Source: Coriobacteriia bacterium (GTDB lineage Bacteria; Actinomycetota; Coriobacteriia; WRKU01; WQUG01). Taken from it: a DNA stretch of 64,000 nucleotides. Both the position numbers and the translations under genes were made by a program. The stretch lies in NCBI GenBank assembly GCA_009779855.1, contig WRBC01000005.1, forward strand, positions 43,115 through 107,114, written 5' to 3'. Below the pieces are notes generated by a model that was not told where the DNA came from, ran no database searches, and saw only the letters and a list, made by a program, of their open reading frames with translations. Of this stretch, positions 1 to 64,000 are shown in pieces (within the stretch, counting starts at the first letter, position 1; each line of letters opens with the position of its first letter).

Positions 1-51
1 GAAGGGGAAGCCAGCGCTAAACTTAAAGATGCGGGACTGTCTCCGCAGATT

Positions 52-903
52 GTGCACTACAAAAGCTCTAGCGTGCAAAAAGGTAAGGTGTCAGCGCAGA
101 TTCCCAACACGGATTCGCTTGTCGCGCAGCCAGAGGTGAAGTCAAAGGTTGCTTGGATTTTTATCGCCGTTATTATTGCAGCTCTACTGGGGTTAGGTTA
201 CTTCATCTTTGAACGAACTAATATTGAGCCACCTCCCCCCGTTGAGCAAGCTGTTTCTCAAGTGGTTGTGCCCAACCTAATTGGACTAACAGAAGAGAGT
301 GCCACTCTTGAGCTTCAAAAGGCTGACTTAAGCCTAGGACAGGTAACAACAGCATCTGCTGAAGACACTCCTCAGGGGGCCGTGCCTGGAACGGTGATTA
401 GTTCGACCCCTGCAGAAGGTCAGGAAGTTGTGGAGGGCTCGCCCATCTCTATAGTGCTAGCAGCTGAAGCGCCCGGCGAGGCTGCCGATATGGTTCTAGT
501 TCCTAACACGGTAGGTCTGAGCGAAGAGGCCGTGCTCGATATTTTTGAAGAGCTTAATCTGACCGCAAATATAGTCAGATCGCCAGACCTAGAAGTTCCC
601 GAAGGAAACGTCATTATGCAGAGTCCTGCAGGGGAAGCAGAAGTTATTGAGGGCTCCATAGTTGTTGTGGTTATCTCTACAGGGGAACCCTTAGAGCCAA
701 CAGAGATTGAACTGGCAGATGTTACAGGACTACCCGTATCAGAGGCAACATATGAGCTGCAGGAAGCAGGACTTGTGGTGACTCTGCCCCTTATGGGCGG
801 CAGCAATGAGGCGGCCTTGGGTACTGTTGAAGGGCAGATGCCAGAAGCAGGCAGAAGTGTTTTGCTGGGCAGTGTTGTAATTCTAGAAGTCGAAACACAG
901 TAG
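52..903 (+). CDS. PASTA-domain membrane protein (N-terminal TM plus three PASTA-like repeats); frame is open back to nt 1, so the gene may start upstream of the window
   Basis: GTG at 52. TM helix 'VAWIFIAVIIAALLGLGYFIF'. Three ~65-aa repeats with a PASTA pattern (VPNLIGLTEESATLELQKA..., VPNTVGLSEEAVLDIF..., ADVTGLPVSEATYELQEAGL...). No in-frame stop between nt 1 and 51. Confidence 0.6.
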   Translation: MHYKSSSVQKGKVSAQIPNTDSLVAQPEVKSKVAWIFIAVIIAALLGLGYFIFERTNIEPPPPVEQAVSQVVVPNLIGLTEESATLELQKADLSLGQVTTASAEDTPQGAVPGTVISSTPAEGQEVVEGSPISIVLAAEAPGEAADMVLVPNTVGLSEEAVLDIFEELNLTANIVRSPDLEVPEGNVIMQSPAGEAEVIEGSIVVVVISTGEPLEPTEIELADVTGLPVSEATYELQEAGLVVTLPLMGGSNEAALGTVEGQMPEAGRSVLLGSVVILEVETQ

Positions 904-915
904 CAGGATTTTTCT

Positions 916-2817
916 ATGCGCCGTCTGTTCTTGCGCTATCTAAAGCCCTACCCCTTTGCTTTGGTGATGATTGTTGTCACTACTCTTGCGCAGGTGGGCT
1001 TTCAACTGTACTTGCCAACACTAATGAGCAGTATTGTTGACACGGGTATCGTGCGAAAAGGTATGAGCGAACAGGATGCAGCTGCAGGCATCATTGGCAC
1101 CTATGCGACCCAGATGGATTATTTAATCCAGGTTGGCGGCTTAATGTTGGGTGTCACCGTGCTTAGTGGTATTGCTGCCGTGTTAGCAGGTTATTATTGC
1201 TCGCGCGCGTCAGCTGGCCTAGCCCGTGACCTGCGCGAGAAAGTCTTTGCAAAGGTGGAGAATTTCTCACTAGTCGAGATCAATCGTTTCTCGACAGCAT
1301 CATTGATTATCAGATCAACTAATGACATTCAGCAGATTCAGCAAGTATCGTTCATGCTGCTTCGCATGGGCTTGACTGTTCCTGCCTACATTGTAGTTGC
1401 TTTTGCGTTGGCCTTTCGCGAGAATATGCAGCTTTCTTGGATTTTTGCAGCGGTCCTACCCGTGTTTTTTGGAATCTTCCTTGTCACGATGAAGTACGTT
1501 ATGCCCATCTTTAGAAGCATTCAGAAAAAGACGGACCATCTGAACCTGATTGCGCGGGAGGGCCTTACGGGGGTACGTGTTATTCGCGCCTTCAACCGTC
1601 AAGCTTTCCAGCAAGCGCGCTATGCACTGGCCAATGACGACCTGACTGACGCCAATATTCGAGCCTATAAGATCATGATTACCTTGATGCCCTTAGTCAT
1701 GCTGGTGATTCAAATGACTACTATTGTCATCATTTGGTTTGGTGGTCATCTGCTTGCTGATGGCGGTGTTCAGTTAGGTAGCCTGATGGCATTCCAGCAG
1801 TATGTAATGTGGGTACTTTACTCGCTTATGTTCCTATCAATGCTCATGGTAATGGTTCCTCGTGCCAGTGTCTGTGCCGAGCGCGTTATGGAAGTCCTTG
1901 ATACGGAACCAGTAATTAAGGATCCTGTCGAAGGCACTGAATTGGATGTTGAGCAGGCGGCCACTGCAGCTGCTTTGTGCAGTGATGCTGCAGATAGTAG
2001 TGTGACGCCAGTGCCTGTTGTGGTAGGCAGCGATTCGGCAGGTAGTCTAGAATTTGATGATGTCAGCTTTCTTTTCGAGGATCAAAAAGGTGTAGCTGGG
2101 GAGGTCCCCACGCTTTGTAATATCAGCTTCCGTGCACGCCGCGGTCAAACTTTTGCGATTATTGGATCGACTGGCTCAGGAAAATCAACTATCGCAAATC
2201 TTGCGATGCGCTTGTACGATGTAAGCTCTGGACGAATCTTGTTGGATGGCACTGATATTAGACAAATGCCCCAGCAGGATCTTCGCGATCGCATGGGGTA
2301 TATTCCTCAAAAGGCGGTGCTCTTTACGGGCACACTTGCTGAAAATATTCGTTACGGCAAATCAGATGCCAGCGACGAAGAGGTTATCGAAGCACTGAAA
2401 ATCGCGCAGGCGTGGGATTTCGTTGAGCAGCTTCCAGAGGGTCTGGATACAGAGGTTGCACAGGGCGGAACGAATTTCTCTGGTGGACAAAGACAGCGTC
2501 TGGCTATTGCCCGCGCCCTGGTCAAAAAGCCTGAAGTCTACCTGTTTGATGATAGTTTCTCTGCGCTAGATTTGCGTACTGATGCCCAGTTACGCACAGC
2601 ATTAAAACCGCTGCAAGAAAACAGCACCATGGTTATCGTTGCTCAGCGCATTATGACTATTCAGGATGCTGATCAAATTATGGTTCTAGAGGACGGACGT
2701 GTCGGTGGAATAGGCACGCATGACGAACTTATGGCAAGCAATAAGGTCTATCAAGAGATCGCGGCCTCCCAGTTAACTGCAGAGGAGGTGGCACACTATG
2801 GCAAACAGTGCAAATGA
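916..2817 (+). CDS. ABC exporter permease/ATPase fusion, subunit 1 of a heterodimer; the nucleotide-binding site looks degenerate
   Basis: 6-TM domain followed by an NBD: Walker A 'GSTGSGKST', signature 'FSGGQRQRLAIARAL'. Walker B reads 'YLFDDSFSALD' (catalytic Glu replaced by Asp) and the H-loop reads 'VAQRIMTI' (His replaced by Gln). Overlaps the next gene by 20 nt. Confidence 0.9.
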   Translation: MRRLFLRYLKPYPFALVMIVVTTLAQVGFQLYLPTLMSSIVDTGIVRKGMSEQDAAAGIIGTYATQMDYLIQVGGLMLGVTVLSGIAAVLAGYYCSRASAGLARDLREKVFAKVENFSLVEINRFSTASLIIRSTNDIQQIQQVSFMLLRMGLTVPAYIVVAFALAFRENMQLSWIFAAVLPVFFGIFLVTMKYVMPIFRSIQKKTDHLNLIAREGLTGVRVIRAFNRQAFQQARYALANDDLTDANIRAYKIMITLMPLVMLVIQMTTIVIIWFGGHLLADGGVQLGSLMAFQQYVMWVLYSLMFLSMLMVMVPRASVCAERVMEVLDTEPVIKDPVEGTELDVEQAATAAALCSDAADSSVTPVPVVVGSDSAGSLEFDDVSFLFEDQKGVAGEVPTLCNISFRARRGQTFAIIGSTGSGKSTIANLAMRLYDVSSGRILLDGTDIRQMPQQDLRDRMGYIPQKAVLFTGTLAENIRYGKSDASDEEVIEALKIAQAWDFVEQLPEGLDTEVAQGGTNFSGGQRQRLAIARALVKKPEVYLFDDSFSALDLRTDAQLRTALKPLQENSTMVIVAQRIMTIQDADQIMVLEDGRVGGIGTHDELMASNKVYQEIAASQLTAEEVAHYGKQCK

Positions 2818-4741
2818 TGAACGCATCCAAAAAGAGCGCAGGCAAGGTTCGCAACACAGCAATGTAAATGCAGGTGCTGCTATTGCTGCCCCTCCTGCAA
2901 AGGTTGATGACTTCAAAGGAACCCTGAAAAAGTTCATAGCATTATTTAAAGAGGACAAACTACATCTTTTCTTGGCTGTGCTGCTGGCAGTGCTAGGTGT
3001 TTTAGCAACGGTGCTTGGGCCCCGAATACTTGCAGAGGCAACTAATGAATTAGCAGACTTTGTAACGGCGACATATGCTGCTTTGCAGGATGCGACTTTA
3101 AATGCGTCGGCAGTTGCCCCAGCGATTGATTTTACTTTCATTGCAAAGATACTTGCAGTAGTGGGTGTGCTCTACTTGTTGGGTGCTGCATTTAGTTATA
3201 TCCAGCAACGCCTAATCATTCATGTAACGCAGAAACTTATTCATGGGCTGCGTCAGAAAGCATCTGAAAAACTAGACAGATTACCCCTACGTTATTTTGA
3301 TCGCAAGCCTTACGGCGATACCTTGTCACGCATTACCAATGATATTGATTTGATTAATTCCAATCTGCAGCAGGTCATGACGCAAACTTTGACCTCACTG
3401 ATCATGATTGTCGGAATATTAGTCATGATGTTTGTCATCAATTGGATGCTGGCTCTGATTTCATTAATTGCCCTACCAGTGACCATGCTGCTTACTGCTT
3501 GGGTTGCGCCAAAGGCCCAGCGCTTCTTTGGTCGTCAGCAGGCTCAACTGGGTGAACTTAACGGCCAGATTGAAGAAAACTTTAGTGGGCACAATGTTAT
3601 TAAGGCCTTTAATCGCGAGGAAGCCTCTGTAGAGCGCTTTCGTAAGACAAATGAAAAGCTGTATGGTAGTGCATGGAAGGCTCAGTTTTTAACAAGCATC
3701 CTGATGCCGCTGTTTACCTTAATCACCAATATCCAGTATGTGCTTATAGTAGCGATTGCTGCTATATTGACGCGTCCAGAAGTTATGTTCCTAGGCACGA
3801 ATATAGGTGGGCTGCAGATCGGTCTGATCTTGGCGTTTATCCAGTATGTCCACCAATTCCAGCAACCATTGGTTACTACAGCACAGATGGCGAATCTAAT
3901 CCAGGGGACTATTGCTGCAGCAGAACGTGTCTTTGAACTGCTGGAAGAGGACGAAGAGCGTCCAGACGATGAAGAGTCCGCAAAGCATGACAGTCGCCCT
4001 CGTGGTGCGGTAAGTCTAGACAACGTTAACTTTGACTATGTGCCTGACGAACCCTTGATTCGCGATTGGAGCCTAGAAGTAAGTCCTGGTGAAATGGTTG
4101 CAATTGTGGGACCGACTGGTGCAGGCAAGACAACGGTGGTCAATTTACTTATGCGCTTCTATGACGCAGATAGTGGCAAGATTTGTATTGATGGCATTGA
4201 TACTCAAGAAATGACACGTGCTGGTGCCCGTGGATTATTTGGTATGGTGCTACAAGATACGTGGCTCTTTAGCGGAACTATCTATGAAAATATTGCCTAC
4301 GGTCGCGAAGATGCGAGTCGCGAAGAAATCATAGAGGCGGCTAAGACAGCTTTTGCCGATCACTTCATACGTACTTTGCCTGATGGTTACGATACAGTCC
4401 TGCAAGAGGACGCTCAGAACCTGTCAGTTGGACAGCGTCAGTTACTAACAATTGCACGTGCCGTATTGCGTGACGCGCCTATAATGATTCTAGATGAAGC
4501 CACAAGTAGTGTTGACACGAGGACCGAAAAACTGATTCAGGCAGCAATGGCACGTCTTATGCAGGGTCGAACGAGCTTTGTCATAGCTCACCGCCTATCA
4601 ACTATTCGCGACGCAGATAAGATTGTAGTAATGCAGCAGGGCCGTATTGTCGAGACAGGAACTCACGATAATCTACTAAAAAGCGGAGGCTTTTACGCAG
4701 AATTATACCTGTCACAATTCGCTGAAGACGAAGATTCGTAA
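2798..4741 (+). CDS. ABC exporter permease/ATPase fusion, subunit 2 with a canonical catalytic site
   Basis: TMD plus NBD: Walker A 'GPTGAGKTT', Walker B 'IMILDEATSSVD', H-loop 'AHRLSTI'. The signature is degenerate ('LSVGQRQ'). This matches the LmrCD/BmrCD-type asymmetric heterodimer pattern. Confidence 0.9.
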   Translation: MANSANDERIQKERRQGSQHSNVNAGAAIAAPPAKVDDFKGTLKKFIALFKEDKLHLFLAVLLAVLGVLATVLGPRILAEATNELADFVTATYAALQDATLNASAVAPAIDFTFIAKILAVVGVLYLLGAAFSYIQQRLIIHVTQKLIHGLRQKASEKLDRLPLRYFDRKPYGDTLSRITNDIDLINSNLQQVMTQTLTSLIMIVGILVMMFVINWMLALISLIALPVTMLLTAWVAPKAQRFFGRQQAQLGELNGQIEENFSGHNVIKAFNREEASVERFRKTNEKLYGSAWKAQFLTSILMPLFTLITNIQYVLIVAIAAILTRPEVMFLGTNIGGLQIGLILAFIQYVHQFQQPLVTTAQMANLIQGTIAAAERVFELLEEDEERPDDEESAKHDSRPRGAVSLDNVNFDYVPDEPLIRDWSLEVSPGEMVAIVGPTGAGKTTVVNLLMRFYDADSGKICIDGIDTQEMTRAGARGLFGMVLQDTWLFSGTIYENIAYGREDASREEIIEAAKTAFADHFIRTLPDGYDTVLQEDAQNLSVGQRQLLTIARAVLRDAPIMILDEATSSVDTRTEKLIQAAMARLMQGRTSFVIAHRLSTIRDADKIVVMQQGRIVETGTHDNLLKSGGFYAELYLSQFAEDEDS

Positions 4742-5274
4742 TGAGAAGGCAAACGAGTAAGCTCACCAAAAAGCTCATTATTGATGGCTACAATCTGATG
4801 TTTCAGGCTGACCCTTACGCAAGGCTTGCACGCGATGACGAGTGGGATCTTGCCCGCGATGCACTGGTGTCTGACGTTGCGTCTTATGCAGGACAACAGT
4901 TCGAGGCAACAGTCGTATTTGACGGAAAGAATAACCCCGTCAGTAACCGTAAAGATGAGGATAGACTGGGTGTAAAGGTTATCTTTTCTGATTACGGGAA
5001 AAGTGCTGATTCGGTAATAGAGCGCCTGGCAAAGCAGGCAGTTGATGCGGGTATTCAGGTCGAGCTTGTAAGTAGCGATGCCCTAGTCCAGTGGACTTCA
5101 CTTGGCAAAGGGGTAGTGCGTCGTAGCGCGGCAGAGTTTGCTCAGCAACTAGGTTTTGGCTACAGTGAATGGGAACGTGAGCGTGATGCCCATCCTAAGC
5201 GGTCAACGCTTGCTGACAGAGCAGGCCCAGAAGGCGCAGAACTTCTCCGCCGCATTCGTGATGGACGTTCGTAA
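4741..5274 (+). CDS. NYN/YacP-like (Rae1-type) RNase-domain protein
   Basis: 'LIIDGYNLMF...VVFDG...VIFSD' pattern typical of YacP/NYN proteins. Its ATG overlaps the upstream stop by 1 nt. Confidence 0.65.
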   Translation: MRRQTSKLTKKLIIDGYNLMFQADPYARLARDDEWDLARDALVSDVASYAGQQFEATVVFDGKNNPVSNRKDEDRLGVKVIFSDYGKSADSVIERLAKQAVDAGIQVELVSSDALVQWTSLGKGVVRRSAAEFAQQLGFGYSEWERERDAHPKRSTLADRAGPEGAELLRRIRDGRS

Positions 5275-5289
5275 TCATCGCGCTGTGCT

Positions 5290-8200
5290 ATGCTGAAAAC
5301 CAATATGAAGACATTCGAAAATGACTTACAATCTGCTCTAGGATGCAGTGCTGTTTTCGCTAGGCTAATTGCTTCGCGTGGCTTCACCACGGTAGAGGCT
5401 GTTCAAAAGTTCCTTAGCCCCTCCCTTGAAAAAGACTGGCTTGATCCCTATGAGCTTCGCGGCATGGAAGATGTTGTCACAAGACTAGATGCTGCACTTA
5501 CCAATGATGAGCATATCTGTGTTTTTGGCGATTTTGATCTTGACGGAATTAGCGCGACAGCGCTGATGGTTCGTGCCCTGCGGAAACTGGGCGCAACACA
5601 GGTCAGCTATCTTATTCCAAAACGTATTGGTGAAGGATATGGTCTTAGCGCGAACAGTGTACCAAAGCTTCTCTCGCTTGCTCCAGATTTGGTTGTTACG
5701 GTAGACAATGGTGTTTCTGCTGATGCTGAAATCAAGATACTGCAAGACGCAGGTATTGATGTTGTTGTAACTGACCATCATGAACCAGGGGACAACTTAC
5801 CAAAAGGCATTCCCATCCTAAATCCTAAAATGGATCCCGATTATGGCAAGCAGCAGATGGTTGAGGGCTATCCAGAAGAAACAGCTTTTGAGCTGAGTGG
5901 TGCAGCAGTCGCACTAAAGCTTGTGCAAGCACTTGGGGTACGCAGACTGAAGCCTCTTCTGTGGCTAGAGTACTTAGACTTAGCAACTTTAGGTACAGTA
6001 GCTGATGTCATCAATCTAACAGGGGAGAGTCGCGCCCTTGTCGCTGCAGGTATAGAGCAAATGCGTGTACGGCCTTTACCCGGATTGACAGCACTCACTA
6101 GTCAGTTAGCTAATGTTGACCAGGCTCAGATAACAGCACAAAATATTGCCTTTATAATAGGCCCTCGTCTGAATGCCGCGGGTCGTGTAGGGGACCCCGT
6201 AGAGGCTCTGAAATTGTTACTGGAAGATGACCCAGAAACAGCACAAATCCTTGCAAGCCGTCTTATTGATTTGAATCAGCAGCGCCAGGAAGTAGAGCGC
6301 GAATTAGGGGCTGCTGCCGTCGAGCAAGCTCAGCGTAACTACGATGGCCAGCGTGCCTTAGTGCTGGCAGGTGCGGGCTGGCATGAAGGGGTGCGCGGTA
6401 TTGTGGCTTCGCGCCTAGCAGAACGTTATGGTGTGCCCACCATAGTCGCAAGCATCAACGATCAGGGTCTTCTAGAAGGTTCGGCACGTAGCGTAGGCAA
6501 AGTTGATTTGTTTAAGGCCTTTTCAGCTTGCTCTGATCTGTTTAGTCATTTTGGTGGCCATGCGGGGGCAGCTGGTCTTACTCTTAAGGCTACGCGAATC
6601 GACGAATTTAAGCAGCGCCTTTTTGCCTATCTGGACACCCTCCCTCAAGAAGAATTTGCTCAACAGAGGCGTTCTGATATTGAAGTAAACTTGGCGGAAC
6701 TGGACTATGAACTAAGCTGTGAATTCGAACGGCTGGAGCCCTGTGGTGAAGGTAATCCCCGGCCCATTTTTTCAGCGCGTAGCATCGAAGTGACAGAAGC
6801 AAAGGCTGTGGGGGCAGAAGGCACGCACCTTCGCTTCATGGCACAGCAGCAGACTGCTCGCGTGCCTGCTATTTGGTTTCGAGCAGATCATATTGATGAA
6901 TGGCTGAGTGCTCCTAATCAGGCTCCACCTATGGGGGACGCCATTTTCAAATTGGATAAAGATACCTTCCGTGGCCGCAAGGGTGTGCAACTAAACATAA
7001 TTGAGGTATCTATGCAGGGTGACGATTTCCTACGCGGACTGTATGAGCGCGCCCCTGAAATAGTGCAGCGTCGTGAGTATGCAGGAATCAGTGACGCGGA
7101 GAGCTTCCATACGAAACTAGTTGGCGTAACCTTTGAAGGTCGCCAAGAGCTGATAGAGAAACTAACGCTAGATGACAAACTAGAACTACTGCGCGACACG
7201 AATAACGACTTTGACCAAAATGCCATTGCGATAGTGGCAAGCAGGCTGCGCGGAATCAAGGGTGGCCAACTAGGCTTTTTGAATCGTGACCTTGCCCGTG
7301 AATTAGCCCCCGTGATAGATGACGGTACTGACTATCATGTCAGAGTTGCTGACATCACAGGAGGATCCGAGGACACCTCTGCGCGTGGGGTAAACATCCT
7401 TATTGCACGTGCAGACGCAGAAGAGTCTGCGACGCAAGACTTCGAAGCTGGTCTTGCAGAGCGCAGGCGTCTGGCCACCTTGCCTGCTGATCAATTGCGA
7501 GACGAGCTTCGCCGCGTGTTCATAGGTGAGGGCAGACTGCATGATGCACAGGCAAAGACTCTTGACTCGTTGGCTCAGGATAATAATACGCTTACGGTAA
7601 TGGCGACAGGTCGAGGAAAGTCGTTGATTTTCCACATCCATGCTGCAGTTACTGCGATTAAGCAAGGGAAGCCCAGCATTTTCATCTATCCTCTGCGCGC
7701 CTTAGTGTCTGATCAAGCCTATCATCTCGAAGAAGCTTTTGCGCGCATTGGCTTAAAGATTGCGGTAATCACGGGCGAGACCAGTGTCGAGCAGCGCGAA
7801 GATAGTTACGCGCAGCTGTCCAGTGGGCAAATTGATATTGTCTTGACTACTCCGGAATATTTGCATTTTCACGCAGAATCTTTTGCAGCAGTTACGCAAG
7901 TTGGATTTGTCGTAATCGATGAGGCTCATCATATTGGACAGTCCCGCGCGGGAAATCGTCCAGCTTACGCCCAATTGGGTGCAGCTATCGCAAAGTTAGG
8001 TAGCAAGGGAAGAGGTCCAGGCACCAACTCTAGCACAGAAAGTAGCCCAGCTGCCCTGCCCACCACTCTGGCAGTAACCGCAACTGCCGGAACAGAGGTT
8101 GCTGCACGCATCTGTGAAACTTTAGGTATTGAAAAGCGCATCCTAGACCCTCATGTGCGTGAAAATCTTTTGCTGGTTGATAAGCGCACTGAAAAGGCCA

Positions 8201-9099
8201 AGTCCTTCAAGCAAAAATATGTGCTTCAGCTTGCAGAAGAGGGACCCTTAAACCAGGGCTCAAAATTAGTCATTTATGTTAATTCGCGAAAAGAATCAGT
8301 TACTTTGGCGCGCATCATAAGGAAGGCATTGCCAGATCTTGCGTGGAAGACCTCTTTTTATAATGGCGGCATGAAGCGAGCTGAGCGTGCAGAGGTTGAG
8401 TCACGTTTTCGTAGTGGTGACCTGCGCATTATTATAGCTACAAGTGCCTTTGGTGAAGGCGTCAATATTGGTGATATCCGTGACGTTATGTTGTACCATT
8501 TTCCCTTTAGCGCAGTAGAGTTTAACCAGATGTCAGGGCGTGCTGGTCGTGATGGTAAGCCAGCACATATCCATTTGCTATTTAATGAAGAAGACGCCCA
8601 GATAAATCGTTTCATCTTGATGCCTTTGGCCCCCCCGCGCCTTTCGCTAGCTGCGCTTTATCACGTGTTGCGCAGACTTGTAGAAGGAGAAGGCAACGGC
8701 TTCAAAATAACTAATCGTGATCTGGCAGAACTTGCGAATGATCAGCTGCGAAAAACAGGGGCTTTTGATAAGGGCAAGGGACGGAAAAATCACGCCAATG
8801 GCAGTAACGCTGGGGGTGGTCAATCTGCTCGCGACGATGCGCAGGTTTTACGGGAAGAAACAGTTTCGCAAGGCCTGGGTATATTCCGTGAGTTAGGTCT
8901 GGTAACAACTGCAGGACATTCTTCTGCGCGCACCATTACCTTGACAGAAGGTGCAGCCAAAGTAGATCTTCAGTCAAGCGTGCGTTATCTTGAGGGGCAG
9001 GATGAACAAGCGGACTTCGAAACTTTTAGAGAGTGGGCACTTTTTGCTGCAGCAGATGAGTTAAGGGATCGTTTTACCCGTCCTATTTTGCCCCAATAA
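5290..9099 (+). CDS. Fusion protein: RecJ-like ssDNA exonuclease (DHH/DHHA1) + HIRAN-like domain + RecQ-like SF2 helicase
   Basis: N-terminal half: 'FGDFDLDGISATA', 'VVVTDHHEPGD' (DHH motif), 'FGGHAGAAG' (DHHA1 GGGH-like). Middle: 'VGVTFEGRQ...DQNAIAIVASRLRGIKGGQLGFLNRDLARELAP' (HIRAN-like). C-terminal half: 'MATGRGKS' (helicase motif I), 'VIDEAHHIG' (DEAH), 'QMSGRAGRDG' (motif VI). One continuous 1269-aa ORF. Confidence 0.85.
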   Translation: MLKTNMKTFENDLQSALGCSAVFARLIASRGFTTVEAVQKFLSPSLEKDWLDPYELRGMEDVVTRLDAALTNDEHICVFGDFDLDGISATALMVRALRKLGATQVSYLIPKRIGEGYGLSANSVPKLLSLAPDLVVTVDNGVSADAEIKILQDAGIDVVVTDHHEPGDNLPKGIPILNPKMDPDYGKQQMVEGYPEETAFELSGAAVALKLVQALGVRRLKPLLWLEYLDLATLGTVADVINLTGESRALVAAGIEQMRVRPLPGLTALTSQLANVDQAQITAQNIAFIIGPRLNAAGRVGDPVEALKLLLEDDPETAQILASRLIDLNQQRQEVERELGAAAVEQAQRNYDGQRALVLAGAGWHEGVRGIVASRLAERYGVPTIVASINDQGLLEGSARSVGKVDLFKAFSACSDLFSHFGGHAGAAGLTLKATRIDEFKQRLFAYLDTLPQEEFAQQRRSDIEVNLAELDYELSCEFERLEPCGEGNPRPIFSARSIEVTEAKAVGAEGTHLRFMAQQQTARVPAIWFRADHIDEWLSAPNQAPPMGDAIFKLDKDTFRGRKGVQLNIIEVSMQGDDFLRGLYERAPEIVQRREYAGISDAESFHTKLVGVTFEGRQELIEKLTLDDKLELLRDTNNDFDQNAIAIVASRLRGIKGGQLGFLNRDLARELAPVIDDGTDYHVRVADITGGSEDTSARGVNILIARADAEESATQDFEAGLAERRRLATLPADQLRDELRRVFIGEGRLHDAQAKTLDSLAQDNNTLTVMATGRGKSLIFHIHAAVTAIKQGKPSIFIYPLRALVSDQAYHLEEAFARIGLKIAVITGETSVEQREDSYAQLSSGQIDIVLTTPEYLHFHAESFAAVTQVGFVVIDEAHHIGQSRAGNRPAYAQLGAAIAKLGSKGRGPGTNSSTESSPAALPTTLAVTATAGTEVAARICETLGIEKRILDPHVRENLLLVDKRTEKAKSFKQKYVLQLAEEGPLNQGSKLVIYVNSRKESVTLARIIRKALPDLAWKTSFYNGGMKRAERAEVESRFRSGDLRIIIATSAFGEGVNIGDIRDVMLYHFPFSAVEFNQMSGRAGRDGKPAHIHLLFNEEDAQINRFILMPLAPPRLSLAALYHVLRRLVEGEGNGFKITNRDLAELANDQLRKTGAFDKGKGRKNHANGSNAGGGQSARDDAQVLREETVSQGLGIFRELGLVTTAGHSSARTITLTEGAAKVDLQSSVRYLEGQDEQADFETFREWALFAAADELRDRFTRPILPQ

Positions 9100-9117
9100 A
9101 GTGAACGTGCATAAAGC

Positions 9118-9146
9118 TTGACAGAAGACTGTACTAGCAACATAAT
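9118..9146 (+). promoter_or_regulatory. Sigma-70-like promoter (TTGACA-17 nt-CATAAT) upstream of the small membrane protein/YbjQ pair
   Basis: TTGACA at 9118-9123, a 17-nt spacer, CATAAT at 9141-9146. About 12 nt upstream of the ATG at 9159. Confidence 0.45.
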
Positions 9147-9158
9147 ACAGTTTAGGAA

Positions 9159-9416
9159 ATGAGTGAGAGGATTTTAGAGATGTCCAAAAGCAATGTAATA
9201 AGAAAGATGGTTGCACCCATCGTTATTACAGTGATTACCTGCATGTTTCTTATCGGACAAATTGCAGTCTTTTTCTTCATTCCGGAAATGCCTCTGTGGG
9301 GGACCTTCCTTGGCGTTGGTTGCTCATTGCTTGTTTTGGGGGCAATGATTTATGTCCTGATTGAGCGAATTAAAGAGATTAAGAGCGGGGTAGAAGATGA
9401 TCTTGACAACTACTGA
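9159..9416 (+). CDS. Small two-TM membrane protein
   Basis: 85 aa with two hydrophobic helices. Overlaps the downstream YbjQ-like gene by 20 nt. Confidence 0.5.
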   Translation: MSERILEMSKSNVIRKMVAPIVITVITCMFLIGQIAVFFFIPEMPLWGTFLGVGCSLLVLGAMIYVLIERIKEIKSGVEDDLDNY

Positions 9417-9711
9417 CACTATTTCTGGCAGGAATTTCGAGCACTTAGGCCTGGTTAGGGGCAGTACCGTCCAAACAAGAAATGTCGGTCGTGATATTAC
9501 GCAACAGCTAAAGTCATTAGTTGGCGGAGAGCTACATGCCTACACAGAGATGATGAATAATGCACGTGCTCTTGCTACAAAACGTATGGTAGAACAAGCC
9601 ACGGAAATGGGCGCTGATGCCATCGTAACAATTCGCTATAACAGCTCATCGGTAATGCAGGGTTCAGTAGAAATTATTGCGTATGGTACTGCGGTAAAAT
9701 TTACTTCTTAA
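9397..9711 (+). CDS. YbjQ/UPF0145 family protein
   Basis: 'ILTTTDTISGRNFEHLGLVRGSTVQTRNVGRDI...' is typical of the YbjQ family (~104 aa). Confidence 0.8.
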   Translation: MILTTTDTISGRNFEHLGLVRGSTVQTRNVGRDITQQLKSLVGGELHAYTEMMNNARALATKRMVEQATEMGADAIVTIRYNSSSVMQGSVEIIAYGTAVKFTS

Positions 9712-9784
9712 TATGTAATACCCAGACTAAAGTGCAGTAATCAGACGTCTTTGTCTGAAGCCCCGTTAGAGCGAGAATTCTAAT

Positions 9785-10159
9785 ATGACAAAATTCAGTG
9801 CCGATAGGCCAATTTATACACAAATTATTGACCTAGTGCAGGTTCGTATTGTTACGGGTGTCTACCTACCTGAGTCAAAGCTGCCCAGCGTGCGCGACCT
9901 TGCGGTAGAGCTTGGGGTAAATCCCAATACTGTTCAGCGGGCATTTTCAGGACTCGAGCAAAGCGGACTTGTTAGGTGCGAGCTTACCTCAGGACGTTTT
10001 GTCACTGATTGTGTGCAGCTGATTAAAGATGTGCGCCAAAAGCTCTTGAAAGAGCAAACAGAGGACTACGTTAAAAATATGCGTCACTATGGCTGCAGCA
10101 GTACAGAAATCTGTGATTTAGTATGTCTTTGTGCAGAACAAACGGAGGCAACCTCATGA
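9785..10159 (+). CDS. GntR-family (YtrA-like, short) transcriptional regulator
   Basis: N-terminal wHTH: 'KLPSVRDLAVELGVNPNTVQRAFSGLEQSGLV'. Only 124 aa, and it is followed by an ABC ATPase and a permease, as in ytrA operons. Confidence 0.85.
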   Translation: MTKFSADRPIYTQIIDLVQVRIVTGVYLPESKLPSVRDLAVELGVNPNTVQRAFSGLEQSGLVRCELTSGRFVTDCVQLIKDVRQKLLKEQTEDYVKNMRHYGCSSTEICDLVCLCAEQTEATS

Positions 10160-10857
10160 CCTTACTTCAGTGCAAAGAACTCACAAAGACTTACGAGAAA
10201 GGTTCAGCTCCTGCCCTGAATGGTCTCGATTTAGATCTCGAGCGGGGCAAAATTATTGGCTTACTTGGGCCCAATGGTAGCGGAAAAACGACCCTCATCA
10301 AAATAATCAACGGACTACTTGTTCCCACGGCAGGTAAAGTACTCATTAATGGTCGACTACCTGGGATCGAGTCAAAGAAGTCCATTGCGTACCTTCCTGA
10401 CAAGAGTTATCTGGCTGACTGGATGCGTATTGCGCAGATAGTAGATTTTTTCGATGATTTCTATGCAGATTTTGACCAGCAGCGAGCATTGAGCATGCTT
10501 GAATTGTTAGATATTGATTCAAGGCAAGTCTTCAGGTCTCTCTCGAAGGGCACAAAAGAGAAGGTGCAGTTAGTTCTTGTGATGAGCAGAACTGCGCAAC
10601 TTTACCTGCTGGATGAACCTATTGGAGGAGTCGACCCTGCGGCACGCGACTTCATCTTGCGCACAATACTGACCAACTATTCAGAGGAAGCCAGTATTGT
10701 TATCTCAACACATCTTATTGCCGACGTGGAATCGATACTTGATGAAGTTATTTTTCTGGACAAGGGCAAAGTCACTCTACAAAGTTCAGTAGACGCTATC
10801 CGATCAGACAAGGGAAAGTCCGTGGACGAAACATTCAGGGAGGTGTTCGCATGCTAG
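10156..10857 (+). CDS. ABC transporter ATP-binding protein
   Basis: Walker A 'GPNGSGKTT', signature 'LSKGTKEKV', Walker B 'LYLLDEP'. RBS GGAGG at 10144-10148. ATGA overlap with the GntR stop. Confidence 0.85.
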   Translation: MTLLQCKELTKTYEKGSAPALNGLDLDLERGKIIGLLGPNGSGKTTLIKIINGLLVPTAGKVLINGRLPGIESKKSIAYLPDKSYLADWMRIAQIVDFFDDFYADFDQQRALSMLELLDIDSRQVFRSLSKGTKEKVQLVLVMSRTAQLYLLDEPIGGVDPAARDFILRTILTNYSEEASIVISTHLIADVESILDEVIFLDKGKVTLQSSVDAIRSDKGKSVDETFREVFAC

Positions 10858-11693
10858 ATAAGCTGATTAAGCATGAGTTCACTGCACTAGGACGTACTCT
10901 TATAGTAATCCACATGGTCCTTGTGGTCGTCAGTCTTCTTACGGCAGGGATTGGCCTGCTTAAGCCTGCCGGGAATTTCTTTAGCCTGCTTATTGTGCCC
11001 GCAGTAACGATTCTTTACTTCGTGGTAGTGTTTGGGGTGGGTTTCATAACACTTTTTGTAGTTGCTCAGCGTTTTTACACGAACTTGCTGGGGCCAGAAG
11101 GTTACTTGATGTTCACTTTGCCCGTATCAAGGCGTGATTTAATCTTGGCTAAGTTTATTCCGGCGATGTCTTGGCATATGATCTCAACAGTATTATCCAT
11201 TGCCTCGGTCGTTATAGTAGCGCTTGCCTGGACAGATACAAGCATCCTTGCCTACCAGCTGCTTTCTGGGATTAACGAACTCTTTTCCCTGGGAGAGGTT
11301 TCCACAGTGCTTATCGTGGCACTTATTGCGCTTACTTTTGCAGGAAGTGCAAATTATATCCTGATGGCGTACCTATCTATGGCTTTAGGCCAATTGGCTA
11401 ATAAAGGACGGATTGTCCTGTCAGTCGCCATTTATTTTGGGATTTACATGACTCTGCAATTTTTAGGTCTTATTGTAGTAGCGATAGTGGCTTTGGTTGC
11501 TCCTGCATCTGCCTTAGAGGTGCAGGTTGTTGGCGGGCATGCCTTTACGGTAATTGCGCTTGCAGAACCCTTTGATGACCAGGGCTTATTAGCACTTGTG
11601 CTGTTAGGGGCAACAGCACTTACCTTAGGGGCAAGTGTTGCCTATTTCTTCATCACTGAACGCCTTTTAGATAGGCGCCTTAATCTGCTTTAG
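10851..11693 (+). CDS. ABC-2 type transporter permease
   Basis: 280 aa with about six hydrophobic helices. Start overlaps the ATPase stop. Confidence 0.75.
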   Translation: MLDKLIKHEFTALGRTLIVIHMVLVVVSLLTAGIGLLKPAGNFFSLLIVPAVTILYFVVVFGVGFITLFVVAQRFYTNLLGPEGYLMFTLPVSRRDLILAKFIPAMSWHMISTVLSIASVVIVALAWTDTSILAYQLLSGINELFSLGEVSTVLIVALIALTFAGSANYILMAYLSMALGQLANKGRIVLSVAIYFGIYMTLQFLGLIVVAIVALVAPASALEVQVVGGHAFTVIALAEPFDDQGLLALVLLGATALTLGASVAYFFITERLLDRRLNLL

Positions 11694-11786
11694 TTGAGTG
11701 AAGCTTCTTTTTTACAGGAAGTAATCGTTGTGGTATTGGCTGGTAAGATAATACAGGTTAAATGACTCGTGAAAGGAGCCTAGCAT

Positions 11787-12119
11787 ATGGCCTTAACTCA
11801 GGCTGAAGTCCGCGAGATTGGATTGATTGCTCGTCTTAATTTAGAGGACGGGGCAATTGAGGGACTCCAAGAAGAACTAAATCAAATTCTAACCTATGTT
11901 GAGCACATGCAGGAGCTTGACCTTGAGGGAGTAGCACCCACAGCCTATTCGACAGATTTCACGGATAGTCTGCGTGACGATGTGCGTGTTCCCAGTCTGC
12001 CGCGCGAGGCAGTACTTATGAATGCTCCCGAATCAAAAGAGGGGGCGTTTCTTGTCCCGCGCATTAAGGCACTTGGGATAGAGGACAGCAGAGAAGATAC
12101 AGCGGGGGGGGGCTCATAA
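11787..12119 (+). CDS. gatC: Asp-tRNA(Asn)/Glu-tRNA(Gln) amidotransferase subunit C
   Basis: 'LTQAEVREIGLIARLNL...LNQILTYVEHMQELDLEGV' is typical GatC. RBS AAAGGAG. Lies directly upstream of gatA. Confidence 0.9.
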   Translation: MALTQAEVREIGLIARLNLEDGAIEGLQEELNQILTYVEHMQELDLEGVAPTAYSTDFTDSLRDDVRVPSLPREAVLMNAPESKEGAFLVPRIKALGIEDSREDTAGGGS

Positions 12120-13625
12120 ATGTCTGATACGCAGAAGCGATTGGCGGATACGCTTCCTTTCATGTCGGCCACAGAGGTCTCTGCGCTGGTGACCAGCAAA
12201 GAGGTCAGCGCACGTGAAGTTGCGCATACTATGCTAGATCGCATCAAGCAACTGGATGGTGACATCCACGCCTATAATGAGGTTACACCAGAGCTTGCTT
12301 TGGCCGCAGCGGATAACCTTGATAAACGTATAGCAGAAGGTGCCACGGCTGAAGAATTGGGTAAGCTAGCGGGTGCCCCTGTTGCCTTCAAGGACAATAT
12401 GAACTTAGTTGGCACACATACAACATGTTCATCAAAAATGCTGGAAGGTTTCCAGTCACCCTATGACTGTACGGCAGTGCGCAGACTTCTTGATGCGCAC
12501 ACTCTTCCCTTGGGCAAGCTTAATATGGACGAGTTCGCTTTTGGCTCCTCCACAGAAACCTCTGCTACGGGACTTACCCATAATCCGTGGGACCACAAGC
12601 GTGTTCCAGGGGGATCTTCTGGGGGAAGTGCCGCAGCGGTTTCAGCAGGTATGGCGACCATTACTCTAGGTTCTGACACAGGAGGATCCATTCGTCAGCC
12701 AGCAGCCTTTACCGGTACCGTTGGACTAAAGCCTAGCTACGGACGTGTGTCTCGTTATGGCTGTGTTGCTTTCGCATCATCGCTGGACCAGATTGGGCCT
12801 TTCTCTCACACGGTTCGTGACAGTGCGCTTGCGCTAGGTGCCATTGCAGGAAAAGATCCGCTAGATGCTACCAGTATGAATGTTCCTGCTGAAGACTATT
12901 TTGCAAGCTGCAATCAGGGCGTGGAGGGTATGCGCGTAGCCGTGGCTACTGACTTGCTAGAACAAGAAGGCCTTGATCCGCGCCTAAAGAAAGAAGTTCT
13001 GGACAGTGCAGAATTGCTTGCTGGTATGGGTGCAGAGGTTGTGGAAATCACATTGCCCTCTACCAAGTACGGGCTTCCTGCTTATTACGTACTGGGCCCA
13101 GCGGAGGCCTCCAGCAACATGGCACGTTTTGATGGTATTCGCTACGGTCATCGTGCAGAGAATGCAGAAGATATTCTTGACCTGTATATGCGCAGTAGAT
13201 CAGAGGGCTTCGGTGATGAAACTATTCGCCGCATCATGATAGGTACCTATGTTCTTAGCTCAGGACATTATGACAGCTACTACATGCAGGCTCAAAAGGT
13301 ACGTACGGTTATCAGAGATGACTACAAGGCGGTGTTCGCCCAGGCGGATGTTTTGCTGACTCCTTCAACGCCTGTGCTGCCCTTCAAGTTTGGCGAATTT
13401 GCTGATGATCCTACGGCTATGTACTTATCGGATTACTATACGATTCCTGTAAATATGGCAGGTATTGCAGGTATGTCTTTACCGACGCGCCTTATTGATG
13501 GTCTGCCTGCAAGCGTTCAATTGGTAGCGAATCATTTTAGAGAGACTGACTTATTCCGTGCAGGTGCAGCATTAGAGAGCAGCTTTGCTTTTCCTTACGA
13601 CAGTGTTCCTGCAGGACAGGCATAA
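12120..13625 (+). CDS. gatA: Glutamyl-tRNA(Gln) amidotransferase subunit A (amidase signature family)
   Basis: Amidase signature 'GGSSGGSAAAV' and 'GSDTGGSIRQPA'. 501 aa. Confidence 0.95.
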   Translation: MSDTQKRLADTLPFMSATEVSALVTSKEVSAREVAHTMLDRIKQLDGDIHAYNEVTPELALAAADNLDKRIAEGATAEELGKLAGAPVAFKDNMNLVGTHTTCSSKMLEGFQSPYDCTAVRRLLDAHTLPLGKLNMDEFAFGSSTETSATGLTHNPWDHKRVPGGSSGGSAAAVSAGMATITLGSDTGGSIRQPAAFTGTVGLKPSYGRVSRYGCVAFASSLDQIGPFSHTVRDSALALGAIAGKDPLDATSMNVPAEDYFASCNQGVEGMRVAVATDLLEQEGLDPRLKKEVLDSAELLAGMGAEVVEITLPSTKYGLPAYYVLGPAEASSNMARFDGIRYGHRAENAEDILDLYMRSRSEGFGDETIRRIMIGTYVLSSGHYDSYYMQAQKVRTVIRDDYKAVFAQADVLLTPSTPVLPFKFGEFADDPTAMYLSDYYTIPVNMAGIAGMSLPTRLIDGLPASVQLVANHFRETDLFRAGAALESSFAFPYDSVPAGQA

Positions 13626-13645
13626 GCAAGCAAGCGACAGCAAGA

Positions 13646-15163
13646 GTGAATGACGATAAGAAATATATAAGGACAACACGGACTACGATGAAGGCGGAAA
13701 AGGACATAAAAAAGCCTCTCGATGTTGACGAAGGAAACCCTGAAGAGGGAATCAACGGAAATGGTGAGGTGGGCACTGCAGAGCTTGAGCAAGTAGTTGC
13801 AGATCAGGCGGCTCGTGCTGCTGCGGCAAAAATCGAAGACTCTTCCTCTGAAGTTTCCGACAAAGCCCCTGCAGAAGATGACACGGCACTTTCTGACCAA
13901 CTGCAAGGCTTGCGTGGCGAATTGAAGTCCACACTACCAGAGCCAGAGAAGTTTTTAAGCTTTGAAGCAGCAGTGGCTGACAGAGAAAGCAGCGAAGAAG
14001 ATGAGCAGTCTCCGGGCAGATTTCCTAATTCCCCGCGCTTTTTGCTGCGTTTTGGCATCATTGCCCTTGTTGTTTCACTTATTGTAGTGGGTGGACTTGT
14101 CTTATTTCTTCGTGTAGAGATGCCCTCTTTGGTGGGACAGACTTCGGTAGAAGCAAGTGAGACCCTTGTCGACCTTGGGCTTGATTTTGAGCTTTTTGAA
14201 GAAGAAGTTCCTGGAACCCCTGCAGGACAGGTGCTCTCTACAACACCTGCAGCGGGTGAGTACGTTATGCGCGGCACAACGGTAGTAGTACGTGTTGCAG
14301 CAGATACTGATCTTGTGGCAGTACCCGACTTGCGAGGAATGAGTCTTGATGAGGCTAAAGAGGCTCTAACAGCTCTGCGCCTAGACGCTGAAACGGTTTA
14401 TACCTTTGACGGTGCTGTGCCTGCGGGCAACATCGTTGGTTTCTTGCCGGTAATAAATACGCAGATTCCTGCGGGTACTTCTGTGACTATCTTAGTTTCT
14501 GCAGGAGTATTCGAGGCATCCCTTGATGTCCCGCGTGTCATTGGCTTGACTGAAGAGGCAGCCCGTACCGTTTTGATAGAGGCAGGTTTTAATCCCGTCA
14601 TGTACTATGCAGCAACAACACGGGGAGAGATTGACCATGTTGTTTCACAAACCCCGGGTGAGGGTAATATGGTGAGTCCAGGATCGCCCATATTGATGAT
14701 GGTCTCAACAGGGAACTCTACTACAGATCATCCTATTCCTGACGTTTCAGAAGAGCGAAGGGCTGAGGCAGAAATTATTTTAGAGCAAGCAGGATTCGAG
14801 CCAGAGCCCTTTTCTATCGTGGATGCTGGCGTAGATGCAGGGACGGTTATCTCTCAGATGCCTCCTGCCCAGGATGCCTTGCTACGTTCTGGTGATCCTG
14901 TGGGACTGCTTGTCTCAGCAGGCGCGAACTCAGCAGCAGAGGTTCCGAGTGTTTTAGGACTAGATGAGGAATCTGCGCGCGATACACTTCGCGGGGTAGG
15001 ACTTAATGCCGTGTTTATTTTTGATCCTGTTCTGGCCGGATCATCTGTAGATGACATTAGCCCAGAAGTAAGGGGAGATATTGTTACGCAGCAATTTCCT
15101 GCGGGGGGTAGCCAGTATCATATCGGGCTTCCCGTCCTAGTATTTTTGTCAGCACAGGATTAG
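13646..15163 (+). CDS. Membrane protein with an acidic cytoplasmic N-terminus, one TM and five extracellular PASTA domains (no kinase domain)
   Basis: TM 'FGIIALVVSLIVVGGLVLFL'. Five ~65-aa repeats, each opening 'VP.L.G' or 'VPSVLGL' and closing '...V.LLVS'. Sits between gatA and gatB. Confidence 0.8.
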   Translation: MNDDKKYIRTTRTTMKAEKDIKKPLDVDEGNPEEGINGNGEVGTAELEQVVADQAARAAAAKIEDSSSEVSDKAPAEDDTALSDQLQGLRGELKSTLPEPEKFLSFEAAVADRESSEEDEQSPGRFPNSPRFLLRFGIIALVVSLIVVGGLVLFLRVEMPSLVGQTSVEASETLVDLGLDFELFEEEVPGTPAGQVLSTTPAAGEYVMRGTTVVVRVAADTDLVAVPDLRGMSLDEAKEALTALRLDAETVYTFDGAVPAGNIVGFLPVINTQIPAGTSVTILVSAGVFEASLDVPRVIGLTEEAARTVLIEAGFNPVMYYAATTRGEIDHVVSQTPGEGNMVSPGSPILMMVSTGNSTTDHPIPDVSEERRAEAEIILEQAGFEPEPFSIVDAGVDAGTVISQMPPAQDALLRSGDPVGLLVSAGANSAAEVPSVLGLDEESARDTLRGVGLNAVFIFDPVLAGSSVDDISPEVRGDIVTQQFPAGGSQYHIGLPVLVFLSAQD

Positions 15164-15225
15164 TCAATTAATCATTTCGCTATTTAGAAGAAGGCTTTAT
15201 AAGGGGACGAAGGAAGGTAAGAAGC

Positions 15226-16797
15226 ATGCCAAGAGAATTAAAAGATGTACTGCATGACTGGGAAGCAGTGATTGGTCTCGAGATTCATACAGAAATTACG
15301 ACATCGCAGACAAAGATGTTTTGTGGCTGTCCTGTCGCCTTTGGTGGTGAGCCGAATTCGCGTACCTGTCCTACCTGTGCAGGTTTGCCAGGTGCACTAC
15401 CTGTGCCCAACAAGAAGGCAATCGAATGGACAGTGCTCTCTGGTCTGTCTATTGGTTGCGATATTGCGCGCTGGTCTCAGTTTAGCCGCAAGAATTACTT
15501 CTACCCTGATATGCCAGCAAACTATCAAATATCACAGTTTGACACACCTTTTTGCTTTGACGGTGAGGTCACGGTAGAAGTTGATGAAAAATTCACTTGG
15601 CAGCGCTATGACCGTGGTACCGCAGACAATGTCAAAGCTGTGGAGGGTGATGTCGATAAAGGCTACAATGCGCGCATCGGCGTAACTCGCATTCACCTAG
15701 AAGAAGACACAGGCAAGATGATACACGTTGGCGGTAGTGATGGCCGCATTACGGGGGCAATCGCTTCACTCGTTGACTTTAATCGTGCAGGTTTGCCACT
15801 TATGGAATTGGTAAGCGAACCCGACATTCGTACCCCAGAAGAGGCTCGTCGTTTTGTTCATAAGCTACGTAATATCTTTTTGACCTTGGGTGTTTCAGAC
15901 TGCAGTATGGAGGAAGGTTCCATGCGTGTTGATGGAAACATTTCTGTACGCAAACGCGGAACAACGGAGTTCGGAACAAAGACAGAGCTTAAAAACATGA
16001 ACTCTTTGAAAGCCTTACATGATGGTCTTACCTACGAGATTGTCCGTCAGGTGGAGCTAATTGAATCAGGCGGTAAAGTTACGCAAGAGACACGTCACTA
16101 CGATCCTGTGACAAAGGTAACAAGTACGCTTCGCTCGAAAGAAGATGCGCAAGATTATCGCTACTTCCCAGAGCCTGATATTGCCCCTGTTGTTTTGACT
16201 GACGCGCAGATTGAAGAAATTGCTTCCCGCCTACCAGAGTTACCTGATCAGCGAAAAGATCGCCTGATGAAAGACTTGGGTCTTCCAAACTATGATGCAG
16301 GTGTCATAGCAGGTGACGTTGAACTGTCAGCCTATTTTGATGAGGGTCTTGCCTCAGTAGGCAAAGGGCGCCTAAAAGATCTGGCAAAACCTTTTGCAAA
16401 CCTGGTTCTGGGCGATTTGAGTGCCTACCTCAATGCTGAGGGTATTACTGCTGACGCAAGCAAAATTAGCAGCGCTGACTGCATGGAGCTTGTCGGGCTT
16501 GTCCATGAAGGGACTATTAGTGGCAAACAAGCCAAAGAGGTTTTTGAACTGATGGTAGAAAGCGGAGCAAGTCCCACAACTATCGTTGAAGAGCGTGGCA
16601 TGAAGCAACTTAGTGATGCGGGTGAACTTGAAGGTATCATTACAGCTATTGTTGAGGCTCACCCAGATCAGGCTAATGCCTATCGTGGCGGAAAAACGGG
16701 ACTAATGGGCTTCTTTGTCGGGCAGGTTATGAAAGAGACAAAGGGACAGGCAAATCCTAAAATGGTAAACGAGATATTGGGACGCTTGCTCTCTTAG
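15226..16797 (+). CDS. gatB: Asp-tRNA(Asn)/Glu-tRNA(Gln) amidotransferase subunit B
   Basis: 'WEAVIGLEIHTEI...KMFCGCP' is the characteristic GatB N-terminus. C-terminal GatB/YqeY domain present. RBS AGGAAGG. Confidence 0.95.
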   Translation: MPRELKDVLHDWEAVIGLEIHTEITTSQTKMFCGCPVAFGGEPNSRTCPTCAGLPGALPVPNKKAIEWTVLSGLSIGCDIARWSQFSRKNYFYPDMPANYQISQFDTPFCFDGEVTVEVDEKFTWQRYDRGTADNVKAVEGDVDKGYNARIGVTRIHLEEDTGKMIHVGGSDGRITGAIASLVDFNRAGLPLMELVSEPDIRTPEEARRFVHKLRNIFLTLGVSDCSMEEGSMRVDGNISVRKRGTTEFGTKTELKNMNSLKALHDGLTYEIVRQVELIESGGKVTQETRHYDPVTKVTSTLRSKEDAQDYRYFPEPDIAPVVLTDAQIEEIASRLPELPDQRKDRLMKDLGLPNYDAGVIAGDVELSAYFDEGLASVGKGRLKDLAKPFANLVLGDLSAYLNAEGITADASKISSADCMELVGLVHEGTISGKQAKEVFELMVESGASPTTIVEERGMKQLSDAGELEGIITAIVEAHPDQANAYRGGKTGLMGFFVGQVMKETKGQANPKMVNEILGRLLS

Positions 16798-16836
16798 GAT
16801 TGCTGCGCACAATTATGACGTGATGAATTCCCCCCG

Positions 16837-18297
16837 ATGACCACAAATCCGCTGCTCATAGACCTGTACCAGCTGACCATGGCGCAGGGCTATTTTCGTG
16901 AAGGTATGCAGGAAGCCCAGGCCTCGTTCACCTATAGTTTCCGTGAACATCCCTTCAAGGGGGGATTTGCAGTTTTCGCGGGGCTTTATGAATTCGGAAA
17001 CCATCTAGAAAACTGGAGTTTCAGCACAGAAGACATACAGTGGCTTTCCTCATTAAAGGCTGCTGACGGAACAGTTTTATTTGGCAAGGATTTTCTTGAA
17101 TACCTAAAAAAGTTACAAGTAGATCAACTTGAGATATCGGCGGTTTCTGAGGGCAGTATTGTTTTTGCTGGTGAACCTTTGCTACGCGTGACGGGATCTT
17201 TGATTGTTACTCAGCTTTTAGAGACAACGCTTATGAATCGTCTTAATTTTGAAACCTTGATTGCAACCAAGGCAGCACGCTGTTATATCGCTGCTGGGGG
17301 CGATCCTGTTCTTGAATTTGGGCTACGCCGGGCACAGGGACCAGATGGAGGAATTAGCGCCAGCCGTGCAGCCTACATTGGGGGCTGCAGTGCGACTTCA
17401 AATCTTGAAGCGGGGCGCAAGTTTGGCCTTCCTGTTGCAGGTACTCATGCGCACTCATGGGTGATGGCGCACACTAGCGAAGAAGAGGCTTTTGAATCAT
17501 GGACGCGCTCTGCTGCCAATAACTCAATCCTGCTGGTAGATACGTACAATTCTGAAAAAGGGATAGAGCAGGCGGTAAAAGCAGGGGCTGCACTTGAGGC
17601 TCGTGGGGGCACCTTTGCAGGGGTTCGTCTGGATTCGGGTGACCTTGCTTGGCTGTCAAGACGTGCCCGAAAAATGCTTGATTCTGTAGGCCTGGAACAT
17701 GCGAAAATATATGCGAGCAATAATCTTGATGAGCACACTATTTTGAGTCTAAAATCCCAGGGTGCGATGATTGATTCCTGGGGGGTTGGTACACGCCTAG
17801 CTACGGGGGGCGACCAGTCTGCTTTAGGTGGCGTGTATAAAATGACCGCAATGAGACCGTCCCCAACTGATTCGTGGGAACCAAAGATTAAGGTGTCTGA
17901 TCAGTCGATTAAGACCAGCATACCGGGAATACTTGCGGTTCGCAGATTTCTTGATTACAAGGGTAGGCCTGTCGGCGATATGATTTATGATTTGAACAAT
18001 CCCCCTGCAGGAGGGGCAGAAGTAACCATTGTTGACCCAAGGGATGTCACGCGTCAAAAAAACTTCGACGCAGAGATGGACAGTATCGAACTGCTAAAAC
18101 CCTTCTTCAGAGGAGGATCCTTAGTTCAGCTGCAGAACGATATTCATGAAATTAGAGAGAACTGCCTGGCAAATCTGGCAGTATTGGATAAAAGTCATCA
18201 ACGCTTTATGCGCCCACATCTTTATCCCGTGGGTCTAGAGCGCAATCTTTTCGAGAAGCGTCTAGAGATGATTACGAGACACAAAGGAGTGTCCTAA
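16837..18297 (+). CDS. pncB: Nicotinate phosphoribosyltransferase
   Basis: 'LIDLYQLTMAQGYF' N-terminus and 'GTHAHSWVMA' motif. 486 aa. Confidence 0.9.
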   Translation: MTTNPLLIDLYQLTMAQGYFREGMQEAQASFTYSFREHPFKGGFAVFAGLYEFGNHLENWSFSTEDIQWLSSLKAADGTVLFGKDFLEYLKKLQVDQLEISAVSEGSIVFAGEPLLRVTGSLIVTQLLETTLMNRLNFETLIATKAARCYIAAGGDPVLEFGLRRAQGPDGGISASRAAYIGGCSATSNLEAGRKFGLPVAGTHAHSWVMAHTSEEEAFESWTRSAANNSILLVDTYNSEKGIEQAVKAGAALEARGGTFAGVRLDSGDLAWLSRRARKMLDSVGLEHAKIYASNNLDEHTILSLKSQGAMIDSWGVGTRLATGGDQSALGGVYKMTAMRPSPTDSWEPKIKVSDQSIKTSIPGILAVRRFLDYKGRPVGDMIYDLNNPPAGGAEVTIVDPRDVTRQKNFDAEMDSIELLKPFFRGGSLVQLQNDIHEIRENCLANLAVLDKSHQRFMRPHLYPVGLERNLFEKRLEMITRHKGVS

Positions 18298-19082
18298 TGT
18301 CACAAGAACAAAAGCAGGCTCAGTTAGCCGTATTTATAGATTTTGAAAACCTAGCGCTAGGTATTCAGCCTAAAACATCTAGCGGTAGACGTCGTAAACG
18401 CACTGATAAGTTAGATATGCAGCTAATTCTAGAGCGTCTTGTTGAAAAGGGAAAGATTGTAGTTAAGCGTGCTTACTGCGATTGGCAACGCTTTCCCGAA
18501 TACGTAGTTTCCTTGCACGAACTGGGTATTGAGCTTATTGAGATTCCTGATCGTTATATGACGGGCAAGAACTCAGCCGATATTCGTTTGGTGGTGGATG
18601 CTCTAGAGATGGGCCTCTCGAAAGACCACATTGATACCTATGTCATTGTATCGGGGGACAGTGATTTCTTACCCCTGGTAAGTAAGCTCCGTGAAAATGG
18701 AAAGACCATTATTGGCGTGGGACTTAAAGACTCAACTAGTGACTTGCTTGCTAACAATTGCGATGAGTTTATCTTCTATGACGATATTGGTGCGGGCAGC
18801 GAGGTGCCAAAGATTGGTGAGAATGTTACCCGTAAACAGCGCCCCGCCTACAAGCTGCTGTTCGAGACCATCGATGCTATGCAGCGTGAAAGTACTACAA
18901 AGATGCACAGTTCATTAGTAAAAGATACTATCCGTCGCAAGAAACCACAGTTTTCCGAGCGCAGTTATGGGTACCGCAGTTTCAATCAATTGCTCGAGGA
19001 TGCTCAGACAAAGGGATACATTGAAATCTGCAAGGATGAGCGCAGTGGCACCTATGTTGTGGAAGGGTTCGCAAAGCAATGA
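18297..19082 (+). CDS. NYN (LabA-like) domain protein with a C-terminal OST-HTH/LOTUS domain
   Basis: 'AVFIDFENLALG', 'YCDWQRF', 'GKNSADIRLVVDALEM', 'YVIVSGDSDFLPLVSKLRENGKTIIGVG' (NYN). C-terminal ~70 aa look LOTUS-like. ATG overlaps the pncB stop by 1 nt. Confidence 0.8.
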   Translation: MSQEQKQAQLAVFIDFENLALGIQPKTSSGRRRKRTDKLDMQLILERLVEKGKIVVKRAYCDWQRFPEYVVSLHELGIELIEIPDRYMTGKNSADIRLVVDALEMGLSKDHIDTYVIVSGDSDFLPLVSKLRENGKTIIGVGLKDSTSDLLANNCDEFIFYDDIGAGSEVPKIGENVTRKQRPAYKLLFETIDAMQRESTTKMHSSLVKDTIRRKKPQFSERSYGYRSFNQLLEDAQTKGYIEICKDERSGTYVVEGFAKQ

Positions 19083-19144
19083 ACCTAGGCAAGACGGAAA
19101 GCAGAAGTAAGTGAAGCAGGAAACACTAGAGGGGTGCAAGGTAC

Positions 19145-20521
19145 ATGAGAGAACATAGTGATACGACTGCCCTTTTCAAGCTGGTAGAGGCAGATAAATT
19201 GCAGCGCAAAGAACAGCTAGCAAAACTAGTGTCGTATCAGTCCTTAGCCTTTCCTGGCTATGATCCTGCTCAGTCGGCGGAGTGTGCCCAGCTTGTTGCA
19301 GCGCTATTGCGCGATGTAGGTTTTGCTGATATTGAGATGCTTGATGTTGGCGGGCAAAATCCCACAGTGTGGGCAGAGACTAGGATAGACGATGATGCTC
19401 CGACGATATTTCTTTACGCACATTACGATGTGCAGCCAGCTCCTCTAGAGCAAGGTTGGGACAGCGATCCCTGGACGATGATTGAACGTGATGGTCGTTA
19501 TTTTGGGCGGGGTTCTGCAGACGATAAGGCGGGAATTGTTCAACATCTGTCAGCACTGCGCGCACTTTGTGAACAGCGAGGCCTGCACGGTGTAGGTCAA
19601 CTTCCCTTCAATATTAAAGTTTGCTTCGAGGGTGAAGAAGAGTATGGTGATTCTCTGCCGACGTATATACCGAAAGATGCAGACCGCTTTGAAGCCGATG
19701 TTTTCCTAGTCTGTGACGGGGGTAACCTAGAGCGCGGGAAGCCTATCTTGCAAACGACATTGCGCGGGGTAGTAGAACTGAATATCGAGGTTCAAACCTT
19801 GCCCAATGCCCTGCATTCGGGTGCTTTTGGGGGACCAGCCCCAGACGCTTATTTGGCGCTGACACGCTTAATCTCTAGTCTCTATGATGCAGAAGGAAAC
19901 ACCGTAATTGCTGGGGTGAAGGATGCTGACTATCAGGGAAGTGCCGATTACAGTGACGAGCTTTTTCGTCGTCAAGCAGAGGTCCCAGAAGGCATTGAAT
20001 TGGTGGGAACGGGAAGCGTTGCATCTAGACTGTGGACGCGTCCAGCAGCAACAATTGTAGGTGTGGATATGCCAAGTATTGAAGAATCTTCAAATATAGT
20101 TATCCCGAAGGTAAGTGCTCGAATTTCGCTACGCTTTCCTCCGGGGCAGGACGGTGCAGAGGTACTTGAAGCTCTTAAGCAGCATTTATTGGCGCGGGTG
20201 CCTTGGGGTGCAGATGTAAGCTTCACTAGCGAAAATATCATGAATGCCTTTGCGGCAGGGGATGCAGGAGGTCCTTATACAGCGCTTATGAAGGATTGCC
20301 TGACAGAAGCCTACCAGTCGCCCTGTGGTGAGGCAGGTAGTGGGGGCAGCATTCCTTTACTGGGAGTGCTCCAGCAGGTATCGCCAGAAGCAGAATTCTT
20401 GCTTTTCGGTCCCATAGATAGTGAGCTATCAAATATTCACGGGGCAAACGAAAGCGTCTGCGAGCAAGAACTGGAGAATTGCACTAAGGCAGAAGCTCTT
20501 TTCATGAGTCGGTTGTCCTAA
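19145..20521 (+). CDS. M20-family metallopeptidase (dipeptidase/ArgE/DapE-like)
   Basis: 'YAHYDVQPA', 'GRGSADDKAGIV', 'GEEEYG' are the metal-binding motifs of peptidase family M20. Confidence 0.85.
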   Translation: MREHSDTTALFKLVEADKLQRKEQLAKLVSYQSLAFPGYDPAQSAECAQLVAALLRDVGFADIEMLDVGGQNPTVWAETRIDDDAPTIFLYAHYDVQPAPLEQGWDSDPWTMIERDGRYFGRGSADDKAGIVQHLSALRALCEQRGLHGVGQLPFNIKVCFEGEEEYGDSLPTYIPKDADRFEADVFLVCDGGNLERGKPILQTTLRGVVELNIEVQTLPNALHSGAFGGPAPDAYLALTRLISSLYDAEGNTVIAGVKDADYQGSADYSDELFRRQAEVPEGIELVGTGSVASRLWTRPAATIVGVDMPSIEESSNIVIPKVSARISLRFPPGQDGAEVLEALKQHLLARVPWGADVSFTSENIMNAFAAGDAGGPYTALMKDCLTEAYQSPCGEAGSGGSIPLLGVLQQVSPEAEFLLFGPIDSELSNIHGANESVCEQELENCTKAEALFMSRLS

Positions 20522-20666
20522 TCACTCTTCTGAGACTACATGCCATGAACTAAAGGCGGAGCAGTTAAAGATCACAGCCCGTGAAGGACTACTCTGACGC
20601 TCGATACTAGACGTTCCTATGAGATAATATTGCGTTGGAACAACCGCAGATCCGAGAGGACAGCAC

Positions 20667-21956
20667 ATGCCAGGTGTGGTTTTGATAGGTGCCCAATGGG
20701 GCGATGAAGGTAAGGGCAAGATTACAGATTTGCTCTCGCGCGATTACGACTATGTGGCGCGCTTCCAAGGTGGAAACAATGCGGGCCATACGGTAATCGT
20801 AGGGGATCGCACACTTAAGCTGCACCTTATTCCCAGTGGGGTTATGTATGATAATGTCACGCCCATCATAGGGAATGGCTGTGTACTGGACTTGAAGGTC
20901 CTTATTGACGAAATTGACCGTGTTGAGTCTGAAGGTATCAGCTGTGAGCGTCTTATCATCAGCAGTAATGCACACATTATCATGCCCTATCATCTTGATC
21001 TTGATGAGGCCAGTGAACGCAGGCTAGGTAAAAACCTTATTGGTACGACAAAGCGTGGTATTGGTCCTGCGTACCAGGATAAGATTTCACGTATGGGACT
21101 GCGCATGCAAGACCTTTTTGATCGCTCAATCTTTAAGGAAAAAGTTGCGGCTGCGCTTATCGAAAAGAATGATGTGCTTGCAAAGGTCTATGACCTGCCT
21201 ACCTATACGGTTGACCAGATTGCAGAAGAGTACCTACCTTATGCAGAGCGCTTAAAACCTTACATTCAAGACACCTCCCCGCTACTTAATGATGCGCTAG
21301 ATGAAGGCGACTGGGTGCTGTTCGAAGGTGCTCAGGGAACATTGCTTGATATTGATCACGGCACCTATCCCTTTGTAACTTCTTCGAATCCCATTGCGGG
21401 GGGTGCTGCAGTAGGTACAGGAGTCGGCCCGACAAGGGTTGACCGTGTACTGGGTGTTGCTAAGGCTTATATTACGCGTGTGGGCTCAGGCCCTTTCCCA
21501 ACAGAGCTCTCTTGCAAAGATGGTGACACCTTTATTGATGTGGGGCACGAATTCGGTACTACCACAGGCCGTCGCCGTCGCGCTGGTTGGTATGATGCAG
21601 TTATCACCAAGTATGCTGCCCAGGTAAATGGGCTGACCGACCTGTGTATCACAAAACTAGACGTTCTTTCTGCCTTTCCGACCATTAAAATTTGCGTTGC
21701 CTATGAGCACCTTGGCAAGACGTATACAAGCGTCCCTGGTCATCAGAGTGCCTTCCATCATGCAAAACCTGTTTACGAGGAAATGCCTGGCTGGAATGTA
21801 GATATTACAGGGTGCCGTACGTTTGAAGATCTTCCTGTAGAGGCACAGAATTACATCAAACGCTTGGAAGAGCTTGCTGGTGTTCCCGTGACTATGATTG
21901 CTGTTGGTCCTGACCGTGAACAGACTATCCACAATGGGTTTCTCCAGAGAAGCTAA
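20667..21956 (+). CDS. purA: Adenylosuccinate synthetase
   Basis: 'IGAQWGDEGKGKITD' P-loop, 'GGNNAGHTV', 'GTTKRGIGPAY'. Confidence 0.95.
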   Translation: MPGVVLIGAQWGDEGKGKITDLLSRDYDYVARFQGGNNAGHTVIVGDRTLKLHLIPSGVMYDNVTPIIGNGCVLDLKVLIDEIDRVESEGISCERLIISSNAHIIMPYHLDLDEASERRLGKNLIGTTKRGIGPAYQDKISRMGLRMQDLFDRSIFKEKVAAALIEKNDVLAKVYDLPTYTVDQIAEEYLPYAERLKPYIQDTSPLLNDALDEGDWVLFEGAQGTLLDIDHGTYPFVTSSNPIAGGAAVGTGVGPTRVDRVLGVAKAYITRVGSGPFPTELSCKDGDTFIDVGHEFGTTTGRRRRAGWYDAVITKYAAQVNGLTDLCITKLDVLSAFPTIKICVAYEHLGKTYTSVPGHQSAFHHAKPVYEEMPGWNVDITGCRTFEDLPVEAQNYIKRLEELAGVPVTMIAVGPDREQTIHNGFLQRS

Positions 21957-21988
21957 AGACTGAAGAATAACGAGGACAGGCACTAACG

Positions 21989-23293
21989 ATGAACATACTT
22001 GTTATAGGTTCTGGTGGCAGAGAGCATGCTATTGTGCGCGGGCTTGCTGCGTCACCAGAAGTTAAGAATATTTACGTTGCTCCTGGCAATGGAGGGACAG
22101 CTCTTGAAGAGAAGGCACATAACGTAGAGGTCTCTTCACCACTGTGCTTTGCGAAAGATCATGCTATTGATCTTGTGGTGGTAGGTCCTGAGGCACCGCT
22201 GGTGGAAGGGCTTGCTGATGAGTTGCGTGCAGCGGGTATTGCCACGTTTGGTCCAGGAATTGACGGCGCTTTGCTGGAAGGGTCAAAGCAGTTTAGCAAG
22301 GATTTCATGTTTACTCATGGCATCCCAACTGCTGCATATGGCGTATTTACTGTAGATGAACGTGAGGCGGCCTATGCCTGTCTTGAGGACTTCGGTGCTC
22401 CCGTCGTCGTAAAGGCAGATGGTCTAGCAGCAGGTAAGGGAGTCACGGTTGCTGCCACTCTTGAAGAAGCCCGCGAAGCGGTTAATGAATGCTTTGATGG
22501 TCGCTTTGGGGATGCCGGAGCAACTGTAGTAATTGAAGCCTGTCTAGCAGGTGACGAATGCTCAATGATTGCCTTTGTAGATGGGTCAACCGTCTTGCCT
22601 CTGGCCCCCTCGCAGGATCATAAGCGTGTTGGGGATGGGGACACAGGCCTCAATACGGGAGGGATGGGCTGTTACTCTCCTGTTCCTAGTGTAAGCGACG
22701 AACAGCTTGTGCAGATGACAGATATCCTTAACCGTACAGCAGCAGCACTTGTTGAAGAAGGCATTGAATATCGAGGCATTCTTTACGCGGGTTTTATGTT
22801 GACAGAGGAAGGTCCACAGATTCTTGAGTTCAATGTGCGCTTTGGTGATCCAGAGACACAGGTCTTATTGCCACGCCTCAAATCTGATCTTGCGCAGATA
22901 ATGATGAAGACAGCCTGTGGTGAACTCTCAGGTACAGTTCTAGAGTTTTCGGATGAAGTAGCGGTGAGTGTTGTTATTGCTAGCGCGGGATATCCAGGCA
23001 CTATAACAACAGGACTGCCCATTACAGGAATTGATGACGCTATGGCAAGGCAGATGAAACCAGAGGCTTCTTTGCACATTTACCATGCAGGCACGAAGCT
23101 ACTCAAAACAGATGAGAATAGTGAGGAGCTTGTTACTGCAGGCGGACGCGTGCTGAATGTAACGGCACTCGCGCCTACCTTTGAAGAGGCAATTGAAGTA
23201 GCCTATCGCGCGGTAGAGAATATTCACTTTGAGGGGGCATTTAGTCGATCAGACATCGCCCAGCGAGCACTCTTAAAAAGAGAACAGAAATAA
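21989..23293 (+). CDS. purD: Phosphoribosylamine-glycine ligase
   Basis: '[15 protein letters not shown]' N-terminus and ATP-grasp motifs. Confidence 0.95.
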
Positions 23294-23331
23294 AGAAGAT
23301 TAAAAGAGGGTATAAGGAGTCAGGTTGAAAT

Positions 23332-23802
23332 ATGATAGATCCTAAAAAGATATTCCCTCAGGTAGACGCGAGCGTACAACTTTTTTTCGCAGCCATAGTC
23401 TGGCTTATTGGGGCAGGCATGATCCTGCGTCTTGCAATGATTTATTTAGCTCAGGTAGGAAGTGAGCACTGGTGGATTCCTCCGCTAGGTCTACTGCTAG
23501 GTCTACTGAAGGCTTACTTTCTTATGATACCCAGTGCTGCAAAGACAATAGAGCGCATCAGAGAACAGGGTCGTAGCTGGCTATTTAATAGCTATGCGCC
23601 ACGTGTTTATCTGCTGGTAGGAGGCATGATTGCCCTGGGGGTATCTTTGCGCTTACTAGGACCAACTGATGTCTTAGGCTATCAAATGTTCCTTGCAGTT
23701 CTTTATCTAACCATTGGCGTAGGAATGTTTATTTCCGACGGGGTATTTTTGGCAGCACTGCGCAAAGGCAAGGCTCGCAAAAAGGCTAACAGTAAGCAGT
23801 AA
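23332..23802 (+). CDS. Hypothetical four-TM membrane protein
   Basis: 156 aa and hydrophobic, with an RBS (AGGAG) upstream. The 3' end is part of a 35-nt imperfect direct repeat. Confidence 0.5.
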   Translation: MIDPKKIFPQVDASVQLFFAAIVWLIGAGMILRLAMIYLAQVGSEHWWIPPLGLLLGLLKAYFLMIPSAAKTIERIREQGRSWLFNSYAPRVYLLVGGMIALGVSLRLLGPTDVLGYQMFLAVLYLTIGVGMFISDGVFLAALRKGKARKKANSKQ

Positions 23803-23890
23803 GGTTCACCTTCGCTCGAAAAGCCTGCCAACAGAGGAATGTTTTATTTCTGGCGGGGTATTTTTAGCAGTGGCAGTAGCTGGGACAGAG

Positions 23891-24598
23891 CTAGCACGCT
23901 ATTGTTTGCTGGGGGGTTACGATGTAGTCCATCTTTACATCATGAGGTTCTGCTGGCAGCTGGTCAAAGAGCGTTTCGTCATAGCTAATTCCGACAAGAA
24001 GTGGACCTTTTGACACGGACAGTCCTTCTGGTGCTTCGTCACTTTGTTGCGATAAAAGCTGCGGTACAAGTCCTTGCTGTAAGGGCGCAAGTAGTTGATC
24101 GTAGTAACCCTTGCCGTAACCCAGCCTATTCCCCTGCGCATCAAAGGCCAGACCGGGCACTAACATTACCGCAATATCCTTCAAGTCGACTAGAGGCATG
24201 TCAGCCCCTGGTTCTGGTATTCCAAAGCTGCCAGGAAGGAGATGCTCCAACAGCGCGAAGTGTAACGAGAGTTTGCCCTTGCCGGCAATACGGGGGAAGG
24301 TCATGCGTGGACGTACTCCGCCAGATGACTCAATCGTATCAAGGAAACCATTGGGATTAGGTTCCCCTTTGCTGGGGGCATAGCTGGCAAAGCATTGCTG
24401 ATGGTTAGTTTGTCCCTGCTCTAGGGCGATTCGCAAAGCATTTTGTACTTCCGGAATTGAAAGGAAGTTTCCTGCAATAAGAGAGGACGACCTCAAAACG
24501 AAGTCGTCCTTTTGTAAAAGTTCTTTTCGCACAGCTAGTGCCTGTGCTCGCAGACCTTCTTTCCCTTTTTGCTTGAAAGACTGACCAGTGATACTCAT
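23891..24598 (-). CDS. 5-formyltetrahydrofolate cyclo-ligase family protein
   Basis: 'GNRLGYGKGYYDQLL' matches the MTHFS GxGxGYYDR motif. Confidence 0.7.
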   Translation of the reverse strand: MSITGQSFKQKGKEGLRAQALAVRKELLQKDDFVLRSSSLIAGNFLSIPEVQNALRIALEQGQTNHQQCFASYAPSKGEPNPNGFLDTIESSGGVRPRMTFPRIAGKGKLSLHFALLEHLLPGSFGIPEPGADMPLVDLKDIAVMLVPGLAFDAQGNRLGYGKGYYDQLLAPLQQGLVPQLLSQQSDEAPEGLSVSKGPLLVGISYDETLFDQLPAEPHDVKMDYIVTPQQTIAC

Positions 24599-24612
24599 CT
24601 AAAGAGCTTTGG

Positions 24613-26115
24613 TTAAGGGGTACCGGGATCGGGTTCGATGCCGGGCTCGACCAGTTCGCCTTCCCCGAGCAATTCATCAAGGTAGAGAGTATCGTCCTCA
24701 AAAGTCATATCCCCTTCACCTAGGCCAAACTCTTCCATCATGCCTTCGTCAAGCATGAATTCTTCGCCAAATCCTTCTTCATCAAACATAAAGTCTTCAT
24801 CGAAGTCAAAGTCAAATTCTTGTTCCTGTGCTTCCCACGCACGCTCTTGTTCTTGCAGCCACAAATGAGCTGCAGGGTAGACGACAATGGCGTAGGAGAG
24901 TACGAAAACAAGCATTGCTGCAAGTGCAGCTCGTGCTGGGCGTATTTCCAATCCCTTGTCATGTTTCGCCTTCACAGCACCAATAATCCATGCACTAAAG
25001 AGGGCAGTAAGTAGGGATGCAAGAAGTAATGGCAGGAAAATGCCTAGGACAAAGATCGAGCTTGCAAAATGCCAGAAGTCTGATGCAAAAGTGCCGATAC
25101 TTTCCATAGGCATAGACATTTCAATGAAGTTTCTGCCCATGATGTAAAGTGCTACCAGTAGCGCATAAGAAATGACTGCTTGGATTGCTCCAATAGGGAC
25201 TGCGAAGAGGTAGCGAACAGAGGCCTCTGTGGGATAAATCTTTCCACAAGTGTAGACCTTAATTCCGCGCATGACCCCTCCGTGGATGGTCAGCAGTATA
25301 AGAGGTAATACGACAAGTAATGCCTGCACGGAAACAAAGGCAAAGTCCATCACCATAAGGAATTGGGGAATTTCGCCACCTGCACTAAGAGGATCTATTT
25401 CAGCAATAAGTCGATCAGCATGAAGCATGAGACTGTTTTGACCCAGGTAAACAGCTAATGAGGTCGCGAGCCATAGTACGACCCAGCTTGCATGCTGGGG
25501 AAAGAGCCAGCTTATACCTTTACCAATCTTGCAAAGAGCTTTGCGAAGCTTGCCGTCCTCAGCTCCTGAATTAGGTTTATCAGATCTTTTCGCAACGTCA
25601 TCCTCGTTTTTTTCGTCTTTGTTAGAACTTGCGTCAAGGACGGCCTCTTCAAGTATTGCATCAGCGGAAGGAGCTCTATCCTGAGAAGAGCTTTTCTCTG
25701 CTCCTAGGGGTGCCGCATCAATCAGGCAGTCAGCAGTGACCATGCCTACCAGACGTTCATCTTTGTCTACAATCGGTAGGGCTAGCAGCTTGTTCTTAGT
25801 AGCAAGCCATGCGGCGTATTCAGGATCCTTGTTCGGGTTAGTGCTGGGAATGTCATAACGGGCAAAACTTTTCAGCTTTTTGTCTGCATCCTGCAAGAGC
25901 AACTCTGATAGAGTAACAAAACCCATAAGGCGAGAATCTGCCTTCGGCAAGCCGTCTACATCAGTTTCTCTAACCAAGTAGATGTAGTGTAGGCCCTTCA
26001 TGTCTAAGCCTAGACTGCGTAGATGCTCTGTAGTCTCTGCGACAGTCATGTCTTCAGTAGCAACGGCAGGTGCGGGCACCATGATGTCATCAATATAGAT
26101 TTTGCGGTTTCTCAT
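24613..26115 (-). CDS. CBS-pair domain membrane protein (MgtE-like topology) with a repetitive acidic C-terminal tail
   Basis: N-terminal tandem CBS motifs, then about seven hydrophobic helices. C-terminal 'EFDFDFDEDFMFDEEGFGEEFMLDEGMMEEFGLGEGD' acidic repeat. Confidence 0.6.
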   Translation of the reverse strand: MRNRKIYIDDIMVPAPAVATEDMTVAETTEHLRSLGLDMKGLHYIYLVRETDVDGLPKADSRLMGFVTLSELLLQDADKKLKSFARYDIPSTNPNKDPEYAAWLATKNKLLALPIVDKDERLVGMVTADCLIDAAPLGAEKSSSQDRAPSADAILEEAVLDASSNKDEKNEDDVAKRSDKPNSGAEDGKLRKALCKIGKGISWLFPQHASWVVLWLATSLAVYLGQNSLMLHADRLIAEIDPLSAGGEIPQFLMVMDFAFVSVQALLVVLPLILLTIHGGVMRGIKVYTCGKIYPTEASVRYLFAVPIGAIQAVISYALLVALYIMGRNFIEMSMPMESIGTFASDFWHFASSIFVLGIFLPLLLASLLTALFSAWIIGAVKAKHDKGLEIRPARAALAAMLVFVLSYAIVVYPAAHLWLQEQERAWEAQEQEFDFDFDEDFMFDEEGFGEEFMLDEGMMEEFGLGEGDMTFEDDTLYLDELLGEGELVEPGIEPDPGTP

Positions 26116-26152
26116 TTTAGATATAGTGTCCTAACGTATCCTCTATCGGTGG

Positions 26153-27082
26153 CTATAATTCACGCTTGCAGGCAAGTATAGCACGCACCAATTCTGTCCA
26201 TCCGTCGCCTTGCGATCCTTCTGTCAGGTAAGCATTCGGCATGCTGATAAGGGCGTCTTTCATATGGGGTGAACGGAGTGAATTCTGCAGCATAAAGATA
26301 GCTGCGACTTCTGGGCCACACTCTAGATCGGCCATGCCGTCCCCTACCATTAAGGCTTCGTCTTTACGTAAGCTCCGACGCGCAAGGTCTGCCCTAATGG
26401 CAAATCCTTTAGTAGCCCCCGTAGGGGTCAGGTGATATGCACGAATGGGCTCGCTACTTTCAATTAACGTATGAGCAGAGGGGGCAATGACGCCGTTCTC
26501 AATTAGGGTTATAGGAATCTCAAGATTGGCAAAAAGTACATTAGCTTTTGCAGCATCAACGCGTCCGCGTAAGACATTAGTAGCTTGCCTGTTAACATTC
26601 CAGGGACTATGGTATTCAATTTGTCCGGGGAAGGCAGCAAAAAGTGCTTCCATGGCACCGCTAGCATTGATGATGTCAAGCGGTGTTGTGTCGCCGGAGG
26701 CACGTTCGCGTAATTCTGCAGACCAACTGGGGGTGTCGTAAACATTTTCGCGCACACCCTTATCAGCATGCCAGTATGACCTGACAGCGCCAGCCTCTCC
26801 GATAAAGTCGTTCCAGCCACACAGTCGTGAGATCTCGATTAACTGGGTAACACTGCGTCCTGTGCAGGGTACTACCTCAAAATCAGGACTTAAATTGACC
26901 TCAACAATTGTCTGTGCCGTAGTGGCGCTGGGCTGATTATTTCCATCGACCAGCAGACATCCACGTTTCCCTAGTACTGTTCCGTCAATGTCAGTGTAAA
27001 GAATCTTTATGTGGCGGAGCATTTCCAGAAGCTCTCCATCGCCGGCGCGTGCGCGCTGCAATTCTTCAGAAAAATTTTTCAC
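26153..27082 (-). CDS. HAD-superfamily (Cof/IIB-like) hydrolase
   Basis: Motif I 'LYTDIDGTVL'. Late 'MVGDGMADLE' (motif IV-like). Confidence 0.7.
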   Translation of the reverse strand: MKNFSEELQRARAGDGELLEMLRHIKILYTDIDGTVLGKRGCLLVDGNNQPSATTAQTIVEVNLSPDFEVVPCTGRSVTQLIEISRLCGWNDFIGEAGAVRSYWHADKGVRENVYDTPSWSAELRERASGDTTPLDIINASGAMEALFAAFPGQIEYHSPWNVNRQATNVLRGRVDAAKANVLFANLEIPITLIENGVIAPSAHTLIESSEPIRAYHLTPTGATKGFAIRADLARRSLRKDEALMVGDGMADLECGPEVAAIFMLQNSLRSPHMKDALISMPNAYLTEGSQGDGWTELVRAILACKREL

Positions 27083-27253
27083 GGTGTGTCCTCCTCAAAT
27101 CAGTCTTTCATTATAAATGATGGGTGCTTTTATCTTGTCCTTGTTAGAGGCTTGTCGTCAGTTTCATGAAATTTCACTGAAATGTTGCGTGCTGAAGTAT
27201 CATAGTAGTTTGCGCTTGTATAAGACTTTGTGTGACTGAAAGGGCATTTTAGA

Positions 27254-27997
27254 ATGATTTTTGATCCAGTTTTTATAGGAATCATGATTCTATCAATAGT
27301 TTTGGGTGGTCTTACTCAACTCTATATTAAGAGTACATTTAAGAAATACAGCAAGTCTGGACTTGCCAGACCTGCAAGTGGGGCACAAGTTGCAGAGCGT
27401 ACTTTGCGCCACAGCAATTTGCCTATTGCCGGTCCCAGTGGGGCAGTGGGCGGAAATGCTTTTGGCAAAAGACCTGTTACTGTCGCGCGTTCAACGCAGG
27501 GTAAACTTTCGGATCACTTTGATCCGCGTAGCAATACGGTTGCCCTGTCAGAAGTAGTTTATGATAAAAGCAGCATTGCAGCAGCTGCAGTAGCAGCACA
27601 TGAGGTGGGGCATGCCATTCAAACTGCCGAAGCCTATTTACCGGGCAGAATCCGCTCGGCGCTCGTCCCTGTGGCGAATTTTGGCTCATCCATATCCATA
27701 TGGCTGATAATTGGTGGACTCTTTCTTGCTTCAAGCAATGAGTTTCTTGGTACAAATCTTATGTGGCTGGGCATTGCACTTTTCGGAGCAGCAGTACTTT
27801 TCCAGGTAGTTACCCTACCAGTCGAATTTGATGCGAGTCGTCGCGCCATGGTACTTCTGCGTGAAACGGGTACCCTGACGGCGGCTGAACTACCAGCGGC
27901 ACGTAAGGTTCTTACAGCTGCGGCACTAACATACGTGGCGGCAGCACTTATAGCGGTATTGCAATTGCTGTATTGGATTGGGCTAGCTAGGGATTAA
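27254..27997 (+). CDS. YugP-like membrane zinc metallopeptidase
   Basis: HExxH 'AAHEVGHAIQ' between TM helices. Size and topology fit the YugP family. Confidence 0.75.
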   Translation: MIFDPVFIGIMILSIVLGGLTQLYIKSTFKKYSKSGLARPASGAQVAERTLRHSNLPIAGPSGAVGGNAFGKRPVTVARSTQGKLSDHFDPRSNTVALSEVVYDKSSIAAAAVAAHEVGHAIQTAEAYLPGRIRSALVPVANFGSSISIWLIIGGLFLASSNEFLGTNLMWLGIALFGAAVLFQVVTLPVEFDASRRAMVLLRETGTLTAAELPAARKVLTAAALTYVAAALIAVLQLLYWIGLARD

Positions 27998-28008
27998 GAT
28001 AAGCAACT

Positions 28009-28794
28009 GTGAACAAAAGGCCATCAACAACTAGGCGCTACCTTCGGGACGCTACTCTGGGACAGCGACGAGCTGCATTTGCTGCCGCTGTTCTAACTGT
28101 TGTTATGTTGATTGCCGCCATCGCATTGTTCTTCGCAACAGAGATGGAGATGCTGCGTCCAACCCCAACAACTGCAGCAGAGACTCAGTATTTGCGTGCG
28201 CGAAGCGCAGAGAGTGATGCGATTGATGCAGCGAGAGCTGCAAGGGTGGCCGTCGACACCGCCCCTGCCGTAGTGGCAGCGCGTATTGACACTGCTGATG
28301 CTCAGCTTTTGATGGGACAATTTAGCGCAGCAGCACGCACCCTTGACCTGGTGCTAAGGGACAACCCACACAATGTGAGAGCTCTCATCTTGCGCGGTAA
28401 CGTGTATGAGACCTCTGGTGATAAGCGCGATGCGGTAGATACCTACCATCTTGTACTAGATTACGTAGGTACGCATGAACCTGAAGTGCGCCGTGAGGCA
28501 CTGCGCGGGATTGGCTACAGTCTAGCATCGTTAGGCGAAGGTCCTCAGGCGTTGGACGCGCTCACCCAGGCTGCTCTGATCGTTCCAGAGTCAACTACCT
28601 TGCATCTTGCAGCGGGGGAGCTTGCCCTTGAACTAGAGCGCTGGGAACTTGCAGCAACACATTTTTACTCCGTTCTTCGCTTTGCTCCCAACGATGAGCT
28701 CGCACTTGATCGCTTAGCTGTGCTGGAGCGTGATCATAGCGAGGCTGCTTCGGCAGCGCTTATCGCGCTTACCGAAGGGACTGCGTATGAATGA
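28009..28794 (+). CDS. Membrane-anchored TPR-repeat protein
   Basis: N-terminal TM 'AAVLTVVMLIAAIALFF', then TPR-like helical repeats (ALILRGNVYETSGDKRDAVDTYHLVL...). Confidence 0.6.
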   Translation: MNKRPSTTRRYLRDATLGQRRAAFAAAVLTVVMLIAAIALFFATEMEMLRPTPTTAAETQYLRARSAESDAIDAARAARVAVDTAPAVVAARIDTADAQLLMGQFSAAARTLDLVLRDNPHNVRALILRGNVYETSGDKRDAVDTYHLVLDYVGTHEPEVRREALRGIGYSLASLGEGPQALDALTQAALIVPESTTLHLAAGELALELERWELAATHFYSVLRFAPNDELALDRLAVLERDHSEAASAALIALTEGTAYE

Positions 28795-30547
28795 GAAAAA
28801 GCCCTTCATATTACCCGCAGATATTCGTCGCAAGCGTATCTTTTGGTTGCTCAGCCTTTTCTTCGTGTTTCTACTTTGTCTAGGAATGCTGCTACTTGTG
28901 CTCTTGTTGAATATGGTGCAGCCTCCTGGTTTTGGTTCTGCTGCTCCTTCGCCTGTAGCGAATTTTCAGACATCGTTTTATGGTCCGGCGGAGGCGCTTC
29001 TTAATAGACCAACAGGTGTTGCCCTTTCTCCAAGCGGGGAGCTCTATGTATCTGATACGGGCAATGCGCGCGTGATTGTTCTTGACCGGAATGGTGTTAT
29101 GTTGCGCAGCATTACAGAGTTCACTTTAGCTCTAGATGACAGCCACGCAGATACTGATTCTGAAAATGGTGATGTGCGAAGGGGATGGCAATCTGCCTCT
29201 TACACTACGCCAATCGAGGACACACCAGGTGCCTTTGTTGCCCCAACAGCATTAGCTTTTGCTGATGACGGCAGATGGTTTGCTGTGGACCAAGCACAAA
29301 GGGTACTGCTTTTCTTTGACGCAGAGGATCGGTTGTTGCAGGGGGTTACTTTTGAAGAAGAGGAGCCCATTAGTGTTGATGTGAACCTAGTTGATGAAGA
29401 GGAGCAACTTTTTGTCACAACACGTTCAGGTATCCTGCAGGGAAGCCTTGAGGGAGAATTCTTTAGTACCTACATTAATTGGGGTCTACTTTCTGGGCAA
29501 CTAGATAATCCAGCTGCGGTTGTAGTTTTTGATCCAGCCCATATGAGTGAAGAGGCATCTATTTCTGCGACTGATACGGTTCAATTAACCATTGTTGCTG
29601 ATACGCTTAATAATCGTGTTCAGGCCTTTAAAAACTTCGACACAGAGCCTGAGGTAGCCTGGATGTTTGGAAGGCCAATCCTTTCTCCTGATGCCATGGA
29701 AGAATTGGATTATGAGTTTGAAAATATGATCCTAGGATACATGTCAGCCCCAGTGGATTTAGCACTTTCCCCTCTGGGAAGGCTTTTTGTTGTAGATGGA
29801 CTGACTTCAGAAATTGTTGTTCTGAATGCGCAAACAGGGGCTTACGAATACACGGTCTCTAGCGTGGGTTCGCGGGACGGGCTACTGTACTATCCTTCAG
29901 GTGTGGACTATGCCCAGGGCAACATCTATGTTGTGGACAGATTTAATGATAGGGTGTCAGTGTTTGAGGATGCCCCACCAAGTCCTGCAGACGAAGTAGA
30001 GGAACCAGTAGAAGCCTTCAATCGTTGGTTTTTATTAGCGTTGCCAGCTGTAGCATTCTTGTTAGCGCTTCTTAGGCTATTGACCTTGCGTATACCACGT
30101 TATGTGCTGGACTTGAGTTCTTTAGAGAGCTTGTCAGAGGACGATCAAATGCTCATGTTCATAATAGAGCACTTTGACAATTTAACCATTGTGTCTGGTA
30201 CAGAATCAGTTGCTGAAAAAGTATTGCCAGGTTATGACTGGAAAGTCGAGATAGCCAAAGAAGAAAAGCGTGACACTTTGATAGAGGAGTATTCGGGACT
30301 TAATGATTTGGAAGCAGAAGCATTAGCCTTGGCCTTAAAGAAAAAGAGCCGTAGTTATCTACTGACGGCTTCATCTGCTGTTGAGCACGCAGGTAAAGAA
30401 CAAGAAGCAAAGGTCGTAACCTTTGCAGAGTTCCGTGCCGTTGCACAGGGAATTATTGCTGAAGAAAGTCTTACAAAAGAAGAGGCGGCAGCTATTCTGA
30501 AGGATGACATTTCCCCGGGTGAAGAGGCAGAGAAAGAAGCCTCATAA
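28787..30547 (+). CDS. NHL-repeat beta-propeller membrane protein with a second TM and a C-terminal cytoplasmic domain
   Basis: Signal-anchor 'IFWLLSLFFVFLLCLGMLLLVLLL'. NHL repeats ('LYVSDTGNARVIVLDRNG', 'LFVVDGLTSEIVVLN', 'NIYVVDRFNDRVSVFE'). Second TM 'WFLLALPAVAFLLALL'. ATG at 28787 overlaps the TPR gene's stop by 8 nt. Confidence 0.7.
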   Translation: MNEKKPFILPADIRRKRIFWLLSLFFVFLLCLGMLLLVLLLNMVQPPGFGSAAPSPVANFQTSFYGPAEALLNRPTGVALSPSGELYVSDTGNARVIVLDRNGVMLRSITEFTLALDDSHADTDSENGDVRRGWQSASYTTPIEDTPGAFVAPTALAFADDGRWFAVDQAQRVLLFFDAEDRLLQGVTFEEEEPISVDVNLVDEEEQLFVTTRSGILQGSLEGEFFSTYINWGLLSGQLDNPAAVVVFDPAHMSEEASISATDTVQLTIVADTLNNRVQAFKNFDTEPEVAWMFGRPILSPDAMEELDYEFENMILGYMSAPVDLALSPLGRLFVVDGLTSEIVVLNAQTGAYEYTVSSVGSRDGLLYYPSGVDYAQGNIYVVDRFNDRVSVFEDAPPSPADEVEEPVEAFNRWFLLALPAVAFLLALLRLLTLRIPRYVLDLSSLESLSEDDQMLMFIIEHFDNLTIVSGTESVAEKVLPGYDWKVEIAKEEKRDTLIEEYSGLNDLEAEALALALKKKSRSYLLTASSAVEHAGKEQEAKVVTFAEFRAVAQGIIAEESLTKEEAAAILKDDISPGEEAEKEAS

Positions 30548-30673
30548 TTGCATTAATGGACAGTGCCAATTTACTTCCTGCACTATCAATATGAGTAAAA
30601 AGATTGTATTATGTACTAGTAGGATTTTCTGTTTTTTGACGACAGTCTATTGGTTGGCTGAAAGATTAGGCAC

Positions 30674-32602
30674 ATGATGAAGAGACGTACCATCGCAATA
30701 AAGACAATCAGTCTAGTACTGATGGTTGCCTGTGCGACTGTTTTTATAGCCGCACCTGCTTTTGCGGCAAACATTAATCAAATTTCAATAACTGAACTAA
30801 GCGCAGCACTAAGTGAAGGGGAACCTGTTCCTCCTGCGCGCATGTTTAGTGAGGGACTAGATTTCGAGGCAGCAGTAAGGCTTCCCGATGTAAACGGCAG
30901 GGAAGTATACCTAAATACGGCACGGCAACTTATATATAAGGCAAGTGACGGTACCTTTTTTGATGCCAGCGTTGGTGAAAACGTGGTTCCTGCAGACCTA
31001 GTCTTCGGGCCAGCCTACATGTTCCCCAGTGACGGAAATCAATACACCTTTACTGCGGGTGAAAATCCGCACCCAGGATTTGAGCTAAGGGGTCGAGGCC
31101 CACACGGTGGTTATACAACCACTTCGGCGAAATGTGCTACCTGTCACTCTGCACACTCTGCCGTAACTACTGAAGATCCCAATGATGTTCGTGCACCAGG
31201 CTCAAGCAGCGTAAATCTTGCTTCGCGTGCTAATGCCTCGCTTACTCGTGCTGGTTCGACTGGCTGTGAGTACTGCCATTTGACCGGTACTCCTATCGGT
31301 GCAGCAGGCATGAGTTCAAGGGTTGTATACACAGGTGGCATCGAGGGCGGCACAAGTAACATGGGCGAGGACATTTCAGGCCACTCGCTTTTCCAGCCCA
31401 ATATGGTGATTCCTAATTCGGCAATGGTAGATACTAGTGGAAATCCCATTATGGTTAGCGGGCAACCTCAGCCAGTAGTGCTAACAGATGGGTTGACCTG
31501 TGCTACCTGTCATGCTGTGCACGGAAACGTGGGAACCTGGCAGCCCGAAGAGTTCTTTAGAGGGGTTGGTACGGGGACTTTCGCACAGGGTGGTGCGTTT
31601 AGCAACGATGAAACCGTTGATGAACTTTCTTATCGAATGTTGCGTGTAAGCCCAGCAGGTGTGGCGAATCCTAACATTGCTCCTGCTCCGACAGAGCCAG
31701 CAGACCCTAGTAGCCCGCTTGTGTATGCCACAGACACAAACCAAATCAATCAGTTCACTATGGGCACGTGGTGCTCAAGCTGTCATAATGCTCCTGGCAT
31801 GAATAAGGTTATGGAAAGTACCACTGCAAGTGGGGCCACCTTTGAAGAAATGATGGACTCACTACCCAGTACCTTCACGGTAAATAATGCTGACGTTCAC
31901 AGTGTAGATGGTGGTTTTGCAGCCAGCTATCCAGCGGATGCTCCAGATCTGCCAGAGGAAGCTCATCCGTCAACTTTTGTGGGTGTTTACTCGGGGCCAG
32001 GACAGTGCTATACCTGCCACCGTGGGGATTTGGGCGGACCGCTCAATGCGCAGTGGACACTTAACGGGTCACCTGTTGCAGAGTGGGAACTTGGTGCAGA
32101 GTTAGCCCCTGACCCTGATGCGCCTACGGACTTGGACACACTTGCCCGCTTCCGCGCCCTGGGTTACTTTGCTCTTGATTCAGGCACAGCGCAGCAACAG
32201 CTTGATCAGCAGGCTCGTAATCTTGCCTGTTCTAGCTGCCACTTTGGCACTGCAGATTATGCGCGCTGGTCACTTATGAGTGACTGGCCACACAGATCAG
32301 CAGACAGTGATGTCATGTTGCTAGGACTTGATTTAAACAGTACTGAACTTAGTCAAGTGGGTGACTCAGGAAATGCCACAAGACTTCCTGCAAGCCTTGC
32401 ATCAGAGCGCTTCTGTTCTCGTTGCCACATCAGCATCAACGATGCAAGTGCTGCTAATATGTTTGCTATTTCACATCACTATCTAGAGCATAACAATATT
32501 AATAATGAAGAGACTACGGTCACACTGTTTTCTCCGCTAAGTCCTGGAAATGAACCTACAGGCGCAGCAGGGTCTGGAAGTAGCATAGAGACGACTCCAT
32601 AA
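30674..32602 (+). CDS. Secreted multiheme c-type cytochrome (seven CxxCH motifs)
   Basis: Signal peptide 'ISLVLMVACATVFIAAPAFA'. CxxCH x7: CATCH, CEYCH, CATCH, CSSCH, CYTCH, CSSCH, CSRCH. Confidence 0.8.
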   Translation: MMKRRTIAIKTISLVLMVACATVFIAAPAFAANINQISITELSAALSEGEPVPPARMFSEGLDFEAAVRLPDVNGREVYLNTARQLIYKASDGTFFDASVGENVVPADLVFGPAYMFPSDGNQYTFTAGENPHPGFELRGRGPHGGYTTTSAKCATCHSAHSAVTTEDPNDVRAPGSSSVNLASRANASLTRAGSTGCEYCHLTGTPIGAAGMSSRVVYTGGIEGGTSNMGEDISGHSLFQPNMVIPNSAMVDTSGNPIMVSGQPQPVVLTDGLTCATCHAVHGNVGTWQPEEFFRGVGTGTFAQGGAFSNDETVDELSYRMLRVSPAGVANPNIAPAPTEPADPSSPLVYATDTNQINQFTMGTWCSSCHNAPGMNKVMESTTASGATFEEMMDSLPSTFTVNNADVHSVDGGFAASYPADAPDLPEEAHPSTFVGVYSGPGQCYTCHRGDLGGPLNAQWTLNGSPVAEWELGAELAPDPDAPTDLDTLARFRALGYFALDSGTAQQQLDQQARNLACSSCHFGTADYARWSLMSDWPHRSADSDVMLLGLDLNSTELSQVGDSGNATRLPASLASERFCSRCHISINDASAANMFAISHHYLEHNNINNEETTVTLFSPLSPGNEPTGAAGSGSSIETTP

Positions 32603-32687
32603 TTATAAAGTGGTTGTTATTTGATGAGGGCTGTATGAATAGCGTACAGCCCTCTCTAAATTGTTATATAAGAAAGGGAATTGTTAT

Positions 32688-33845
32688 ATGTCTTTAAAGA
32701 AGCGTTATCTGATGACACCAGGACCGACTCCTGTGCCTGCAGACATTCTGCTGTCGATGGCGAAACCTATTACTCATCATCGTACGGTGGAGTTTGAAGA
32801 GGTATTTAAGGAGGCTCGCTTAGGCTTGCAGTACATCTTTAACACAAAGAATGAAGTGCTACTTTTTGCATCAAGTGGCACAGGGGCCATGGAGAGCTCT
32901 ATTGTTAATTGTTTTAGTGCGGGGGATAGTGTCATTGTTGCGCGCAATGGAAAATTTGGAGATCGTGAAAAGCAGATTGCTGAAACCTATGGCTTAAAAG
33001 TTATTGATCTAGAATATGCCTGGGATGAAGTTGTGAAAACTGAAGACATTGCACGCGAACTTGCGACAAACCCTTCTGTGCGTGGGGTGATTGTGACTCA
33101 ATCAGAAACTTCGACAGGAGTCCTTAATCCCATTAAGGAAATCGCAGAAGTTGTACGCGGCTATGATGAAACATTAATGATTGTGGATTCTATTACTGGC
33201 ATTGGTGCTGTAGCTTGCGAGACTGATGATTGGGGTCTTGATGTGGTTATGACAGGATCGCAAAAGGGGCTTATGTTGCCGCCAGGACTTGCGGCAGTGT
33301 CAGTTTCAGAAAAGGCATGGCGTGCTGTAGAGAGGTCTACGTTGCCAAAGTTCTACTTTGACTGGAAAAAGTATCAAAAGAGCGCCGACAAGAACACGAC
33401 ACCCTTTACCCCGGTACTCACTTTAATCCAGGGGCTGAATGAAGTCTTGAAGCTAATGAGGGATGAGGGACGCGAGAATCTTATTGAGCGCCACAGCTTG
33501 CTCGCAGAAGCTGCGCGTCAGGGCGTTGAAGCAATTGGACTAAGGCTGTTTGCTCCTCCAGAGGGACGGGGTAGCGCGGTGACTCCTGTCTGGACACCAG
33601 AAGGTCTTCCTGCGGGCAAGATTGTAAAAATTATGAAAGAGGACTACGGGGTAACCATTACTAATGGCCAAGATGACTACAAGGACAGGATTTTCCGCAT
33701 TGGTCACTTAGGTTATTTTGGCATGTTTGACATCATAACTACGCTAACTGCCTTAGAAATGGCACTGACAAAACTAGGCTATGACTTCGAGCAAGGCGCA
33801 AGTATCAAGGCAGCAGAATCAGTTTTTCTGAGATCTCACGTCTAG
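32688..33845 (+). CDS. Class-V aminotransferase (SerC-type phosphoserine / serine-pyruvate aminotransferase family)
   Basis: 'LMTPGPTPVP' N-terminus is typical of the AGXT/class-V SerC family. Immediately upstream of serA. RBS AAGGGAA. Confidence 0.8.
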   Translation: MSLKKRYLMTPGPTPVPADILLSMAKPITHHRTVEFEEVFKEARLGLQYIFNTKNEVLLFASSGTGAMESSIVNCFSAGDSVIVARNGKFGDREKQIAETYGLKVIDLEYAWDEVVKTEDIARELATNPSVRGVIVTQSETSTGVLNPIKEIAEVVRGYDETLMIVDSITGIGAVACETDDWGLDVVMTGSQKGLMLPPGLAAVSVSEKAWRAVERSTLPKFYFDWKKYQKSADKNTTPFTPVLTLIQGLNEVLKLMRDEGRENLIERHSLLAEAARQGVEAIGLRLFAPPEGRGSAVTPVWTPEGLPAGKIVKIMKEDYGVTITNGQDDYKDRIFRIGHLGYFGMFDIITTLTALEMALTKLGYDFEQGASIKAAESVFLRSHV

Positions 33846-33886
33846 AACACGCTTGTTACACAGACACTTTAAATGAGAGGACTTTT

Positions 33887-34807
33887 GTGAAAATTCTAGT
33901 GGCAGACAAGGTAAATCAAGCAGGTATTGACTACTTAGCAGATGCTGGTTATGAAGTTGAGGTAAAGGTTGGTCTAAGCCCAGAGCAGCTTGCTGCAGAG
34001 ATTCCTGGTTATGATGCCCTGGCAGTGCGCAGTGCTGTCCAGGTAACGCGCGAAATTATAGAGGCAGGTACAAGCCTTAAGGTGATTGGTCGCGCTGGTG
34101 TAGGTACCGATAATATTGACAAAGAGGCTGCTGCAGAACAGGGCATTGCAGTGGTGAACACCCCTGCGGCAAATGTTGTTTCGGCTGCAGAGCAAACCTT
34201 TGCCTTGATGCTGGCCTGCGCGCGTAATACAGCACAGGCTAACGCTAGCATGCATGCAGGGCGGTGGGATCGTTCAGAGTTTACAGGACTTGAGTTGTGC
34301 GGTCGTACTTTAGGCATCATTGGTTTTGGAAAGATTGGTGCTTTACTAGCGCAGCGTGCTAAAGCTTTTGGCATGACCATCCATGCCTATGACCCTTACG
34401 CTGATTCTGACTTTGTTACACAACATGATGCGATACTATTGCCAACCCTTGATGAGTTAATTTGTACTTCAGACGTTATCTCAGTTCATTTGCCAAAGAC
34501 TCCAGAAACGACAGGAATGATTTGTGCAGATCAAATCGATAAAATGAAGGATGATGTCATAATCCTTAATGTGGCACGCGGAGGGATTTGCAACGAGACC
34601 GCACTGCTCGCAGGACTTGAGAGTGGGAAGATCTGGGCAGTCGGGATAGACGTTTTTGATCCAGAGCCACCTGTAGATTGTCCCTTGGCAGGCTGCGATA
34701 GGGCAGTGCTCACTCCTCATTTGGGGGCCTCAACTAAAGAGGCACAGGTGCGAGCAGGAGTTCAGGTAGCAGAGGCAATAGTGGACGAGTTAAAGAAATT
34801 CAGCTAA
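33887..34807 (+). CDS. serA: D-3-phosphoglycerate dehydrogenase (short form, no ACT domain)
   Basis: GTG start. NAD-binding 'GIIGFGKIGALLA'. 2-hydroxyacid dehydrogenase catalytic 'NVARGG' with downstream His. Confidence 0.8.
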   Translation: MKILVADKVNQAGIDYLADAGYEVEVKVGLSPEQLAAEIPGYDALAVRSAVQVTREIIEAGTSLKVIGRAGVGTDNIDKEAAAEQGIAVVNTPAANVVSAAEQTFALMLACARNTAQANASMHAGRWDRSEFTGLELCGRTLGIIGFGKIGALLAQRAKAFGMTIHAYDPYADSDFVTQHDAILLPTLDELICTSDVISVHLPKTPETTGMICADQIDKMKDDVIILNVARGGICNETALLAGLESGKIWAVGIDVFDPEPPVDCPLAGCDRAVLTPHLGASTKEAQVRAGVQVAEAIVDELKKFS

Positions 34808-34842
34808 ACTGTCTTTCGCAGCACTTGCAGCTGCAATCACAT

Positions 34843-34918
34843 GCGCGATTAGCTCAGCTGGGAGAGCACTTGCCCGACACGCAAGGGGTCACTGGTTCAA
34901 GTCCAGTATCGCGCACCA
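34843..34918 (+). tRNA. tRNA, most likely tRNA-Val (anticodon GAC); 76 nt including encoded CCA
   Basis: Acceptor stem GCGCGAT/ATCGCGC, D-arm 'AGCTCAGCTGGGAGAGC', T-arm 'GGTTCAAGTCC', 3' ACCA. Anticodon stem CTTGC/GCAAG with loop CCGACAC. Confidence 0.8.
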
Positions 34919-34929
34919 TTTAAAACAGT

Positions 34930-34975
34930 ACCCCGCATGCCTCTCTATGACGCGAACCAGGCGGGGTCTTTTTGT
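34930..34975 (+). terminator. Putative intrinsic terminator after the tRNA
   Basis: Stem ACCCCGC (34930-36) pairing with GCGGGGT (34961-67) over a large loop, followed by a TTTTT run. Confidence 0.35.
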
Positions 34976-35141
34976 TTATTTGTGGAGGCTTGGCTTATAG
35001 GACAAAATGCGTATCTGAGCATTAACTTCACTCAAGCCCGTTGTGACTTCTCTGATTTTGGCAACAGTTGAGATAAGTTTAATCACCCATCAAGACACAG
35101 TGTAATAATTGCATCTTGTTGTTTTGAAAGGGTGTTTATCT

Positions 35142-36941
35142 ATGAAAAAGTATATTGTGTGGATATGTGCGGCCTTGGGAAGTGCTGCCGTTGTTGAACT
35201 TTTCTTCTTTTCTCCCCCTGCACTGGGCTGGACCTTACTCTTCTTGATTTGTCTGGTACTGTACTTTGTATGTTATGGGGTAAAAGAATTTCCTAAAGCG
35301 GTTGACTGGGCTTTAATTGCGACGATAGTAGGCCTGGCGTTGCCTTTTACTCTTTTTAATAACGCGCCCCTGCGCTGGTTCAATTTTATTGCAATCACTA
35401 TCTGTCTGCTTGTTTTGTTTTTGCGCAGAATCGTTCCAGAGGACACAGGCTGGGACAAGCTTGCTTTTTATGGTGAGATGTTTGCTGGCGCAGTCGTAAG
35501 ACCGTTTGCTTATATTGTTCATCCTTGGCGTGAGAGTTTTAATGCTCGCCGTACAGCTGCAGTTCCTACTCCCGTCTCTGCTGTAGATGCAGCTGTACCT
35601 CCTGTGGCTGATGCAGGCATGTACGCAGAAGCAGGGGCAAATCCCGTTTTTCCAAACCCAGCCATTCATGGGCAGTACCCTGATACTGAGCGTGTTGCAC
35701 GGTCAAAACGCAGGCAGGCTATAGCCCTTCAGGTTTCGTTGGCTTTGCTCGTGGCAGTGCCACTACTCACTATTTTAGGTAGCTTTCTTTATAGTTCTGA
35801 TCCAGTGTTTGCCGCGCTTGTTGATGGGGTAGTGCGCTTTATTGTTAACTTAAATATTGGAACCATTCTTTTGCATGCAAGCATCATGGTGCTAATTTTT
35901 CCTTTCGCCCTCAGTTTTTTCTGGTCGTTCAATAAGGGGAAGCTTGTTACGATTAGACCAAAAGTGCCACAGAATCATGTTCAGGCTCCCCCTGAAAAGA
36001 AGGCAAAGTTTAAATTGCCCTCAATTTTTTCTGCGACCTTGCTGCTGCTGATTAACTTAATGTATTTTGTTTATGCTGTTGTACAATTTCGTTTTCTTTT
36101 TGCAGGGACAAGCGGAACCCTGCCAGAAGGACTGAGTTTAATCTATGCAGAATATGCTCGTAGTGGCTTCTTTGAACTAGTGACTCTTGCTATTTTCAAT
36201 TTTGTTCTTATTGCGATAAGTGCCTACTTTACCCATCGTGAGGGTCGCGCAGGTGTTGTGCTTCGCATTCTTACTATCACCTTAGTGGCTCTTTCAACCA
36301 TTCAGCTTGCTTCTGCGACTTCTCGGATGGATCTTTACATTCAGACCTTTGGTCTTAGTCAGCTACGTCTTTTTGTACTGGCCTATATCGCATTTATTGC
36401 TGTGGTGTTTGTGCTCTTCATAATCCGTGAATTGTTATCAAAGCGAGCAACACCCTTGTTTAAGGCAGCTGCTTTTTCTGCCCTTGTACTCCTGTTGGGC
36501 ATGAACTATATAGTGCCGGATGCTTTGATTGCTCGCTACAATATTGATCGCCAAATCGCAGGTGAGTTAAAGGTTCAGAGGTTTGACTTTAACTATTACG
36601 CTTACCAATTGTCTTTTGACTCTACAAGAGTGCTTCTTGAAAATGAGCAACGTCTACTTGAGGCAAAACCAGAACTTGAATCTGACTTTAGAAGATTACA
36701 TAGCGCACTTTCAAGGACAAGGGCAGATGTTCCTTCCATGCGTCCGACCCAAGGACAGTGGGGCTATTTCTCTAGTTACAGGGTCTGGGGTCTAGATGAA
36801 AAGGAGTCTTTTTATGTAGCGGGTAATAACAGAATGCCCTTTATGGAAAGAGAGCGCTACGACAATACCTGGCGTAGTTTCAACTTAAGTAGTGAGAGAC
36901 TTTTCAGGATGGCTGACGCTCGTAGTGAGGCAATCTATTAG
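35142..36941 (+). CDS. Large polytopic membrane protein (DUF4153/DUF4173-like, at least 12 TM)
   Basis: About 600 aa dominated by hydrophobic helices. ATG at 35142 with RBS GAAAGGG. No catalytic motif recognised. Confidence 0.55.
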   Translation: MKKYIVWICAALGSAAVVELFFFSPPALGWTLLFLICLVLYFVCYGVKEFPKAVDWALIATIVGLALPFTLFNNAPLRWFNFIAITICLLVLFLRRIVPEDTGWDKLAFYGEMFAGAVVRPFAYIVHPWRESFNARRTAAVPTPVSAVDAAVPPVADAGMYAEAGANPVFPNPAIHGQYPDTERVARSKRRQAIALQVSLALLVAVPLLTILGSFLYSSDPVFAALVDGVVRFIVNLNIGTILLHASIMVLIFPFALSFFWSFNKGKLVTIRPKVPQNHVQAPPEKKAKFKLPSIFSATLLLLINLMYFVYAVVQFRFLFAGTSGTLPEGLSLIYAEYARSGFFELVTLAIFNFVLIAISAYFTHREGRAGVVLRILTITLVALSTIQLASATSRMDLYIQTFGLSQLRLFVLAYIAFIAVVFVLFIIRELLSKRATPLFKAAAFSALVLLLGMNYIVPDALIARYNIDRQIAGELKVQRFDFNYYAYQLSFDSTRVLLENEQRLLEAKPELESDFRRLHSALSRTRADVPSMRPTQGQWGYFSSYRVWGLDEKESFYVAGNNRMPFMERERYDNTWRSFNLSSERLFRMADARSEAIY

Positions 36942-37698
36942 TGCTCCGCGCTTTATAACAAGCAGGGATAATGACTTTTTTAAGCAGATAAAGTCATATC
37001 AGCTAGCGAAGTATCGCAAGCAAGACAATTGTTTTCTTGCAGAGGGCGAGAAAGTCTACCATGAGGCCTGTCGAAAACTGAAATTGCGGTACACCATTGT
37101 TAGTGAAAGTTACTTTCTTGCGCATCCTTATGTTGCAGGTGATGATGCAGCTAAGGCATCGGTTTTCGCTGACAATATTTTTGAGTCGGTGTCTGACCTT
37201 AAGACAAACCAAGGTATCTTAGGCATTTTTGAATTGCCCGTCTTTAACCTAGAGATATCTAGGTTAAGTAGAGTGGCTTTACTGGAAAAGGTGCAAGACC
37301 CTAAAAATGTTGGTGCCATAATTCGCAATGCGCATTGCTTAGGTTACGAGGCAGTGTTTTTGGATGAGGACTGCGCCGCACCTTTTTCACCTAAAGTAAT
37401 CAGGTCGTCAATGGGGTCAGTTTTTCATGTGCCTGTATTGAGCGGTGATATACTGCAACATATTCAAGAATTAAAAAGTGCTGGATTCGCCTTGGTGGGA
37501 ACCACTTTGGCAGGTAAAGAAGAAGTGCAAACTGCAGACAAGGTTGCCCTTCTGGTAGGCAATGAGGGTGGCGGATTAAGTAATCAAGCGCTAGCGCTTT
37601 GCGATTATCTATTTAGGATAAAGATGAATCCTGAAGCGGAGAGCCTTAATGCCGCAGTGGCAAGTGGTATTGCCATGTATCTGTTTAATAATGCTTAG
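36892..37698 (+). CDS. TrmH/SpoU-family RNA 2'-O-methyltransferase
   Basis: SpoU motifs 'LLVGNEGGGLS' and 'SLNAAVASGIAMY'. Start uncertain; overlaps the upstream gene by 50 nt. Confidence 0.75.
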   Translation: MRDFSGWLTLVVRQSISAPRFITSRDNDFFKQIKSYQLAKYRKQDNCFLAEGEKVYHEACRKLKLRYTIVSESYFLAHPYVAGDDAAKASVFADNIFESVSDLKTNQGILGIFELPVFNLEISRLSRVALLEKVQDPKNVGAIIRNAHCLGYEAVFLDEDCAAPFSPKVIRSSMGSVFHVPVLSGDILQHIQELKSAGFALVGTTLAGKEEVQTADKVALLVGNEGGGLSNQALALCDYLFRIKMNPEAESLNAAVASGIAMYLFNNA

Positions 37699-37735
37699 CG
37701 GACTATGAGGGTCAGGTAGGCTGAAAGGATAAGTA

Positions 37736-39025
37736 ATGGAACTTATAGTAGCGCTTGTGATTGGTGCTGTACTTGGTGTAGCCTCAGGCTTTGCTTTTGC
37801 TAGCTTTGCAGCACAGAAGAAAGCTGAACCTATACGTCACCGTGCAGAGAAGGCGCAAAGCCTAGAACAAGACCTTGCTTCTGTGCAGTCGGAACTTGCT
37901 GGCACAAAGACCACTCTTGTTGCTGCGCAATCAGAGGTCATAACCTTGCGTGAAACGCAGGCGCGTGCACAGGCACAGGCACAGGCATATCAAGAGCAGC
38001 TAATAAAAACTGAAGCACAGCTGGCACAGATTAATCAGCAAAAAGCTGCTGATCTCGAGCAGGAAAATAAGGTAATAGAAAAGCTTGCTCCTGTGTCAAA
38101 AAGCGTTGATACCATGAAACAAAAAATTGCAGAGATGGAAGAGGCTCGTCTGCGCCAGGAAGAAAACCTACATAAGACGATTGACCAGCTGCAAGCAACT
38201 ACGAGCACTCTTGCGGGGACTCTAACCAAATCGCAGGAACGTGGCCGCTGGGGAGAAGTTCAGCTAGAGCAAATCTTTGAGAGCGCAGGTCTTATAGAGG
38301 GTGTGCATTTTGATCGTCAATCGACAACAGCTGCAGGTTTAGCAGGGGGTGGCGGCACACGAATCAGACCAGATTTTATACTGAGACTGCCCAATAAACG
38401 TGTTGTTCCCATTGATGCTAAGGTGCCTTTTGATGCCTACGATAGAGCCTGTGAAATCCCTTTGAGCTCCGGTCCAGATGACCTCCTTCGCCGTGAAGAA
38501 TTGCTTAAGAAGCATGCCTTGGCGCTGAAAGATCACGTAAAGGCACTTTCACGTAAAGAGTATGGCGAATCATTGGACGGTGCTCCAGATTTTGTGGTGG
38601 CCTTTCTGCCAGCAGAAGCACTGCTTTCGGCTGCCTTAGAGGCAGATTCACAATTGGTGGATTATGCCTTTTCTCAGCGGGTAGCCCTGGCGAGTCCCGT
38701 GACACTGTGGTCGATTGTGAAGTCTATTGCCTATGCCTGGCAGCAGCAGGAGGCAAGCGACAACGCTCAGGAAATTGTCGATGTAGGTAAGCAGCTACTT
38801 AATCACATGGCAAATCTAGCCAAGAAAAGCAACAACCTCAAAAGAAGTCTTGATAGCACCGTTAAGAATTACAATGAGTTTGCGGCGACCCTTGAGACAA
38901 GGGTTTTGGTGCAAGCTCATAAATTACAAAAGCTTGACATGAGCAAAGAACTTCCAACAGCAGATCAAAGCGAGATGACAACGCGTGAATATGTCAAGCC
39001 AGAATTGAGCGAAGGCAATGATTAG
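37736..39025 (+). CDS. rmuC: DNA recombination protein RmuC
   Basis: N-terminal TM, long coiled-coil (Q/A/E-rich), C-terminal RmuC domain ('RPDFILRLPNKRVVPIDAKVPFDAY', 'DFVVAFLPAEALLSAALE'). Confidence 0.85.
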   Translation: MELIVALVIGAVLGVASGFAFASFAAQKKAEPIRHRAEKAQSLEQDLASVQSELAGTKTTLVAAQSEVITLRETQARAQAQAQAYQEQLIKTEAQLAQINQQKAADLEQENKVIEKLAPVSKSVDTMKQKIAEMEEARLRQEENLHKTIDQLQATTSTLAGTLTKSQERGRWGEVQLEQIFESAGLIEGVHFDRQSTTAAGLAGGGGTRIRPDFILRLPNKRVVPIDAKVPFDAYDRACEIPLSSGPDDLLRREELLKKHALALKDHVKALSRKEYGESLDGAPDFVVAFLPAEALLSAALEADSQLVDYAFSQRVALASPVTLWSIVKSIAYAWQQQEASDNAQEIVDVGKQLLNHMANLAKKSNNLKRSLDSTVKNYNEFAATLETRVLVQAHKLQKLDMSKELPTADQSEMTTREYVKPELSEGND

Positions 39026-39079
39026 TTTGCTATCATATTAAGCCACATTTCTATTTCTACTAGAGCAAAGGAGTACCCT

Positions 39080-39319
39080 ATGTCCATTGATAAAAAACTT
39101 GTTGAAGAAACACTTGCAACTATTCGTCCACGCCTGCAGGCAGACGGAGGCGACATTGCCCTAAAAGAAATCCAAGAAGACGGAACAGTCCTTGTTGAGT
39201 TGCAGGGTGCGTGTCGTGGCTGCCCTATGGCAGGACTTACTATGGCATCACAGGTTGAGTGTGTTTTGAAAGAGAACGTCCCAGGAGTAACTAAGGTTGT
39301 TAACGCAAGCGCAATGTAG
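39080..39319 (+). CDS. NifU-like (Nfu-type) Fe-S cluster domain protein
   Basis: 'ATIRPRLQADGGDIALKEI' and 'CRGCPMAGLTM' CxxC. RBS AAAGGAG. Confidence 0.8.
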   Translation: MSIDKKLVEETLATIRPRLQADGGDIALKEIQEDGTVLVELQGACRGCPMAGLTMASQVECVLKENVPGVTKVVNASAM

Positions 39320-39361
39320 CATTCTAATGGCACCTAGCTAATGCGAATAGAGCAAACTTTT

Positions 39362-39395
39362 AGAGGGCGCCCAGTTTAGGGCGCTCTCTTGCTAT
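39362..39395 (+). terminator. Possible weak intrinsic terminator downstream of the NifU-like gene
   Basis: 11-bp hairpin AGAGGGCGCCC / GGGCGCTCTCT (one G.U pair) with an AGTTTA loop, then a U-poor tail CTTGCTATTAT. Confidence 0.3.
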
Positions 39396-39460
39396 TATGG
39401 ACAGTATCGTTTTACACAACAAGCGCAGCAAAGTGCGATAAAAGGTCCCAAGGAGCCATC

Positions 39461-40510
39461 ATGATTATTATTCTAAAGCCAGAGATAGATCAGCAGGAAC
39501 TAGATAATCTTATGACTTGGCTGCGCAATATGGGCCTAGAGATTCACATGAGCGAGGGAGCAAACACGACCATAATGGGTCTTGTGGGTGATACTTCAAC
39601 GGTGGATATCAACTTACTGCGCGCCTTAGACTGCGTTGCTGACGTCAAGCGCATCCAAGAGCCCTTCAAAAAAGCCAACCGTAAATTCCACCCTCAAGAC
39701 ACAGTAATTACTCTAGCGAGCAGCGATGCTGAAGGCACAAGCTATGAGGCAAAGATTGGCGGTGGTCACTTCATGACAATCGCTGGCCCCTGTTCTGTTG
39801 AGTCACGTGAACAAATCAGTGAAGTTGCAGCAGCAGTAAAAGGCAGTGGCGCGCAAGCCTTGCGGGGTGGCGCCTTTAAGCCGCGTACTTCTCCCTATGC
39901 TTTTCAAGGGATGCAAGAAGAAGGGATCGAGCTACTGATAGAGGCTCGCAAGGCAACAGGACTCCCCATCGTTACCGAGATTATGGACTTGAATCAGTTA
40001 GATTATTTTGAAGATGTTGATGTCATTCAGGTGGGCGCGCGTAATATGCAAAACTTTGTCCTATTGCGTGAACTAGGCAAGATCAAAAAGCCCATTTTGC
40101 TCAAGCGTGGCTTTGCAGCGACCATTGAAGAATTGCTCATGAGTGCTGAATACTTAATGGCGGGGGGCAATGAACAAGTTATTCTCTGCGAGCGTGGAGT
40201 ACGCACCTTTGAGCCTCTAACGCGTAATACTTTAGATCTTTCTGCTATTCCGATTATTAAGGAATTGTCACACTTGCCTGTTGTGGTGGACCCAAGCCAC
40301 GCAACAGGGGTGGCGCGCTATGTGCGCCCCATGTCGCTGGCAGCAGTTGCGGCAGGGGCAGATGGCCTTCTCATAGAGGTACATAATAGTCCAAAGACAG
40401 CACTCTGTGACGGGCAGCAATCAATAACCCCAGAGGAATTCGATAAACTGGCAAAAGACATTGACGCTATGCGTATAGCCATCGGCCAGTGCAACAGACC
40501 CAATGCTTAA
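39461..40510 (+). CDS. 3-deoxy-7-phosphoheptulonate (DAHP) synthase, class I-beta type with an N-terminal ferredoxin-like/ACT regulatory domain
   Basis: 'MIIILKPEIDQQELDNLMTWLRNMGLEIHM' regulatory domain. KDO8PS/DAHPS-type barrel ('IAGPCSVES', 'GAFKPRTSPY', 'VVDPSHATG'). RBS AGGAG before the ATG at 39461. Confidence 0.85.
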   Translation: MIIILKPEIDQQELDNLMTWLRNMGLEIHMSEGANTTIMGLVGDTSTVDINLLRALDCVADVKRIQEPFKKANRKFHPQDTVITLASSDAEGTSYEAKIGGGHFMTIAGPCSVESREQISEVAAAVKGSGAQALRGGAFKPRTSPYAFQGMQEEGIELLIEARKATGLPIVTEIMDLNQLDYFEDVDVIQVGARNMQNFVLLRELGKIKKPILLKRGFAATIEELLMSAEYLMAGGNEQVILCERGVRTFEPLTRNTLDLSAIPIIKELSHLPVVVDPSHATGVARYVRPMSLAAVAAGADGLLIEVHNSPKTALCDGQQSITPEEFDKLAKDIDAMRIAIGQCNRPNA

Positions 40511-40524
40511 GGAGTAGTACCTAT

Positions 40525-41439
40525 ATGGATGAGACAACACTCAATCTAGACAAGCCGACTTTTGCTGATGATAAAACGGTAGGCATTGTGGGACTGGGTC
40601 TTATCGGAGGTTCGCTGGCAAAAGCCCTTAAGGTTAATACAGCAAATCGCGTACTGGGCTATGACATCAACCCTAATGTAGTAAAGCAGGCGCTGGCAGA
40701 GGATGTCCTTGACGCCACTCTTGCCCTGTCGGAAACCAATGGCCTTCAGTCAGGAGCCCCATCTGCACAACTGCATGAGTGCGATATGATTCTCATTGCG
40801 CTATATCCAGAGGCAACTATCGACTTTGTGCGCGCGAATTGGGATAAATTCAAAAAGGGCACCGTCATAATTGATTGTGCTGGTGTTAAAGCAGAGATTT
40901 GTGCAGAGCTTTCCGCACAGGCTGCAGAACGTGACCTTTACTTTGTAGGCGGCCATCCCATGACAGGGATTGAACGCACAGGCTATGAGCATTCTTTCGC
41001 ACACCTGTTCAGCGGGGGAACCATGATTCTGTGCCGCGACGAGCACACCAATATCATTGCACTAAAAGCAGCAGAAATGCTTTTCACAGGAATTGGTTTC
41101 TTGAAAATAACAATCACCAGTGCTGAAGAGCATGACCGTGTAATCGCCTTTACTTCTCAACTACCGCATGTTGTTGCGGGTGCTTTTATTCGCAGTGAAA
41201 CAGTAAAACAGCAGCTGGGCTTTTCAGCGGGCAGCTACCAAGACCTAACCCGTGTTGCCTTTCTGAATGAACCTATGTGGACTGAGTTATTTATGGCGAA
41301 CCGTCAGAATCTCATAGCAGAGATTGAAGGACTGCGTACACGCCTGGAAGAGTATGTCCAAATACTCGAAGAAGGCGATGAACAAAAGATGCTTGCTCTA
41401 CTTGCAGAAGGCAAGCAGGCAAAGCAACATTATGGCTAA
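40525..41439 (+). CDS. tyrA: Prephenate dehydrogenase
   Basis: Rossmann 'VGIVGLGLIGGSLAKAL', 'GGHPMTG', 'SQLPHVVA'. RBS AAGGAG. 8-nt overlap with aroA. Confidence 0.85.
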   Translation: MDETTLNLDKPTFADDKTVGIVGLGLIGGSLAKALKVNTANRVLGYDINPNVVKQALAEDVLDATLALSETNGLQSGAPSAQLHECDMILIALYPEATIDFVRANWDKFKKGTVIIDCAGVKAEICAELSAQAAERDLYFVGGHPMTGIERTGYEHSFAHLFSGGTMILCRDEHTNIIALKAAEMLFTGIGFLKITITSAEEHDRVIAFTSQLPHVVAGAFIRSETVKQQLGFSAGSYQDLTRVAFLNEPMWTELFMANRQNLIAEIEGLRTRLEEYVQILEEGDEQKMLALLAEGKQAKQHYG

Positions 41440-42673
41440 AGACACCTTAGTCCTTCAGGGTAATCAGCATTGTGACATTGTCGTAGAGCCAGGACGCCTG
41501 TCAGGTAGCATAGAGGCCATTCCTTCAAAGTCATATGTTCAGCGCATTTATATTGCCGCCGCCTTAGCTGATGAAACTACAACAGTAACCAGAAGTGATT
41601 ATTTGTCTAACGACATGCTTGCAGCCTTGCTTGCCCTAGAGTCTGCGGGTGCTGGTTTTAGAATTTCACCCAACTTTGACACAATCATTCCACTTGGTAC
41701 GGACGCACATAAGTTATCCACCGTTAATTGTGGAGAGAGCGGAACGGTGGCTCGACTACTTCTGCCTGTGTTGACAGCGTTTTTTGAGGGCGGTATCTTG
41801 ACAGGGGAGGGTAGTCTGCTTAAGCGACCTTTTGAAGCCTTGTGCAAAACACTTGAGCAGGGCGGAGGTATTCACTTCGACCAATACTCCCTGCCTGTTT
41901 GCTGGGAAGGTTGTCTGCAGCCAGGCACCTATCATCTGCCGGGTAACGAAAGTTCTCAGTATATATCTGGACTTCTTTTTGCCCTGCCCTTACTTCCTGA
42001 AGACAGTATCGTAGTTCTTACATCGCCGCTGCAGTCAGTAGGTTACGTCGACATGACCCTTGATATCTTGAGGCAATTTGGAATCACCGTTGAGTTTGAT
42101 GAGTCAAACACCTATTACATTAGGGGTGATCAGCAGTATAGATCTCCAGGAGACATTACTGCCGAAGGGGATTGGTCGAACTCTGCCTTTTGGCTTGCGG
42201 CAAATGTAGAAGTAGTCGGACTTAAGGCCGACTCCTTACAGCGTGATCGTAGTTTCTTGCAGGTGAGGGATCAGGCAGTAATTGACGCGACAGATATTCC
42301 GGATCTTGTTCCTATACTTTCTGTATGTGCTGCATTACGTACAGGGATGACACGCATCTGCGGCATTAAGCGACTGCGCTTGAAAGAAAGCGACCGTATT
42401 GAGACCACGCTTGCAATGCTAGAAGCCCTGGGCTGCAAAGCAGAGCTTTGCTCTGACAGCAAGGACGAAATAGTTATTCATGGTTCAGGGACTATCCCAG
42501 GAGGAGAGACTGTCGATGGTGCTAACGATCATCGCATTGTAATGGCCGCTGCGATTGCGGCAAGTTTTGCAGAGGCTCCTGTAGCTATCAGCGGTGCGCA
42601 GGCTGTTGCGAAAACCTACGCGCACTTTTTCAGTGACTTTCAAGATCTAGGAGGGAAGGTTTATGTCGTCTAG
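41432..42673 (+). CDS. aroA: 3-phosphoshikimate 1-carboxyvinyltransferase (EPSP synthase)
   Basis: 'PSKSYVQR' and 'GESGTVARLLLP' motifs. ATGGCTAA overlap with the tyrA stop. Confidence 0.9.
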   Translation: MAKDTLVLQGNQHCDIVVEPGRLSGSIEAIPSKSYVQRIYIAAALADETTTVTRSDYLSNDMLAALLALESAGAGFRISPNFDTIIPLGTDAHKLSTVNCGESGTVARLLLPVLTAFFEGGILTGEGSLLKRPFEALCKTLEQGGGIHFDQYSLPVCWEGCLQPGTYHLPGNESSQYISGLLFALPLLPEDSIVVLTSPLQSVGYVDMTLDILRQFGITVEFDESNTYYIRGDQQYRSPGDITAEGDWSNSAFWLAANVEVVGLKADSLQRDRSFLQVRDQAVIDATDIPDLVPILSVCAALRTGMTRICGIKRLRLKESDRIETTLAMLEALGCKAELCSDSKDEIVIHGSGTIPGGETVDGANDHRIVMAAAIAASFAEAPVAISGAQAVAKTYAHFFSDFQDLGGKVYVV

Positions 42674-43760
42674 CTTTGGGAAGAATATTAGACTGCAGGT
42701 CTTTGGACAGTCGCATTCAGAGATGCTTGGCGTGGTTATCGATGGTCTGCCTGCCGGCCTTCACATTGACGGGCAAAAAATTCAAGCGTTTCTTGACCGT
42801 AGGCGCGGGGGGCAAAATGCCTACTCTACCCCACGTGTAGAGGCAGATGTGCCCAACATTGTCTCAGGGGTCGTGGACGGAGTAACCTGCGGTGCTCCAC
42901 TTTGCGCGCTTTTTGAGAATGCCAATATTCGCAGTAAAGACTATGATGAATTGCGGCATGTGCCCAGACCTTCACATGCAGACTTTTATGCAGGCAGGAA
43001 GCATCACGGTGCGCAAGACTTTCGCGGAGGCGGCCACTTTTCTGGGCGTATGACCTTGGCTCTTTGCTTTGCAGGCGCTGTTTGTATGCAGTTGCTGGAA
43101 AGTTGGAATGTCCACATTGGAGCCCACATAGAGCAGATTTACAATGTACAAGATCTGCCCTATGACTCATTGAATGTAAGCCAAGATCAACTAAAGTATA
43201 AAGGGTTCCCTGTTAACGATCCTTCTGTTGCAGAGGCCATGAAGCAAGCAATGCTTGACGCTGCAGCTGAAGGTGATTCTGTAGGCGGCATTATAGAGTG
43301 CGCTGTTATTGGCCTACCAGCAGGTGTTGGATCTCCTCTTTTTGCTGGCATTGAAAATCAGCTAGCGCAAGCAATATTTGCTGTTCCTGCTGTGCGCGGG
43401 ATAGAGTTTGGTGCAGGGTTTGAAGCTGCAGGGATGTTGGGTAGTGAACATAATGACCCTTTCTATCTTGATGTAGCCCAATCTGCCGGTGCAACTCAGT
43501 CTGTCCAGCATAAATCTAACAATGCAGGGGGAGTTGTAGGGGGACTTACCACGGGTGCACCACTCATCTTTAGGGCTGCAATAAAACCTACCCCCTCTAT
43601 TTCAAAAGAGCAGAGTTCAGTGAATCTTAACTCTTTGGAAGAGGTTAAATTATCCATAACAGGACGACATGATCCCTGCATAGTGCCCCGTGCAGTTCCC
43701 TGCATTGAGGCTGTTGCAGCTTTTGTGCTCGCAGATATGTTGGTGCAAGACTATGCTTAA
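42663..43760 (+). CDS. aroC: Chorismate synthase
   Basis: 'FGQSHSEMLGVVIDGLPAG', 'GGQNAYSTPR', 'GRHDPCIVPRAVP'. Confidence 0.9.
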   Translation: MSSSFGKNIRLQVFGQSHSEMLGVVIDGLPAGLHIDGQKIQAFLDRRRGGQNAYSTPRVEADVPNIVSGVVDGVTCGAPLCALFENANIRSKDYDELRHVPRPSHADFYAGRKHHGAQDFRGGGHFSGRMTLALCFAGAVCMQLLESWNVHIGAHIEQIYNVQDLPYDSLNVSQDQLKYKGFPVNDPSVAEAMKQAMLDAAAEGDSVGGIIECAVIGLPAGVGSPLFAGIENQLAQAIFAVPAVRGIEFGAGFEAAGMLGSEHNDPFYLDVAQSAGATQSVQHKSNNAGGVVGGLTTGAPLIFRAAIKPTPSISKEQSSVNLNSLEEVKLSITGRHDPCIVPRAVPCIEAVAAFVLADMLVQDYA

Positions 43761-44085
43761 TGATGGTCGTGAACTTGAATATAATGCTGACTCGTTGCAG
43801 ACCGACGTCAATTCACAAGAGTTTACTGCCGAACAGCAGCTCGATATTCTAAGGCAGGAAATTGATCAGGTTGACAATCAGATAAGAGGCCTGTTCTTAC
43901 AGCGCATGAAGACGGTACAGCAGGTTGCAGAGGTAAAGCGCGATGCAGGCATTCCTGTATTGCATAGCGGGCGTGAAGAAGAGGTATTGAAGCGTTTGAC
44001 CAGTGGTCTTACCGTGCAGCAAGAACAAGAGGTAAAAGCTCTTTACCAGAAACTCTTCGAGATATCTCGTAAGCGACAGAGCTAG
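43753..44085 (+). CDS. Monofunctional AroQ-class chorismate mutase
   Basis: 'LDILRQEIDQVDNQIRGLFLQRMKTVQQVAEVK' is typical of AroQ. ATG at 43753 overlaps the aroC stop. Confidence 0.75.
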   Translation: MLNDGRELEYNADSLQTDVNSQEFTAEQQLDILRQEIDQVDNQIRGLFLQRMKTVQQVAEVKRDAGIPVLHSGREEEVLKRLTSGLTVQQEQEVKALYQKLFEISRKRQS

Positions 44086-44253
44086 TATTTCATATTTTCT
44101 TCATATTTAGCTAGGATAACCTTAAGATAGCTCATAATAGAGTGCGAAAATTACAGAGTTGTTCTAATATGGAACACAGCGTATCGTTCCTGCGCACAAT
44201 TTGGATTTTTGGTTGCGGTTATAAATCGTCTACACTGCAACCAATGATAGTAA

Positions 44254-45453
44254 ATGAGTAGTAGAACTAAACAAAGAAGAAACGCGAGGAAGAAGATGAT
44301 TAAGGCTATGAAAGGTGCCCGCGCTAAACTTTCTTTTGCGCTCGCACTTGCACTGGTCATGGGTCTTACAGCCGCTGGTACGGCTTTTGCAGATCCAGCC
44401 CCAATCTACGTTAATCCAAACAGTTATGCAGAGATCACAAAGGTTCTCGAGAGACCCATGGGGGTACACCTGCCAGAGCCAGCAGATGCAGGATTCAATT
44501 TCTCTGCAACACCGCAGGCTTTTGATGGGGGCACGATTCCCTCAGGATTAAGCTTTCCAGACATTGCATCAATCTCTCTAAATACCAATGATGGGGTTCT
44601 TCCTGATGTTTGGGAACGCACTTATCCTGAGAATTGGGGAGTCGACTCCATCGAAAGATCTGTTAGATTTGACCTCGCTGACTTGACCTTCAGTCGTGCG
44701 GGACAGTATGACTATTTGGTAGAACAGCAGCCCAATAGTCACGAGGACATCACTGACTCGAGCGAGAGGTATATATTGCGCCTAACCGTTGGGCAAAACA
44801 ACGCCATCAGCAATGTGCAATTCTTTGACTTCCGTGCGGGTAGCATGGGCGCTGCAATTGATTCTCCTCGCTTTATAAGCACCTATACGCCTGTGGGATC
44901 GCTTAGCATTACGAGTGAAGTAGCGGGCGCTGATGCTGATGAACATAAGGACTTCGATTTTAGAATCAGGCTAACCAGCACATCTTTTGCAGATTTTGAT
45001 GGCACAGTGGACGCGACGATTACTAATGCCGCAGGTTCGGGAGCATCAAGCCACACTATCACCTACAATCAGTGGTATAGCTTTACCTTGCAGCATGGCT
45101 GGAAAATGGAAATCAGCAATCTGCCTTTGGGTACTGCCTTCATGGTAAATGAGCCAGCTCCAACAGATTACATTCCTTCAGTTGATGTTACCGTAGATGG
45201 GAATATCTCCTTTGTCTATTCTGTAGGTGACCTAGATAGAGCAATCACCTCAGAATCAGCTTTGGCACAGGCTTTCTTGGTAGAAGAGCGTGTAGTGGGT
45301 GCGGGAGAAAACCTCGTAGCCTTTAGTCACTACATGCCTGATACTCCAGAACCGCACATCGTGCAGGACAATCTGGTCTGGTTTGCTGTTGCAGGTATAG
45401 GGGCAGTATTCTTCATAGCCCTTGTAGTGTTTATGCGTAAGCGTCTTAATTAA
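44254..45453 (+). CDS. Secreted cell-surface protein with a C-terminal TM anchor (no LPXTG)
   Basis: Signal peptide 'LSFALALALVMGLTAAGTAFA'. C-terminal 'VWFAVAGIGAVFFIALVVFMRKRLN'. Preceded by a 170-nt AT-rich leader. Confidence 0.6.
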   Translation: MSSRTKQRRNARKKMIKAMKGARAKLSFALALALVMGLTAAGTAFADPAPIYVNPNSYAEITKVLERPMGVHLPEPADAGFNFSATPQAFDGGTIPSGLSFPDIASISLNTNDGVLPDVWERTYPENWGVDSIERSVRFDLADLTFSRAGQYDYLVEQQPNSHEDITDSSERYILRLTVGQNNAISNVQFFDFRAGSMGAAIDSPRFISTYTPVGSLSITSEVAGADADEHKDFDFRIRLTSTSFADFDGTVDATITNAAGSGASSHTITYNQWYSFTLQHGWKMEISNLPLGTAFMVNEPAPTDYIPSVDVTVDGNISFVYSVGDLDRAITSESALAQAFLVEERVVGAGENLVAFSHYMPDTPEPHIVQDNLVWFAVAGIGAVFFIALVVFMRKRLN

Positions 45454-45548
45454 TAAACTAAGTAGACTTTGCGAGCGACAGCGCAGAAATTAATCTAGAA
45501 GGTAAGCCGCTCCTTAAGGAGCGGCTTATTTAATGAAAGGATTTTGCC

Positions 45549-46865
45549 GTGGAATATAATGCCGTGTTTTGGGTAATTGTTGCGATTATCGCCTTGAGCT
45601 TTATTTGGGGACAGGTTCGTGCGGCACTTAATAGGTCACGCATGGGTGATACCTTACCAGCAGAGCTTGTGGGCATCTATGATACAGATGACTATGCACG
45701 CCAGCAGCAGTACCAGCGAACCTATGGTAAGTTTTCACTCATCAGTGGAAGCGTTTCAACCCTGGCATTTTTGCTGGTGTTATTCTTCGGTGTGCTCGGC
45801 AACCTTGAGGGCGTTTTACAACAGGTCACGAGCCATTATGTTTTACTGCCTTTGCTTTTTGTTGTCGTTATTGTAGTTGTGGCAACCTTGCTTTCTCTGC
45901 CGTTTGAATATTACAGCACCTTTGTTATTGAGGAGCAATTTGGCTTTAACAAGTCGACCAAAATAACATTTTTTCTTGACGCACTAAAAAACCTATTGCT
46001 TTTACTAGTTTTGGCAGGGGTTGTTGTGAGCATCGTGTCATTTCTCTATCATCTTTCGCCACAGTGGTTTTGGGTATGGGCTTGGATTGCATTAACTTTC
46101 TTCAGTGTCGGCATTACCTACTTCTATTCTCAACTCATAGTTCCTCTTTTCAATAAGCAGACTCCTCTTAAAGAAGAAGGGGAGGAGGGGAAGCTAAGGA
46201 CTGCACTTATGCAATTAGCGGAAAAGACTGTTTTTCCTATTTCGGATGTTTATGTCATTGATGGATCAAAGCGTAGCACGAAGGCAAATGCTTACTTTGC
46301 AGGTTTCGGAAAGCGCAAGCGTATTTGTCTGTACGATACCTTAATTGATGATCTTGACACAGAGGAAATTGCAGCAGTTCTTGCGCATGAGATTGGGCAC
46401 TATAAGAAGCGTCACGTTCCTATTAATATGTTACTTGCTGTTGTGCAGCAAGGTTTCCAGCTGTGGCTTATGTCACTCTTCTTAGGCAGTGTTGCACTTG
46501 CCGCAGCGATGGGGTCAACTACAGGTGCCTCGTCTTTCATTTTAGGACTGATTGCGTTTAGTCTTCTCTATGGGCCGATTTCTGAGCTACTTTCTGTAGG
46601 GGGTAATGTTTTGTCCCGCCGCTTCGAATATCAAGCTGATGCCTTCGCAGCTAGCTATGGTTATGGTCAGGCATTGGTTGATGGACTCAAGACCATATCT
46701 GCAAAAGCACTTGCCAACATGACCCCGCATCCCATTGTGGTCTTTTGGACTTACTCTCATCCGCCCTTACTACAGCGAATGCAGGCGCTGGGAATTAGTG
46801 GTTTTACAGAAAAGCCAGAACTGGATGTAGAGGACGTGCCGGATACGTCAGATGGTGAACACTAG
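45549..46865 (+). CDS. M48-family (Ste24/HtpX-like) zinc metalloprotease
   Basis: Multi-TM with 'LAHEIGHYKKRH' HExxH and a downstream Glu. Confidence 0.8.
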   Translation: MEYNAVFWVIVAIIALSFIWGQVRAALNRSRMGDTLPAELVGIYDTDDYARQQQYQRTYGKFSLISGSVSTLAFLLVLFFGVLGNLEGVLQQVTSHYVLLPLLFVVVIVVVATLLSLPFEYYSTFVIEEQFGFNKSTKITFFLDALKNLLLLLVLAGVVVSIVSFLYHLSPQWFWVWAWIALTFFSVGITYFYSQLIVPLFNKQTPLKEEGEEGKLRTALMQLAEKTVFPISDVYVIDGSKRSTKANAYFAGFGKRKRICLYDTLIDDLDTEEIAAVLAHEIGHYKKRHVPINMLLAVVQQGFQLWLMSLFLGSVALAAAMGSTTGASSFILGLIAFSLLYGPISELLSVGGNVLSRRFEYQADAFAASYGYGQALVDGLKTISAKALANMTPHPIVVFWTYSHPPLLQRMQALGISGFTEKPELDVEDVPDTSDGEH

Positions 46866-46967
46866 CATTTGAGGACGAATGTCAGGGCAAGATTCAGGCA
46901 ACACAGGTGAAAGAAGGGCACTGGTTATCTTAAAACGTATATAATGAAACAGTAGTGTCAAATAGAC

Positions 46968-47732
46968 ATGCAAGTGGCCGCAAACCCACAAGTAGGAGGC
47001 AGCAATATGTCCTTAGGCTCAAACAATCAATCTTCTGCAGATGAATCTTCTTCAAGTCAGCACAGTTCCCCCAACCCTTCTTCGGATGGACTTCGTTTAG
47101 GCGAACATTTTCTAAACGAGCCTTCTCCAGGTGACGGCAAGCTTTCACGAAAGAAAATTGCGCTTACGGCGGTAGCTGTAAGCGTTGTTGTTTTGCTGCT
47201 TTCGGCTTGTTCTGTTTTTGCACTATATTTCCTTTGGCATGGGCCAGGTATGATGCCCTGGGATAGTTATCGCTGGCATGACGATCCTCAAAGCAACATC
47301 GTGCTTATAGAAGAGTCTGATTCAGCGGCGATAGATTTCATTGTTGGTGAATATAAGGTGACAGAAGTTCAGTATATTTTTGAGAATCAAGAGTTCGATT
47401 CTGACTATGAAGGTCATGAGTGGATACTCCAAAGGTATGTGCTCAATTCTGATTCAAGCTTTGAAAGAATTTTCCCCGATTCCTTTGTAGAGAAGGGCAC
47501 CTTTACTATAGAAAATATTTCTGACGATGAGCTGGCTGCCAGAGGCGACCGAGGAATCAGTCGTTTTTTCGATGAGCGCTCAGAAGCAGAAACCTACCGT
47601 ATGATTTTTAGCATTGAGGAAGGTCCTCGTGACTTTCATGAAGAGATAATCGTGTCCCATGCAGGGGATGAAGACATAGCTTTCTATTTCCCTGAATTTG
47701 GGGATATTGAAATGCTCATTAGAGCAAGGTAG
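46968..47732 (+). CDS. Hypothetical membrane-anchored protein with an S-rich N-terminus
   Basis: 'SSADESSSSQHSSPNPSS' low complexity, TM 'IALTAVAVSVVVLLLSACSVFALYF', acidic extracellular domain. Confidence 0.45.
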   Translation: MQVAANPQVGGSNMSLGSNNQSSADESSSSQHSSPNPSSDGLRLGEHFLNEPSPGDGKLSRKKIALTAVAVSVVVLLLSACSVFALYFLWHGPGMMPWDSYRWHDDPQSNIVLIEESDSAAIDFIVGEYKVTEVQYIFENQEFDSDYEGHEWILQRYVLNSDSSFERIFPDSFVEKGTFTIENISDDELAARGDRGISRFFDERSEAETYRMIFSIEEGPRDFHEEIIVSHAGDEDIAFYFPEFGDIEMLIRAR

Positions 47733-47789
47733 TAGACTTCCACAGCGCCTTTTTTGTTCATGCTTCTGCTACACTGTTTTAATACTCTA

Positions 47790-48015
47790 TTGGTTCTATG
47801 TGCTGCGGACCGGCACAAAGACGAAGAGGGAAGCTGGTGAAAATCCAGCGCAACCCCCGTTGCCGTAATAGGGAACGAGGATTAAGCACAGGCCACTGGC
47901 GCGGATTGCGCTGGGAAGGCGCTTGTCCTCATTTGACCCTTAAGCCGGAAGACCTGTCAAAGAGCCCTAAAAAGTATCTGTCTTTCGGCGGGAAAGACCG
48001 GATCTATCTTTTTAA
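47790..48015 (+). promoter_or_regulatory. Cobalamin (B12) riboswitch with a putative attenuator hairpin
   Basis: Core elements readable directly: 'AGAGGGAAG', 'GGTGAAAATCC', 'GCCACTG', 'GGGAAGGC', and B12-box 'AAGCCGGAAGACCTG'. Then a 7-bp hairpin GTCTTTC-GGCGG-GAAAGAC (47980-47998) and a T-run (48008-48012). Ends about 50 nt before the ATG at 48066. Confidence 0.85.
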
Positions 48016-48065
48016 GTAGATAATCCGGACATAAGACTCCGTCGCAAAGAGCGAGGAGGAAACAG

Positions 48066-51000
48066 ATGCACGTCAGATCAAACATAAGCCTTAGGCTTGC
48101 ACTAGTCTTAGCGATATTTGCATTTTCGTTATTAGTGATGGTTCCCGTAGCGTGGGCGCAAGAGGTTACTGCTACTTTGCGCGTAGAATTTATTGAAGAT
48201 ACGAGGCTTGCTCCTATGGAAGTTACGATGGAGCACAGACCTCTCAGTGACTTTGGTATAAACATGAGCGATCCGGGCTTTGTTACTCCTATCCACCTTC
48301 TTGCAGAAGGACTTGAGCAGCGTTACGGTGCAGGATCTGCGGCAAGCATGATTAATGCTCCTGGAATGCTCATGACTATCGATGATTCTTTCGGCTCGAT
48401 TGCAGGTGAGCCCAATGTATGGTGGATGTTTGCCATCAACCAATCGATGCCTGTGTCTACAGATACTGGATGGGGATATGCCTCAAATCAGTACCGTGTT
48501 CAAAACGGCGATGATATTGACTTCCTGGGCATGTGGGGAGGTCAGTGGGGTGTAGCGTCACCCTTTATAGGCTTCTTTGGTAGCCAGACTTACCATACTA
48601 CTGTTGGGCAGCCCTTAGAGGTTGAATTGCTTGGGCTTGATGGCTTTGATGACTTTGCTGTGAGACCTTCGCGCATACTTGAGGGCGCAGAAATCCTTGT
48701 AGACCCTGCAGGCAGTACACGTGCTGGCGCGACAACAGCTAGCGGCACTTTTATTGATGAAGAGGGTCTGGCAGAACTCACTTTCGACGAAGCAGGTACA
48801 TTTCTGCTTAGTGCAAGGCGACCTATCGCAAGCCCCAGCAGCCCTAGTGGTACGGTCAGTGACATTACTCGTCCCTTTGCGGTAGTAACAGTAAGCGAGT
48901 CATCTGGTCAGCCTAACTGGACTCAAGAGGGTGCCCCAGCAGCAAGTATAGATTTCAGCATTGAAGAGCTCACCAATCTAGTTCCAGGTGTTGAGTACAG
49001 CATTGACAGCACAGGCAGCACTGACAGTGCGCGTATCGTGGCTAATGCGGACGGAACAATTCCTCTAAGTGAAGCCTGGTTTGGACAAGGCATAGATATT
49101 GTACGGCTGGGTATTGCAGCAAATCATACTCTTGATAGTGACCCTCAGAACTTAGCAGTTCCTTCTCGTTCGTCTGCCCCCACGGGTCTAGGCTCAATTG
49201 ACGCGACGGGTACTGTTGAAAGTGCTACGGGCGTGATTACAGGGGTAGGTTCTGCTATGGAGTGGCGTCTACGTACGGGAACTACATGGACGGCTGTCTC
49301 AGGTGCAACGGTAGAGAATCTTATTCCAGGCACTTATTATGTTCGCTTCCAGTCAGAACCAGGCTCTTTCGCTAGTGCATCCGCAGCAGTAATCGTGTCC
49401 CTAGATCAGCAGTACTGGTCTCAAGCAAGCACGCCAACAGCAGCAGTAGATTTTGAACTTGAGGTACTTACGGGACTCACCCCAGAAGCTGCCTACCTTA
49501 TTGCTGGACAACATAACATGAGTGATTCAAGTGGCGCGATTCTTTTGGACGCTGCGTGGCTTGGTCAGAATATTAGTATCGTAAAGTTAGGCAATCCTGC
49601 CAACTTTACCCTTGATAGCGATGTCCAGTCTCTTGCGGTCCCGCTACGTCCGCATGCTCCTACAGGGCTAAGCCCAGCTAATGCAACAGGCACAAATAGT
49701 GACGGCTCTATTGCTGGTGTGGCCTTCACTATGGAGTGGCGCTTAAGCACTTCACATGCCTGGACAGCTGTTACAGGCGCGACCATAGAAAATCTTGTAG
49801 CAGGCACCTACCATGTTCGCTTCCGGGCTACATCAGGGTCCTTTGCAAGTGCCTATGCCACAGTAACGGTATCTGTGACAGGAGAGCTGCCCAGTGTCAG
49901 GTGGAGTTCTTTTCGTGGCAATGCCTTTAATTTGGCAAGAGTCGATTCAGGTACTCCAGCTACAAACCAACTAGGTAGAACACTTTGGAGCCAGCCAGTT
50001 AGTGATGGGTCATCAGCCCTGTCCCCAGTAAAGGTGGGTGACGCCGTTTACATTGCAGGTGGGTCGACTTTGTGGAAACTTGATTCTGCGGGAAGCATAG
50101 TTGACACAGTGCCTCTTGAAGCTCCCATAGGGCAGGCGGCCTTCCTTGCGGCAGGCAGTGGTAAAATTTTCGTACCCATTGGTGCTGGACAAGTGCAGGC
50201 TTTTGATGCACACACTCTGCAGCCACTTTGGACATCTGAGCCTTTTGCAAGCAATTGGCAGGCTTTAGGTGCACTGACGTATAAAGATGGTTACCTCTAT
50301 GGTTCTGCAAGTTTTGACCTCTTTATGCGCCATAGCGAAGGGGCCTTCTTCTGTCTTGATGCAAGCACCGGTGAAGAAGTATGGACCCACTCTTCCTCTT
50401 CTGGTGCAGCCCAGACAGGATTCTATTGGGCGGGCGCAGCAGTGACAGATCATGTAGTACTTTTTGCAGGTGATGAGGGCATATTGGTTTCACACACTGC
50501 GGGAACACAGACGGCACGAGCAACGGGAATCGTTGACACGGCCGTGCTTGCTGGTGGCGTGCGTAGCCCCGTACTGTTTGTTGAAAATGAGGTGTCTGCT
50601 GATGGCAGCGGTGTTGCTTTTGCTTCAACACGAGACGGTTTTGTGTCACGTGTCGTGGTTGCTGCTGACGGCAGCCTAGGTCCAGTCCTGTCGGCCCCCT
50701 TAAGCGGAGAGATATCCACGGCGACACCGGTAATATACCGAAATCGTCTTTATGTTGTATCAGGGGAACTGCTTGATGGTGGCTACGTAGATGTCTTTAG
50801 CGCAACAACGCTAGAGCGCTTGCGTAGTATTGAGCTGCCCGGATTTAGCCAGTCTTCTCCACTTCTTGCTACTGCTGGCTCAAATAGTGCTAATGGCTAT
50901 GAAGTGTCATTGTTTGTGGCGCTTAATGATATGCAAGACGATGTTGTCCGTATTATTGATTCAGAGCGTGTTGGTGCTGAAATGCGCGCAGAAACCTTTC

Positions 51001-51596
51001 TAAGTCCAGGGGGATCGTTTGCACTGAATTCTGTAAGCGCCTGTGATCAGGGTAGACTCTATTATGTTGATGGACGTGGCAATTTCACTGCAATTACCGC
51101 TGCGAACCAGCAGTTGTCACCAGGCAATGGCGGTAACGGCAATAACGGTAACGACAATAACAACAATGGTGACGCTGGTGGAGGCACGGATGGCAGCGGT
51201 AATAATGGTGGTGCTAACGATGACATCTACTCACCTCAAGAGGAGGACGAGACTACCTCTGAAGAATCTGGTTCTGAAGATGCCACAGGGATTCCAGGCG
51301 ATGGATCAAGGGCAGCAGGCGAAGGTCCAAAAACTGCTGATGTAAGTGATGCTATGCGTTGGCTTTTCTTTGCGGCATTAGCGCTGACAGCAGGGTTTGC
51401 AGTGATTGCAGCTAAAATAGCTGACCGAAAAAAAGAGAAGCTGAAAAAGCTAGAAAAATTCAAAGAAGACGCTAGCCAGCACGAAGACAGCAAGGCCACT
51501 GTAGCGACGACACCGGTGGCAGCAGGTCAAGCAGAACATAGCGAGGGTGCTGACTTGCAGAGTCCGTACCAAAATAAACAGGAGCAGCGCGTATGA
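48066..51596 (+). CDS. Large cell-surface protein: signal peptide, DUF4430-like (transcobalamin-like) domain, two tandem ~160-aa repeats, PQQ/BamB-like beta-propeller, N/G-rich linker and C-terminal TM anchor. Putative cobalamin-capture protein.
   Basis: Signal peptide 'LALVLAIFAFSLLVMVPVAWA'. N-terminal 'ATLRVEFIED...NVWWMFAINQ...YRVQNGDDIDF' resembles the DUF4430 domain of the downstream lipoprotein. Propeller blades such as 'VYIAGGSTLWKLD' and 'GQVQAFDAHTLQPLW'. C-terminal 'WLFFAALALTAGFAVIAAKIADRKK'. First gene after the B12 riboswitch. Confidence 0.8.
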   Translation: MHVRSNISLRLALVLAIFAFSLLVMVPVAWAQEVTATLRVEFIEDTRLAPMEVTMEHRPLSDFGINMSDPGFVTPIHLLAEGLEQRYGAGSAASMINAPGMLMTIDDSFGSIAGEPNVWWMFAINQSMPVSTDTGWGYASNQYRVQNGDDIDFLGMWGGQWGVASPFIGFFGSQTYHTTVGQPLEVELLGLDGFDDFAVRPSRILEGAEILVDPAGSTRAGATTASGTFIDEEGLAELTFDEAGTFLLSARRPIASPSSPSGTVSDITRPFAVVTVSESSGQPNWTQEGAPAASIDFSIEELTNLVPGVEYSIDSTGSTDSARIVANADGTIPLSEAWFGQGIDIVRLGIAANHTLDSDPQNLAVPSRSSAPTGLGSIDATGTVESATGVITGVGSAMEWRLRTGTTWTAVSGATVENLIPGTYYVRFQSEPGSFASASAAVIVSLDQQYWSQASTPTAAVDFELEVLTGLTPEAAYLIAGQHNMSDSSGAILLDAAWLGQNISIVKLGNPANFTLDSDVQSLAVPLRPHAPTGLSPANATGTNSDGSIAGVAFTMEWRLSTSHAWTAVTGATIENLVAGTYHVRFRATSGSFASAYATVTVSVTGELPSVRWSSFRGNAFNLARVDSGTPATNQLGRTLWSQPVSDGSSALSPVKVGDAVYIAGGSTLWKLDSAGSIVDTVPLEAPIGQAAFLAAGSGKIFVPIGAGQVQAFDAHTLQPLWTSEPFASNWQALGALTYKDGYLYGSASFDLFMRHSEGAFFCLDASTGEEVWTHSSSSGAAQTGFYWAGAAVTDHVVLFAGDEGILVSHTAGTQTARATGIVDTAVLAGGVRSPVLFVENEVSADGSGVAFASTRDGFVSRVVVAADGSLGPVLSAPLSGEISTATPVIYRNRLYVVSGELLDGGYVDVFSATTLERLRSIELPGFSQSSPLLATAGSNSANGYEVSLFVALNDMQDDVVRIIDSERVGAEMRAETFLSPGGSFALNSVSACDQGRLYYVDGRGNFTAITAANQQLSPGNGGNGNNGNDNNNNGDAGGGTDGSGNNGGANDDIYSPQEEDETTSEESGSEDATGIPGDGSRAAGEGPKTADVSDAMRWLFFAALALTAGFAVIAAKIADRKKEKLKKLEKFKEDASQHEDSKATVATTPVAAGQAEHSEGADLQSPYQNKQEQRV
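48914..49885 (+). repeat. Intragenic tandem duplication (two ~480-nt / ~160-aa repeat units) inside the large surface-protein gene
   Basis: Units NWTQEGAPAASIDFSIEELTNL...AAVIVS and YWSQASTPTAAVDFELEVLTGL...ATVTVS align at roughly 50% identity. The antisense artefact ORFs 49145-49333 and 49565-49807 are near-copies of each other for the same reason. Confidence 0.85.
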
Positions 51597-52540
51597 AAAG
51601 GTGCGCATTGAGAGTTGCCATCTGTCTACTTGCAGCGCTATTTATTCTAGTGCTTGCTGGCTGCAGCCGACCTGAGCACACAGGACCAAAAGCAAGTAAT
51701 ACTTCTGCCAGCACAAACATTGTCACGAGTGGTCCAAGCAAGTCATCGGCTGAAGGAACATCCACTGCCACAGATACCTCATTGGATGATGAGCAAGATC
51801 AGAACGAAGATGCTGATGCAGAAGCAATAGGCCAAACAGGTGACGATTCTGAAGGTTCTGCTGAGGATACTGAAGCACAGGGACAAAATGCAGGAAGCAG
51901 TTCTGGTGGCAGTTCCCGCAATTCTAATTCTGGCAGTAATGGGTCAGGTTCCTCCACAGCAAGTTCTGGGGGCCAGGGTACAGGTGCAGGCACAAATTCT
52001 AGCGGCGGTAATGTCTCTACACAAAATAGTAACCGAAATACAGGACAAAGCTCTGGGGGAAGTTCAAACCAAAACGCGAACCGAAATTCCGGACAGGGTT
52101 CAGCAGGAAATTCTAGTCAAGGCAACACGGGTACCGGGCAGTCACAATCTGGCGGATCTAACCAGAGTAATACCCCTAGGACTATTACCGTGTCGATTGA
52201 AATCGAGGCACGTCTGGCTCACGCGCAAAATCCAGCAGCGCTATCAGGCATCGCTAATAATGGGATAATTCTTGCACGTAGGAATGTGACCTTACAGGAA
52301 GGTGCAACAGTACGCCAAGCCTTAGATGCAACAGGAATACGTGTTAATGCGCGCGGAGCATATATTGCAGGGATTGGTGGTCTATCTGAAGGGGACATAG
52401 GTCCCCGCAGTGGCTGGATGTTTAGCGTAAACGGGCAATTTCCCGGAAGTTCTGCATCTGCTCAAAGACTTAACGCAGGGGATGTAATCGCGTGGCGCTA
52501 TACCCTGAATGGGGGAGCAGACCTCGGTGCCAGCTGGTAG
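51593..52540 (+). CDS. Lipoprotein with a long S/G/N/Q-rich disordered linker and a C-terminal DUF4430-like (transcobalamin-like) domain
   Basis: Lipobox 'LVLAGC'. About 150 aa of low complexity. C-terminal 'ITVSIEIEARL...RRNVTLQEGATVRQALDATGI...RSGWMFSVNGQFPGSSASAQRLNAGDVIAWRY'. ATGA overlap with the upstream gene. Confidence 0.8.
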   Translation: MKRCALRVAICLLAALFILVLAGCSRPEHTGPKASNTSASTNIVTSGPSKSSAEGTSTATDTSLDDEQDQNEDADAEAIGQTGDDSEGSAEDTEAQGQNAGSSSGGSSRNSNSGSNGSGSSTASSGGQGTGAGTNSSGGNVSTQNSNRNTGQSSGGSSNQNANRNSGQGSAGNSSQGNTGTGQSQSGGSNQSNTPRTITVSIEIEARLAHAQNPAALSGIANNGIILARRNVTLQEGATVRQALDATGIRVNARGAYIAGIGGLSEGDIGPRSGWMFSVNGQFPGSSASAQRLNAGDVIAWRYTLNGGADLGASW

Positions 52541-52595
52541 AACGTACAGAAGGCATAGGCTAAAACGGCGCTTCTTGTTGTTGCATCCAGGTGTT

Positions 52596-53483
52596 ATGAT
52601 GGCCTTTTTTGTTGGTGTCATTGTGGTGACCTTGCTTAGCTATCACCCATTAATCCTGGGACTTTCTTTTGTGTTTGCGGCAGCAAGTGTAATCTACTAT
52701 CTAGGAGTAAAGGTACTGGGACGGTCATTAATGTGGTTAGGACCGATGACTGCTATTGTTGTAGTTTTTAATACGGTATTTAATCGTCGCGGTGCGACAG
52801 AACTTTTCACTACCGAACACCTTCAGATGACTTTTACCTTAGAGAGTCTACTTTTTGGCCTAAGTATTGCACTTATGCTGACTGCAGTTATTCTCTGGTT
52901 TCGCCTTTATCAAGAACTTATGACAAGTGATCGCTTTCTTTATCTTTTCGCACCTATTGCCCCAACTTTCGCCCTAAGTGTCACCATGGTGCAGCGCTGG
53001 ATTCCTCTAACGAAGTATCGTTGGCAGCAGATTAGAGATGCTCATAAACCCTCAAGATTTGCGGCTATTCGATCTTTGACACACTCATTGTCAGCACTCA
53101 TGTCATGGTCTATGGAGGATGCTATACAGGCAGCAGACTCGATGCAGGCTCGTGGATACAGTAAAAGTAGTTCTAGCAATTACGGCAAGAATAATCAAGG
53201 CAAAGGCGCTCATGATACAAGGAAACGACGCAGAAGTAGCTTTCGATACTTTCCTTTCACCACTTATGATGCCATCGCACTTACTGTAGTCATCTTACTT
53301 GCTGTCACAGCGGGACTAGCCGTCTTTTTCTCAGCTAGAGAGCTCGCCTTTTTCCCCGTTTATAGGGGCGTTGAATATCTTTCTGCCACTGCCCTAATAG
53401 CTGTAACCCTGCTTATGTTTTTTCCACTGCTGCTTGAAGGTGGTGAGCAGCTAAGATGGCGATTATCCGCGCAGAAAACCTAG
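52596..53483 (+). CDS. ecfT: ECF transporter transmembrane (T) component, EcfT/CbiQ family
   Basis: About 5 TM. Coupling-helix-like 'DSMQARGYS' (the A-R-G motif typical of EcfT). An in-frame upstream extension to 52509 has no TM and is probably not translated. Overlaps ecfA by 28 nt. Confidence 0.7.
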   Translation: MMAFFVGVIVVTLLSYHPLILGLSFVFAAASVIYYLGVKVLGRSLMWLGPMTAIVVVFNTVFNRRGATELFTTEHLQMTFTLESLLFGLSIALMLTAVILWFRLYQELMTSDRFLYLFAPIAPTFALSVTMVQRWIPLTKYRWQQIRDAHKPSRFAAIRSLTHSLSALMSWSMEDAIQAADSMQARGYSKSSSSNYGKNNQGKGAHDTRKRRRSSFRYFPFTTYDAIALTVVILLAVTAGLAVFFSARELAFFPVYRGVEYLSATALIAVTLLMFFPLLLEGGEQLRWRLSAQKT

Positions 53484-55198
53484 GTTTTACCTATCCAGAA
53501 GCTCAAAATTCAACCTTTGATGAGGTTAATTTTCAAATCAGTGCAGGGGAGTTTGTCCTATTATGTGGACGCACAGGTAGCGGCAAGACGACCTTGTTGC
53601 GACAGCTTGTCCCGGCTCTTGCCCCTCATGGTCAGTCTACAGGTGAACTTGAAGTAAAGGGAAGTGTAGGCTTTGTTCAACAGACCCCCGATAATCAAAT
53701 TGTTACAGACATTGTTTTTCATGAACTTGCTTTTGCTTTAGAAAATCAAGGTCTGCCAACCCAGACCATCAGGCGGAAAGTGGCGGAGATCGCCAGCTAC
53801 TTCGGCCTGGAGTATTTACTAGAAGCAAAGACACATTCTTTGTCAGGCGGACAGAAGCAAATCCTTAACCTAGCAGCAACCCTTGTAGCCGAGCCAGACA
53901 TCCTTGTCCTTGATGAGCCAACCAGTGAACTTGACCCTATAGCTGCACAGAACTTTTTGCGTCACCTGGCACGTATTAATCGTGAGCTGGGAACTACGGT
54001 AGTATGCTGTGAGCATCGCCTAGATGAAGTTCTTGACCTTTGTGACAGGGTCTTGTTGATGAGCAAGGCAAAGGGACAGGATTTAGGAAAGCAGGACATA
54101 GAGGGACGAAACATCGAGGAACAAAACTCCAAAGAACAGGACGTTCAGTCGCATACAGCGCAGCAATTCGTCCAGAGTTGTCTGGGAGTCAATAGGAACT
54201 TTGCTCTTTACTTGCCAGAACCCACCCGTATTGCTCTTGCTGCTGCCAGTGCAAAGAGGACTCCTGCAGAGCCTGTAGGATCCGCCGTAAAGTCCATAAA
54301 GCTCACAGAATGGCCTCTTGATGTAAAAAGTGGGCGCACTTGGTTGATAGAAAACCTTGCTGTGTTTCCTCATGCGCAGACGAAGCCTTCTGTGCAATCA
54401 TCATCTTTCTCTTCGTCATCCCTGTCAGGGCCCCCTGCAATCACTATCCGGGATCTTTGTTTTCGCTATGAAAGGGAGGAGCCTTTCATAATAAGATATC
54501 TGAACGCTACGTTTAGTCGGGGAAATGTGCATGGCATAGTAGGCGGAAACGCTTCAGGAAAGTCTACTTTGCTTGGGCTTATCTCAGGTATACACCGATC
54601 CCAGCTAGGCAAGGTCCGCATAGACAGAAACTTAAGATTGGCAGCACTGCCTCAAAATCCTAAGGCGAATTTTGTTTGTGATACCGTGCGCGAAGATCTT
54701 CATGACTCAAATACAGAAATAGATGCAGAGGCAGTGCTACAGGTGGCACGTGACATGGATATTACTCATCTATTAAACAGTCATCCCTATGACCTTTCTG
54801 GGGGAGAAACCCAAAAGGCGGTTCTTGCAAAGTTGCTACTAAAAGATCCCGATATCCTCTTACTGGATGAACCAACTAAGGGTCTGGACGCACAGGCAAA
54901 ACAGGAAATTGGACGTATCTTTGACCAATTGGCTCAGCAGGGGAAAACGCTCATTATCGTTACTCACGATCTTTCTTTTGCAGCAGAGCATACGCAGACA
55001 TGCTCTCTTTTAGCAAATGGTGAGCTTATAGCCCAGGACCAAACTCACAATTTCTTTCTTGGGAATAGCTTCTACACTACGCCGACAAATCGTATGTCCC
55101 GAGGCATTGTTGATGACTGTGTAATCGCTGATGATATTCTTAGGGCCCTGAAGCTTGAAGAGTCTCAGCAAAAGGCTCAAGAAGCTCCCCTGTTATGA
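53456..55198 (+). CDS. ecfA: Fused ECF transporter ATPase (EcfA-EcfA', two NBDs; CbiO family)
   Basis: NBD1: 'GRTGSGKTT', 'LSGGQKQIL', 'LVLDEPTSELD'. NBD2: 'GGNASGKST', 'LSGGETQKA', 'LLLDEPTKGLD'. Confidence 0.9.
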   Translation: MAIIRAENLGFTYPEAQNSTFDEVNFQISAGEFVLLCGRTGSGKTTLLRQLVPALAPHGQSTGELEVKGSVGFVQQTPDNQIVTDIVFHELAFALENQGLPTQTIRRKVAEIASYFGLEYLLEAKTHSLSGGQKQILNLAATLVAEPDILVLDEPTSELDPIAAQNFLRHLARINRELGTTVVCCEHRLDEVLDLCDRVLLMSKAKGQDLGKQDIEGRNIEEQNSKEQDVQSHTAQQFVQSCLGVNRNFALYLPEPTRIALAAASAKRTPAEPVGSAVKSIKLTEWPLDVKSGRTWLIENLAVFPHAQTKPSVQSSSFSSSSLSGPPAITIRDLCFRYEREEPFIIRYLNATFSRGNVHGIVGGNASGKSTLLGLISGIHRSQLGKVRIDRNLRLAALPQNPKANFVCDTVREDLHDSNTEIDAEAVLQVARDMDITHLLNSHPYDLSGGETQKAVLAKLLLKDPDILLLDEPTKGLDAQAKQEIGRIFDQLAQQGKTLIIVTHDLSFAAEHTQTCSLLANGELIAQDQTHNFFLGNSFYTTPTNRMSRGIVDDCVIADDILRALKLEESQQKAQEAPLL

Positions 55199-55863
55199 AC
55201 CTTCTTATCTCGTCAGTCGTAGTAGGTATACCTCTTATTGTGCTGGTTTTTGGGATTGAGCGCGTGAAGCCTCGCCCCCGCGACCTTATGCCTGTGATAG
55301 TTTTAACGGCCCTTGCTATATTGGGGCGTGTGGCTGCCATGCCTATTCCTAATTTTCAGCCAGCAACAGCACTCATTATTCTAGCGGGTTTCTTTTTTGG
55401 TAGACACGCAGGGTTACTTTCGGGCATGTTGGTCGCGCTAGTTTCGAATATATTTATGGGACAGGGCCCCTGGACTCCTTGGCAGATGCTTACCTGGGGG
55501 CTTGTGGGTTACGGAGCAGGACTTTTAGGGGACAGAGTAAGCTGGGCCCAGCCTCACGAAGTTGAGCCCAGAGAACCTGAGAAGAACAGATACACAAAAC
55601 GCAGGAGGATCATTTTGCTTGCGGTTGTAATCATCTACGGTGTGGTGGCATCACTACTCTTTGGGATGATTATGGACGTACAGTTCTTTGTTGCTTATAT
55701 CTGGGAATCAGGATGGCCAGGTCTTGTGGCTACATGGATGATGGGTCTGCCCATGAATGTTGCTCACGCGGCTTCAACATGCATCTTCTTGGTGCTTACC
55801 CTTATTCCCTGGGGAAAGAAGTTTCATCGTCTAAAGACGAAGTACGGAATCCGAAGCATTTAG
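55195..55863 (+). CDS. Putative ECF substrate-specific (S) component; by operon context, a cobalamin-specific S unit
   Basis: 222 aa and about 6 TM. 'LVSNIFMGQGPWTPWQMLTWGLVGYGAGLL' looks like an S component. ATGA overlap with ecfA. Last gene of the riboswitch-led operon. Confidence 0.6.
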   Translation: MNLLISSVVVGIPLIVLVFGIERVKPRPRDLMPVIVLTALAILGRVAAMPIPNFQPATALIILAGFFFGRHAGLLSGMLVALVSNIFMGQGPWTPWQMLTWGLVGYGAGLLGDRVSWAQPHEVEPREPEKNRYTKRRRIILLAVVIIYGVVASLLFGMIMDVQFFVAYIWESGWPGLVATWMMGLPMNVAHAASTCIFLVLTLIPWGKKFHRLKTKYGIRSI

Positions 55864-55907
55864 ATATACTTAGGTACCTGTGATTCAAAGTATAAGGAGC
55901 ACGATAC

Positions 55908-56612
55908 ATGAGTGATGAGCAAGCAAAGTCTCGTATTGGGGTCTATTTGGACTGTGACACCAGTCATCCTAAAGAACATCAGCATAATTTGAATATGATG
56001 GAAGCGCTTAGACTCTGTACGGATGCAGACGGACAGTCGTATGAAATCTATGTTTACAGTGCAAAAAAGGTGTGGAAAAACTATTGCAAAGAGCACTCAT
56101 TGACCTATCGTCCTTTTCCCACAAGTGGTGCTTCGAATCATATTGGCAAAATGCTGTTTGGGAAGTACATTGATAGCCCAAAGCCGCCTGAATGGGTGGG
56201 GGAGATGCTCAACCGCAAGGCGCATGATTTTAAGGTAGAGACTATGATTTTCTCTGCCCCAACGACATTAGTACAACAGATGCAGCTGCCAACGGTAGTG
56301 GTTATGCTCGATCTAGCAGCGAACGGCGTTGGTGATTATGACGCGCAGTGGTATAAAGATCTTTATCAATCGATACTAAAGAATGCGACAGCCGTTATTG
56401 TGGATCCAACAGAGGGAACTGATTATTTGAACGAAGCACTGGCTGAAAATCCGGCAGATGTAAAGATGCTTTCGCTTGATGCCAGCTCTAATGTACTGGC
56501 TTTTAGTCTGGCTACTGTGCTGCGCTCTGTGGCGGTGTCCTCACCTGCAGAAGAGTCCAATCCTGTATCAGAGCCCGAATTTACGACAGAATCTAAAGTA
56601 GGGGGAGAATAA
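55908..56612 (+). CDS. Hypothetical cytoplasmic protein
   Basis: 234 aa, no recognised motifs. RBS AAGGAG. Its stop overlaps the punA start. Confidence 0.45.
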   Translation: MSDEQAKSRIGVYLDCDTSHPKEHQHNLNMMEALRLCTDADGQSYEIYVYSAKKVWKNYCKEHSLTYRPFPTSGASNHIGKMLFGKYIDSPKPPEWVGEMLNRKAHDFKVETMIFSAPTTLVQQMQLPTVVVMLDLAANGVGDYDAQWYKDLYQSILKNATAVIVDPTEGTDYLNEALAENPADVKMLSLDASSNVLAFSLATVLRSVAVSSPAEESNPVSEPEFTTESKVGGE

Positions 56613-57442
56613 TGGACGTACTTACAAAAATCAAACTTGTTGAAGCTAAACTGAAGGCTATATTAGATAAAAATGGTGTCGTTATGCCAGAGGTTGCCAT
56701 TGTATTAGGAAGCGGACTCTCTGATGTTGCAGACAATGTTATAGATCCACTTGTTATTTCCTATGATGAACTTGCAGACTTTCCTGTGGCTACAGCTCCA
56801 GGTCACAAGGGGCGTTTTGTTGTGGGTAATCTGGGGGATACTCCTGTGATAATAATGCAGGGACGCATCCACTACTATGAGGGTTATCCAATGACAGATG
56901 TTGTTCTTCCCGTGCGCGTGCTTGCTCGCCTAGGTGTTAAGAATTTTGTTTTGACCAACGCTGTAGGTGGCCTAGCAGACGGAATGCGCGAGGGTGACCT
57001 AATGCTCATTACTGACCATATTTCAACCTTTGTTCCTTCTCCGCTTATTGGTCCTAATATTGATGAGCTTGGCTTGCGCTTTACCGACATGACTCATGTT
57101 TATGATGTAGGTTTACAGAATGTTTTCCGCGAAGCGGCAGATAAGCTGGATATTCGCCTGCTCGAAGGGGTATATGCTCAGTTCACGGGACCCCAATTTG
57201 AGACTCCGACAGAGATTCAATTACTGAAAGGCTTGGGTATTGATGTTGTTGGCATGAGTACCGTTGTAGAGGCCATTGCACTACGCCATATGGATATTCG
57301 TGTCAGTGGGGTTAGCTGCATCACAAATCTGGCAGCGGGCATTAGTGACGAGCTACTATGCGGCAGTGACGTGGTAGATGTTGGGACCGAAGTCGGACCA
57401 ACTGTGACGGCTCTAATCTCTGAAGCTGTCAGGAATTTTTAG
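56612..57442 (+). CDS. punA: Purine nucleoside phosphorylase (trimeric PNP-I/PunA type)
   Basis: 'GRIHYYEGY' and 'VGMSTVVEAI' (PNP family-1 signatures). Confidence 0.9.
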   Translation: MDVLTKIKLVEAKLKAILDKNGVVMPEVAIVLGSGLSDVADNVIDPLVISYDELADFPVATAPGHKGRFVVGNLGDTPVIIMQGRIHYYEGYPMTDVVLPVRVLARLGVKNFVLTNAVGGLADGMREGDLMLITDHISTFVPSPLIGPNIDELGLRFTDMTHVYDVGLQNVFREAADKLDIRLLEGVYAQFTGPQFETPTEIQLLKGLGIDVVGMSTVVEAIALRHMDIRVSGVSCITNLAAGISDELLCGSDVVDVGTEVGPTVTALISEAVRNF

Positions 57443-57535
57443 TCGGTAACGGTGGTAATCAGAAGCCAGCAGCCAGTAACTAGAAGCGCTCTAGATATCT
57501 TAAGGCAGCCCAATCTTAGAAAGTGAAACATCTCT

Positions 57536-58513
57536 ATGAGAGCAATAGTCCATGATGGGGCAAGAACCTACTTTACTACTGACCATCCTGAACCAAAGTT
57601 AGAAGCAGGGGAGGCACTGGTTAAAGTTACTCTTGCTGCACTTTGCAATACTGACCGTGAAGTTATGGCGGGTTACTCGCCAGGATTCAATAACGTTATG
57701 GGGCACGAATTCGTGGGAATTGTTGCAGCCGTAGCTGACAGCACAGATCAGGCGGCAGCTTCGTTAGTGGGTAAGCGTGTTGTAGGAGAGATTAACCTAA
57801 GCTGCTTTAGCACCGACTGTCCCTACTGTTCCACGGGACGCTCGACACAGTGTCCAGAACGAACAGTGGCAGGCATCCACGGCAGGGATGGTTGTTTTGC
57901 GGATTACCTTGCCCTACCCACACGTCTGCTGCATGTGATTCCAGACAGCTTGCCAGATGACGTTGCTATCTATGCAGAGCCCTTAGCAGCGGCACTGCGC
58001 ATTACAGAGCTGTCGCATATTTCGCCAGATCAGCCTATTGCACTGGTAGGTGATGGGCGTCTTGCCTACATGATTGCACAGGTCATAGCCTTAACCGGGG
58101 CTCCTTTGACGGTCTTTGGTCTCTCTGAAGATAAGTTAGCATTGTTTGAACCTTTTGCAGTGGACACGCAGTTAGTTAAACAGGCCGCTCAGACTAATGA
58201 CATTCATGGTTATGAGGTTGTCATAGATGCGACAGGACACCCTTCAGGCCTGACGACTGCGCTAAGCTTAGTTCGGTCAGGGGGTCTGCTTGTTATGAAG
58301 TCGACCTATGCTTCAAGTGTAGAAATCAATATGAGTGAAGTAGTTGTGCGTGAACTTACCATTCGAGGCAATCGCTGCGGACCTTTTGCTCCCGCCTTGC
58401 GTTATCTTGATCGCGGAATGATTCACTTGCCTTCCGCAGAGGTTTTCAATCCTGCAGATTTTCAGGAGGCCTTCAAGTCAGAGGCGTTTAAGACGGTACT
58501 TGATTTCAGTTAA
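57536..58513 (+). CDS. Zinc-dependent medium-chain alcohol/polyol dehydrogenase family protein
   Basis: 'GHEFVG' catalytic-zinc motif. Structural-zinc cysteines 'CPYCSTGRSTQC'. Confidence 0.8.
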   Translation: MRAIVHDGARTYFTTDHPEPKLEAGEALVKVTLAALCNTDREVMAGYSPGFNNVMGHEFVGIVAAVADSTDQAAASLVGKRVVGEINLSCFSTDCPYCSTGRSTQCPERTVAGIHGRDGCFADYLALPTRLLHVIPDSLPDDVAIYAEPLAAALRITELSHISPDQPIALVGDGRLAYMIAQVIALTGAPLTVFGLSEDKLALFEPFAVDTQLVKQAAQTNDIHGYEVVIDATGHPSGLTTALSLVRSGGLLVMKSTYASSVEINMSEVVVRELTIRGNRCGPFAPALRYLDRGMIHLPSAEVFNPADFQEAFKSEAFKTVLDFS

Positions 58514-58635
58514 ACTGTAGTAAGCGAGAGGAAAAGAAAAGCTGGTCTAGGGTAACTGCCTTGATCTTGGTTTGACTATGATACTATTATAATCACATTT
58601 GCTCGGACAGAATCCAGATAGAAAAGGAAAGAACT

Positions 58636-59391
58636 ATGAAAAGAAATCGTCCAATAATCCTGACTTTTGTAATGGTCTTGCTTTGTGTAGCCATCATGGG
58701 TGCGCTAATGGGGTGTTCAGCAGAAGATGGTGAAGTAGGCAATATAATCGATCGTACCCTTTGGGATATGCGTGGCTATCCTAGCCAGCAAGAAATTCTA
58801 GAACGACTGGAAGAAAAATACGGGGAAGAATTCGGTCTTGTCAGCCTGAATCCAGGCGCACGCTTTTTTCAGGGTATTGCTTTTCCTCAAGACAATCCTG
58901 ATTTGCACTTTTCGCTAGAGATGAAGGATGATGAAGGCAATCCAGTGTCTATTGAATATATGCGCGACGATTATCAAGCTCGCTTGGCAGAAGTGTACAT
59001 TGAAGATAAGTTGACCCCAGTTTTCGAGGATGAGTTTGGGCCAGGTGAAATCGCGAGCCTTCGTATTGAGGTAGGCCTGTTTGACAGAAGGGAAGACGCA
59101 AGTTTGCCTCCTGTAGATTTTGAATGGCTTCCTAGTGATGGTCTGGATGCTTTAGCGACTACAGAAGATATCTCTATGCTAACGACCATCCATCTTATGC
59201 TGGAGTCTGTTGAACTGCTACGAACGATAGAGTTTGAACAGCTAGAACAATTGGCTGAGCTGATTGTCGAGGACGTGGGGATACCTTTGAGCGGTGACCT
59301 GTATCTTCGCGCAGTGGAGCAGAATCCTGTTGACGAGAGATACATACGCTGGACAGTAGAAGATGGTCAAATAAGTGAGGTCAATCCCTAG
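58636..59391 (+). CDS. Hypothetical lipoprotein
   Basis: Lipobox 'ALMGCS' after the signal peptide 'IILTFVMVLLCVAIMGA'. Acidic mature domain. Confidence 0.6.
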   Translation: MKRNRPIILTFVMVLLCVAIMGALMGCSAEDGEVGNIIDRTLWDMRGYPSQQEILERLEEKYGEEFGLVSLNPGARFFQGIAFPQDNPDLHFSLEMKDDEGNPVSIEYMRDDYQARLAEVYIEDKLTPVFEDEFGPGEIASLRIEVGLFDRREDASLPPVDFEWLPSDGLDALATTEDISMLTTIHLMLESVELLRTIEFEQLEQLAELIVEDVGIPLSGDLYLRAVEQNPVDERYIRWTVEDGQISEVNP

Positions 59392-59482
59392 GTCTGATTG
59401 CTGGCCTTCGGTCTAGCTTTAACTTCATAGTCACCAGCGGATTTAGCAATCTGCTGACTGAATAACTGGCGGCCTGCTAATA

Positions 59483-60196
59483 CTAATAGGTGTTGTTTTC
59501 TTCTTCTGTGTCAGTTACGATTGCAACTCCAGAGGAGGTACCTATTCTGGTGGCTCCTGCTTCTATCATGACTAGCGCAGTCTTGCGGTCTCGAATCCCT
59601 CCTGATGCTTTGACCCCCATGGGATCACCTAGGCCTGATATTCCGCGTGCTTTGCTCGCCATAAGCTGAACTGCATGGATGCTTGCTCCTGTTTTGCCGT
59701 CTGCGGTCATACCCGGTAAAAGCATTCCTGTTGAGGTCTTGACGTAATCTGCTCCAAAGTCCCAGCAGATCTCACAGGCACGAATGATTTCATTGTCGTT
59801 TAGTAGGGCTGTCTCTAGTATTACCTTTAAGATTGCTCCAGCTGCATGCGCTGCATCGGCTAGGGGGGCGATATCTTCGCGAAGGGTCTCAAGATTGTCA
59901 GTTTGCAGTGCGATGTTATTGATGACGGTATCTAGTTCTTGGGCACCATTAGCAAGTGCGAGTTTTGCCTCTGTCAGCTTGACACTAGCAGCATGAGCAC
60001 CTGTGGGAAAGCCTATTACTGTGCATACTTTCACCTCACTGTCATGCAATAAGTCTGCAGCAAGCTTTACCCAAATAGGGCTTATGCAAACTGCTGCAAA
60101 ATCATACTCCATCGCTTCAGCACAGAGTAGACGGATGTCAGTCTCGCTAGCATTAGGTGCCAAATTAGTGTGATCAATATACTTTGCAAGGTTCAA
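59483..60196 (-). CDS. deoC: Deoxyribose-phosphate aldolase
   Basis: 'IDHTNLAP', 'AAVCI', 'KVCTVIGFPTGA', Schiff-base region 'YVKTSTG'. Confidence 0.85.
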   Translation of the reverse strand: MNLAKYIDHTNLAPNASETDIRLLCAEAMEYDFAAVCISPIWVKLAADLLHDSEVKVCTVIGFPTGAHAASVKLTEAKLALANGAQELDTVINNIALQTDNLETLREDIAPLADAAHAAGAILKVILETALLNDNEIIRACEICWDFGADYVKTSTGMLLPGMTADGKTGASIHAVQLMASKARGISGLGDPMGVKASGGIRDRKTALVMIEAGATRIGTSSGVAIVTDTEEENNTY

Positions 60197-60227
60197 AATG
60201 AATCGCCTCTCTGATGCGTAGGTTCAA

Positions 60228-61208
60228 CTATCTTTTGGATTTGTCGTAGAGTTCACCCAGGGCTCGCGGCGCTTTATTGCTTCGCCCAAAGAAAGCAAGC
60301 AGCAGCAAGGTCACTACGAAGGGTGCAGTCATGGCAAGGTCAATCACTGCTGCGCTGGCATCGAAGACAGGCAGTAGCTGGAAAGCTGCACTGCGCGTTA
60401 GGCCAAATACTAAGCAGGCCGCAAAGGTGGGCACAATTCTCCAGTTACCAAAAATCAGTGCCGCAATGGCAAGGAATCCATAACCCATATATATCGCAGG
60501 CGAGAAGTTTGTTGATATCGAATAAGCAAAGCTCATGCCCCCGATACCTGCCAATGCTCCTGAGATTACAACTGCCCCAAAACGTACGCGACTTACGTTT
60601 ACTCCAGCAGCATCTAGCGCTTGAGGGTTGTCGCCAGCAGCACGAACACGTAATCCAAATTTTGTTTTATACAGTAAATACCAAAAGAAGGTTGCTACGA
60701 TTAGGATGATAAACATGAAGGGATATACGCGGGTAAACGCAGCTCCTATAATGGGAATTTCCATTAAGAAAGGAATATCCCATCTGGGTGATGTTTGCAA
60801 CATGAAGCGCTCAGAGGCTTCTCCAAAGAAGGTTGCGTTAATAGTTGAGGTTAGGAAGCCCGTTAGTGCGACTGACAAAATATTAATTACTACACCACTG
60901 ATGACTTGGTTTGCCATGAACTTTATACAGAGTACTGCATGGATGACAGCGAAGAGTGCTCCGCCTAGGGCTGCAAAAGCAAAACTTAGGTACATGGGCA
61001 AATCAGAACCTGTTGCAAATAGCCCCACTGTTGAGGCCACAAAAAGTGCGCCAGCAAAAGCCCCAAAGCCTAGTAAGCCTTCTAGTGCTAAGTTCACGAT
61101 ACCACTGCGCTCAGAATAGATTCCACCAATGGCAATAATCAAGAGGGGCAAAGCAAAACTTAGTCCATCCACTAGGATTGCTGCGTAATTTACGTTGAGG
61201 ATACTCAT
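60228..61208 (-). CDS. BMP-family (nucleoside) ABC transporter permease, NupQ/YufQ-like
   Basis: About 9 TM. 'IAIGGIYSERSGIVNLALEG' is typical of BMP-family permeases. Overlaps the upstream permease gene by 4 nt. Confidence 0.8.
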   Translation of the reverse strand: MSILNVNYAAILVDGLSFALPLLIIAIGGIYSERSGIVNLALEGLLGFGAFAGALFVASTVGLFATGSDLPMYLSFAFAALGGALFAVIHAVLCIKFMANQVISGVVINILSVALTGFLTSTINATFFGEASERFMLQTSPRWDIPFLMEIPIIGAAFTRVYPFMFIILIVATFFWYLLYKTKFGLRVRAAGDNPQALDAAGVNVSRVRFGAVVISGALAGIGGMSFAYSISTNFSPAIYMGYGFLAIAALIFGNWRIVPTFAACLVFGLTRSAAFQLLPVFDASAAVIDLAMTAPFVVTLLLLAFFGRSNKAPRALGELYDKSKR

Positions 61209-62485
61209 GCGTCATCACCCCCTTTAGTGGCATTATCGTCTGTATTAGCGTTAGCGTCTGCAAGGCTGCGCTTTTTTACATCCAGCCATGAACGTAGGTA
61301 ACCTCCGCAGGCAGTAAACAGTAAGATCATGCCGGTAATCAGTGCTGCAATTTCTTGACGTACACCTACGATTGAGCTCATATAAGTTGCTCCGCTTACT
61401 AAGGTAGCGATGAGTGTTGAAGCAAGAATGGCTCCTAGGGGATGAGCGTTGCCTAAGAAAGCTACAGCGATTGCGTCAAAACCAACCCCGGGTAATACTC
61501 CTGGGGCGATTGAGGGGACACTGGCCATGTAGTGAGTCACACCAGCAAGTCCGCCCATGGCGCCTGATATCGCCATGGCAACAATTACCGTGCGTCCAAT
61601 CTTGATGCCTGCATATTGCGCGGCTTTGGGACTTTTACCCACAGCCGTCATCTCGAAACCTTGCTTAGTTTTTGTTAGGAAGAACCACAGCAAGAAGGCC
61701 ATAATCAAAGCCAATAAAAATCCAACGGGAAGCCGTGCACTAGCTTCGCCTAACTGGACTGGTTCTGTCAGTAATCGTGCGTCAGCACTTGCTGCGCGCA
61801 TATTACGTGAAACAGGATCCTGATGGCTTGATGTGATGAAGTAGCTCACCGTTAGCATGAAAATATTATTGAGCATGATCGAAGAAACTACTTCATGAAT
61901 GTTAAAACGGTATTTCAAAAAACCAATCAGCGCGCCAGCTAAGGCACCCACAGCAATTGCAATAAGAAATACTAGCGGACGTGCAAGCCAAGCAGTCATG
62001 TCACTATAGCCCACAAGTACCGTGGCAAGAAACGCCGCTAAAATCATTTGACCTGCGACACCAATGTTAAAGAGGCCCGCACGCAGGGCAACAACAACCC
62101 CAAGGGCGCCAAAGAGTAAAGGGGTCAGTGTAGTAGCGAGGCCTACAAGATCAGTAAGTTGAGACTGTCCACCGCCGTAGTTTTCTTTTGGCCACCAGCC
62201 AGCACCAGCCAGTAATCCTCGAAATACGTCAAAAGGATTATTGCCAAAGATAAGGATTACCACAGATATTGTTAGTAGGGATAAGAAAATCGCAAGCAGG
62301 GGGATTGTCAACGATTGCCATCGTTCATTTCCAAAGCCCTTTACAAGACCCTGGGTCACCATTCTAGTTGCCTTGTCTAAAGATTTATTTAGACTGTTTA
62401 ATGCATGCCTTGGATCTCGTTGATCGTGTGGTTCATGGTCCTGTTGTTGGTTATCCTGCGGAGAGGCTCCAGAATTTTTAGTCAT
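61205..62485 (-). CDS. BMP-family (nucleoside) ABC transporter permease, NupP/YufP-like
   Basis: Multi-TM with the BMP-permease conserved 'GLFNIGVAGQM' region. Overlaps the ATPase gene. Confidence 0.8.
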   Translation of the reverse strand: MTKNSGASPQDNQQQDHEPHDQRDPRHALNSLNKSLDKATRMVTQGLVKGFGNERWQSLTIPLLAIFLSLLTISVVILIFGNNPFDVFRGLLAGAGWWPKENYGGGQSQLTDLVGLATTLTPLLFGALGVVVALRAGLFNIGVAGQMILAAFLATVLVGYSDMTAWLARPLVFLIAIAVGALAGALIGFLKYRFNIHEVVSSIMLNNIFMLTVSYFITSSHQDPVSRNMRAASADARLLTEPVQLGEASARLPVGFLLALIMAFLLWFFLTKTKQGFEMTAVGKSPKAAQYAGIKIGRTVIVAMAISGAMGGLAGVTHYMASVPSIAPGVLPGVGFDAIAVAFLGNAHPLGAILASTLIATLVSGATYMSSIVGVRQEIAALITGMILLFTACGGYLRSWLDVKKRSLADANANTDDNATKGGDDA

Positions 62486-64000
62486 TTTCTGTCACCCCCA
62501 TCATGTATTCGCCTACTTTGTTGGTGGTGAGTGTAGACGCAGGGGCCACCTTAAGCATTTGTCCTGCATACATCACTCCAATAGTGTCAGCTAAATCCAT
62601 GACCTCATCCAACTCTAGCGATATCAAAAGAATAGCCTTTCCCTTATCTCGTTCATCTAGGATACGCTCACGAATGGCCATAATCGCGCCAATATCTAAT
62701 CCGCGTGTAGGTTGAACAAATATAAGCAAATCGGCATCTTGGTCAATCTCTCGACCTACGATAGCTTTCTGCTGGTTTCCTCCACTCATTTCGCGTGTTG
62801 TTGTCTTACATCCGCGCGCACAACGAATATCAAAATCTTCGATGAGTTTTTCGGCACGCTCGGCGAAGGCAGTTGGGTTTAACAGAGAAGATGTGCAGAA
62901 GGGCGCCTGGTAATAGGATTTTAGAGCAAGATTTTGATCTAAACTAAAGTCAAGCACTAGCCCAACTGATTGACGATCCTCGGGGATGTAGGCAATGCCT
63001 GACTCGCAACGCTTGCGTACATTCAGCTTTGCTAAGTCACAGTCATTTAGCCTGATGCTGCCTTTTTTTACCTTCGTCAGTCCCGCAACGGCATCAGCAA
63101 GCTCTGTTTGTCCACTGCCCGATACCCCCGCAATTGCAAAGATTTCTCCGGCGCGTATTTCAAAGCTTACATCATTGACTTTTGGGAACCCGCTACTATC
63201 TTCAACGCGTAAATCTTGCACTTCAAGAACTGTTTTACCTATTGCTTTAGTAGGTCGCTTTGCGCTGAAGTTGATGTCGCGCCCAACCATTTTTGCAGCT
63301 AGTTCTGCAGGACTTGTGTTCTTTGTCTCGCTAACATCTACCAGCTTTCCGCGCACAAGAATTGCACAACGATCGCAGACTTCCATAACTTCATCTAGTT
63401 TGTGCGTAATAAAAATAACCGTCTTGCCTTGGTCGCGTAGATTTTTAATAATCTGAAGAAGACTTTCGATTTCCTGTGGGGTCAGCATGGCGGTAGGCTC
63501 GTCGAAGATGAGCAATTCCGCATCACGGTAAAGCATTTTTAAGATTTCGACACGCTGCTGAACAGACACGCCTAAATCACTGATGACAGCGCTCGGATCG
63601 ACCTCTAGACCATATTCCTTCGACAGCTCCTCGATGCGTTTCTCAGCATTTTTGATATCTACATAAGGAAAGATTCCCAAGGCGCGTTTTTTGGGTTCAT
63701 CCCCTAGAATGATGTTTTGCGTGACTGTGTAGTTGCTGATAAGTTTGAAGTGTTGATGGACCATCCCAATGTCAAGAGCGACAGCTTCATTGGGAGAATC
63801 GATTTGAGCCTCTTTTCCACGCATAAAGATTTGACCTTCGTCGGGCTGGTAAAGTCCAAAAATCATAGAGGCAAGGGTAGATTTCCCCGCACCGTTTTCC
63901 CCTAAAAGGGCATAAATCTCGCCCTTGCGAATATCTAAACTTACATCATCACAGGCGACAATGCCTGGAAATCGTTTGGTGACACCCTTTACCTCTAAAA
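62478..64000 (-). CDS. BMP-family ABC transporter ATPase (two NBDs), NupO/YufO-like; the 5' end extends beyond the window
   Basis: Window-end sequence encodes '...GENGAGKSTL' (Walker A of NBD1). Signature 'LSVQQRVEIL' and a second NBD 'GVSGSGQTEL...MSGGNQQKA'. No start codon inside the window. Confidence 0.85.
   Translation of the reverse strand, partial: LEVKGVTKRFPGIVACDDVSLDIRKGEIYALLGENGAGKSTLASMIFGLYQPDEGQIFMRGKEAQIDSPNEAVALDIGMVHQHFKLISNYTVTQNIILGDEPKKRALGIFPYVDIKNAEKRIEELSKEYGLEVDPSAVISDLGVSVQQRVEILKMLYRDAELLIFDEPTAMLTPQEIESLLQIIKNLRDQGKTVIFITHKLDEVMEVCDRCAILVRGKLVDVSETKNTSPAELAAKMVGRDINFSAKRPTKAIGKTVLEVQDLRVEDSSGFPKVNDVSFEIRAGEIFAIAGVSGSGQTELADAVAGLTKVKKGSIRLNDCDLAKLNVRKRCESGIAYIPEDRQSVGLVLDFSLDQNLALKSYYQAPFCTSSLLNPTAFAERAEKLIEDFDIRCARGCKTTTREMSGGNQQKAIVGREIDQDADLLIFVQPTRGLDIGAIMAIRERILDERDKGKAILLISLELDEVMDLADTIGVMYAGQMLKVAPASTLTTNKVGEYMMGVTEND

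Follow-up and report, generated by a model that had tools for sequence, protein, structure and literature searches.

A beta-propeller surface protein of a Coriobacteriia gut bacterium is a predicted vitamin B12 scavenger

We describe a 1176-aa protein of a Coriobacteriia gut bacterium as a predicted vitamin B12 scavenger. This assignment is very probably correct because the protein joins a transcobalamin-like domain to a propeller and belongs to a family found beside B12 riboswitches and importers in dozens of gut species. That it acts as an accessory of corrinoid acquisition is almost certain. We also consider it probable that the gene encodes a cell-surface corrinoid capture protein serving the ECF-CbrT-type importer encoded downstream, through the mechanism proposed below. 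Corrinoid competition shapes gut communities; extracellular capture is detailed for Bacteroides alone (BtuG, H, J, K), and a 2026 review calls corrinoid capture in Gram-positive bacteria “entirely uncharacterized” (PMC13616437). The propeller family offers concrete, widespread candidates for this missing Gram-positive step.

A riboswitch-led operon encoding an ECF importer

The gene and its neighbors lie as follows in the window, the whole 64,000-nucleotide stretch that was analyzed.

47774..47975, + strand: cobalamin (B12) riboswitch aptamer, RF00174 (cmscan, 108.5 bits, E 3e-26)
47980..48065, + strand: expression platform and leader (read from the sequence)
47980-47998, + strand: hairpin GTCTTTC-GGCGG-GAAAGAC (terminator scan), with a T run some distance 3'
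48053-48059, + strand: Shine-Dalgarno GAGGAGG (read from the sequence)
48066..51596, + strand: the 1176-aa gene, with signal peptide, SLBB domain, Ig domain, two spacer modules, propeller, linker, and anchor
51593..52540, + strand: lipoprotein with lipobox LAGC, long S/G/N-rich linker, and C-terminal canonical DUF4430 (Pfam)
52509..53483, + strand: ECF transmembrane (T) component, CbiQ-like (via the L001 ortholog)
53456..55198, + strand: fused EcfA-EcfA' ATPase with two ABC domains (two Pfam ABC_tran matches; NCBIfam)
55195..55863, + strand: ECF S component, CbrT-like (phmmer E 4.2e-11 to 6FNP chain A)

The surface-protein open reading frame proposed in an earlier, sequence-only reading of this DNA is real: its product is identical to MCL2745527.1, which NCBI names [quoted passage not shown]. 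As that reading also held, it is the first gene 3' of a B12 riboswitch. The RF00174 match spans the full model (1-189), far exceeds the gathering score of 31.5, and ends 90 nt upstream of the start codon. RF00174 is likewise present 5' of the orthologous genes in loci L001, L003, and L004. The leader may act through termination or RBS occlusion.

The gene heads a five-gene operon in which each downstream start overlaps the preceding stop. The lipoprotein gene, whose start overlaps the stop codon of the 1176-aa gene, is syntenic in loci L001-L005, and its product carries DUF4430 at aa 237-304 (Pfam E 2.6e-14). The importer predicted downstream is indeed there, with its T, A-A', and S genes at 52509-55863. 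Pfam and PDB searches with the T component's own sequence gave no match; it is called CbiQ-like because its L001 ortholog (56% identity) matches Pfam CbiQ (E 1.2e-8). The fused ATPase matches NCBIfam ECF_ATPase_1 and _2 (E 1e-84 and 3e-77), and the S component has Pfam matches to ECF-ribofla_trS and DUF6580. With a CbrT-homologous S component, EcfT, and two EcfA domains, the operon has the composition of an ECF-CbrT-type importer, predicted to transport B12. The riboswitch and gene order recur in orthologous loci. Among the ten larger window ORFs scanned, none was a B12 biosynthesis or B12-dependent gene.

ECF-CbrT of Lactobacillus delbrueckii (PDB 6FNP) has been shown to carry cobalamin and cobinamide (PMC5997447). 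The S component encoded downstream is similar to that of 6FNP (E 4e-11), and T and A-A' components are common to both systems. However, L. delbrueckii CbrT uses a shared (group II) EcfAA'T module with no extracellular accessory proteins described (PMC5997447), whereas the present operon has a dedicated module under riboswitch control, together with two extracellular SLBB proteins.

The system might instead import another tetrapyrrole or a corrinoid precursor (heme, cobinamide) rather than complete cobamides. The L. sakei ECF operon lsa1836-1840 (S, A-A', T, TC-beta-like, TC-alpha-like) has been linked to heme uptake (10.1101/864751), and it resembles the present operon in having ECF S, A-A', and T genes with exported transcobalamin-beta-like protein(s) as proposed tetrapyrrole scavengers. 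Burroughs et al. allowed “B12 or its precursors” as ligand (PMC1796856), and multiheme cytochrome genes lie near the operon, both in the window and in orthologous loci. Nevertheless, this alternative is improbable: the present operon and at least 47 related loci are under the control of a cobalamin riboswitch, and the S component matches a carrier of cobalamin and cobinamide (PMC5997447). Cobinamide uptake would still be corrinoid salvage, compatible with corrinoid capture. The L. sakei operon also differs in that an alpha/alpha toroid, rather than a propeller, partners its beta-like protein, its reported substrate is heme, and no riboswitch has been reported.

Domain architecture, export, and anchoring

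The protein itself is divided as follows.

48066..48158, + strand: signal peptide, aa 1-31, ending ...VPVAWA / QE (hydrophobic aa 5-32; putative cleavage site)
48162..48545, + strand: D1, transcobalamin-beta / DUF4430 (SLBB) domain, aa 33-160
48561..48905, + strand: D2, Ig-like beta-sandwich, aa 166-280, invariably after D1 in the family
48918..49406, + strand: spacer module 1, aa 285-447 (51% identical to module 2)
49407..49883, + strand: spacer module 2, aa 448-606 (its last ~57 aa align with the end of NCBIfam NF045980, far under cutoff)
49899..51101, + strand: eight-bladed BamB/YxaL/PQQ-like beta-propeller, aa 612-1012
51111..51320, + strand: low-complexity G/N/S/D/E-rich linker, aa 1016-1085 (read from the sequence)
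51324..51422, + strand: GPKTAD motif, aa 1087-1092, and hydrophobic anchor, aa 1096-1119, then a Lys/Arg cluster (conservation, hydropathy)

D1 has a transcobalamin-beta fold, in keeping with the transcobalamin-like or DUF4430-like N-terminal module that had been proposed. Transcobalamin was recovered by fold search alone; PDB sequence searches with the whole protein, an N-terminal profile, and a D1 profile returned nothing meaningful. Sequence identity to mammalian transcobalamin, intrinsic factor, and haptocorrin is 10-13%, and the 1176-aa protein lacks the alpha6/alpha6 toroid domain of all three. D1 scores 16.4-16.7 bits against PF14478 (E 0.01, profile positions 28-68 of 72), below the gathering score of 23.8. 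Half of the homologous D1 segments (18 of 36) do match PF14478 (best E 9e-12), as does the D1-D2 protein of L008 at 29.9 bits. We therefore class D1, by transitivity, as a divergent DUF4430 member. An hhalign comparison of the N-terminal profile with the DUF4430 of the neighboring lipoprotein gave just a 32-column match (21% probability). The D2 domain that follows was absent from the earlier description.

The sequence-only reading also noted duplicated Ig-like modules. The duplication stands; “Ig-like” is a tentative label for these modules, based on weak beta-sandwich matches, the only ones found for them in Pfam. The insert (aa 285-606) is missing from the six closest orthologs (P0002-P0007, 779-899 aa long), and related repeats occur in Firmicutes S-layer-type proteins (P0008-P0012). 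The duplicated modules are a lineage-specific spacer.

The protein is predicted to be exported and surface-exposed. The AWA-Q junction of the signal peptide is conserved across orthologs, and no lipobox is present because the signal peptide ends AWA / Q. The proposed C-terminal TM anchor corresponds to the hydrophobic segment at aa 1096-1119, and G1087, P1088, T1090, and D1092 just before it are invariant across 7 orthologs. The conserved GPKT[GA]D motif, hydrophobic segment, and KKEK cluster could form a sortase signal of LPXTG type; however, G occupies the first place in the motif, A stands where G would be expected in the query, and a tail of 57 aa follows. The C-terminus probably holds the protein in the membrane, with sortase wall attachment the less likely alternative. 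A pilin-like neighbor (44254-45453), checked to calibrate the sorting signal, carries no LPXTG motif.

The propeller matches PF13360 (PQQ_2) above the gathering score, and its fold is eight-bladed. It has neither the PQQ and metal-binding active site nor the full-length PF01011 match of PQQ-dependent dehydrogenases, which are weaker structural matches than BamB and YxaL. It differs in repeat type from the BtuG propeller, as had been noted: hhalign finds no profile similarity between the two (probability 0.3%).

The sequence-only reading did not recognize this architecture as a described family, but Burroughs et al. catalogued it in 2007, listing Gram-positive surface proteins that combine transcobalamin-like SLBB and Ig domains with “a beta-propeller domain”, whose operons also encode another SLBB paralog and CbiO/CbiQ, and predicting B12 scavenging (PMC1796856). 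Like the 1176-aa protein, these have a signal peptide, a C-terminal anchor, and SLBB fused to Ig folds and a beta-propeller, and the present operon likewise encodes two SLBB paralogs, the first of them anchored, and contains CbiO-like and CbiQ-like genes. That catalog held one Clostridium propeller fusion, which may not belong to this family, and took the extra domains as wall tethers. Riboswitch linkage, split-gene forms, stand-alone propeller genes, and Bacteroidales members, all described below, were not part of it.

Linkage of the family to B12 loci

An exhaustive HMMER search recovered 521 representatives at E<=1e-30, and the arrangement D1-D2-(variable spacer)-propeller is found in ~45 of the top 150. 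This search ruled out a tiny family (~20 relatives by word-index searches) as a sensitivity artifact. Members occur in Eubacterium, Roseburia, Lachnospiraceae, Oscillospiraceae, Coriobacteriia, and some Bacteroidales.

Genomic context was surveyed in 80 species-level GTDB loci carrying the propeller family, the best 80 of 280 matches to one query type. These loci were found with a four-sequence propeller alignment sharing the GTLYYxNDSG motif and are therefore biased toward that subtype. A same-strand upstream RF00174 riboswitch is confident in 47 of the 80 and probable in 7 more. All 63 nhmmer riboswitch matches lie on the gene's strand, almost all of them upstream, and Rfam confirmed every strong match tested (9 independent loci) together with 3 weak ones. 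No riboswitch was detectable in 26 loci, 10 of which were checked with Rfam. ECF T/S genes are present in 46 loci and DUF4430/SLBB genes in 66; at least one of riboswitch, ECF genes, and DUF4430 is present in 73. Across phyla, the association with B12 riboswitches and with ECF and SLBB genes is far beyond chance. Widespread occurrence of homologs outside B12 contexts had been named as a check on the scavenging idea, and the survey found the opposite. SLBB domain and propeller are fused in 13 of the loci, and in ~30 genomes of Eubacterium, Lachnospiraceae, and Roseburia, D1-D2 and the propeller have separate genes that lie side by side directly 3' of the riboswitch.

These contexts bear on whether the protein could be an adhesin or wall protein of generic function, or a PQQ-type enzyme, with the transporter as a mere neighbor. 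Its NCBI name would fit such a role, as would the resemblance of the spacer modules to Firmicutes S-layer-type repeats and a Blautia subgroup outside B12 contexts. However, the survey largely refutes this reading, which we regard as very improbable: 73 of 80 loci carry B12 markers, with every riboswitch match on the gene's strand; the gene is translationally coupled to transporter genes; and BamB and YxaL are better structural matches than PQQ dehydrogenases. The Blautia/Ruminococcus subgroup adjoins DUF58 and TgpA transglutaminase genes, without riboswitch or ECF genes. This subgroup counts as evidence against the B12-scavenger reading, as do the sub-threshold D1 score (16.4 vs 23.8 bits), the scaffold-type propeller with its lack of profile similarity to BtuG, the 26 of 80 loci without a riboswitch, and the 9 of 80 that also encode an alpha/alpha-toroid protein.

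Candidate roles of the propeller

Bacteroidales members of the propeller family lie in operons with a riboswitch, a TonB-dependent receptor (BtuB), and BtuK-like and BtuG-like proteins. These B12 operons contain no ECF and no DUF4430/SLBB genes, and a search of the N-terminal 240 aa of their propeller proteins for SLBB or a known B12-binding domain gave no Pfam or PDB match. The corrinoid is the sole element common to all contexts, which makes the ligand a likelier interaction partner of the propeller than any particular transporter.

The 1176-aa protein had been suggested as a possible monoderm analog of BtuG. The riboswitch, the CbrT-type ECF operon, and the D1 fold of transcobalamin-beta type give strong support to a cell-surface role in corrinoid acquisition. 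The idea of a BtuG substitute does not hold, as the same propeller family occurs beside BtuB, a BtuG homolog, and a BtuK-like protein in Bacteroidales, with BtuG and BtuK and not instead of them. The propeller family is an additional accessory family in both envelope types. BtuG (BT1954, PDB 3DSM) and BtuK1 (PDB 9S6C) of Bacteroides are likewise surface beta-propellers from B12-riboswitch-controlled transport loci, and BtuGH is likewise a fusion, of a propeller with a second B12-binding domain. However, BtuG and BtuK are seven-bladed and lipid-anchored, and cap or accompany TonB-dependent BtuB, while the present propeller is eight-bladed, BamB-like, and ECF-linked in monoderms. The 1176-aa protein has no seven-bladed propeller homologous to BT1954 and is not a lipoprotein adjoining and capping BtuB, which is absent from the window.

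We propose the following mechanism. Low intracellular B12 would lead the riboswitch to permit expression of the five-gene operon. The protein would be exported and kept in the membrane by its C-terminal hydrophobic segment (or, less likely, attached to the wall by sortase), and the acidic G/N/S linker and, in this lineage, the two ~160-aa beta-rich spacer modules would extend the working domains into or beyond the wall. There, the corrinoid would be bound by the SLBB domain D1 together with D2, its obligate Ig-like partner, and D1 and the propeller would act as one unit. The propeller may form the second face of a binding sandwich, like the transcobalamin alpha domain or the BtuG propeller face, or it may dock partner proteins. 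The DUF4430 lipoprotein, tethered to the membrane, would next receive the ligand and hand it to the CbrT-like S component for import driven by ATP.

Within a B12 uptake system, the propeller might be a BamB/Rv3035-style protein-protein scaffold without corrinoid binding, organizing SLBB proteins and perhaps the S component, or tethering to wall polymers, with the ligand bound by the SLBB domains alone. Characterized BamB/YxaL/Rv3035-type propellers are protein-protein scaffolds (PMC13041763), and wall tethering was suggested for the extra domains by Burroughs et al. (PMC1796856). On the other hand, Bacteroidales keep the propeller in B12 operons without SLBB and ECF genes, so no conserved protein partner is evident, and two other propeller families of B12 loci, BtuG and BtuK1, bind B12 directly (PMC13616437). 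We regard the scaffold role as possible but do not favor it. The known roles of BamB, YxaL, and Rv3035 are in outer-membrane protein assembly, helicase or plant interactions, and mycobacterial envelope biogenesis, respectively; unlike the family described here, none is linked to B12.

More tentatively than for capture as such, we suggest that corrinoid binding may be a property of the eight-bladed BamB-like propeller itself, which would then be a new binding module, evolved in convergence with the seven-bladed BtuG and BtuK, whose propellers bind B12 on one face (PMC13616437). Together with SLBB, it could constitute a “propeller-type transcobalamin” whose propeller face replaces the alpha/alpha toroid and clamps the corrinoid: a mobile, envelope-independent capture device common to Clostridia, Coriobacteriia, and Bacteroidales. 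A search for a ligand site among conserved propeller residues returned generic blade motifs. The idea that the propeller replaces the transcobalamin alpha domain was rejected as a general rule: in 9 of the 80 loci an alpha/alpha-toroid protein is encoded as well, and the substitution is thus not universal. If true, a propeller-type transcobalamin would be a high-affinity extracellular B12 receptor for Gram-positive gut bacteria, of a kind not yet demonstrated. B12 binding by the propeller would also make it the third independent propeller solution to B12 capture, and a metagenomic marker gene of corrinoid scavenging, in place of today's bare “PQQ-binding-like” or “hypothetical” annotation. Cultured strains with family members are Hominisplanchenecus faecis, Blautia spp., Anaerovorax sp., Dysgonomonas sp., and Ruminococcus sp.

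The operon and the architecture of its first product

The 1176-aa surface protein is encoded by an uninterrupted open reading frame and is followed by four genes, the start of each overlapping the preceding stop codon. The same sequence is deposited at NCBI as MCL2745527.1, [quoted passage not shown]; five further assemblies contain near-identical copies.

Features of the riboswitch and operon
47774-47975, forward strand: full-length Cobalamin riboswitch aptamer (Rfam RF00174), 108.5 bits (gathering score 31.5)
48066-51596, forward strand: first gene, the 1176-aa protein
51593-52540: second gene, lipoprotein (lipobox LAGC) with a C-terminal canonical DUF4430 domain (E 2.6e-14)
Third gene: membrane protein; an ortholog sharing 56% identity has a Pfam CbiQ match
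Fourth gene: fused double ABC ATPase, matching ECF ATPase models
Fifth gene: ECF S component, matching 6FNP chain A (E 4.2e-11)

Within the 90 nt separating the aptamer from the start codon are a hairpin and, 6 nt upstream of the ATG, a GAGGAGG Shine-Dalgarno sequence. The structure matched by the S component is that of the ECF-CbrT vitamin B12 transporter (PMC5997447). These results bear out the factual claims of the sequence-only reading, namely the open reading frame, a B12 riboswitch upstream, and an ECF importer downstream. Between its lipobox and its domain, the DUF4430 lipoprotein carries approximately 200 low-complexity residues rich in S, G, N, and Q, presumably a flexible tether across the wall.

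Hydropathy analysis places hydrophobic segments at aa 5-32, a signal peptide that ends at AWA, before QE, and at aa 1096-1119, which are followed by a Lys/Arg cluster. The six closest orthologs, which come from Coriobacteriia metagenome bins and are 779-899 aa long, cover aa 1-284 and 597-1150 in the alignment, and aa 285-606 are absent from all six. Thus, the family core consists of the N-terminal region, the propeller, and the anchor. The insert comprises two modules of ~160 aa with 51% mutual identity, in agreement with the duplicated modules noticed earlier. These modules resemble repeats of Firmicutes S-layer-type proteins, and their Pfam matches are weak, every one being to a beta-sandwich family.

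The N-terminal region (aa 30-285) is modeled as two domains (8-sequence alignment; pLDDT 80.7). Although the first of these, D1 (aa 33-160), scores only 16.4 bits on Pfam DUF4430, below the cutoff of 23.8, 18 out of 36 homologous D1 segments taken from the family at large do match this model (best E 9e-12). D1 is therefore a divergent transcobalamin-beta/SLBB domain. The second, D2 (aa 166-280), has an Ig-like fold and invariably comes after D1. The D1 helix begins with a TPxH motif (TPIH, aa 74-77, window 48285-48296). Its nearly invariant histidine, His77, is shared by 90% or more of a set of 36 diverse D1 domains and has no counterpart in the canonical DUF4430 domain of the neighboring lipoprotein; this residue may contact the ligand or coordinate cobalt.

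Conserved motifs of the form GPKT[GA]D, VKTGD, or VATGD precede a hydrophobic segment and basic cluster, both in this protein (window 51324-51422, aa 1087-1119) and at the propeller C-termini of three surveyed loci (L006, L064, and L077). We take these motifs to resemble the clostridial (S/P)PXTG and NVQTG sortase signals. The motif of the 1176-aa protein has Ala at the Gly position, and the tail is unusually long (57 aa).

Breadth of the family and its linkage to cobalamin riboswitches

Word-index searches returned only a handful of relatives; an exhaustive HMMER search with a 7-sequence family profile returned 1817 cluster representatives at E<=1e-3, of which 521 reached E<=1e-30. Among the best 150, local domain HMMs detected the order D1-D2-spacer-propeller in about 45; the others have the propeller alone or with other surface modules. 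Spacers range from 0 to ~1900 aa, which makes the insert one among many variable spacers. A genome survey, using one genome per GTDB species, yielded 280 relatives, of which we studied the best 80, these being the best matches to one propeller-family sub-type. Those 80 derive from gut Clostridia (Eubacterium, Lachnospiraceae, Roseburia, Blautia, Ruminococcus, Oscillospiraceae, Anaerovorax, and Coprobacillaceae), Coriobacteriia (Ellagibacter), and, unexpectedly, Bacteroidales (Dysgonomonas, Lentimicrobiaceae, and others).

Using an nhmmer profile made from ten Rfam-verified riboswitches, we found 63 riboswitch matches in 85 loci (the 80 surveyed loci and five orthologous loci, L001-L005), 58 of them in 54 of the 80 surveyed loci. 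All are on the strand of the propeller gene, almost all upstream of it, and the matches are confident in 47 of the 80 loci. Rfam confirmed each strong match tested, at nine independent loci, plus three weak matches, and was also negative for ten loci that had no nhmmer match. ECF T or S genes (transmembrane and substrate-binding components) occur in 46 of the 80 loci and DUF4430/SLBB domains in 66, annotations that Pfam spot checks upheld. At least one of the three signals is present in 73 loci, and most of the other seven are short contigs. Homologs occurring widely outside B12 riboswitch contexts, which the sequence-only reading had considered as a sign of a generic adhesin, are thus not what the survey found. 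These riboswitch statistics also make it unlikely that the protein is a generic adhesin or enzyme, or that its substrate is haem, for which there is a precedent in L. sakei.

A compact cobalamin-riboswitch-like element of ~114 nt, without the peripheral extension, is located upstream of the propeller gene at L044 (9688-9801), L059, L063, L069, L070, and L081. It scores 28.1 bits on RF00174, against the gathering score of 31.5, and precedes a gene for a 440-aa propeller-only protein, followed by T-A-S-DUF4430-DUF4430 (A, ATPase). This element may be an under-detected riboswitch variant.

There are counter-examples. Six Blautia/Ruminococcus loci (L032, L035, L038, L040, L042, and L047) have neither a cobalamin riboswitch nor ECF genes. 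Their conserved order (e.g., L038 2178-12556) is DUF58, a TgpA-like transglutaminase membrane protein, a 458-aa DUF4430 protein, a 558-aa protein, and a propeller protein of 1293 aa that also has Cadherin-like and Big_2 domains. The SLBB-propeller pair seems to be put to another use here. In Ellagibacter, the ECF operon is present and a riboswitch was not detectable. Nine of the 80 loci additionally encode an alpha/alpha-toroid protein.

Fused, split, and stand-alone propellers

The SLBB domain and propeller share one open reading frame in 13 of the 80 loci. About 30 Eubacterium, Lachnospiraceae, and Roseburia genomes instead carry the same fusion as two genes: a riboswitch, a D1-D2 protein of ~400-450 aa, then a propeller protein of ~520-600 aa, adjoined by divergently transcribed DUF4430-T-A-S genes. 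Both products have a signal peptide and share a Lys-rich C-terminal domain of ~70 aa (L008 8496-9686 and 9705-11261; L014, L025, and L041) with the pattern W.K...GYQ.Y.S.KKK..YKK...KKGTY.VK.RAY...YS...VK.K, which may be a wall-binding or pairing module. Such fusion and fission argue that the SLBB part and the propeller act together.

Other Clostridia have a stand-alone form, in the order riboswitch, propeller (440 aa), T, A, S, DUF4430, DUF4430, or alternatively riboswitch, DUF4430, T, A, S, propeller. One locus, L018 (1-21188; Firmicutes bacterium UBA2058), has four full cobalamin riboswitches in 21 kb, controlling giant surface proteins: 1455 aa (DUF4430, aBig_2, and Cadherin-like), 1416 aa (propeller, DUF4430, and three SLH domains), and 2086 aa (SLBB).

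Bacteroidales propeller genes are the last in operons that comprise a riboswitch, a TonB-dependent receptor, a DUF5074 protein, a BtuG homolog (matching 8BLW chain B, E 7e-78), and a second DUF5074 protein (matching BtuK1 9S6C, E 1e-11). ECF genes are absent from these loci, and searching them with a sensitive D1 profile revealed no SLBB domain. The propeller protein has Big_2 domains and a T9SS sorting domain. It also has a conserved N-terminal domain of ~240 aa, rich in Trp, Tyr, and Asp (FxVQGHERPDL...LVWGYRWDG...NYDDWT...SGWYNGYWSYQVKD), at L007 9200-9950 (aa 1-250 of a 983-aa protein), L034, L049, L057, and L072. This domain has no Pfam or PDB sequence match and, being found in riboswitch-BtuB-BtuK-BtuG operons, is a candidate new B12-locus domain.

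The sole feature common to the split, stand-alone, and Bacteroidales contexts is the corrinoid and its riboswitch. Chiefly for this reason, we infer that what the propeller handles is the ligand, not any one transporter.

Relation to BtuG and proposed role

The propeller (aa 600-1020) is modeled (22-sequence alignment; pLDDT 87.6, pTM 0.88) with eight blades and PQQ_2 repeats, and so differs in type from that of BtuG, as had been suspected. Neither BtuG nor BtuK is among its 60 best structural matches. When 155 propellers of the family were combined into a profile, hhalign found no resemblance to BtuG-like proteins (probability 0.3%) and, for BtuK-like DUF5074 proteins, only a local match over one blade. 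The protein was proposed as a monoderm analogue of BtuG; lacking BtuG's defining features, it is not a member of that family, and it may nevertheless work like BtuG.

We read the protein as a surface corrinoid-capture accessory of a B12 importer, and a role in surface corrinoid acquisition is probable. The operon would be a B12-repressed corrinoid salvage system. The exported protein would be held by its C-terminal segment, with linker and spacer modules carrying D1-D2 and the propeller across the wall or past it. D1 would bind the corrinoid, as does the homologous beta domain of transcobalamin, and we lean towards this binding being direct. The propeller could be a second binding face or a dock for partners; that it contacts corrinoid itself is a tentative suggestion. 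The ligand would then pass to the membrane-tethered DUF4430 lipoprotein and on to the CbrT-like S component. The main competing reading retains the B12 system but casts the propeller as a scaffold of the BamB/Rv3035 type or as a wall tether, the latter following PMC1796856.

The architecture had been thought undescribed, incorrectly, as both it and the general B12 prediction are already in the literature. Burroughs et al. 2007 (PMC1796856) defined the SLBB superfamily, whose members have signal peptides and Gram-positive anchors, are encoded in one operon together with CbiO/CbiQ genes and a second SLBB paralog, and probably scavenge B12. Their SLBB-propeller example may belong to the present family. 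In the literature searched, we found no experimental work on SLBB-propeller proteins, no recognition of the eight-bladed family as a hallmark of B12 loci, and no account of its split, fused, and stand-alone forms or of its presence beside BtuG and BtuK in Bacteroidales; papers naming DUF4430 with cobalamin were all unrelated. A 2026 review describes Gram-positive extracellular capture as uncharacterised (PMC13616437). The interest of the system is solid rather than exceptional, and would be higher if the propeller were a new B12-binding module.

Elsewhere in the window, positions 5290-9099 encode a 1269-aa fusion of RecJ (DHH, DHHA1, and RecJ_OB), a HIRAN domain, and a DEAD/Helicase_C helicase. 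At 28730-32602, an NHL-repeat protein adjoins an MtrC/MtrF-like multihaem cytochrome, and similar cytochrome genes flank the B12 loci of two close orthologs (L001 5290-9472 and L004 20642-22388).

Follow-up and report, generated by a model that had tools for sequence, protein, structure and literature searches.

The locus studied here raises the question of what a small bacterial protein may do when it carries a lipobox at one end, a DUF4430 domain at the other and a long disordered linker between them, and when its gene is placed right before the genes of an ECF transporter. We address this question in a window of 64,000 nucleotides, a stretch of contig WRBC01000005.1 of a Coriobacteriia bacterium, in which the open reading frame at 51593-52540 (+ strand) encodes the 315-aa protein as one gene of a five-gene operon. 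On the whole, a riboswitch is followed by five tightly packed genes from 48066 to 55863, overlapping or nearly abutting, in the order 1176-aa protein, 315-aa lipoprotein, ECF T component, fused A-A' ATPase and ECF S component. The features are as follows.

47774..47975, + strand: aptamer of a cobalamin riboswitch (RF00174) at the head of the operon; 108.5 bits, E 3e-26
47968..48014, + strand: hairpin with a T-run behind it, an uncertain candidate for the expression platform; folds at -13.8 kcal/mol
48066..51596, + strand: 1176-aa surface protein; PF13360 PQQ_2 with E 5.9e-10, hydrophobic segments
51593..51664, + strand: signal peptide of a lipoprotein (aa 1-24), ending in the lipobox LAGC; pattern matches and Cys conservation in 8 orthologues
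51665..52174, + strand: low-complexity, predicted-disordered tether of 170 aa, aa 25-194; composition and low pLDDT
52175..52540, + strand: DUF4430 / transcobalamin-beta-like SLBB domain of 121 aa, aa 195-315, plus stop codon; PF14478 match and fold
52509..53483, + strand: putative ECF transporter T component (CbiQ/EcfT-like); PF02361 matches of its orthologues
53456..55198, + strand: fused ECF A-A' ATPase with two ABC domains; PF00005 found twice
55195..55863, + strand: ECF S component, a homologue of CbrT, which is specific for B12; phmmer match to PDB 6FNP chain A

The riboswitch sits 90 nt upstream of the first gene of the operon. The gathering score for comparison is 31.5; the match extends over the full model (1-189), and the B12 box GCCACUGG can be recognised. 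An intrinsic terminator was considered as the expression platform and is at most a possible one, since the hairpin at 47968..48014 folds no better than shuffled sequences (z = -0.5) and was not reported by the terminator scan of the + strand.

As for the 315-aa protein, an earlier note on this DNA had read its N-terminus as a lipoprotein signal with the lipobox LAGC, and this reading is borne out, as the N-terminus MKRCALRVAICLLAALFILVLAGC fits both the PROSITE PS51257-style and the G+LPPv2 patterns, searched as regular expressions. The motif occupies aa 21-24, with the cysteine being Cys24. We find a charged n-region (3 K/R among the first 7 residues), a hydrophobic h-region, a lipobox of the form [LVI][ASTVI][GAS]C and a cysteine within positions 15-35, and the signal segment aa 1-24 is modelled by AlphaFold as a helix. 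In addition, the lipobox cysteine is present in all 8 of the closest cluster representatives, in the form [AG]C after a hydrophobic stretch. Judged from the sequence, the mature protein would start with Cys24 as its lipidated residue. The same note had described the gene as coupled to that of the upstream surface protein, and the overlap is indeed present, with the ATG of the lipoprotein sharing ATGA (51593-51596) with the upstream stop codon and AGGAG located about 12 nt upstream. The NCBI name of exactly this 315-aa protein is "DUF4430 domain-containing protein".

The N-terminal 194 aa consist of the signal peptide and a disordered linker. The linker composition is S41 G31 N20 T18 Q14 A14, so that S/G/N/Q/T make up 73% of it; only 5 residues are bulky hydrophobic ones, the net charge is -11, and an acidic patch lies at aa 61-95. 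In the AlphaFold model this part has pLDDT of 43-57 and is devoid of secondary structure. The tether of the earlier note therefore stands as regards its composition and disorder, while its length has to be corrected from about 150 to 170 aa, which is unusually long. The near-repeats that had been pointed out in it, NSNRNTGQSSGG and NANRNSGQGSAG, did not hold up: they are loosely alike only, Tandem Repeats Finder reports no tandem repeats in the linker, and the direct-repeat search gives 12-20-nt matches of chance quality only. The linker is thus of low complexity rather than a repeat array.

At the C-terminus, a DUF4430-like domain of about 115 aa had been proposed, with PF14478 named as the family to look for, and this profile is matched with 53.9 bits (cut-off 23.8) and E 2.6e-14, with aa 237-304 covering profile positions 1-71 of 72; the domain as a whole extends over 121 aa. 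It is modelled by AlphaFold (AF2) at pLDDT 96-98, and in the Foldseek search against the PDB its closest superpositions are with the beta domains of transcobalamin (TC), haptocorrin (HC) and intrinsic factor (IF). The human TC beta domain 5NO0 is matched with E 7.7e-7, TM 0.73 and rmsd 2.7, and the rmsd over the TC, HC and IF beta-domain matches ranges from 2.2 to 3.0 A in about 120 columns. All 19 PDB matches at E<=1e-3 are TC, HC, IF or the bacterial DUF4430 structure 3U7Z, which was deposited as a 'putative metal binding protein'. The identity to TC is 14-18%, so the likeness is a structural one only. No transcobalamin was found among the PDB sequences, neither by the protein query nor by a 59-sequence profile; the link to transcobalamin is visible only via Pfam and structure. 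According to Burroughs et al. (PMC1796856), the defining trait of the transcobalamin-like SLBB clade is a beta-hairpin that is inserted right behind the helix and includes a conserved hydrophobic position. The model places a helix at 240-246 followed by a hairpin of strands E251-254 and E257-261, and so the clade-defining insert appears to be present. Y257 and I261 are near-invariant (kept in at least 90% of the 59 aligned sequences), and S273 and W275 are invariant across this alignment. A word-indexed homologue search with the domain yields 9 matches only; the real family size, given by exhaustive HMMER search, is 6013 representatives.

Other types of binding protein were sought as well. There is no Pfam match to a two-lobed periplasmic binding protein fold (BtuF-like, Peripla_BP_2), the structured part being a single 121-aa beta-grasp domain, and no alpha6/alpha6 barrel (PF01122 Cobalamin_bind) is found by Pfam or in the model, either in the 315-aa protein or in any product of the operon. 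A DUF4430 domain in Bacteroides BtuH was considered too, and homology to BtuH was rejected: the BtuH paper holds no such statement and describes a fold of its own, and no BtuH chain is among the 50 Foldseek matches listed for the domain model, whose fold is beta-grasp.

The first gene of the operon encodes a large surface protein that is called PQQ-binding-like beta-propeller repeat protein by NCBI. From the N-terminus on, its 1176 aa comprise a signal peptide (aa 1-31), an SLBB/DUF4430-like domain that has diverged (aa 33-176), a pair of 160-aa repeats (aa 283-604) with 51% identity (E 2e-51), a PQQ-like beta-propeller (about aa 610-1010), an N/G/D/E-rich stalk (aa 1017-1090), a TM helix (aa 1096-1118) and a Lys-rich cytoplasmic tail. 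The N-terminal domain aligns with the DUF4430 profile by hhalign with a probability of 94% and E 1.3e-7 over 33 columns. Its AF2 model has pLDDT 70 and pTM 0.72, and the Foldseek match of highest probability is again 3U7Z (prob 0.97, E 0.02). The propeller was considered as BtuG-like on the sequence level, where it resembles PQQ-type propellers only, and weakly. Word-indexed searches give 1 match for the N-terminus of this protein, and 11 matches for the protein minus signal peptide and C-terminal stalk and anchor.

The three genes that follow the lipoprotein would make up an ECF transporter. Since the T component protein gives no direct match in Pfam, NCBIfam or PDB sequences, it is assigned only via its orthologues (phmmer E 3e-97 to 1e-21), which match PF02361 CbiQ above cut-off in the related loci L005, L014, L017 and L029; judged from public gene calls, its true start may be 52527 or 52596. 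The ATPase matches the ECF ATPase models TIGR04520 (E 1e-84) and TIGR04521 (E 2.8e-77), with scores below the equivalog cut-offs because two ATPases are fused. The S component, whose start overlaps the ATPase stop, matches PF07155 (1e-9) and DUF6580 (3.6e-9), and aligns with 6FNP chain A at E 4.2e-11 in two stretches, aa 33-103 and 154-218. The two genes further downstream (55908-57442), for a 234-aa protein of unknown kind and PNP, are not taken as members of the module, as they follow it only in L006 and are absent from L005 and from distant loci.

We then present the arrangement in relatives. Related loci were found with 9 closer sequences, the broader alignment having no conserved stretch. 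Of 80 related genome loci, 60 have a DUF4430 open reading frame immediately before the ECF T gene, and T, A-A' and S occur together in 55; the arrangement is conserved in Coriobacteriia, Clostridia and Bacilli. Among the short relatives, at least 52 of 80 are built alike, with a lipobox, a low-complexity linker and a domain at the C-terminus. A riboswitch of the cobalamin class is located upstream on the same strand in 16 of the 22 loci scanned, and in 2 of the 6 negative loci the available sequence ends upstream.

Taken together, we consider, with a probability of about two in three, that the 315-aa protein is a lipid-anchored, surface-tethered corrinoid capture protein, accessory to a dedicated B12 importer of the ECF-CbrT type in a monoderm Coriobacteriia bacterium of the termite gut. 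The B12 reading, which the earlier note had proposed without this context, is strongly supported because the riboswitch heads the operon, a CbrT-like S component is encoded downstream, and the conserved arrangement is usually under a cobalamin riboswitch. The mechanism we propose is the following. At low levels of cobalamin in the cell, the riboswitch (47774-47975) would permit the five genes to be expressed. The 315-aa product would be exported, modified with diacylglycerol at Cys24 and cleaved by signal peptidase II, leaving a predicted mature form in which a hydrophilic, disordered tether of 170 aa carries the transcobalamin-beta-like beta-grasp domain of 121 aa. The contour length of the tether, about 60 nm, would be sufficient to sample the wall zone, and the domain might in this way reach through or beyond the wall. 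The domain may bind cobalamin or another cobamide by the face that the TC beta domain uses. The isolated human TC beta domain has been shown to bind cobalamin and cobinamide alone (PMC5599065), while our literature search found no bacterial DUF4430 protein with demonstrated B12 binding. The affinity should be moderate because there is no alpha-domain partner, and it may even be low, as the operon encodes no alpha/alpha-toroid protein. The domain could then raise the ligand concentration near the membrane or pass the ligand to the high-affinity S component, the CbrT homologue, whereupon the ECF module (T and fused A-A') would import it with ATP. To our knowledge, ECF transporters work without extracytoplasmic binding proteins and are usually described as lacking them, so that the hand-off step is not required.

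The large protein may take part in the same process. Presumably co-translated, and predicted to have its own low-complexity stalk and a C-terminal TM anchor, it would with its diverged second SLBB-like domain and beta-propeller probably be the outer tier of capture. We put forward only tentatively, as a possibility with the odds somewhat against it, that monoderms have a two-tier extracellular cobamide relay before the ECF transporter, in which the TM-anchored SLBB/propeller protein captures outside and the lipid-anchored protein, as the inner tier with its lone transcobalamin-beta domain on a flexible 170-aa line, shuttles the ligand through the wall to CbrT. If this is true, the relay would be the Gram-positive counterpart of Bacteroides BtuG/BtuH/BtuJ, made with the bacterial domain from which the B12 carriers of animals arose, and some ECF transporters would use extracytoplasmic binding proteins after all.

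Three other explanations have to be weighed, of which two doubt the ligand or its binding. The domain might be a beta-grasp adaptor that docks on the propeller protein, the ECF complex or wall polysaccharide, thus organising a surface complex instead of binding a ligand. Beta-grasp domains are common as protein-protein adaptors, the SLBB domains of ComEA and of polysaccharide exporters have been proposed to bind sugars or polysaccharides, and extracellular SLBB proteins were suggested to form surface complexes (PMC1796856); moreover the gene overlaps that of a large surface protein which bears a diverged copy of a similar domain, and the two are probably translated together. We nevertheless regard this role as unlikely, since the model shows the hairpin insert by which the ligand-binding transcobalamin clade is distinguished, and the best structural matches are B12-binding beta domains, not SLBBs of the ComEA or Wza type. 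The SGW and VNG motifs, too, are conserved over thousands of relatives with very different partners, which is easier to reconcile with a site for a small molecule than with a protein interface particular to one lineage. The least probable explanation, to which we give very little weight, is that the domain binds another tetrapyrrole, heme above all, and that the operon serves heme/iron acquisition like lsa1836-1840 of L. sakei, an operon with the same parts (ECF S, A-A', T and a secreted transcobalamin-beta-like protein) reported for heme uptake (bioRxiv 10.1101/864751). In its favour, the ligand contacts of the fold are made mostly through the backbone and are poorly conserved (PMC1796856). 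However, the operon here is controlled by a high-scoring (108.5-bit) cobalamin riboswitch, as are most of the related loci scanned, and its S component matches CbrT, which in L. delbrueckii transports cobalamin and cobinamide without competition by hemin (PMC5997447). The L. sakei authors themselves state that their S component is without the conserved cobalamin-binding residues (bioRxiv 10.1101/864751).

The remaining explanation accepts corrinoid binding and differs in what comes after: the protein could be a surface reservoir, a sink that starves competitors or a filter of cobamide selectivity, with no ligand passed to the transporter. The community of the termite gut is dense and numerous cobamide analogues occur in it, Bacteroides is reported to use surface lipoproteins as extracellular reservoirs, a role proposed for BtuJ1 (bioRxiv 10.1101/2025.07.01.662609), and transport in proteoliposomes requires nothing beyond ECF-CbrT (PMC5997447). 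As the sole role this is improbable, for a gene fixed right before that of ECF T in three quarters of the loci (60/80), and sharing a riboswitch with the transporter, argues for a role coupled to uptake. Reservoir and hand-off are, however, not mutually exclusive, and the accessory to B12 import stays the preferred reading.

The type of protein is already known as a prediction, for B12 scavenging was inferred by Burroughs et al. in 2007 from operons with CbiO/CbiQ-like genes (PMC1796856). The same authors reported that genomes with such proteins are mostly devoid of cobamide biosynthesis. Tethered DUF4430 proteins of this kind are common in Gram-positive bacteria, and the gene itself adds no new principle beyond the DUF4430 family. 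What the locus offers is a clean and compact case of a widespread module, consisting of riboswitch, surface SLBB proteins and dedicated ECF-CbrT. The module has been predicted since 2007, its B12 binding has apparently never been tested, and the sole relative studied experimentally was assigned to heme. Cobamide competition shapes gut communities, and a 2026 review calls extracellular cobamide capture in Gram-positive bacteria 'entirely uncharacterized' (PMC13616437). The family bears on the question of the ligand, on the use of tethered binders by ECF transporters, and on the bacterial origin of the beta domain of transcobalamin and intrinsic factor.

Among known systems, the closest is the transcobalamin-like SLBB clade (PF14478; Burroughs, Balaji, Iyer & Aravind 2007, PMC1796856), with which the protein shares the Pfam match, the beta-grasp fold with its hairpin insert, the predicted secretion to the surface, and a place in an operon beside genes for a CbiO-like ATPase and a putative CbiQ-like membrane protein. 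The survey stressed low-GC Gram-positives, planctomycetes and archaea with signal peptides and LPXTG anchors, whereas we deal here with Coriobacteriia (Actinomycetota), a putative lipid anchor and a 170-aa tether; the links to the riboswitch and to CbrT, found here, were outside the 2007 argument. In the model, the fold is the same as that of the TC, HC and IF beta domains (5NO0, 5NP4, 2BB6, 4KKI, 2PMV). Mammalian TC, however, forms a two-domain clamp of sub-picomolar affinity, which cannot form here, the alpha6/alpha6 barrel being neither fused nor co-encoded. It is also soluble and taken up by receptor-mediated endocytosis, while the 315-aa protein would be tethered to the membrane and serve a transporter.

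For L. sakei lsa1836-1840 (bioRxiv 10.1101/864751), the proposal is likewise that the transcobalamin-beta-like protein secreted beside the ECF components catches the ligand on the outer side of the membrane. That operon has separate beta-like Lsa1839 and alpha-like Lsa1840 proteins and is linked by experiment to heme uptake, not B12; the operon here has no alpha-like protein, and has a beta-propeller protein and a cobalamin riboswitch instead. The ECF-CbrT of Lactobacillus delbrueckii (6FNP, PMC5997447) has a homologous S component, the same ECF architecture and, as we infer, the same substrates, cobalamin or cobinamide. It uses a shared general ECF module (group II) with no extracytoplasmic helper described, whereas the operon here encodes a dedicated module of its own (group I-like), in which A and A' are fused, together with two surface proteins.

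Finally, the proposed logic is the same as for Bacteroides BtuG, BtuH and BtuJ (PMC8941943, PMC10404256, PMC13616437), where the uptake loci are controlled by riboswitches and their lipid-anchored surface products bind cobamides and hand them on to the transporter. Both systems combine a beta-propeller protein, BtuG there and the 1176-aa protein here, with a smaller binder. The folds are unrelated to those of the Bacteroides binders: BtuH has a C-terminal globular B12-binding domain after Ig-like PKD domains, and this B12 domain is without known structural homologues (PMC8941943). The anchor would be in the cytoplasmic membrane of a monoderm here and is in the outer membrane in Bacteroides, and the transporter served is of the ECF type here and the TonB-dependent BtuB there.

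The best-supported reading of our analysis is that the 315-aa lipoprotein would be a B12-regulated, lipid-anchored corrinoid catcher working with a dedicated ECF-CbrT importer, with lipidation, ligand binding and transfer all predicted. The open reading frame claimed by an earlier note is present, in the following arrangement.

Riboswitch and ECF operon (window coordinates)
47774-47975, + strand, cobalamin riboswitch RF00174, full length, 108.5 bits, B12 box present
48066-51596, + strand, large surface protein of 1176 aa, Pfam PQQ-like propeller and hydrophobic segments
51593-52540, + strand, lipoprotein of 315 aa, from the ORF and Pfam DUF4430
52509-53483, + strand, polytopic membrane protein, ECF T component, assigned via orthologues
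53456-55198, + strand, fused ECF A-A' ATPase, from profile searches
55195-55863, + strand, ECF S component, from homology to 6FNP chain A

The lipoprotein begins with MKRCALRVAICLLAALFILVLAGC, having three K/R among residues 1-7 followed by a hydrophobic core, and the LAGC lipobox reported before lies at aa 21-24. The N-terminus fits both a PROSITE PS51257-style lipoprotein pattern and the G+LPPv2 pattern (regular expressions), and the lipobox Cys is retained in 8 of the 8 nearest cluster representatives despite their differing signal peptides. The long low-complexity linker also holds, being 73% S/G/N/Q/T with only five bulky hydrophobics and an acidic patch at aa 61-95; its length is however 170 aa (aa 25-194) instead of about 150, and the near-repeats quoted in it form no repeat array, as Tandem Repeats Finder reports no tandem repeats there and a direct-repeat search gives only short matches of chance quality. 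The AlphaFold model, built from a 59-sequence alignment, shows the signal peptide as a helix and the linker without secondary structure (pLDDT 43-57). With its contour length of some 60 nm, the tether is long enough to explore a monoderm wall, which it may do in the cell.

The C-terminal domain proposed as DUF4430-like matches PF14478 at aa 237-304 (E 2.6e-14, 53.9 bits against a cut-off of 23.8), and aa 195-315 are modelled at pLDDT 96-98. Foldseek against the PDB gives 19 hits at E<=1e-3, all of them beta domains of transcobalamin (TC), haptocorrin or intrinsic factor, or 3U7Z, the R. gnavus DUF4430 structure; among them the transcobalamin beta domain 5NO0 is matched at E 7.7e-7, TM 0.73 and rmsd 2.7 A. 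Sequence-only searches of the PDB did not reach transcobalamin. The model has a beta-hairpin (strands 251-254 and 257-261) directly after the helix, the feature which defines the transcobalamin-like SLBB clade of Burroughs et al. and on which a conserved hydrophobic position stacks on the cobalamin base (PMC1796856). At least 90% of the aligned sequences (n=59) keep Y257 and I261, and S273 and W275 are invariant.

The riboswitch precedes the 1176-aa ORF by 90 nt on the same strand, and the five genes that follow overlap or nearly abut; the ATGA overlap of the lipoprotein start with the upstream stop is as described earlier, with AGGAG about 12 nt upstream. A hairpin and T-run 3' of the aptamer, a possible expression platform, are no more stable than shuffled sequence. 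The T-component protein has no Pfam hit of its own, and its orthologues match CbiQ PF02361 above cut-off. The S component matches 6FNP chain A, from the L. delbrueckii ECF-CbrT structure, at E 4.2e-11; ECF-CbrT imports cobalamin and cobinamide, without competition by hemin (PMC5997447). Beyond the S component (window 55908-57442), a 234-aa ORF that Pfam does not match begins after 45 nt; its stop and the start codon of the next gene, a PNP_UDP_1 nucleoside phosphorylase, overlap by a single base (56612). Between the ECF genes and this ORF we found no terminator-like site; the pair is probably outside the B12 module, because it recurs downstream only in L006, one of the 80 related loci.

The large upstream protein is built as follows.

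Parts of the 1176-aa surface protein
aa 1-31, signal peptide
aa 33-176 (window 48162-48593), N-terminal domain
aa 283-446 and 447-604, tandem repeats of 160 aa each, 51% identical, E 2e-51
between repeats and stalk, PQQ-like beta-propeller
before the transmembrane helix, N/G/D/E-rich stalk
aa 1096-1118, the one transmembrane helix
after the helix, Lys-rich tail

The domain at its N-terminus is probably a DUF4430/SLBB domain that has diverged strongly. Pfam gives DUF4430 only at E 0.052, while hhalign gives a probability of 94% (E 1.3e-7) over only 33 columns, which are the SGWM..VNG...GD motif. The domain model is moderate (pLDDT 70, pTM 0.72) and has no PDB fold match at E<=1e-3, the highest-probability ones being 3U7Z (prob 0.97, E 0.02) and then haptocorrin. 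A clostridial counterpart (L045) carries an unmistakable DUF4430 sequence before its propeller, and 13 of the 80 loci (e.g. L012, L016, L045) encode a PQQ-like propeller protein upstream of their DUF4430-ECF module. Both surface proteins would therefore be membrane-tethered on low-complexity stalks, the predicted anchors being an N-terminal lipid for the lipoprotein and a C-terminal helix for the large protein. Its closest orthologues, only 779-899 aa long and with alignments that cover just 41-43% of the query, probably lack the 160-aa repeats. A match of these repeats to NCBIfam NF045980, a Mycoplasma transglutaminase-related lipoprotein family, involves that family's C-terminal end and reaches E 2.4e-17, which is far below the family cut-off.

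Exhaustive HMMER search finds 6013 cluster representatives of the domain at E<=1e-3 (1068 at E<=1e-10), and scanning a single genome for each species gives 303 relatives. Short proteins make up 80 of the best 150 representatives, at least 52 of these 80 being likewise built from a lipobox, a low-complexity linker and the domain at the C-terminus; many other relatives are giant multi-domain surface proteins with 2-9 matched stretches. The nearest relatives come from termite-gut Coriobacteriia MAGs (69-81% identity). The identical lipoprotein, named 'DUF4430 domain-containing protein [Coriobacteriia bacterium]' by NCBI, occurs on at least eight metagenome contigs, with gene order alike at all four places listed.

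Among the 80 loci, which span Coriobacteriia, Clostridia, Paenibacillus, Sporosarcina and others, 60 have the DUF4430 ORF immediately before the ECF T gene, and T, A-A' and CbrT-like S components are all found in 55. A cobalamin-class riboswitch (Rfam) lies upstream on the same strand in 16 of 22 loci scanned; two of the six negative loci end too early upstream and one (Collinsella) is without adjacent ECF genes. Lipoprotein-sized DUF4430 genes of Collinsella (L068, L049, L050, L055, L059, L061, L062, L065) have no ECF genes within 10 kb, L075 (Atopobium) and L044 have the ECF module and no cobalamin riboswitch at gathering score, and in L023 the only such riboswitch is downstream, at 17635; neither regulation nor partnering is therefore uniform across the family. 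In addition, many Oscillospiraceae/Clostridia loci encode both ECF ATPase domains together with the CbrT-like S component in one reading frame (L015 at 11256-13880; also L020, L023, L027, L033, L035, L037, L042, L043, L051, L056, L072, L078). Pfam confirms the L015 fusion, an 875-aa ORF with ABC_tran twice and, at aa 697-849, an ECF S component. The S component of the usual ECF model dissociates from the motor; so fused, it would be covalently tied to it and unable to dissociate.

As to mechanism, the lipid-anchored lipoprotein would catch corrinoid outside the cell and hand it to the higher-affinity S component of ECF-CbrT. Isolated human TC-beta binds cobalamin and cobinamide, extensive washing being needed for the apo form, and the full sub-picomolar clamp requires the alpha domain (PMC5599065); by this analogy a stand-alone beta domain can bind ligand. 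Since Pfam finds no alpha-like domain encoded in the operon, moderate affinity of the lipoprotein is expected, which suits such a hand-off. Heme is a rival ligand, as the lsa1836-1840 system of L. sakei is made of the same parts and is linked to heme (bioRxiv 10.1101/864751), but the riboswitch and the CbrT homology at our locus point to cobamides. The domain is possibly a non-ligand adaptor or wall binder, a role feasible for a beta-grasp domain, against which speak the clade-specific hairpin in the model, its structural neighbours and the fact that the motifs are conserved in proteins of very different architecture. Acting as a reservoir or as a competitive sink is a variant of corrinoid capture, not an alternative to it.

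Elsewhere in the window, a 1269-aa ORF (5290-9099) joins RecJ-like DHH, DHHA1 and RecJ_OB domains to a HIRAN domain and a DEAD/Helicase_C helicase, an unusual nuclease-helicase fusion. A 399-aa surface protein (44254-45453) has DUF7601, a weak Spy0128/FctA pilin-like match and a C-terminal hydrophobic anchor, and just upstream of the riboswitch is a 254-aa ORF (46968-47732) with an S-rich N-terminus, one hydrophobic segment and no Pfam hit. Two separate PASTA-repeat proteins, at 52-903 and 13646-15163 (three and four PASTA stretches), lie on either side of an ABC exporter pair and the gatB region, and are ordinary cell-wall sensing or synthesis context.

On the whole, the ORF, lipobox, linker and DUF4430 domain noticed earlier are confirmed, and their interpretation as a tethered B12 binder is supported as a computational prediction. 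Burroughs, Balaji, Iyer and Aravind (2007) defined the transcobalamin-like SLBB clade, with signal peptides, surface anchors and operons with CbiO/CbiQ-like genes, in carriers usually without B12 biosynthesis; they predicted B12 scavenging and proposed that animals got transcobalamin from such bacteria (PMC1796856). Our locus adds the riboswitch, the CbrT link and the lipoprotein-tether plan with its frequency, a model-based confirmation of the fold, and a probable second SLBB domain on the propeller protein. The lipoprotein is a good experimental candidate and not a surprise. We found no biochemical demonstration that any bacterial DUF4430 protein binds B12, and a 2026 review calls extracellular capture in Gram-positives entirely uncharacterized (PMC13616437). 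The Bacteroides surface lipoproteins BtuG, BtuH and BtuJ would be functional analogues of our lipoprotein, whose role is predicted, with an unrelated fold; BtuG is itself a propeller, echoed by the PQQ-like propeller proteins recognized by sequence near DUF4430-ECF.
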